NCBI RefSeq assembly: GCF_000002075.1 | Contig: NW_004797348.1 | Span: forward strand, 1,399,851 to 1,463,850 | Reading direction: 5' to 3' | Source of the DNA: Aplysia californica | Lineage: Eukaryota | Length of the DNA stretch: 64,000 nucleotides | Shown here: in pieces, positions 1 to 64,000 of the stretch | Layout: each line of letters starts with the position of its first letter | How positions within the stretch are numbered: position 1 is the stretch's first letter | The notes under the pieces: generated by a model | What the model was told of the DNA's origin: nothing | The model's database searches: none | The model's input: the letters and a program-made list of their open reading frames with translations, nothing else | Position numbers and translations under genes: made by a program

Positions 1-25800: not shown

Positions 25801-28800
25801 AATCCACTTGTGTAGCCGCTACCTTGTGATCACAACCCAATATTCTTTTTAAAGAACGGAGAAGGGGGTCTAGTATTTACATAACATGAATGCTTTGGTT
25901 GTATGATGATTTATCTGATGAGAATAACAAGTATCGGAGTGAGCTGTATGATAAACATCAGTAAGGTACAGGGAATCTCAGACTGGCCGGCTGTGCCGAA
26001 TATCTCTTTCTGCCTGCTGAGACTTTTTATCCCTCTGAGCCCAGGTTAGCCTTCACAGTAAGTGACAGACAGGGTTAAAGCATCCTGACTCCTAAATGTC
26101 AATGGGAGTGTAAGAATATCTACAGTATCAAGTATTCAACTGGGAACCTTATTCAGCTCAAGTGTATGCCTACATTACATATGGCTGTTGATCAAATTAT
26201 TAATTAAGTCAAAAAATGTAAAATATTCACTACTTTCTTTTGAAAGTTTTCACCCAAGCAGGGCAAGACTACAGCAGTATCGGTTACAGTCCAGCTTATT
26301 TATCGAGCCTTGTCAAAGACATTTGTATCACATGTACTAACTACTTCCAGGATCTGTTGATTATGTCAGACTGTTCAGTTGAGCAATTGGGTCATTGTTT
26401 TGATTTGCAGACATGACATGAAATCCATAAGAAAAAGGCAACTTTGTTCAGTGGTTTTCATTAATATAGAAATCTTGTTGCGTGCTAGGTGTTACTTTTA
26501 TTCCATTGTGTCTCTGAGAATATGTCTATTATTGTGGTTACTTTATTCTGTTGTATATTTGTTTTTGTCTTGTGTTTATCTCCATACTGTTGTTTTTGAA
26601 AGTTGTCAAAGAAACAGGAATATGGAAATGTTTTGAGCAAAGTCTGGCAGCAGCTAGTTTTAGACAATTTACCCTGTTTGTATGTCTGATTTCGTGCACG
26701 TGTGTGGATATGTACAGTCAGATTGTTGGTTGTGAGGCTTGTAGATAATTGGCAAGTAGACTTCAAAAAATGCACCAGTGCAGTGAGAAGTTGCTTTACT
26801 TAAATGTATTCTGCAGCGCTAGAATACCAGGCTTCATGTCCAGTCCCTTTCAACTCTCACTGGAATGCTAAATGTGATTTCAAGTGACTCAAGAAAATGA
26901 AGTTGCTTTTGGTGCATTATTGTTGATTGTTCTTTCTATCAGTTTCTTCTTCTTTTTTACAAGATAATGTGTTTTTTGCTGTCAAATGGGTGGTTTCTTT
27001 TCTTTGTGTCTTGGCACTGTCAAACTTAGGAGCAACGAAAAAAATGTTCCCTTGAGAGTTTTTCTTACCTTTCAGCCATCCCTATCCCTTGTTCTCCTTT
27101 TGAGTTGATCTTTTTTTTTTGGTATATGATGACTTTCAGATGTTTTAGAGTTGAAAAATGGGGATCAATAAAAGTTACTCCAATCCAAAAGTACAAGTCA
27201 ATCATGTGGAAGAAAGCCTCAAGAGCAGGGGTTTTTCCCTACCTTTTCTTACATCAGATTCAAAAGATAATAGCTGAACAGCTTTCCTGAATCAAAATGG
27301 GGAAAGAATAACAGAAACCATGAAGAACTCAATGACTTCCTGGCTCACTTCTCAGAGTGATGTGGCTCATTTCAAAGCATTGCTGCTTGCAACATAGAAT
27401 GTGTCTGCCTATTATGAAGAGGTCACCAACCAAGCGGTGGAAAATCTCTGCTCTAAACACTAGGTGGCTCCTAAACAAACCTGAGGAACTGCTCTGCCGT
27501 AAGCTAACAAAATGCCTTTTTTCATTTTTGACATCAATTTTTTTTTTTATTTTTGCTAAATCGAAAGCCTGATCAGTTACCCTACTTGTGTGAAAAAAAG
27601 TTAAACTGGGACCACTTTTTGAATAAATTAGAATTCAAATTTCGGAAGAACACCTTTTTTTAAGGGTTACGCTAACAAAAAACCTCTTTATCTCGTAACT
27701 GCTGTGAATTTTTAAAAAGGCGTTTTGTCAGCTTACGGCATTACTGGTAGCATTGGTCTGTTTTTTCTGTTCTGGAAACATCATTGTCTGTGATATTGGT
27801 CCTAGTGAATCTTTCTTTGTGGCCTTACAGATGTTGTTGTTCCATGTTCCCGCCGTACCTTTCACTCGTCTTGTGACCTTCCCAGGCCTGCTGGTTCCCT
27901 AGATGACATTCTGTGTATACTTATGGGACTGTAGATAATCATGTGCTCACACCTTGCTATTTATCACTTGATGTAGTTTGTTATATTACGCAGGCTACTA
28001 ATCTGCTGGGTTTATGTGTAATGTTTCCGAGTACATTGTATGTTTGTGTATCATAAGGCACAAGTTCTCTAGAAGTGGCAATTCTTGCCTGTATATTCTC
28101 CTAACGCAAACTGTAAGCAGTCGCTGAATGTTTAGCTGTGTTGTGTGTAGGGTCGTAGCTAGCAGGGTAGAAGCATGTTTGTTAACCCTGACAAAATGCA
28201 GACGTTTATTTTTTAGAGTTTGAATCCGGTAGTGCCATTTAAATCGAACGCACAGTTTATTCTTTTCTAGTTTCGGCACCTTTTTTTGTAATGATATAGA
28301 CTGTATTTGTCATGGTGTATGCTCTTAGTACAAGCTACCAAAACTGTTGACTTTATCATGGTGGAATTTATTGTCGAGCCAACCTGACATTGAGTAAATT
28401 CATTGAGTGTGAATCTTAGAGTTAGGTAAGAAAAGAATGCACAATTATTTATTGCTAAAACATTGGGGAGTTTTGATCGTTGCTTATAGTCTCCCTTCAC
28501 CCTGATGTAGCTAAATAGAGTGGACCAATTCCAGCAAAATAAGACAAACAAAAATCTTCTTGTAGTTTGGAATTATTACTTATTTTTCATATATATCAGT
28601 TTTGGTAACAATTTTTAATTACTCTTTCACAACTATCTTTTCTTCAATTCCAGAGTTCTTTTTTTTTAAATTTGCAGAACACATGTCCATGTATGTACAG
28701 TATTTGGTATGTCCTACTCTCAGTTATACGTAGTAGTATAAACTGGAGAAACATAATTTTTTCTTTTCATACCTCTACTTTATCTAGAGATTCGAACTTC

Positions 28801-31130
28801 TCTAGTAAGATAGTTCTCCCAAAAGCAAAGTTAACAAAACTTTCAGCATACTGAAATGTTTATCTAGATTTCGTAATAATGTGAATTTATTTTTTCCAAA
28901 TACAGTCTGTTAGATGGATGACCGCCTTTGTTATGTAAAACCTTTACAACTGACAAGTGGCATTTTTAAAAGTTTGCTTCCTTTGGCACTGGCGCAGATA
29001 TTCAGTTAGTGAAATTTAGAAGCTTATCAGGGATATGTATTTGATCTCAGTGCAACAGCCAGGGTAGACTACAAAGAGGTAGAGAACTGCTGATGTCAGT
29101 TTTGATGAAATCATAAAATGAATGTGAATACTGGCATAGAGACCGAGTTTTTGAATGCCACAGATAGTACATAGAACAAAGAAAAAATGGTATCTCCAGT
29201 TCAAACTGTTTATCAAGGTTAATGTAGAACCATTTCACGGCAGTACTGAAAAGGGTTTATCTTTTGTTACTTTGTACATTTACCACTTACTTTTTGAAAA
29301 AGACAGTCATTGGAGAGGGGGACATTTTAGCAAAATCTTTCTTCATCTCTTCAGAATCTAAATTACTATGTCAGCTGACGTTATTTTAGTAGCTCTATGC
29401 GTGGTCTGTTTGGTTATCTCAGTTATTGCCAGTTCAGGTCAGGAAATGATTTTAATACCTGTGCCAATTCTAGCAAGTTTTGTTTTGTTCTGTTTGATGA
29501 GGAGAGCTTCAGGAATGGTTGCCTGTAACATGATTCTTCATACACTGTCTGTGCTTTTGATGCTACTGTCCTTATTTATTTACACTAAACATGTCCATTT
29601 CTTTTAACTTGATCACTGTTTTGATGATAAAAGAAATCTCATTTGTCAATAATTGTTCTATTTGTAAAGCTGCACAATTATGCTTTGTACTTGTACTTAT
29701 TGATGCTGATATCAATGTGAAGAAAGAGAGAGATATAATTTATATTGTTATACGATTTTATTTTGATGTAATTTTGTAATGTCTTCTAACTTGAAAGATA
29801 TACATATATGTGAACTGGTTTGTTGTTTGGTACAAACAAAAATGTGTTGACCCAAATGCCATTTATTGTTGCAAGCTGTATCCTGCTCTAACAAATATCA
29901 ACTAAAGTGTACATAGAAAAACAATCATTATTTCGTGCCATGCGTGGGGACTCCCGGCAAATGTAAACGACTGTCACTCTGAAGGGCGAGCTGATCCTCT
30001 TCTTTTTTTTTCCTTGTTTCAACGCTGACTTTATGCCAGTCTTTGGCAGTTGTCAATACGTGAGAGCTTGTGGGTCATGTTTGGAGGGTTTTTGTTCAAA
30101 CATCTAGAACCCCTTTGTTACTCAAAGATTCTTTATCATTAATGGAGCCTATTACTAATTGATTTTCACTGTTGTGTTGTCTAGTACCATATTGTTTTAC
30201 CACTCTGTGACTGTTACCATATTTTGTTGTTTGAAATATTCTTTTGTATAAGAATGTGAAGTAGACCATGGCTGTTTATGAAAGTAGGAAGTATTGGGAG
30301 TTTTGTGGACTTGTTTTTGTCTTAATTTTCTCTGACTTTCTGCCTATGTTCAATAACCTTGTACTTTTAGTTTCTCATAATCATTACAAATTGTGTTGTG
30401 TATGTTTCAGTGTTGTAGAAACTACATGTAACTGTCCTCAGACTGCCTGTACATACACTTTCCTATCTATTATTACGTGACTAATGAAATGTACAAGCAT
30501 TATCATGTTGTGATGTTTGCTAGTCTCGATGTCGTGAGGGGTTCAAGGTCACAGGAATATAGCCCAAACGTCAAAAAGGGAAGTAATTCACAGTCTCATA
30601 TATTTCTAATGCTCTGAAGTTTTATTTCGCTGCTCTCTTTGATATTTATTATTCATCCCCCCCCCCCCCCCCCTTCAGTTCTTGAGCACCCAAGCTAGAT
30701 CTTTCTAGGAATATTTGACGAGAACAATATTTTACTTTAAAAAATTTTATTGAATGGACTTCAAGGTAAATGGTCACACAAATTTCATTTTTATACCTCC
30801 AAGGTCTTCTCACATCTAACATATGGAAACAGTTTTTTCAAGCAGACTGAAAAACTGTAGTTCAAGCCTTCAGCAGTACAATTATCGTTCAGAGAGACCT
30901 TGTGATTTATGATTTCATGTACATTTTTAATAAGTTCCAACATGGTCATTCTTTACCAAGGTATTAATTATGAGCATGGACTAAGTTTTATTCAATTGTC
31001 TGAAAATTTCAAACATATTTTTGTCCCCAAATGTTGTGTCACATTCTGTAGAAATCACGCATTACATTTTTACTAGGTTTCCGCTCCCTTAACTTGTATG
31101 CTGTTCACAAAATAAAAGTAGTAAGCGTAA
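22847..31130 (+). other. Probable very long MEF2 3'UTR (end uncertain)
   Basis: T-rich + strand, no gaps or recognisable TEs, several TGTANATA elements, AATAAA at 31111-31116 near where the strand skew flips. Confidence 0.45.
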
Positions 31131-31504
31131 GCTGTTCTCTGAACTACAGAACTGAAGGTCTTGTGCATAGAAGTCAGAAGGTAAAGATTTGCATCTTAAG
31201 TGTTTCAGACTACGAAGTCACTCTCACATTAATCTGACGAAGTTTTTACATTTCATGGATTCTGTGAAATGTAACCCTGAGGAGACAAAGTTACCTTTTC
31301 ACAATTTGTTTAATTTCTGTAGGGTGAGAAATGGTATCAAAAACACACCTCAGCAATCACTGATAGCTTATGAAATATTCATGTGTACAATGTTACCATT
31401 TTGTAATGATCACGACCCACATTAAAATATATATATAAAATATATATCTATAATGCAGGTGTTAAGTGTTGTTTTTTTTGTTAATTAATTACTAATCAAT
31501 AATA

Positions 31505-31612
31505 AGGCTATCAGACTAATCGAGAGGTTACGGGTTCGGGGGTTTGTGCCGCAGGGAAAGGCACTTTACACAAATTTCCATCAGTTCATCCAGGTGAGAA
31601 TGGATACCCAGT
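31505..31612 (+). mobile_element. Degenerate SINE copy
   Basis: gaggttacgggttcg (B-box-like) + gtgccgcagggaaaggcactttacacaaatttcc...catccaggtgagaatggatacc. Confidence 0.5.
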
Positions 31613-33291
31613 CATAGGCAGCAAAAGATCTTGTCACTATGTGAGTGTTTTTTAGCACCTTTAAAATGGCAACTTAAACTGTATGCTTCCCAGGAAGTTG
31701 AGTTTGTTTCAGAAAGCTGTTTCAACACAATACATGTAACTTGTGTAACAACTGTTTTGATGGGAACAGAATCGGGGAACAGTAACAGTAACACAGAAAA
31801 AATTATCAAACAATAGCAGTGCCTACAAACGTCAGTACAAGTATCGGTATTTCAAATTTCTGTATGATCAGTTAAAGAAAAACAAACTGTTGTATGACAA
31901 AAAGCTACACAAAAAACTGGTCTATGAAACAGATCAGACCAGTCTATGGGGGTGTTGTAAGGAGCTAGAGATGCAGAATAATGAACAACACATGAAGTAA
32001 AATATAGTGAGTTGGAGAATACAAAAAGTCGGCAACACAATAGTTACATACCACCGTAGACTGGAATTTGTAACACAGAATAAAAAAAATAGTGAATTGC
32101 ATTGCAGGCATTCTCCTAGGAGAGACTGTGGAGGGAGAGACGGTCAAAGCCTCCACAACCTGACCCAGATACAGGAAAAGCCGATGCAGAAGCTGAAAAC
32201 TTGGAACATCCTTTACTTTTTACTTTATAAGTAAAGGGAAGCTCGTTGACAATAAGAAACAATAAAAGGGGGAAAATATGCTGGAACTACCAGTGGCATC
32301 CTCCAATCACCCTTACTAAGACATTAAAAGAACAACCAGAGAGGAAACATTTTACAAACTGGAGCAAGTAATACAATGGAACTTGGATTCAACAAAGTCA
32401 TCAGGCCTGGCCTTCAATTTTGTTGAATCCGAGTGTTCGTTGTAGCAAACATTAGGTTTTTGTTTAGATAATTACAGGCTTCATGAAAGTAATGTATATT
32501 GAAGTCGACTTCCTCAATCAAAAGTTGTTTGGTTTCAAATGAAAGGCGTTTTCGTTTCTTCGATGCTATACGGAAGAAATGCTGGAAAATTTTAGAATAC
32601 ATTGGACTCTACCACCAAGCACACACTGTGCAAAAGGTCCAATTTGTACAAATGCATGCCTGTGTGATATATCATTTATGTTCGCCAACGTTTGCCGAAC
32701 AAGTTGTGTTGCTGTATAGCCTAGCAAACAGCGTTTGATTCCACAGACCTGCACGAACTTCATTTCGTAGATCTTTGCCAAGACTAGCTTATCAATATCA
32801 TTATAATATTGATCAGAAGTCAGGGGGAAAAGGACAGAGTGCTGTGACGCGTTTGTATCTCTACTGACTACTGACCATCCACGCACGCACCACTAGTGCC
32901 CCCTCCCCTAGACACATGGACACAGTCACACTTGTGCTGGCTGCCCGCTCGACCCCGACACACGCTGAGACACGTGGGTGTGCCAACAACGGGTGTGTTG
33001 GTATGAAAGAAGGATGTTGATTGGTTGCAAAAGATGAAAACTATAAGCTACAGGCTAAGCGAATAATGGTCCCCGATGAAGGTGCCATGGATGGTTTCTG
33101 GGAATAGACAAGTTTGTTGCAGGAGAAAAATGGGCGCAGCCACGTCAGCGGGGGTGTGTCCACCCTGCGACTTCATTAATAATAGCTTGCTCATTTATGT
33201 CTTTGTTGAAACCAAGATATTTTTATTGATTTTAATGAATTAAAAAACGAAGAATCCATCTCCTTTCATTGAATTGGAGCTCGTATTTCAG

Positions 33292-33749
33292 TTTTTAGTA
33301 AGAGTTTTACAGCACTTGCAACACAATAAGGTCATATTAATTCCAATGATATTAGAGGTGTTTTGTGTTTTAGTAGAGGTTTTACGGCACTCGCATAAGG
33401 TCATAAGAGCGCCAGAAGATTAGGTGTTACAAGAGAGTAACAAACATAAAAAAGGAGGGGAGACATGTTTTAGTAGAGGTTTTACGGCGCTCGCAACTGC
33501 ATAAGGTCATATGAGCGCCAGAAGATCAGAGGTGTTACAAGAGAGTAACAAACATTAAAAAGAAGGAGGGGAGATAAGGACGACAGATGTTTGATAGGAA
33601 AGCAGAAGCAAACCACACCAGAGCACTCGCCAACCACCCACATTAGAGGTGTTATAAGAGAGAAACAGAAAAGAAGGAGAGATAAGGACAATAAAAGGTT
33701 GATAGGAAAGAAGGAGTAAACCACATCAGCGCACCCGCCAATCACCCAC
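33292..33749 (-). mobile_element. Tandem cluster of four truncated retroelement 3'-end copies (family Y)
   Basis: Repeated tttagtagaggttttacggcRctcgca..taaggtcata.gagcgccagaagat.agaggtgttacaagagag; GGCGCTC...GAGCGCC stem like I/Nimb-type LINE/SINE 3' ends. Confidence 0.7.
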
Positions 33750-35075
33750 ATGTGACAGCAGATGAGAGAGACGTGGCATCCAGCCAATCATGAACTTATT
33801 GGAACCTAACATCCTCCTTGACATAAAAGAAAGGGTACTTGCGTCGGGACACTGCAGGCAGAAAAAATGTGCCAATGAGGATAAAAAAAAGACAAAAATT
33901 TGGCCCCACTCAGGTTTGAACCTGAAACATCTGCACGGAAGATTGTGTTTGTAACCTGCTGCTCAACAAGAATCTGAGTTGGTCAGACAATCAACAACAG
34001 ACTGAACAATTGACAACATAACAAAAGTTAAGTAATTTCACAAGACTTTAATAATGTACTATATATGACAACATCTTCAATTCTTTACAATCAAAGAATG
34101 AGGCAAAACAAGAATTCACACAGATAGCCACAATTCTCCACTTTGAATTTGTGTTCCTCTACAACAGTTCAAAAAACACAATGGTCATACGGATTTGAAC
34201 CTTTACTTTACAGCACAGTATGGACAAGAATTTGCGATGTTACATGAAGATTATACCTGTCATTTGACAAGAAATAAATTAAAAAACCATTCATTTTTAT
34301 CAAAGTTCTTCAAAGACAAAAAAATAGTTCATAACAGTCACACTTGCCCTCCCAGCAAGACAAAGGACAACTTTCTGCAAAACAAACCATAAAAGTCTGA
34401 ACTAAACATGAAAAAAAAATACCTTAACCTATTAGCATACAGATGATAAAATGACTCGAGAGATTCACTATGTAAATAACAATACAAAACTGACAACTCT
34501 TTCATTCCAATGTTTTGCTGCAAATCCTCACATTATATAACAGATGAACATGTGGCTGCCATTTACATTCAAGGTTACACTTCACATTTACCAACCATCC
34601 TTACTTTGCTTTTCAGTTTCTTGAGGACACAGCGTGTACATTATGAACAATCTGAAAAAGCGCTATAAATAGATCACTCAAACTCGCTTCCATATCCCAC
34701 ATCAAGCACTCAAATCAAAAATCAACCTTTATTGCTGAATATATTAAATTAGTCAAAAACCAGGAGACAAAAACCCAAAGAAAACGAACAATGGAAGAGA
34801 GATAAACACAAAAATTTGACAAATGAAAAAAATTAATGTAATATAGCTTTTCCCATATTTAGCCACAGTAGGCTATCTATTTTCCAGGCAAACTGAAAAG
34901 TTTAAGCAATTGTTTGCATTATTGAAAGCCACTGCCCTGCAACACTGCAGGCCATTTCAAAGGCAGAGTATTCATGGAATCAAACCAGGATCACCCATAT
35001 TGCTGTCCTGCTTAGTACTCCCTGACCCAACAGATGGAGTCATTGTGGAGCAACACCTAAAAAGAGACAGTTACG

Positions 35076-35233
35076 TTTTAGTGAGTTCTACAGCACTTGC
35101 AACCCAAATATATTATTAAAGTGCCTAAGACTTCACGTTTTACTAGAGAGCAAAGAAAAGGAGAGGCAAAGACAACCGATCATTGATAAGAAAGAAGGAG
35201 CAAACCACACCAGAGCACCCACTACTCACCCAC
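35076..35233 (-). mobile_element. Family Y degenerate copy
   Basis: ttttagtgagttctacagcacttgcaac ... gaaggagcaaaccacaccagagcacccactactcacccaca. Confidence 0.6.
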
Positions 35234-35589
35234 AGAAACATGAAACAACATTAGACAGAGATGTTCAACAAACACTGACAGGAAGAACTTGGGAGGAACT
35301 ATTTGGGTGTGGACATATTTCACCATTATAACACTGGAGAGAAGACAAGAAAAGAAGCCTTGTAAGTGAAACAAGTCAGTACTTTCTCAATCTTGTAGGC
35401 TTAACCCCTAAATCAGTGCTTGTCTACCTTATTATAGCCAGTGCCCACTTTTGCCTTTTATCTGTCATCTTAAAAAGCCTAAAATCACCATCCCGCCATC
35501 TATATGTATTTTGAAGTGGTGCATTAAAGTTCAAGAAAACTTGTTATTACCCGGGCGAACCTCACCCTCCATCAAAATTACAGAATAGC

Positions 35590-35603
35590 CCACTAGAGGG
35601 CGA
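35590..35603 (+). promoter_or_regulatory. CTCF-like binding motif between the two genes' coding regions
   Basis: CCACTAGAGGGCGA, 13/14 match to the CTCF core. Confidence 0.4.
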
Positions 35604-36998
35604 TACCACCCAGGTTCGCAAGCATTTCATGTGATTGTAATGTCACTCCCTTCGCAGGCTTGTTCATTGTTATTTACCATCTCAGTTCCAAGGGGGACAT
35701 ACAGCGTGGCAGTCTCTTAGGAACCCTGGTAACTACTGTATTGTTCACTGCTTTTAACTATTTTCATAACAAAGTATAAAAAGACACAAAGGGCATTTTA
35801 AAAAAGGAATGATGGAACTACAAAACTCGACGAAGGCTGCACATTTAGTCAACATGACATTGTGTACAATGGAATGAAAAAATGTTAATGACTCGTCATT
35901 CTCCAGTCACACTATACAGAACAAGAAATATGAATGGGAATCTCTCAAACCTGTGTATACAACCTGTGACTAAACTCCACCAACATTGATCTGAGAAATC
36001 TTTGTACAGACATCCTTTGCTTTAATTAAATGAACAGCTAAAACACTGCATCATACAAGTGTACAACTCCTCTCCACATGACAAGGTTATTTAAAAGGCG
36101 GGACCACAACACAGCTGAGTATAAATCATGTGGACAACCATGAAAATGTTGTAAACTCCTTACTTAAATAACTTAATGAAGGACCCTTATTGATTTGAAC
36201 CAGGGCTTCCCTTTAGCTTAGTGTAGTTATAATCCAGCAGAGTACACATATGCATTCCTTCATAATGGCAAGTTACGTCCATTCATAAAAGATCTGTTCA
36301 CACTCAATGGTACTGCATCCACTGGGGTTGAAGAAAGAACCAGAAAGCTGATGGAAACGAGCCTATTTCACAACTTGCCCTAAGCAGGTGGGGAAAACAA
36401 TAGAACTACTCCTAGAGCAAGTTTATTCAATTATAAAGTTAAAAACCTGAAAAACCAAGTTTTACGAATCTACCCAAACAGACACAAAAATATAATACCA
36501 TGAAAAGTTGTAGAAAACTGGTCACAATTTTCCATGACAAACTTTGTTCATGGCAACAGATCGAACTTCCACATTAAAGGAGCCTAGAAAAACTAAAAGA
36601 AAAACATCAAACATTTCCAGAGACAAAACATAGCCCAAAAGACTACATCATTGCAAGGATTCTGCGTCTTTTAGCAAAACATTGACAACTGGGAGTGTCA
36701 ACCGTCTTGCTAGACAAATGTTATGCTGGTGAATCTAACAAAAGCAAAAACTACCGTTTCAAAAGTCTACGCAAGCTGATGGTCATGGAGGGCTGAACAA
36801 AATTTATCGCTAATGCAAATGAACTACACCCCTAACACCCTTAATACAATTTAGGCAATTTTGGGGATATGCTGCATTCACTGTCTGTCATGGCAGACCC
36901 AGACTGACAGAAATCCCAGACTGACAGAAATATACACCACAGGAAAATGGATGAACGCCAATTTTAAAAAAACCCATTGTCCCCACCTGAGAATCAGA

Positions 36999-37429
36999 TG
37001 TGAGGCATCATGGTGAAATCATGCACTCGTCAAATAAATGAAATCGAAGAAATCAGCAATTTTCGGCCAGTTTGGCAAATTTTTTTTCGAATTTTTGTAT
37101 TTTGTTTAACACCTTGTATGTCCATTCAAAAACATTTATGTGTGGATTTTACAGAAAAACATTGATTAAAGGCACAGAAAACGTAAATTTGCAGTTTCCA
37201 AAAACTCTCAGGCAATGGAAGTTATCAAACTTTGGCGGCCATTTTCTCGTTAATTTTACCTCTAAAAGCCTGCAACCCTGACCTCCAATCGCAAATATTT
37301 AGACTTCCATTCAACATGGATATTTTTTTTCCCTAAAAGAAAGGCAAATAACCAGGCTTTAAGATCATACCAATAACCCCGTATGCCTAAAAAATTGACG
37401 AGTACCTGATTCCACCACGCCATGACACA
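36999..37429. mobile_element. ~431-bp TIR-bearing non-autonomous element (family X), copy 1
   Basis: Ends TGTGAGGCA..TGGTGAAATCA..CTCGTCAA / TTGACGAG..CCTGATTCCACC..TGACACA; colinear with 46838-47268 and 62158-62604. Confidence 0.8.
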
Positions 37430-38738
37430 AATACTTTTGTGTGCATGACTAAGACAGTAAGCGTTAACAACGAATGCCACTGGGAACCGTGTGGGAGAAG
37501 ACAGACAGTATTACAAGAAATTAAGTTCCAGTAACATACATACGTGAACTGATAAGATAACTAATCAACTGCTTGGAAAGAACAGATTGGAAAAAAATCA
37601 TTTTATAATGTACAAACAAGATTATTTCACACTTTTTGTGTTTTTTTAAAGTTTTATCAACATGAAACTGACACCTGCAACAAAAAAGTAATCCTTTGAT
37701 TACACAAAAGTGCCAACAATGATTAAGACCCCAAAAAAGAATCTATACAAGATTTTTCCATGACAAGTGAAAGGTAAAGGTACAAAGAAAAACACCTACC
37801 AGTCATCAACACGACAAAAATGACAATTTCATTCTAAATAAGGACTTGAGGGACACAATCCGCAAATACTGCACTTTCAGCGAAATATACCATCAGCATT
37901 CGAAAATTTTTGGAGACACCAATGGACACAACTACAATGGCTTTCAGTGAGCGACAAAAAGACAGGCTTCATCAAGGAATGCATGTCTACTGAGACCATA
38001 ATTCTAAAACTTTTTTTTCCAGGACCATCACAGCCACACTAAAATTAAAAAATCAGTCTTCTCTTGTATTTACACTTTCTGGTTTCAAGGTGTTTTCCAA
38101 CTGACTCATCGGTTTGATCACACAAAGGAGAATTAATTAAGTAAAAATGAAGCACATATCATAAAGCAGCTGGCCCATCTTTCCTGTTCTTCAAAACAGA
38201 ACCAAATCTTCAGTTGTCCACAACATCTTTCAGTTGTAAACCTATAACCATGGGTATAAAAGAAACTGCATAACTATCGCTTTCATGACCATATACAACC
38301 TAGGGATGACCAGTAACCACATATAAATAGAATTTTGTCATGTACATTTTGCCAAACCTTTTTTCAAACCTTCAAATCCTCACAGAATGTGGATCTATTT
38401 TGCATTTCCAAAAAATTAAAGAAAGAGCAAATTAGAAGCTGACTACAGGATGTCCCACCATGTTGACGACGAGCTGTCGGAAAAATCTTCAACTTGTTCA
38501 ACCTAAGGCACTAGATGCAATCAGATCACTCTTCAATCAAAAAGTCACAGTAAGTTGCCTATAGTCAGTTTCCCATGCCTATTCTCCATTTTATCACACT
38601 CTATGGTTTTAGAAATCACCAATGTGTCTGTGAGAATGCATGCTATTAGCAAGTTTGTGCAGACTAAAATAGTCTTTCAATGGAGATTTTTTTTTCTAAT
38701 ATATTTTGTGTCTTCTTTGTCCTTAATACTGTACTTCT

Positions 38739-39268
38739 TCAAACTCCCCAAGACAAACCTTTCAGAAACTCATCGAAATCTGCATCAGACATAGCCTCAA
38801 GGTTGAGAGCCTGCGACTGTAATGTGCTGGAGGGGGAATGAGTACTGATACTGGGGGAACCGTTGAGGATGCTCTCCACCGGGGCTAGTGGCGGAGGGCT
38901 GTCCCGCACAGGATGTGGCGAGTTGTGAGACTGGGAGCTCGTTGAAGGATATGGGGTGGTCGACACACAGGATGAATGACTAGCACTGGCAGACGAAGGC
39001 GAGGAGCACTGTGAATTGCTCAGGACAACAGGTGGGGAGGCGGGCATAGCTGCAGCTGGGGTGGGTGATGGGGTGTCCAGGGTGATGACGGGGGGTGAAT
39101 TGACTGGATCGCTTGAAATGACGGCATCGTCATCGTCATCTTCATCTGAGCTGTCTATGGTTAGATCAATGATGGGGCCTTTGGACGAAGCAGGCTTACT
39201 TGATGACGACGACACAGTCCCTGACCCTCCCATCAGCTGTGAGGACATCGTCGTCGTCGTCACTGTCG
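38739..39268 (-). CDS. PIAS: PIAS last exon, long frame ([19 protein letters not shown], Ser/Pro-rich tail, ends [11 protein letters not shown])
   Basis: Canonical PIAS SIM/acidic domain; in-phase acceptor ctcttatcatcatcag|CG at 39268 (exact acceptor less certain, see findings). Confidence 0.85.
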
Positions 39269-41903
39269 CTGATGATGATAAGAGAATGCATTTCCTCAAC
39301 AAAATCTACAGAAAGGTCCAACAAACATACAAATAAACAATACCAAAAAAATACAGAAATCTGAAGTCACTCAAAATCTTGTTACTAGATCAAAACATTA
39401 AGGAGTTCCTTCAGCTTTCTCATAGTCCCAAGCAATGAAAACAAGCCACAACAACTAAAGTATAACTAAAAACTAAAGGAAGTCTACAGCTCAAGTCCAG
39501 TCATCCACGAAGAATTTCTGCTTTCAAACATGATTTGTTTGTTCAAGTAAAAAAAAAAGGAAAAAAACACAGTTTCCATTCAATAAACTGAACTTGAAAA
39601 GCAAAAAATAAACCTTCAAGCCAGAGCAGGCATTTCTTGTCCTACTGACTTGTCAGAATAAAATTTGGCCATTTTTCTTTACATACAAACTGGAATCTAA
39701 CAGTGCCATATTTCAACATCTAATGTTAACTTAATTTACCTGTGAGTGGTGAACTACTTCTTGACAAAGATGAAGACGATAGACTCGACGCCATTGATGA
39801 CCCCTTGGAGTTGGGTGTGAGAATGACTTGTTGAGAAGACTCCTTCTGGGGCTTCATGGGCGACCAGCTTCCATCTTCATGAAATATAATATCTGTGCAG
39901 GATGGAGAGTCTCTAAAGATCTCCACAAAATATCTGAGGACAATGTGCATGACTGATAGAGTTGGGACTGTGAAGGCAGTTTATAAAAATTATTGCTACT
40001 TTTGGTTAAGTCAAGCATTAACATAAAAGTTTGAAACTTTCTTGTCGATACTTGTTCAAGTGCATATTGCTCCATAAACTGTAAAGTCTAGGTTGCAGAG
40101 CTCCACCCACTAGTTCTCATGATGCAAGATATTCTTTCACAATGAAAAGTGTATGCAAGATATTTATAATTCAGTTTTTTCAACATGACTTTAACTTTTC
40201 AAGCCATTGGCCTACTTCTGTTTTGTTTTTTTGCAGCAGGTTTAGTTGGAAATAAGCATACAGTGGCACTTTCATCTTAGCAAATAAGCCGCTATGATGG
40301 CACAAATTCAGCTTGTCTGTAAATGTGCCAACTTTAAAGGGTTAAAGATAACTGTAGCCTAAGCCATTGAATACATAGTCCTGAACAGAAATACATGTAG
40401 CTCAACTGTAAAGGTAACTATGTGCTGCCGAGCGCAGGAGGCAAACATGTTTTTCGACGACAATTTTTTGGTTGGAAACGAATAAGTGATCGCTTTGAAA
40501 GCGCCTTCCCAACTTTGAAATATTTCCATCCTTATTTCTTCTGATATTACCTTAGTTTCTACCTTTCCAAACAAAACCTAATCAACTTCAGGAACTTTTA
40601 AAAATAAAAGTAACAAAAAATATTTCTCAGGATCCTCCCAAAACAATAGTATGGGAGCAAAATAAGTAATTTGGAATCCAGTAGACTACTTAATGAAATG
40701 AATAAGCCAAGCACTTTAGCAGCATTTCTAGACTGGACTAGAAACTCACTGATGACAAAAAAATCTAAACTAATGTAGTCGAAACTAATCTAGTACCATT
40801 CCGTGAGTCAAGTGACTGTCAAAACAACAAATTATTACACTTTTAATTAAAACACTTGACCTTTCTCATTATTTGACCTGGAATAAACAACTAAAACATA
40901 CCCGTCGATGATAAGTTTGTCATAAGGACACTGTCGGTCACAAACTGGACACATCCAAGTTGGCTTCCGCTCATTCATCATGAGAAATGTGGAGGCGTCA
41001 AAACATTGCAGATGCGTGCATGTGCTTGCCCGACATGGAATTTGCATTCTCATTTTTCCCAACTGCAGAAAAAAACACAAAAATGTATTTAACCAATAAT
41101 CACCTCAATGTATTACAGGAAATAAAGAGTACTGGACAGCAGTTGTTTATATGAACATTCAGTTTGACGACAAAACACAACACGCTTTTCTAAATTTGGC
41201 AGATACGAGAACCATCATATCAAGAAAGGAAAGTGACACTCCAGATGCAGCTTCTTTTTTTAACAAAAAGCTATTTTTTCCTCTTTTTAACCCCTTGACT
41301 ACTAACCATATATGTACCCTACATGCTAAGGAAAATTTTAACGTGCATAAGACATCGGTGGTCACAATCTTTAATATATGATTGTTCGTTTATTTTAAGA
41401 GACGGATCGGCAAAACATACCAATAGAAAGATAAATGATGAGAAAAATTTATCCATAGACAGGTACTACATAGAACAAATCTTATCGATGTAAACAACTT
41501 GAAAGTGCTAAGACGAAAAAGCGTTTCAATTCTATGCGCTGCCTCCGTCTCGCATGTGTGTGAGATAAACAAATACACACCTTGCTTTGTTATATTGGTA
41601 ACAAAGCTCGCGCTTCTCACCAAACTACAATCAGTAGCAAGAGAAATGAAGAAATGGATTTATCCATGAACAAGACTCGGGTAGAACAAGCTGTAAGGAT
41701 GTAAACCAGTGTAAAGAACTGAGAAGAGCTTTCTGAGTCGACGAGTCTCATTTCGCACGATGTGTGCTTTGTTACGTGTTGTAGAACCCACCCTTTCCGT
41801 CCAATAGTCTATATAAAGATATGACTTCATGGCTAGAATGACAAGCTTTCATAAAAACCTTTCTTACTACTTCCTTTCTTCTCATGCAATATATATTAAT
41901 TTA

Positions 41904-41943
<40 letters not shown>

Positions 41944-44900
41944 TTTTCATCCAGATATAGGAACAGAACAACTATAATGAAAAAGAAAGTTAAAAGCTTA
42001 TGAAAAATGGCTACAGTCGGAGTTTCAACGCTTCAAGTCACATGTGTCAAGCTCAAGATTGATTCTGGTCAGATATGTGTCAAAAAGATCAGAGTCAGAA
42101 AAATTAAGAGTAAGCCAACAGTAATTACAATTATTTCCAAACTTATCCCTCCCCCCGCCCCAATTTCAGTCAGAATAGTATTTAATTCCATAAGCAACTC
42201 GGCCCACAAATGCCCTTGAAAATAATTACCTGCCTTAAAATATGAGATTTATGTGTAGCATGGTTTCTCATCTTAGATAAACAGATACCTTTTTAAATTC
42301 TTATGTGCAATTAAAGTGGGAAGAGAAAAATCTCAAAGATGAATACAAGATGCCGAATAGAAAAATGTTCTAAGGTAAACAATCTTCAAACAACATCCTA
42401 TGCAGAGGAACTGTCCCTTCAAAACAGGAAGACTCTACAGAGACAAAAAATCCTTAGCCCCAGTAAATAAGACTTCACAATTTAACATACCGGGCACATG
42501 AGTGAGACTCGCAAACTTGTTGTAGCAATTTCGCTGTCTGGGTCCTGAGAAAGTTTTTCTTTGACTGTGGGAAAAAAAGAGGAAGCAAAAGAGTTAAATT
42601 ATTCCATTAACACAAGCAGACACCAATTTTTCATAGCCAAATACTAAAAGAAATTTACCGAATATTCTTGAACATTCTTTTGATATGCTGTTGCAACTTA
42701 CACATCCAGAGATGCCAACCACAGAAAACCGAAATGAGTATTGGGAAATATGAAAATGTGTATTTTCAGGTAAAAATGTGTATTCCCCACGACCGACCGA
42801 CCAACTAGTAATAGTAAAATGTTAAGGGGGTCCAGCAATATTTCCTGAAAAAAAATGACTAGCTCACCAGCTCGAAAAAGGGAGCACACACACGTACAAT
42901 ATACATGTATCCAATCAACAACATGTCAGTGTTCAGTGTCGTACTGGGGTCTTGTTTGACTTATATATTTCAGTCTATTATACCGGTAATATTTTCCTCT
43001 CATTATTATGTAAAAAATAAATCCTGCTTTGAGAGTTCGGAACACGGCGCACCGGCAGTGGAATTTTAGTTGCCGCGGGGTGTTCCCCGCCGGGCGCCTT
43101 ATCACGTCGGGGTCACGGGGGTCAGCTCCCTGTCGCCGCTCTGTCTGGGCCGACTTAATTTTTGGTACTTTTCAACGTACAATTTAAGGTGTATCCTTGT
43201 ATTTATGGTAATTCTCATTTAGTGCACCCAAAGCACGCATTTCTGCTCTTGAGACTAAAAAAAGAACGGACGTTGTAACTTGTCTGGTTATTTCGTTAGA
43301 CGCCCTGGAGTCGGCAATGCTAAATTGTAATTTTTGGGGGACTAGCGTAAATGAAAATAAATCAATATAAAAAAAACGCATCGTCAAAATCTGTCGAACT
43401 TTTGGAATATGAACGACATAACATAAGTGCAGATACTCAGAAAAGATGGTATCTGCGCTTATAATAGAAGGCTGTAATTTTGCAATTTTATCCATCGGGC
43501 ACACAATTCGCTATGAAGTAATTCCTCCAAATACAACTTTATGTGTCTAATATAATCATGAATATTCGCATATTTTCTCGAAAGTTTATAAAAGTTATCA
43601 TGAAGTTTCTCAATGAAAAGTAAAAATCGATTTTAGTGCTAGAATATATCTTCAACGTAGATCTAATACACGAACAGTATCTGTTACACTCCAGAAATTG
43701 CTTACTTTTCTTAAAACGCTAAGTCTAGGTTTTGTAAGTTGACTGAATAATAAGGATGACTTCTCGTAATTGGGTTATAAGAATAATTTCTAGCTTTCCA
43801 GGGACACTGAATCAGCACCAGACTTTTCCAGCTTTTTTTACGTTTCTATGACCATTTGCAATAACTGACAATGTGACTGATTTCTTTACATTCATAATTG
43901 TGTCCGCGCATATTTCCTGCACAAAAACTAAGAATGAATGTTTTAGCTGTCATTATTTTTATTCCATACTAGAAGTTTATCTCTACCCATGTATTTACAC
44001 GGTTTTGTGGTTTTTCAAATCGCTTATATTATATCTTTTTAGTTGTATGCAGGCTGCCACAGACACAGCATGATTCATGAACAAACACAGAGTAACTTTC
44101 TCTTGTTTAATAGTAAAATAAGAGCTAACGCTGATCGTCTTTAGTTAAAATATGCAGATATGCATCTTTCTTCTCTTATAACTTGACTATTACTACTACC
44201 GCAGATTTAAGATTTCTTATGGTAAAAGACATGATATTCGTAGTCAGTTTAACACAGAATTTGGAGAGATCTGTCGTGCCTTTTTTAAAATAACAATCAT
44301 TTATTCATAACTTTGTAACTAAAATAGGACAAATTGGGTACTCTACAAACACTTGTCTAGAACAAAAACTAAGGCACAGAAACTAACCATTCTAACGCAG
44401 AATAAATCTCAAGACATTGAGCTTTTAGTACATTCGCGTAATGGTTTTCTGTGTGGGATGGGGAAGAAGTTATATCGTTTTAAACATAGTCAAAAATGCG
44501 AACTTCCCGACCGACACCGGCAAAGTCGCCTCAGGGCTCATTAACCCCGTGACCCCGAGCCGGGGAGCTCCGGCGGGCTGCTGAGTCACGCGAACTAAAA
44601 GTAACAGAATCGGGCGAAAAGTGACGCCGTGGGAAGGGCCTAGAACAAAAATTTCGACAACCAAGAACCAGTCTGGGTGTCATGATTCATATTATGAACT
44701 GACAGACTCAAATTATTGCTCAAACTCAGAGAAAAGCGATAACTTGAATGACTCAAGTAGACCCATGCACTGTGTTGTTGTTGTTGTTGTTATGTTGTTA
44801 TCGATCCAGCAACAGCTGGGCTCTCGCCCTTCTGTCCAATGCCATGTAGTGATAAGTGCAGGTCTGCTGCAGTTGCTGTAATGTTCCATAGAGTGTGTTG

Positions 44901-47900
44901 TCTATGTTAGGTCTCGGAGAGAGAAGGGTAGCTCTGATGTCATTTAGGGCTGTGCAGTGGAACAGGTGATGCTCCACAGTCTCATATGCATAGTCACACA
45001 AGGGACACATTGGGGGAAGTTCCGGGTTTATTCTGGGATCAAGGACTGGTGATGGGTCTCATTTAAATATTGAGAAATGCCTAAGCGTCTCAAACAGCTT
45101 CTCCCAATCCAGCCAACCGTACCTGCCCGTGGTGGTCCCTGTCCTCACTGACACGGCTCTGGCGAATGGCGAGTTGTTGGCGCCCACAAACCAACCCCCC
45201 CGTTTCCTAGAGGGGTTAAAACAACAGGATGGGAGCAGGTGTGGCCCCACAAGGTGCAGGAGGCAGAACCCACCGATGCGTGGTAGACGCAATGCTCCTC
45301 ACTAACACGCTCCTACTCTCCTTTGAGTGGGTGTCTAATCTGCCTAACACCTCTACTACTTTCATCAACACACCCTCTGTGGCTGAGAAGGTACCAGCCA
45401 GTTTGAGTGTGTCTGGGTGCAGGGGATGGACCGAGCAGAATGCGTGACTTGCTTTCTGGCCGTGAAACCTCTTAGTAAAGGCACAACGACCCAGGACGTG
45501 ACCATCCAATGGCTTCCCCACTTGGCCAATACCTCATGAAAGAGTCGAAAACCTTAGCCAGTAGCCATTGGTGGCGGGGAATGGGCAACGTGAACCCTAC
45601 CGGAATTACACGGTCACAGGGCAGTTAGGTCTTTCCAGTCTCTTGAAAACTCCTAGTACCCTCCTATCCTCAACATGAATGGCCTCTTCTCAGGGTGGGC
45701 AGACAGTCCACAGACACCCCAGTCCACAATGCCATGACACCCATGCACTGTGAGAGTTGTAATAACTGTGGTAGGGCAAGATGTAGTGACACTGAAAATC
45801 TACCTGTCTTGAACAGAAAGCCACAACATACACTGTAGGCTAAGTATAATTTACTATCACCCATCCAATGAAACGCGAACACATTATTTCAATAACACAG
45901 ACTTGCAAAGTTTGAAGGGTCCCGATTCCGCACACGGCCTGCACCAACGCGCGCTTTGCAGAAAGCTCTAATCAAAATTTTGAAATGTGCTTCCAAGTTT
46001 TTGTCCCTCCCCCATAATATCTTAAACCTCCAAAAAATCAATAATCTCCTCCCCTATTCCGTAGTCCTATACTTCGCAAGGCCGTTACTCCCACCAAAGA
46101 CGGTCTTTGCTCACACGATGTCGCATTTATTTATGACACGAATGCGCGCAGGTTCAGTGACCGGTCACGATGGCGAGCCAGAAAAAATCTAAAAATCGGT
46201 CGACGCTTGTATTTTCTTTTCTTTTTTTTCCACAAGTGACAGCACAGAGGCGAGTCCGAGCATTGATTAAATTTTATTTGCACGGCAACCTTGCGTTTAT
46301 ACTGCACAACCTGCATGTCACAAAAGTTGCTTTATTAGACAACTGCTGGCAAACTACTATGTGGTAACGAAAGCGAAAGTAGATCTTGATTTTCCCGATC
46401 GAGCCTTGGTGTCACATACGCTTCTGCCTGCCGCCATAGCTGCCTATTCGCGTGAAAGTGAAACGTACTCTCCAGACAGGGAGAAGCTGAACGAATATAA
46501 TATCACGATCGCGACCGGCAAAAATATACTTACTAACCACACTGGACTTGGTTTTCAAATATTCCAGTTCTGCGATACTGATACTATTTTGACAAAAGAT
46601 GGGACTAGAGATAGGTTTACTCATCCAAGCTGAATCTCGTATTTTTCGCATTCCAAGATGCGTATTTTTTCATGAAAAGTAGTATTCGCACATTTTCCGA
46701 AAAAAATCGTACTAAAATACGTAAAATCGTACTGGTTGGCATCTCTGCACATCTTACACATAAACATGAGAGGAGAGACAATCATTTCAGAACAACACTG
46801 AACTTCAATGCACACGGCTGTAATACTCAAAACTATTTGTGAGGCAGTGTGGTGAAATCAGGCGCTCGTCAATTTAATGAAATTGAATAAACAGGCGATT
46901 TTCCATCAATTTGGCAATTTTTATCAAATTTGTTCTAGGGCTAATCATCTTTAATGTCCATTTAAAAACACATATATCCGTGTTGACTTTACGAAAAACG
47001 TTTAAAGGCGAAGAAAATGTAAATTTCCAGTTTCCCAGGGCTCTCTAGCTATGGAATGCATCAAACTTTGGCAGCCATCTTCTCTGTTTTTAACTCTGAA
47101 ACCAGGCGACCCCCACCACTTTCAATTGTAAATATCTCAACGTCTGATGAAAATAAAGAGTTAATTTTTTCACTGAAAGCAAGACAAATGAACAGGCTCT
47201 AAGATCATACTAATAACTCTACATGCCCAAAAATTAATGAGCGCCTGATTCCACCGCGTCGTGACACAATTATTTCCACAGGTTACAAACGTTTTTTGAA
47301 AACATTAAAATCTACTACTTTCCCAGAACTATCTGCATATCAAAGTTTGGGCTCATACAATCCACCCATCATTTTCTCTACATATAAGCTAGCACCTGAT
47401 AAGTTATCAAAAAGGCAAAAGGGGTAGAGGGGTCTGATTATCTGACTTACCAATGCTTAAGGGTAATAAACATACTGCTCATGTACCCCCACCTTCCCCC
47501 GATCCAACCAGGCCCAAAATTGATTAAACTCAAGCCATTATATACTGTCAATTTGCAACACACCAGCACAACTGCCACATTTCTCTATGCTAACACCAAA
47601 TGAATGAACTTACAAGGTGACGACATTACCAGAATGCTTTCATGTCACCAACCCTCCCCTTTCCAACAGACAACTAGTACCAACAACAGATGACAATTTT
47701 GAGCGCTCCTACCCTTAAGCGTATGATTGGGAAACATACTGTATGAACTTACTTAATGCTTTAGTGTGGTCTGAATGGCGATTACCAAACTGCTTCAGTC
47801 TATGTAACAAGATGTCTGAAGACAGTTTCTTCACAAGGTATATGGACATACAGAAACTCTGTTGGCAGGAAACAAAGAATTAAAGTTACTGAGCATGTCT

Positions 47901-50900
47901 GAACATATAAGCAAGTTACAAAACTGGTGTTAGTAACATTTTTTTAAATGAGAAAAAAATTCAAAACTGACACTGATTGAGTTCAGTGTGGTGCAAAAAC
48001 TTTCATAAGAAAGTATAGCAAATACTGTTTTATTGACAAGTAAGAACCAAACTAAACTTAAAAACCCCAAAATTATTCTTTCTGAGGATATATTTCCATG
48101 TTAGTACAACAGTGTTGTAATCTAAACACTTTCAGCTCCAAAAATGAGGCAATAATTAAAAAGACGGATGCAGGAGAATAATCACAAAATCATAATGTCA
48201 GAACACTTTGATTTCACATTGGCCCATTTTTCCTTTTAAAACTTTAAAGATGAAACTTTCATTCTTACCTAACCTTACATCAGGCATGGGCAAATTTAAG
48301 GCCGCAAGTCGACACAGTAATTAATAATGAATGTGTCCTGCTGTGAATCAATAATCAATAAAAACAAACTGCCTGCCTTGGAAATTAAAATCAATAGTTT
48401 TTCTGGCCCAGCTGAAAGAAATAGGTCCAGTATTTTATCTCAAGAAATGCCCTTAAGTGATGTATGCTATAGTGTCAGTTTTCGTCCCACTTTTGAGAGC
48501 TTAGGTATTTCAACTGATCCTTCACCCAATTTTCTCCTGCTTTGGCCCCCTAGGTATTCATAATTACTTAATTTGGCCCGTAACTTGGACATGTTTGCCC
48601 ATGCCTGCTTAACCCAATAAACCCTGACCTCCTGAGCCCAAAATAATCAGTCCCCTGGCTTCCTGAGAAAAGAAATGCCTACATGGCAACACTCCCCAAG
48701 AACTCTGCATGGTTTCTTTATTCAAACCAATTCCCTCTTCCTTGAGCTGCCTTGATTGCTTTACAATAGTTGCAACGAACCTTGTAAGTCCTTTTGACAT
48801 CATTTTCCCCCTTTTTATCCTTGTATGGACTACTGTTCTAAGGTAGACATGCACACACCTATATATCGGAGCTGCAGGGCAGGGGAAAATAACTCGCACA
48901 CCAATATATCGGTGTCACAGGTTCATTGGGTTGACATTTATGGTGAACCAACTGTGGCCCATTGTACTCATCACAAAATATTCAACGAGAATTTTGTTAA
49001 TCAGCATGTAAAAAACAATGATTAACACACAAAAATTTTAACAAGGGAAAAAATGCTTTCAGCAAAATCAGTAGAACCAAAAGCTCAGAAATACATTCCT
49101 GAATTACTCTTTCAAAACATGTAACAACAACTTGAAGAAACAGCAAAGAGAAACCAGAAAAAAGCTTCCAATCAAGCAAAAGAACAGAACGTTTTGAAAC
49201 AAAGTGATACCACAGCAGCACTTGGAGACCAAGACACATGTATCTGATTTGATTGAGTAGGGCTTAGTCGGCACAATGAAGTTATATCTATAGGGCTGCC
49301 ATACTTTTTTGGTGGAGCTTTATTATGCAACGGCACAGGTTTCGACTGAAATAGTGAGAAAAAAAATAGCAGAATCATAGACAAGTGACAGTGTGAGGTC
49401 ATGAGTACATACCCGAGTGAAGTCAGTGGCCCAAGAGACAGTGATGGCATTGGACACAGTCGGGGACAATCGACAAAGACTCGTGATATCTACAGGTCTC
49501 CCTGGTCGCTTTGGCTCTACATTGGGCTTATTTGTTGGGATTACATTCTGCAATTATTCAAGAAATAATACAGGGACTTACAGATTTCTCTCAAGGAGAG
49601 CAACCATGGTCTGGTCTTTCCCAACCTATTCACAGATATGGCCTTGCAAATGCAATAGCACATTATTTCATCATTTCTATGAATACCTAAAAAGTTCTGT
49701 AGATGCAGTCATATTACACTAACAAATAATGTAGAATAACAGAAAAGTTCTGCTACATGCTCTTTGTACAAGTCTTCTTATGTGTGAATTTCTGTGTATG
49801 TGAAAGCATGTGTGGTGGTGACAGTTGAGCTGAGCTGTCGAGGAAATGCTTGAAAGCACTGTCAAATATCTGTTTTATAAATACAAGCAGCACATGTTAC
49901 TATCACAATCACTCTATTCTTAATTTACAACAAATCTGTTGGAACACCTTTTCTTTATCAATCAAGTATAATCTAATTCAAACATTACAAAACTAGTATT
50001 TCAGATAAGTATGGACCATAACATTACCGGCAACGTTGCTGGCTTATTGTTCACACGGACTTGTATCTGTGAGGGGAACGTGTCAGCCTGTTCACATGTC
50101 GTCTCCAACAGACAGAAACGCACTTGAACCTGCACTGTGTACTCACACTTGGCCCCAGGCCGGAAATCCCTGAAAGAAAAAGAAAAAAACTTATGAAGAC
50201 AGTTTCTAACTTAGGTAAAATATTTTTACAGTTTTTGGGCATAGGTGTAGTCATGGACTGGGTCTACACATATTTACATTTTCCAGTAATGTTCAGTGTG
50301 GCCAATTGGGTCAACTTTAGCCAGGAATAGTCGGTTCAGAGAGCATACAGAAAAAATAAAAGCAATGACCTTTAATTGCCCTCAACTGATTTTCATAATA
50401 TATGCAGGAACAACTTCGGACATGTCAAATGTTATCTATTCTGACAAAAATGTTGAGTATCAGCACGAGGAGCCTCCATTATAGTTGCCATATTTCACAA
50501 CAATTGTTTTAATCAGAAAATCCTAATTAACAAAACCTGGAAAGGGTAAGGTGAGAGTGGCCCTCTACTAACCTGGACATGGTGATGTCCTGGGCTTGTT
50601 GTGGGGTTAGATGAAACACAAATATCGTCTCCTGCATTCTGCTGCTGGTTTTTGGAACTGGTGGGAGTAAAAAAACAAAAATATCATCACTGAAGTACTC
50701 AAAAACATTCCAATAAATTATCAACATTCATTTAACTTCATCTACTAAAGAGGGCCAAAAAAAGTACATACAGCACATATGTATTTTATCCCCTTTGTTG
50801 TTCAAAGACAAACAGTGTTTAACCTTCGACATCCATGGAGCATTATCTCTAAAGCAAAGGCATTATCAAGTCTGCCAACATAATATGGCATGATATGAAA

Positions 50901-53900
50901 ATAACATTATTACACTTACTGTTTCCAAATGTTAAATTTTGAAATGTGCATTTGTATTTTAACACCCTTCAAGAGGAACTGTGAAAATCGAAGGGGGCAT
51001 AACTTCTTTATGAAAAGGTTGGTAAAGCGATAGCACTGTATGCAGGTGACAGTTACAGTTAAGAGACTGTCGATGCCATGACCTTTCAACCGCGCCTACT
51101 TTGATTTTTATTTAAAATAGTTTTACATTTCTTACCAGACACTTGCTCCTTATGAGCTTCAGGTATAATTTTTTTCCTTCAACCTGACCCTCAGTCAATA
51201 GATTGGCACCAAAGGAGGCCAACAGGAGACAGTAAACATAGACAAGAGAGCCGCATCCCTCTGATTGATGCCCCCCCCCCCCTACCCTATGACTGAAGAC
51301 AATGAATTCTTGTTTCATGGGAGGCTCAAAATTTGACAAGACAAGAAACACACACATTTGTGTAACATTATGACTTTGGCACTCCCAACTTGAAGACACG
51401 AAATACTTTGGAAGCCATAATGCAATATATCTTTGTAAATGGAAAACGTTTAAGTGACATTCTATGACATAGGTACATCAGTCAGTTGAGCACTCTAGGA
51501 CTTACTAAGGCTTGAGGGTTTCATAAGATCCCCTAGCACATCATAAAAAGGCAGGCGCTTTAACTTCACGTCTGGGTTCACAGGAATCGGGGCTTGAGTG
51601 ATCATTGACCTCATGCCACTCATCGCATTGCTGTAGTCAAGGCCAACTGTAAGAAAGAAAAACAGGTATTCCATTTGTTAAGAATAGAATCTACAGTTTG
51701 TGTACTTTTGACATGCAAATCTGTTCATGACCCAGACACATCCACAGAGCTAATTGTTTACAAGTATTTCATTTTTAACTGGGGAAGTCTAAACAAAGTA
51801 AATGCTGGAAAAATTAGACCTACAAAAAAAGGATGAATGGGAAGCAGAAGCTCCAAAGTCTTCTAAAAGCCAGGAAAGCATTATCTTGGCATGCAAACAT
51901 GTACCTAGTTTTAAAAACATCTTCGCCATAAACAGATAAAAGTATAAAAGCATGAAAGTGAAAGGCCTCCTGAACTGGAAAATTCTTGCAATACAACAGC
52001 ACAACAGCAAAAATAAATATGAATAATCAGTCTAACCAACATCAATGAAGAAAGTATTGGTAATGCTTCAATAACCTAATATTTTACTTCTTTTATGTCA
52101 TAGTTATATGTTAATTTGCAAATTCAAAGAATTTTTTTTTTTACTTTAGTTTTAATGAGTTTTATGGCACTCGCAACAAAAACAGGTCATGTAAATCCTG
52201 AAGATTAGAGGTGTTACAAGAGAGTACCATACAAAAAAAAGGGAGGAGAAATAAGGACAACAGTTCTTTTTTTTTAAATAGGAAAACAGGAGCAAACCAC
52301 ACTAGAGCATCCACCAACCACCTATTTCCCGAATGAATGAGAATGGAAATAGAAGCAAAAACTGAGCCCATTCAAAGGACTGCAATGATACATTATAGAA
52401 CAAAATCCTTCCAAACATTTATTGTGGGGTTGTATTTTTTAAATTCTACAACCATGATTATTAAATCTTTACAGCTTTAAGAACAGCTGCCTTACTTTTT
52501 AAAAAGGTAAAAAGGAAAAAGAAAAAAAGAAAAAGAAAAAAAAACAGAATGCTGCGTGCTATTTAAAAATTAAGAAAAAGTGGATGACGTCAGGACACAA
52601 CCATACAAAAGGAAAAAACAAAACAAAAAGTGTTCTTATACGAAGAGTAATGCATATTGTCGCTCTCACAAGAAAAACAAGTGACTTCATTTAACTCTAC
52701 CCTGTGCGGCAATTTTTCAAAAACTGGGACTTGTTCATTTTTGTAGTAACTGCAACAAAAATATATTTGACACTGACCCACAAACTTTTCCTCCCACATC
52801 ATTTATAAAAAAAGCAAAGAATAGTTAGCATGCCTCATCTCCACTGCGAATATCTGTGGATTTACACCACCTACTCTCTACCTTCTTTTAATTAATTTTA
52901 CTCCTGAGAGCCAAGTTAGGCACTTCACTTGCTCAAACATAATATAAAAGTTGTTCATGACACTCAAATTAAGTCTTTTCAATACAGAATGCTAATGCAT
53001 ATAATTGCTCCAATACAGTGTCCAATTGGCTTTGTTATCACGACTGCGACTTGTAAAGACACCCAACTACTTCTTAAATTAACACAGTACTTTCCACATT
53101 GATTGACATTTACTTCATTAAGTTGTGGTGTTACGCCAGTTTCCAAACAAAGAGTACATGCTAGTTAATTTCCTTAATTTAAACTGAAAAAGCTTAATTT
53201 TTCAAGCCAAATTCTCCATTGGCGTTTGCCACGGACTGAGAAAAAGTAGCACTCCAAAATTAAAGTGTTCAGCTTTACCAGTAGATTTCTAAGACTAAAA
53301 ACAAAATTTTAAAGATTTTTTATACAAACATTTCAACACCGGTGATAAATTTGGAAGAAGCAGTATCACATAAATAAGATATGTGCATTCAAGAGCAAGA
53401 CTACAGTAAGTGTCAACACACATTGGGGTGAACAAACCAAAGTGATGTACAATCAGAGGAATAAACAATGCTACATGGTACAAACATCAAAGTGTTACAT
53501 AGACCAAAAAAAACAAACAACAACAACACAAAATATGGGTAGAGCAAATTGAACTGTACATTTTTTCACTTATACACATAAAAGAGAGGTACACAGACAC
53601 AAAAATAGTCATAAGATTTTTGTGCCGAGAAAAGGTAAGGAAGGCAAATTATCAGAAATGACAAAGTCAGTCAAGAATTTTAGAATTAGAACCTACTGGT
53701 CATGCCCTCCACTCATCATTCTGTATGTTGTTTCTCAGACAAAGAACTGTCATGTCTGACAACTTCCAATATAAGTTTAGAACAGTATCTGAGTGTGCTT
53801 TATGTTACTATTTACAACCTGTTCCCAACAAAAACTAGTACAGCAGTCAAAGATTATGTCATCTACATGTTTAAAAGTAGTAAAAAATTATATAATCTCT

Positions 53901-56900
53901 AACAATCTACTATATGCTTTTAAAGAACAATGAAATGACTTCAAAACTTTTTTATTATGACATATCTGACCTAAGGTGAAACACTTCTGCTACCCAACCC
54001 AGTCCCTTGCGAAACCTGTCTTATTATTCTATACTAATCATACACTAGATCTAGATCTAGATGTTGAAATACAAGCCACCGTGACAAGGAAAATGGGACC
54101 AAACCAAAACACTAAAATGTTGTCATGTCCCTCTCACTATTTGTACATTCCTGAAAATTGAAAATCACCTGTGAAAAAAAACTGTTTGCCAACGGGTCTG
54201 TACTTTGTACGGAGTTCTTAAGTTCTTACTCTACAAAATGTTTTGTATCCTAGGCAGAGAAAAGTAATAAATACTAGAATGGGAGCAGAACTATGACTAA
54301 CAGAACTACACTCAGCATAATAAGACCAACACAAAAGTAGTACTATAATAATTCACAACATGATATCGATGACCTCTCGTTTTTCCTGAAACTTGACAGT
54401 AATAAGCGACGACTGCAAAGTGTTTCTGACCTCAAAGGTTTTCACTCTGTTTTCAAACTATTGTCAGACTCATGATGCCTTCCATCTCTGACATCAAACT
54501 GAATCAAGAACTTTAAAAAAAATCAAAGTCAATTTTACTATCTTCATAAAAACTTCAGTAAAGCCCAGTGAACAATGACCATAGTGGTCACAGACAACAT
54601 ACTGACAGAGAGGAAATAAGTATAAAACAATCAACACTTAGACACTACTATAATCATAAATGAAGTTGTCCTGATGATTCAATTTCCGCAAAGAAAAAAA
54701 TCCAATCTTTGAATAAAACCAATAATTAGGTTAATGTTAGCCATGCCTGACCACTGTAACAAATAAAAAACTGGCAAAAACTAAATCATTTCCTCTTTTT
54801 CATAATGACTATCTATCCAAATCAGTACAAACTCACGAGGACAGTCAAAGTGGTCATGGTGATGACGAAAAGGCGGGTATCTAGGAGGTGGGTATCTGTA
54901 AGACGGGTATCTAGGAGGTGGGTATCTACATTGGTACATGTGTGACATAGTACTGCTGTCTTTAAAAAGTTCCTCTCATGGGATACAACAAAACCCCAGA
55001 CAGAACACACAACACACCAATCCACCAACAGAAAACCAATTAGCTGAGCAGAGAAAATAGAGTGAACAAAATAAATTGGGAGGGTAGGCCTAGAAAGAGA
55101 GGGCTGAACACATTTACTACACATCAGTGTGAGAAAGCACCTGTGAAAACAGTTCACTGAAACTTCTCACTTTTTTGCAACAACAACAAAAATATAATTT
55201 CAGTTTCAGTTTGCCTTTTTCAAAAGCTGCTATCAAAGAGAGAATGCAAAATCCCAAAGGCAGGAGATCTAGAGCAACAACACAAAACCACAGATAGGTC
55301 AACAACATTGTCACTAACAAAAACAAAACAAAAAATATTCAAACCAGTTGCATGCAAAGCCTTTTGCAATGAGAAATTCCCTAATGAGGAAAAAAAAAAG
55401 GAACATAAAGTAATTCTTTTAAAAATACATTGCAAGCACATAAGAAACATGGACGTTCTTTACTTTAACTTACTTAAGCTTAACTAAGCAGAATTGCTGG
55501 TGCATCTTACTTAATCTAAATTATCGCGACACCGTGTAAAGAAAGTTTAACCCTATCAGAACGTTGAGTTTTACTATCGTATCCATACCACGTGGGAAAC
55601 TCTGTACCACCCCTTTCCAAAGAGAAAATTTACTCGTTAATCCGATCCATACACTTTGCATAGCAGTCTGTCAAAATTATTTTTTGAGAAATACTGATAA
55701 GTTTCAAAGAGATCTTTGCACTAGAAGTTATTCTAAAATGTGAAGAAAACAACCCTGGGGGTACAAAATGACCTCGGGGCGTAGGGATAGGGTTTAAAAA
55801 CTTGTATTTCCCCCACATTACAGTCAACATCAATTCAGCAAATGTAATGAAATTACAGACTGACCTGGCAGCTGCAACACACAGTTTACAATAGAAATTA
55901 AACAGCAACTATTTCTTCTCTTTTTATAGTAGAGAGTTTTACGGCGCTCGCAACTGCATAAGGTCATATGAGCGTCAAAGGGTGGGTGTCAACAGAGAAG
56001 TCTTTACAGGGAATCAGACTTATTCTGCTCACCTCTCTAGCTTCAACAGCACAAGGTCTGCTTCGACTATCAAGGCACCCCGAAAATAGCAAGTCACAAG
56101 AGAGTGACAAACATACAAAAGAAGTAGAGGAAAATGACAAGAGTAAGGATTAAGAAAGAAAAAGCAGCAGTTCCCTGTTGTAGATCAGGCACAGTTATGA
56201 GCATGACATGAATCAGCCCATTTATAATTCTACTGTGCTTGAACGAGAAATGTCCCCCCTTTGGGAATGGCCTAAAGACACTACAGTCAGTGGCACTGCC
56301 CCGGGGGGTCCGCTATTTCTGTGCTTTCTTTCTTGTCAAAAGGCACGGTAAGGGACCCTTATTCTTTATTTTGGTAGTTCATTCATTGTCTTTTGTCTTT
56401 TACGTTATGTCACACTTTTAAAGAAAAGCTGAACTCATATTTCATTTGCAAACATCCACTTGAATTCATTTGAATCACCTAATATATTTGAAAGAAATTC
56501 AAAACCCAAAACTTTCCAACAGAGAAGCATATTATATACCAAAAAAATGGAACATATCCCCCCAAAAATTTAACAAATTAACTTTGTAAAAATGCAGAAA
56601 AACAGCCATTCTCAAAAGGCACGCCCAGCTGGAGTGTATCTTAAGATCCAAATAGGACAAAAGGAAGATTGATAGGAAATACCGATCCAAATTCATGATC
56701 TTTGAATTAAATACATATGAAAACTCCAGTGGAAAAAACAGGAAATTATATATATAATATATATGTTAAAATATACTCTATTCAATAAGAAACCAGCCAT
56801 ACTCCACAACTTCACATAACAGACGTCAATGATTTTGAAAATGATAAGTATCGGGTGCTCTCAGTTTTTCTTGCTGCATCCTCATCCATGAATACCACTC

Positions 56901-59900
56901 ACGGGATAAGTCTACATTTCCGTTATAATTTTAATAAGCTTGTTTTAAAAAAGGGGGTCAAAATTAGTGGCATTTCAAGACACCATGCACCAATTTTCAG
57001 AATCCCCTCCACCTCCTTGTTAATCACAAAAATGAAAACCCTTCTGAACTTCATCTAACTTTGCATAATACACACGTAATATATATATATATATCAACAG
57101 GAAGAAAGCTCACTAGCACTGCATTCATTTTTCATAGGCAAAAATCATGGAGTGGAGACACATCCATTTTACTGTAAGCAAAACTGAACAACCAATCAAG
57201 TGCAGTAGTTTTAAAAAATAAACACACTTTCCAGTTCAAAAGTTATGTGTCATTATTTTCTTTACAAGAAAGTAGGAAAGACAACCAGTGAAGACTGCAT
57301 GAGAATTAGAGAAGCATAAAATTTAAACATCTGACAACGTGCAACTTTATAAAGCCAACCTTTTGAGAATGGCCCACAAATATAAAAACAGTACCAAGCA
57401 TCTATAATACCTATCCAAGATGAACAAGGCTAGCAGCAAACACATGCAAACTGTGATTACACCACAAGAAATATACTTTCTGTAATGCAAAAACCCAAAC
57501 CCTGTTTCTTTTCCTCAAAATCTGAAGGGAAAATATACCATTAGCTTCCACATTATTAAGATTTCTGTACTCCCACATACTCCTTCCTCCTCCACCAAAA
57601 TCCAGTTCAGTGAGGTAGAAAGCAAGCTTACCTGGACCCTCTGGAGGGTACCCAACAATTCCTATAAAGAAAATTAGAAGGAAAAAAATAAGGTTACTAC
57701 TCAATGCAAAAAAAAAGTCAGCAATAGAAGAGATTAGAGCAGCAGATTATAGCCAACGAAATGAATAAATGAAAGCAAATACAACACATGTTTAAAAAAC
57801 AATTAGAGGTAACTTTCTCTAACCCATTTTCACAACGACAAAATTATCTATAAGAACTTTAATTCATACAAAAAACGAACAAATGAAGATGCAGATAATA
57901 TAAGCAGAAATTATAAAAGAGATCAAGCAAAAATGAGGCATGTAGATCAAGAGTATTTAATTCCAGCTGAATAGTAGCCTTTCTTTCTCTGACAGGTCAC
58001 TTTTCCCCCCAAGTAATCAACAATACAGGCAGATGGAACTTTAACAAACAACTGGAGTCAAACTTTTGACAGCATCATGAGAATGATACACATTAGATCA
58101 TACATAGCGTTCTAATCTGAAAGTCGAGTTTGACTGAGGCGCACATAGACATGTCCATATATACAATAAGGTTGGGGGTGGGGGGTTTAAGCGTAGGGCA
58201 TAGCAGGCTTAAATGTGAAAACTAAAATCTATTCAAATGGACTTCAGTGTCTAATGTGACAGGTTGTGGGACTAATCCTTATCTGTGAAAGTATTATGGT
58301 ATTAAGTTAAAAAATTTGTGTTGCAATACAAAACTCAAACTTTCAAATATATGGGAAACAGAATGAATAAAACTTCCACCAGTCATGCTTTTACTCACCG
58401 GTGAAACAAAACATCCCTACCCTTTTTTATTCACATCTTGAAAAACATGCAAAACAACACAGCAAACCAGGTGCAAAAAGGAAAAAAAATATTTCAGGTA
58501 AAAAAAAAAAGCACACTTCCAAGTTGGAAACAAGAACTGACTACCTCAACCATGACAACCACAAGTTTTGTCAAACAAGCCAGAAAATAAAAATGGAAAA
58601 GGAATACACTCCAACAGTCACCCAATTCAGTCCCTTCCACTACCTTCAAGTAATTAACCACTAAAAAAAAGATGAAAGCAAAATGGACAAAACAAATTGA
58701 CCATACAATATGATGATCAGACATTCAAAAAAGGAAAAAGATTCAAAATGAAAACAGAAAAGGGATTAGAGACATGATATAATTTATAAGATAACAAAGC
58801 TGCTAGTTTCTACTTTTTTCAGTTTAAAAAAAAAAGTATATTACATTGTCGGATATATAAAACAGTCCCTATAAAATGCTCACCTTGATGTCTGTGCATG
58901 ACAGGCATGTTCACTTCTTTATGAGGGGGTGGGGCACTAGGTTGACCCTTGGTGACAGGGTAGATTTGCCTGAGGATAGCATTTCATTTCCAAAGTTACA
59001 GGAGATACACGCGAGAATATTGCAAGAACTACATTTTGCCCTTACATTACAGTAGGAGATTATAAATTATAAAAACAAAAATACAAAAAAGTAAAAAACA
59101 CCAAAGCGCCCACCAACTTCTTGCTTACAAAATTGCACACTAAATTCTGTTCAGCTTAGTCTAGAATTTATATTATATGAAATCAACACAATTAAGGCAA
59201 AACTCAACCAAAAACAAGACCAGAGCTTGGGTTTCTTAAAGTAAATAGAAGCAAATTGACACAGCAAGGGTCATATATGTAAAGCAGGGAAAAGTAAAAC
59301 AAACAGGCCGACACAACAGAGGGTTAGAAAAGAAGTCTGACCTGCCAGTGGCACCTTCTAACTACAACTACAAGCAAAACTTTACAGAAAAAAATGTAGA
59401 ACAAAGCCCTCCCCCCCCCCCCCCCTCCCCTCCAAATATAATGCTCATAACCTTAGTAATCAACACGTGTAAACTTGAAATTATGCTGCTCTAACAAATG
59501 TGTCACACGCCGGGGAATCAGGCGCTTGTCAATTTTTGGGCATAATGAAGTTGCTGTGATATATCATCTTAGAGCAGACCTGCCAACTTCTCCATGATCA
59601 AAAATGGGAGTTTTCCTCAGAATCCTCTCTAGAAATCTGAGTTTGAGGGGGGAAAAAATCAGAGATTCTAGAACCCCGGTAGATTCAGATTACATGTCGA
59701 ACCGTCCCAGGTTTATTAACATATACAATTAAAAAATATGTATTTTCACATCATTTGACAATAAACTGAGGAAATATATTGAAAATATTGGGGGAAAAAA
59801 ACAAACATATTTCAAAATCAGTTACATGCGATCAATGTTTGGAATTCAGGGGGGGGGGGGGGGATTTTATGCAACGAAGTGTATACAGACCCGGTAACCG

Positions 59901-61991
59901 GGAACAAAGTCACGAAGAACACAGACCCAGTAAGGCAACTCTTTTGTGATTTTAGAAAGTTTCAGCGCCCAGACCGGTGTGTGTGTGTGCGTGTGCGTGT
60001 GCGTGTGTGTAAGTGAGAGAGAAAAAGGAGGTTGTAGAGAACAGGGGCAAGTGCTTGCAAATATCACATGCCCCAGTTGATAGGAGGGAACGAGAGAAAG
60101 ATAGAGTGGGAAAGTAAGTGGGAGAGAAAGAAAGACAGAAACAAAGAGAAAGAGAAAGTGCGCAAAACACAGGGGAGGGAGGGGAGAGAGAGAGAGACAG
60201 ATAGAGAGAGGGGGGTAGGGAGAGGGGGAGAGAGGGAAGGGACACTAAAAGAAATAGAGAGGGTGACTGCTCAATTGAAATTATGACATTGTTCTTTTCT
60301 TATTGTCTTATTGATTCCTCCAACTCCAAAACGGAGGAAAAACGATCGTTCATCGATAAGACATCTGCAATATTCATTTAGATCTAGGCCTCGAAAATAG
60401 ATCAAAGATTTATAAAATGTCTGTCTGTCTAAATTTAGACTTAGGCCATAGATCTAGAAGAACCTAAGTCTACCCTGAGCCAAGAGGGCGCTGAAACTTT
60501 CTGACACAAAAGATTTCCCCTACTGGGTCTGTATACTTTGTGACTTTGTTCCCGGTTACCTGATCTGTATACACTCCCTTTATGCAAATCCAGTTGGGGT
60601 TCTTCTACAATCTACAATATATAATTATAATACCTATACTGTGTTTATTACAGGCTTGGGACTGTCATTAACGACATTAAAATTGTTTTAATGGCTTCAG
60701 TTTCAGTTTGGGGGAGTTCTGGACCTTCAAAAGTTCAGGGTGCGGAAAGAAGTGCTAGTATAAAATTAACTTCAAGTGCAGGCCTTTTATGGCAGTACAC
60801 ATTGAAAGACTGTCAGGTAGGAGTAACAGGAGATCGCATTGTCACAGTAAACCATCCAGTGCCAGACTGACATAATTAAATAAACTTTCAAAATTGAACA
60901 AAAAAATTATTATAACCATGCCAACAAAAACAAAACCTAGCATTATGTCGACATACTAGGAGGATGACTGAATCTTATACAGTGGAATCCTGTTATAACG
61001 AGAGGGAGGGGACCGGTGCGAAATGCCCGTTATAGCAGGATTCTCGATAAATACGGGATCCAGTAATAAATTCAAGGGAAATAATAATAAAGTATGCCTA
61101 ATCTATGAGTGGTGTTCTGTTTATTCCTCTTTGTATCCTCTGATGATCATTTTGTTCAACATGACCTCTAGGTCTTACTTAATCAAAAATCGAATCTGGT
61201 TTCTGTCTCTAGCGCTTGCAATGTTGACAGCTCGGAGTTGGCGATCAGAAAGAAAGGGCTCTGGCTCTAGGCTAACTCGCCCGCTGTGTTGCCCCCCACC
61301 CCACCACACCCTGTGTTGCGTTCCGTCTGCTTACGCACGTCACCACACATTCGCTCAATCTATTGATACAGCATTGTGACTTCTCCATCTCCGCATCGGA
61401 GAAGTGAGTGACATGGTAACAGTAGGCCTAGATAATCTAGACTAGGCTGGCCTATCACGCGAGGCGTTCTGCTTATCTGCGCATGCCACACCCTCCCCAC
61501 TCATTCTCTCCGGCCTTCACTGTTGGTTCATGTGGGCTCTCCCATTCTTTGTTTAGCTAGATCACCAACAACTTTCTCAACTGGCGAGGTTTTATATGTG
61601 TAATTAAATTGGTCTGTGTGCTGTACACAGCAGCAGCAATATTCTGTTAAAATACCCAACTTGCGAGTTTGTCTGATTGCGAAATAGCAGTATTTTATTA
61701 ACAAAGATAAAGAAAGGGGAAAAACGGGGTTTTAGAACAGTGTCTTCATAACAAGACTTCTCGTTATTTCAGGACTCGTTATAGGTGGACTCCACTGTAA
61801 AAAAATTGATCTCCTCTTGACCAAACACACCTGTACAGCTCTCGAATCTTGATCTGCACAGGTAAAGAACAGCCTTTCTGCACCAATCCCAACGCCCTTT
61901 GGGTCAGCTCTTGTTTCCTTCCACTTTTGTTCCTTCCCGCAAAACCAAGAAGTACATGAAGTTCTGATACTCTGAAGCTCAAAACCATTTG
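38739..61991 (-). CDS. PIAS: PIAS family SUMO E3 ligase, 5'-partial; complement(join(61831..61991,58884..58969,57632..57661,51506..51646,50573..50657,50028..50169,49413..49547,47753..47858,42491..42564,40902..41062,39740..39933,38739..39268))
   Basis: Exons join in frame (1845 nt = 614 aa + stop): SAP domain ([22 protein letters not shown]), PINIT domain ([12 protein letters not shown] ... [10 protein letters not shown]), SP-RING ([25 protein letters not shown]...WMCPVC), SIM ([14 protein letters not shown]). Cannot assign to one vertebrate paralogue (PIAS1-4). Confidence 0.95.
39196..39305 (-). CDS. PIAS: PIAS last exon, alternative short frame from upstream acceptor ([36 protein letters not shown])
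   Basis: Acceptor ggacctttctgtag|AT preceded by a long U-rich tract; in phase 1 gives 36 aa with a SIM-like [12 protein letters not shown]. Confidence 0.5.
39740..39933 (-). CDS. PIAS: PIAS exon after SP-RING ([31 protein letters not shown]...SSPLT)
   Basis: Acceptor gtcctcag|A, donor CAG|gtaaat; FxEDGSW motif; phase 2-1. Confidence 0.92.
40902..41062 (-). CDS. PIAS: PIAS SP-RING (zf-MIZ) exon
   Basis: [54 protein letters not shown]; acceptor ttctgcag, donor GG|gtatgt. Confidence 0.96.
41909..41941. repeat. (CA)n microsatellite
   Basis: direct reading. Confidence 0.9.
42491..42564 (-). CDS. PIAS: PIAS exon ([25 protein letters not shown])
   Basis: Acceptor ttttcccacag, donor CCG|gtatgt; [15 protein letters not shown] is near-invariant in PIAS. 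Confidence 0.95.
44775..45738 (-). mobile_element. Non-autonomous bipartite non-LTR retroelement (I/Ingi/Nimb-like 3' end)
   Basis: 14-bp TSD acccatgcactgtg (44761-74 and 45739-52); (AAC)n tail; terminal ORF remnant [18 protein letters not shown]...LYGTLQQL (LINE CCHC zinc knuckle); ~700 nt non-coding 5' part. Confidence 0.85.
46838..47268. mobile_element. Family X MITE, copy 2
   Basis: Same termini and 431-bp length as copy 1. Confidence 0.8.
47753..47858 (-). CDS. PIAS: PIAS exon ([35 protein letters not shown])
   Basis: Acceptor ctgccaacag, donor A|gtaagt, phase 0-1; end of PINIT domain. Confidence 0.92.
48281..48607. mobile_element. hAT (Charlie-like) MITE, 327 bp
   Basis: Perfect 14-bp TIR CAGGCATGGGCAAA / TTTGCCCATGCCTG; TSD not preserved. 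Confidence 0.75.
49211..49345 (-). CDS. PIAS: PIAS PINIT-motif exon, copy B, putative mutually exclusive alternative ([45 protein letters not shown])
   Basis: Acceptor ttttttctcactatttcag|TCG, donor GTG|gtatca, 135 nt, phase 0-0, open frame; shares [20 protein letters not shown] with copy A using different codons. Confidence 0.82.
49413..49547 (-). CDS. PIAS: PIAS PINIT-motif exon, copy A, canonical ([45 protein letters not shown])
   Basis: Acceptor ttgcag|AAT, donor CGG|gtatgt, 135 nt, phase 0-0; matches vertebrate EPKRPSRPINIT. Confidence 0.93.
50028..50169 (-). CDS. PIAS: PIAS PINIT exon ([47 protein letters not shown])
   Basis: Acceptor ttctttcag, donor CCG|gtaatg; QVQxRFCL motif. Confidence 0.93.
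50573..50657 (-). CDS. PIAS: PIAS PINIT exon ([29 protein letters not shown])
   Basis: Acceptor cccaccag, donor CAG|gttagt; FxLTPQQ motif. Confidence 0.92.
51506..51646 (-). CDS. PIAS: PIAS exon, start of PINIT domain ([47 protein letters not shown])
   Basis: Acceptor ttctttcttacag, donor A|gtaagt; PDVKLxxLPFYD is diagnostic of PIAS. Confidence 0.93.
52146..52322 (-). mobile_element. Family Y copy
   Basis: gagttttatggcactcgcaac..ggtcat..gaagattagaggtgttacaagagagta...ggagcaaaccacactagagcatccaccaaccacc. Confidence 0.7.
54874..54927. repeat. Local tandem duplication, 30-bp period (cgggtatctaggaggtgggtatct x2)
   Basis: direct reading. Confidence 0.8.
55925..55977 (-). mobile_element. Family Y short 3'-end copy
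   Basis: agtagagagttttacggcgctcgcaactgcataaggtcatatgagcg nearly identical to 33471-33519. Confidence 0.75.
57632..57661 (-). CDS. PIAS: PIAS candidate 30-nt microexon ([10 protein letters not shown])
   Basis: Acceptor cttctaattttctttatag|GA, consensus donor CAG|gtaagc, symmetric phase 1-1, GC-rich island in an AT-rich intron. Confidence 0.65.
58884..58969 (-). CDS. PIAS: PIAS linker exon ([28 protein letters not shown])
   Basis: Acceptor tatcctcag|G, donor AAG|gtgagc; phase 2-1 bridges the SAP exon to the downstream exons. Confidence 0.8.
59499..59575. mobile_element. Family X MITE terminal fragment (opposite orientation)
   Basis: tgtgtcacacgccggggaatcaggcgcttgtcaatttttgggcat is the reverse complement of the family's right end. 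Confidence 0.65.
59862..60591. repeat. ~105-bp imperfect inverted repeat pair (59862-59970 / 60486-60591), probable foldback/MITE
   Basis: gtgtatacagacccggtaaccgggaacaaagtcac...gaaagtttcagcgccc is the reverse complement of gggcgctgaaactttc...gtgactttgttcccggttacctgatctgtatacac. Confidence 0.8.
60980..61797. mobile_element. Tc1/mariner (pogo/Tigger-like) MITE, 818 bp
   Basis: TA|CAGTGGAATCC..TATAACGAG ... CTCGTTATA..GGACTCCACTG|TA. Confidence 0.8.
61831..61991 (-). CDS. PIAS: PIAS SAP-domain exon ([54 protein letters not shown])
   Basis: Acceptor gttttgcag|CAA, donor TACAG|gtgtgt; close to human PIAS1 QMVMSLRVSELQVLLGYAGRNKHGRK; LxxLL present. Confidence 0.95.
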
Positions 61992-62157
61992 CTGCAAAAC
62001 AATAGACATCAAACATCCAATCATGAAATGCTTCTCTCATAACAGCCTGGATAACACATGTTTTTATAATATAAACTCTTCAAACAAAAGGTCGAAGTGC
62101 TAAGTCCTCCACCTGAAATGCAAAGGACGATGAATGACAAAGCATAATATATATATA

Positions 62158-62604
62158 TATGAGGCAGCATGGTGAAATCAGGTGCTGGTCAAAATAATGA
62201 AATTGTAGAAAATGACACTTTTCCATCAGTTTTGCAATTTTTGTCAAATTTTTGTTTTTTGGCTCAACACCCTTTTTAAGGCATTCAAGAACAAATTTCT
62301 GTATGGATTTCACTGAAAAATGATGATTAAAGGCACACAAAAAAGTAAATTTTCAATATATCCATGGACTCTCAAACTAGGGAAATAACCAATATGTGGC
62401 TGCCATTTTCTTGGTAATTTTACCTCTGAAACCAGGCTACTTCCACCTCCTTCAATCGCAAATATTTTGCCTTGTATTCAAGATAAATGGGTATTTAAAT
62501 TTTTTTCTAAGAAATCAAGACAAATGAACAAGCTTTAATATTGCACCAATAATTCTGCATTCCCAAAAATTGACAAGCGCCTGATTCCCACGCGTCTTGA
62601 TATA
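62158..62604. mobile_element. Family X MITE, copy 3
   Basis: gaggcagcatggtgaaatcaggtgctggtcaa ... aattgacaagcgcctgattcccacgcgtc; colinear internal sequence; flanked by (TA)n. Confidence 0.78.
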
Positions 62605-63795
62605 TATCATATATTTGTTGACTATGGGAAAGTAGATCCTGCAATCTTTGTCACAGGGCCAACAGCCTGCTAAAAGGGGAATGAGGTAGGAACATTCTTC
62701 ATCATCTGTTTTCAGGCTCCCTCTTTTGTAATTTATTATTTACTGTCTACACACACAGGCCTCAACATGACATAAAAGAAAAGACTAGACCTGCTGTACT
62801 GGGACATGCAATTGTTTTACCTTTCATGATAATTTCCAGAAAAATTCATTCCAACTGTGCAGTGGAGTTAAACTACCTCCCAAGAAACAGCGGGTAATGG
62901 CCATAAAAGAGATTATTTGTATACCTCTCTGCCCAGTAGGAATGACACCATTTCTTTAATACCCACACAGAATTCTTAAAAGACAAAACGCACATACTTT
63001 ACATGCTCTCTTGTTATAGAGATACCCGGATATTGACTCATTCTTTTCTAATCTTCATTGAAAAATTAAAAACAAAGTGACTATTTCTCAGAACACTCGG
63101 GAAAATAAACTTGACATCTATTTCTCCTAACGGTTTCCGTTCTCGAGATAAATTGGTTATTTGCGAGAGTTCGGTATCATCTTTCATTCTGCCGTCGCCG
63201 TTCTGCAAAGACTGGGAAGAAGCATTTTTTGCATTGAATCCAATTTCTAGAGCTAGAAATTTTTAAGGTCTGATTATTCAGATACTTCAGTTGGTTATGG
63301 CAACGTTACAGGACTTAACTCCATTTGAAAATGCCTTCAAAAGGTACTGCGAGAAAAAGAGACTGCTTGACTTTGGCAGTAACCGTTTTGCATTTTAGTC
63401 ACCCCTAAAGCAAAAACTATTTTTTTTAAAGGGAGGAGTTCCGCAGACCTACCGTGACAAGGTCCAGTTAGCAAACTATACAACAGTTAGGGCAAGGGTT
63501 AGGGTATAATACCTTGCTCAAAATACGAAGTGGCTATTCGGACTCGAGTCTGAATCGGACTCAAACTCCAATGCGCATTACTCTGAATGACTGACCTTTC
63601 TTCCCTTTGGAAGGGTTTTAACTTTTCTCTTCTTAATTTCGAACTGGACTTCCAATTGACAAATATGATTTTGTCTTTCTCGTCAAATAAAGCTGGTTAG
63701 ACTACCTCCTTTGCTGTACTGAAACTTTGATTTTCAATTTTTTTTTCACTGCTTTGAGCTCAGATTGCCATTTCCCTGTTTGCCTCTGTTGTGTA

Positions 63796-64000
63796 CAGTC
63801 GAACCTGCCTTAACGGAAACCTGTGTAAAACGGAAACCTGTCTTTACGGAATCTCCCTGCTCCCCCTTTGATATATTCCTCTTTAATTACATAAAACGGA
63901 AACCTGTCCAACGCGGAAACGGAAAGAAAAATCCACTCCCTTCCGAGGGTTTCACCTGTCTAAGAAGGAAAATGCTTTGCCCACTCAGCCCTGATTTGAG
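63796..64000. mobile_element. Left end of a pogo/Tigger-like MITE running out of the window
   Basis: TA|CAGTCGAACCTG followed by repeated ACGGAAACCTG subterminal motifs. Confidence 0.65.

What the first reader, a model, noticed from the sequence alone, without database searches (positions are those of the whole stretch)
39196..39305. Dual-frame last exon of PIAS: two acceptors 37 nt apart each yield a SIM-bearing C-terminus
Seen: the preceding exon ends in phase 1. The first AG after a long U-rich tract (ctttctgtag|, 39305) gives [40 protein letters not shown]. A second AG (catcatcag|, 39268) gives the long canonical tail [10 protein letters not shown]...[17 protein letters not shown]...PPVITLD...[11 protein letters not shown]. 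The same (GAC/ACG)n DNA reads poly-Asp in one frame and poly-Thr in the other. Established: [VIL]-rich core + Ser + acidic run is the CK2-type phospho-SIM pattern (Daxx IIVLSDSD, PML VVVISSSED), and vertebrate PIAS2 has alternative C-termini. Inference: a short isoform swaps in a different SIM (plus a second CVVVI core) and drops the Ser/Pro-rich tail. Alternatives: a 1-nt assembly indel in an exon that really carries both SIMs in one frame, or use of the GTAAGC at 39199 as a donor.
Basis: partly seen in the sequence, partly recalled or inferred. Interest (0 to 1): 0.75.

Follow-up and report, generated by a model that had tools for sequence, protein, structure and literature searches.

The report
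Snail PIAS dual-frame tail switch
In the sea hare Aplysia the last exon of the SUMO-ligase gene PIAS has two splice acceptors 37 bases apart that read the same DNA in two frames, and gene models of three other snails keep the same overlap, so these animals likely make a short ligase whose tail swaps in a different, predicted SUMO-binding motif.

Summary
The short isoform is already a RefSeq model (XP_012935665.1, 494 aa). Short tails starting D-F/L-V-E-E-M-x-S-L-I-I-I-S-acidic are also annotated in Biomphalaria, Physella and Bradybaena and occur in one unnamed intron-less JGI protein. In all four named species the short and long tails fit one DNA sequence at a single offset, 37 nt; 0 of 12 cross-species controls fit. 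The first 13 residues are 92% identical across the four species, against 24-29% for flanking linkers. Codons after the second acceptor are biased towards Asp/Ser in the short frame. An assembly indel, the 39199 donor and the second 'CVVVI' core are not supported. Against: the one RNA contig laid used only the 39268 acceptor, the raw reads did not reach the junction, and SUMO binding was not tested. Best reading: a conserved, probably minor, alternative-acceptor isoform that keeps the ligase core, replaces SIM1 with an overprinted phospho-SIM and drops the tail. The conserved block also fits a nuclear-export pattern. Dual-coding last exons are a known kind; I found no paper on this case.

The parts
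38739..61991 (-). PIAS gene of Aplysia californica (SAP, PINIT, SP-RING); coding exons mapped from residue 9 on
   Evidence: 100% identity to XP_012935664.1; exon map from RefSeq proteins; Pfam PINIT and zf-MIZ
39740..39933 (-). Penultimate coding exon; phase-1 donor ACAG|GTAAAT shared by both isoforms
   Evidence: joints 40902>39933 and 39740>39268 in RNA-like contig X5
39306..39359 (-). U-rich tract and upstream acceptor AG (39307-39306); exon starts at 39305
   Evidence: used by RefSeq model XP_012935665.1
39269..39305 (-). 37-nt segment that is coding only in the short isoform and forms the 3' end of the intron in the long isoform; ends in the downstream acceptor AG (39270-39269)
   Evidence: 11 of 13 residues invariant in 5 taxa
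39247..39282 (-). Predicted phospho-SIM of the short isoform: LIII core (39282-39271), Ser codon spanning the downstream acceptor, acidic run
   Evidence: sequence; S471 and D474 invariant in 5 taxa; consensus from PMC8616421; binding not tested
39274..39303 (-). F/L-x3-M-x2-L-x-I block matching the commonest nuclear-export-signal spacing; overlaps the SIM core
   Evidence: 5 of 5 short tails; pattern from PMC3442415; low-specificity pattern
39196..39268 (-). Dual-coded region, 73 nt: Asp/Ser-rich in the short frame, Thr/Met/Ser-rich in the long frame; short stop TAA at 39198-39196
39126..39173 (-). Family SIM1 of the long isoform ([16 protein letters not shown]), absent from the short isoform
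   Evidence: same motif in all 17 other named long forms printed
39075..39095 (-). Second SIM-like word of the long isoform (PPVITLD)
   Evidence: similar words in most gastropod long forms; function inferred
38739..38807 (-). Near-invariant C-terminal 22-mer of the long isoform and its stop codon
   Evidence: 46 of 48 euthyneuran long-form records end in KGLSWGV; 0 of 211 other PIAS-family proteins held
49413..49547 (-). PINIT exon 9A (45 codons), same gene, separate splicing event
49211..49345 (-). PINIT exon 9B (45 codons), annotated in place of 9A

Best explanation
The last exon of Aplysia PIAS has two acceptors 37 nt apart that open two reading frames, and the upstream one likely yields a conserved, probably minor, 494-aa ligase whose disordered 36-aa tail is predicted to bind SUMO through a new phospho-SIM. 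Shown: the downstream acceptor (39268) is used in RNA and gives the 634-aa form with SIM1, a second SIM-like word, the Ser/Pro tail and a near-invariant C-terminal 22-mer. Annotated but not seen by me in reads: the upstream acceptor (39305), which keeps SAP, PINIT and SP-RING intact. Inferred: selection maintains L-I-I-I-S plus acidic residues in the short frame as a CK2-type SIM 85 residues behind the RING (109 in the long form). The switch would then keep one SUMO-binding site and ligase activity while removing the tail's other interaction motifs. The stop lies in the last coding exon, so the short mRNA would escape junction-dependent decay.
For: Short tail in 1 of 8 Aplysia, 2 of 12 B. glabrata, 1 of 14 Physella and 2 of 6 Bradybaena paralogue-1 records. 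Also in P0057, an unnamed JGI protein whose 562-aa frame lies on contigs of at most 3.8 kb and so is likely spliced cDNA; it groups with the euthyneuran proteins at 100/100. Each of the 4 named species' short/long pairs fits exactly one offset, 37 nt (40 nt for two one-residue-shorter variants); 0 of 12 cross-species pairs fit. Residues 1-13: 92% mean identity, against 24% for the 13 upstream residues and 29% for long-tail residues 1-13. Asp/Glu/Ser in the 7 short-frame positions after the second acceptor: 7, 6, 6, 6 observed against 1.7-2.5 expected from the long-frame protein (P 4e-5 to 3e-3); in Aplysia this is the most extreme of 515 windows in the gene. phmmer aligns the short tail's SIM-like word with the human PIAS2 SIM region in 4FO9. 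Median RING-to-SIM distance is 81 in the 71 of 131 RING-bearing representatives where my pattern found a SIM. The tail is disordered in the AlphaFold model, pLDDT under 50 for residues 425-494.
Against: The only record crossing the intron, contig X5 (depth 44.9), uses 39268, and nothing laid covers 39269-39305; contigs drop rare forms, but the short form was not seen. I could not see the RNA support behind the annotated models. No short tail in 3 Arion records, 3 Bradybaena paralogue-2 records or 8 single-model records. Without relatives' DNA, protein-level and RNA-level constraint cannot be separated; the variable columns are one-base changes. The codon test used Aplysia codon usage for all species, a window chosen after seeing the data, and related species. 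A SIM alone does not explain the conserved D-F/L-V-E-E-M part. SIM consensus matches are often false (PMC8616421).
Confidence: 0.68

Rival explanations
1. The short isoform is real, but the conserved block works mainly, or also, as a CRM1-type nuclear export signal, sending a catalytically intact PIAS to the cytoplasm.
For: F/L-VEE-M-xS-L-I-I matches Phi-x3-Phi-x2-Phi-x-Phi with acidic spacers in 5 of 5 short tails; the long tail has no match. PMC3442415 (passages) names this spacing plus acidic spacers as typical of true signals. It accounts for the conserved residues that a SIM does not, and the F-to-L change keeps the pattern. The region is disordered.
Against: The same pattern occurs 4 more times in the folded part of the Aplysia protein. 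Consensus matches hit 93% of a negative protein set (PMC4168985). The model shows no helix there (only 5 of 34 alignment rows carry the tail). It does not by itself explain the selected Asp/Ser run.
Confidence: 0.2
2. The 37 nt and the following GAC repeats are conserved as splicing signals for the downstream acceptor (branch point, pyrimidine tract, exonic enhancer). The short form is a tolerated by-product or a truncation switch, and the SIM likeness is incidental.
For: The segment is the 3' end of the main intron, and the main form uses the downstream AG. The differences among species are single-base steps. Poly-Thr read one base off gives poly-Asp. GAC repeats as SR-protein enhancers: recalled, not tested.
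Against: An open frame, 11 of 13 invariant residues, and Ser with Asp three residues later are kept in 5 taxa, while the long-frame residues over the same DNA turn over. The segment contains a purine-rich stretch unlike a pyrimidine tract. No unusual RNA fold (z 0.08).
Confidence: 0.1
3. Annotation or assembly artefact: an indel merges the frames, or predictors picked the stronger-looking upstream AG with no transcript behind it, or the GT at 39199 splices onward.
For: I saw no read for the short junction, and model evidence was not visible.
Against: Contig X5 matches the genome without a gap through 38739-39268 and runs unspliced over 39199. The 37-nt offset recurs in 4 species. None of 8 Aplysia models uses 39199. 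P0057 carries the short junction in one continuous frame.
Confidence: 0.03

Closest known systems
Human PIAS2 alpha/beta (PIASx-alpha/beta) C-terminal isoforms
   Same: One PIAS gene gives a long form with a Ser-rich tail and a short form; the ligase core is shared (PMC11094195, passages).
   Different: They diverge by alternative use of exons 13-14 from residue 551, behind the SIM that both keep. Here the switch lies before SIM1, uses two acceptors of one exon in two frames, and replaces SIM1 with a different motif.
Alternatively spliced dual-coding regions (10.64898/2026.05.28.727796; PMC13160074; PMC13247117)
   Same: A frame-shifting splice choice gives two C-termini from shared DNA, typically in final exons, with constraint on both frames (passages).
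   Different: Those surveys cover human and C. elegans, and 'PIAS' occurs 0 times in each main text. I saw no case there of both frames supplying the same kind of motif, but I read passages only and no supplements.
Phospho-SIMs of Daxx (IIVLSDSD) and PML (VVVI core)
   Same: All-hydrophobic core followed by Ser and acidic residues (PMC8616421; PMC4476178).
   Different: Those are shown to bind SUMO and to be phosphorylated by CK2; here only the pattern and its conservation are shown. The family's usual SIM1 core is V/I-V/I-D-L; 3 of the 149 non-self representatives carry an all-hydrophobic core like this one.
PIAS SIM2 (C-terminal in PIAS1-3; between RING and SIM1 in PIAS4)
   Same: PIAS proteins use more than one SIM, and position varies (PMC8998487).
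   Different: There both SIMs lie in one protein; here the two motifs are mutually exclusive.

Membership tests
PIAS/Siz SUMO E3 ligases | PINIT and SP-RING (zf-MIZ) domains | tested here: met
   Pfam E 1e-30 and 9e-22 in the short isoform, both above cut-off; PDB 4MVT and 4FO9 at E about 1e-119 and 1e-117
PIAS/Siz SUMO E3 ligases | N-terminal SAP domain | tested here: met
   1V66 (PIAS1 N-terminal domain) at E 1e-20 over residues 1-63; Pfam SAP is below its cut-off
PIAS/Siz SUMO E3 ligases | SUMO ligase activity | not testable with these tools
   needs an assay
Alternatively spliced dual-coding region | Same DNA read in two frames through a non-triplet splice choice | tested here: met
   37-nt offset, 73 nt shared; same offset in 4 of 4 species
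Alternatively spliced dual-coding region | Both junctions present in RNA | tested here: inconclusive
   39740>39268 seen in contig X5; 39740>39305 not seen, and raw reads had no depth there; short form present as annotated models and in P0057
Alternatively spliced dual-coding region | Selection on the alternative frame | tested here: met
   92% against 24-29% identity; codon bias; dN/dS not possible without relatives' DNA
Phospho-SIM (Daxx/PML/PIAS type) | hhXh or hXhh core flanked by acidic residues and Ser | tested here: met
   LIII-S plus 3-6 acidic residues in the next 8, in 5 of 5 taxa; consensus
Phospho-SIM (Daxx/PML/PIAS type) | CK2 phosphorylation and SUMO binding | not testable with these tools
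   Ser with Asp at +3 is invariant and fits the CK2 consensus as recalled; no SUMO sequence was held, so no complex was predicted
CRM1-dependent nuclear export signal | Phi-x3-Phi-x2-Phi-x-Phi with acidic spacers in an exposed region | tested here: met
   the pattern has a high false-positive rate
CRM1-dependent nuclear export signal | CRM1 binding or leptomycin-B-sensitive export | not testable with these tools
   needs an experiment
PIAS2 alpha/beta-type isoform pair | Divergence behind a shared SIM by alternative terminal exons | tested here: not met
   here the divergence precedes SIM1 and uses one exon in two frames

The most novel reading that the evidence does not exclude
Euthyneuran snails evolved, by overprinting the 3' end of an intron and the start of the last exon, an overlapping export-signal and phospho-SIM module. 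One acceptor choice would then turn nuclear PIAS into a shuttling or cytoplasmic SUMO ligase in which CRM1 and SUMO compete for the same residues under CK2 control, testable in identified Aplysia neurons.
Probability: 0.17. Interest if true: 0.72.

Novelty: new variant of a known kind. Interest (0 to 1): 0.48.

Why it matters
It is a clean invertebrate case of a frameshifting splice choice in which the second frame is under selection and appears to rebuild the kind of motif that it deletes. That bears on how short linear motifs arise by overprinting. It also predicts that PIAS in Aplysia (a learning model) and Biomphalaria comes in forms with different SUMO avidity, partners and possibly location. 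The isoform sits in public gene models, but ten literature searches found no description of it. It does not open a new class of system.

Tried and rejected
No whole genome is held for the window. Run search: 24 runs, no holder on record as RNA; word shares were not used as evidence. I laid 4 of the 24. The three raw RNA runs gave 48-50 reads each, almost all near 38700-38950 and none in 39073-39314, so they say nothing about the junctions. A search with the 56-aa stop-to-stop frame containing the short tail found 0 hits among 13 candidates, although the annotated isoform exists, so it was insensitive. A degenerate DNA pattern for the short tail found 0 matches in metagenome contigs. A scan with P0057 gave 3 loci at 37-67% identity; I read part of L001 only, it looks like an arthropod PIAS and was not used. 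ESM Atlas gave no usable hit for either tail. No Pfam family in either tail. No Rfam match in 33000-64000. RNA fold of the acceptor region is unremarkable. Earlier scan findings: none. Rejected: indel, 39199 donor, CVVVI as a conserved second SIM. A proximal poly(A) site near 38716 is not claimed, because the reads end in A-rich DNA and internal priming is possible. The script stopped at its tree step after printing the codon test; the tree was run. One 157-aa fragment (P0048) was left out of the Physella count. No SUMO-peptide complex was predicted.

Full report
Observation. On the minus strand the exon 39933-39740 ends in phase 1 at ACAG|GTAAAT. The shared DNA is 39268-39196. Both acceptors lie within the range of the gene's 13 other acceptors for pyrimidine content.

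Identity. The long tail is 100% identical to Aplysia californica PIAS (XP_012935664.1). The eight RefSeq models of that cluster include isoform X8, XP_012935665.1, 494 aa, which ends in exactly the short tail and maps to 39305. The short form keeps SAP, PINIT and SP-RING.

RNA. No genome was held. Of 24 listed runs I laid four on 37500-41100. The three raw RNA runs had 48-50 reads each, concentrated near the 3' end of the coding region and with no depth at 39073-39314, so they are uninformative for the junctions. The fourth, a contig set whose RNA nature is the tool's guess, holds one 2819-nt contig (depth 44.9) with joints 40902>39933 and 39740>39268. It has no gap in 38739-39268 and is unspliced at 39199. 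This shows the long form, excludes an indel downstream of 39268, and gives no support for the 39199 donor. It does not show the short form; contigs drop rare variants. The short form is therefore probably minor, at least in that sample, and I have no junction count.

Conservation. Short tails of the same kind are annotated in Biomphalaria glabrata (XP_055885417.1, UniRef A0A2C9M493; 2 of 12 records), Physella acuta (XP_059148340.1; 1 of 14) and Bradybaena similaris paralogue 1 (BFY97270.1, BFY97271.1; 2 of 6). An unnamed JGI protein, P0057, also has one. Its 562-residue frame runs through what are many introns in Aplysia on contigs of at most 3.8 kb, so it is likely a spliced transcript (inference); it groups with the euthyneuran proteins (100/100). 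No short tail was found in 3 Arion records, 3 records of Bradybaena paralogue 2, 8 single-model records, or 211 other PIAS-family proteins held. Those sets are mostly one model per gene, and caenogastropods, vetigastropods and bivalves were not identified among them, so the age of the feature is open; it spans at least sea hares, freshwater pulmonates and land snails (over 200 million years, recalled). Lacking relatives' DNA, I asked at which offsets each species' short and long peptides can be encoded by one sequence with an AG before the second start. The answer is 37 nt and no other in 4 of 4 species, 40 nt for two variants one residue shorter, and none in 12 of 12 cross-species controls. 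The architecture, not only the peptide, is conserved.

Selection on the short frame. Residues 1-13, encoded by DNA that is intronic in the long form, are 92% identical among the four named species (11 of 13 invariant in five taxa). The 13 residues before the junction are 24% identical and the first 13 of the long tail 29%. After the second acceptor, the long-frame wobble bases are those that make Asp or Ser in the short frame: 7, 6, 6 and 6 of 7 positions against 1.7-2.5 expected. In Aplysia this window is the most extreme of 515 in the gene (p about 1e-4; best window outside the overlap 0.01). Caveats: window length chosen after seeing the data, Aplysia codon usage used for all, related species, and repeat slippage. 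Beyond about residue 20 the tails differ freely, and 'CVVVI' is Aplysia-only.

How it likely works. The conserved core L-I-I-I-S with Asp three residues after the Ser fits the SIM consensus and the Daxx/PML phospho-SIM type (PMC8616421 and PMC4476178, passages). It lies 80-89 residues behind the RING, against 95-109 for SIM1 of the long forms and a median of 81 in 71 of 131 representatives. phmmer aligns it with the SIM region of human PIAS2. Three of 149 other representatives carry a similar all-hydrophobic core. AlphaFold models the tail as disordered. I infer an active ligase with one replacement SIM that lacks SIM1, the PPVITLD word, the Ser/Pro region and the C-terminal 22-mer found in 46 of 48 euthyneuran long-form records. 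The stop is in the last coding exon and contig X5 is unspliced down to 37859, so junction-dependent decay is not expected. Binding, phosphorylation, activity and protein expression are untested.

Rivals. The SIM does not explain why D-F/L-V-E-E-M is conserved. That block with L-I-I fits the commonest export-signal spacing with acidic spacers in 5 of 5 tails (PMC3442415). The pattern is unspecific: it matches 4 more times in the folded core, and 93% of a negative set in PMC4168985. An RNA-level explanation remains possible because the segment is also the main intron's 3' end and the substitutions are single-base steps; only DNA alignments can settle it. An artefact is unlikely.

Comparison and novelty. 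Human PIAS2 alpha and beta diverge behind a shared SIM (PMC11094195, passages), so this is not the same arrangement. Dual-coding last exons are a known and common class (10.64898/2026.05.28.727796, PMC13247117, PMC13160074; passages), and PIAS is not mentioned in their main texts; their supplements, which I did not see, could list vertebrate PIAS cases. Searches for a description in molluscs and on PIAS SIMs or isoforms returned nothing on this event, judged from listings and abstract starts; the library lacks most subscription journals. I also read passages of PMC8998487, 10.1101/533232 and PMC9316396; the last two added nothing.

Verdict. A real, conserved dual-frame alternative acceptor, already present as predicted models but apparently undescribed: a new variant of a known kind. 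Confidence that a selected short isoform exists is about 0.87; that its tail acts mainly as a SIM, about 0.68. Interest 0.48.

Noticed in passing
window 49547-49413 and 49345-49211 (-): Tandem pair of 45-codon exons in the PINIT domain, annotated one in place of the other. Exon B models exist in Aplysia (XP_012935663.1), Biomphalaria, Physella and Bradybaena. Identity A-A 96%, B-B 69%, A-B 36-47%. B replaces the family's PTNKP-VEPKRP stretch, so it may change substrate choice; with the tail switch it gives a combinatorial set. No reads were laid here.
   Followed up: partly
window 38807-38742 (-): Euthyneuran long forms end in a near-invariant acidic and aromatic 22-mer (46 of 48 records), whereas the Octopus, Lingula and Lineus proteins end in a V/I-I-x-L/I-D word like the family's terminal SIM2. 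No Pfam or Atlas match. Function unknown; lost in the short isoform.
   Followed up: partly
P0006 vs P0024 and P0042 vs P0038 (relatives' proteins): Biomphalaria and Physella long forms also have a variant one residue shorter, fitting a tandem acceptor 3 nt further down (offset 40). In Aplysia an in-frame AG lies 6 nt down at 39262.
   Followed up: partly
window about 16290-22850 (+): The tail-to-tail neighbour looks like Mef2: weak HJURP_C hit (E 0.004, below cut-off) and an IKSE-containing C-terminal exon. The Mef2 name and its being a PIAS substrate are recalled; one search gave listings only. The adjacency may be chance.
   Followed up: partly
window 38716 and 38687 (-): 3'-end reads in three RNA runs end in poly(A) 23-52 nt behind the long stop, inside A-rich DNA; a proximal poly(A) site or internal priming. 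Contig X5 extends to 37859.
   Followed up: no
window 36999-37442, 46825-47275, about 62170-62600: Copies of a roughly 450-nt element with terminal inverted repeats, about 80% alike (the third copy by eye); likely a MITE.
   Followed up: no
window 44798-45058 (-) and 14591-15000 (+): Short frames that resemble the ends of non-LTR retrotransposon proteins (resemblance recalled, not searched).
   Followed up: no
P0006, P0007, P0009, P0057 N-termini: Several snail PIAS models replace or interrupt the SAP domain with long charged repeat-like segments; alternative first exons or modelling artefacts.
   Followed up: no
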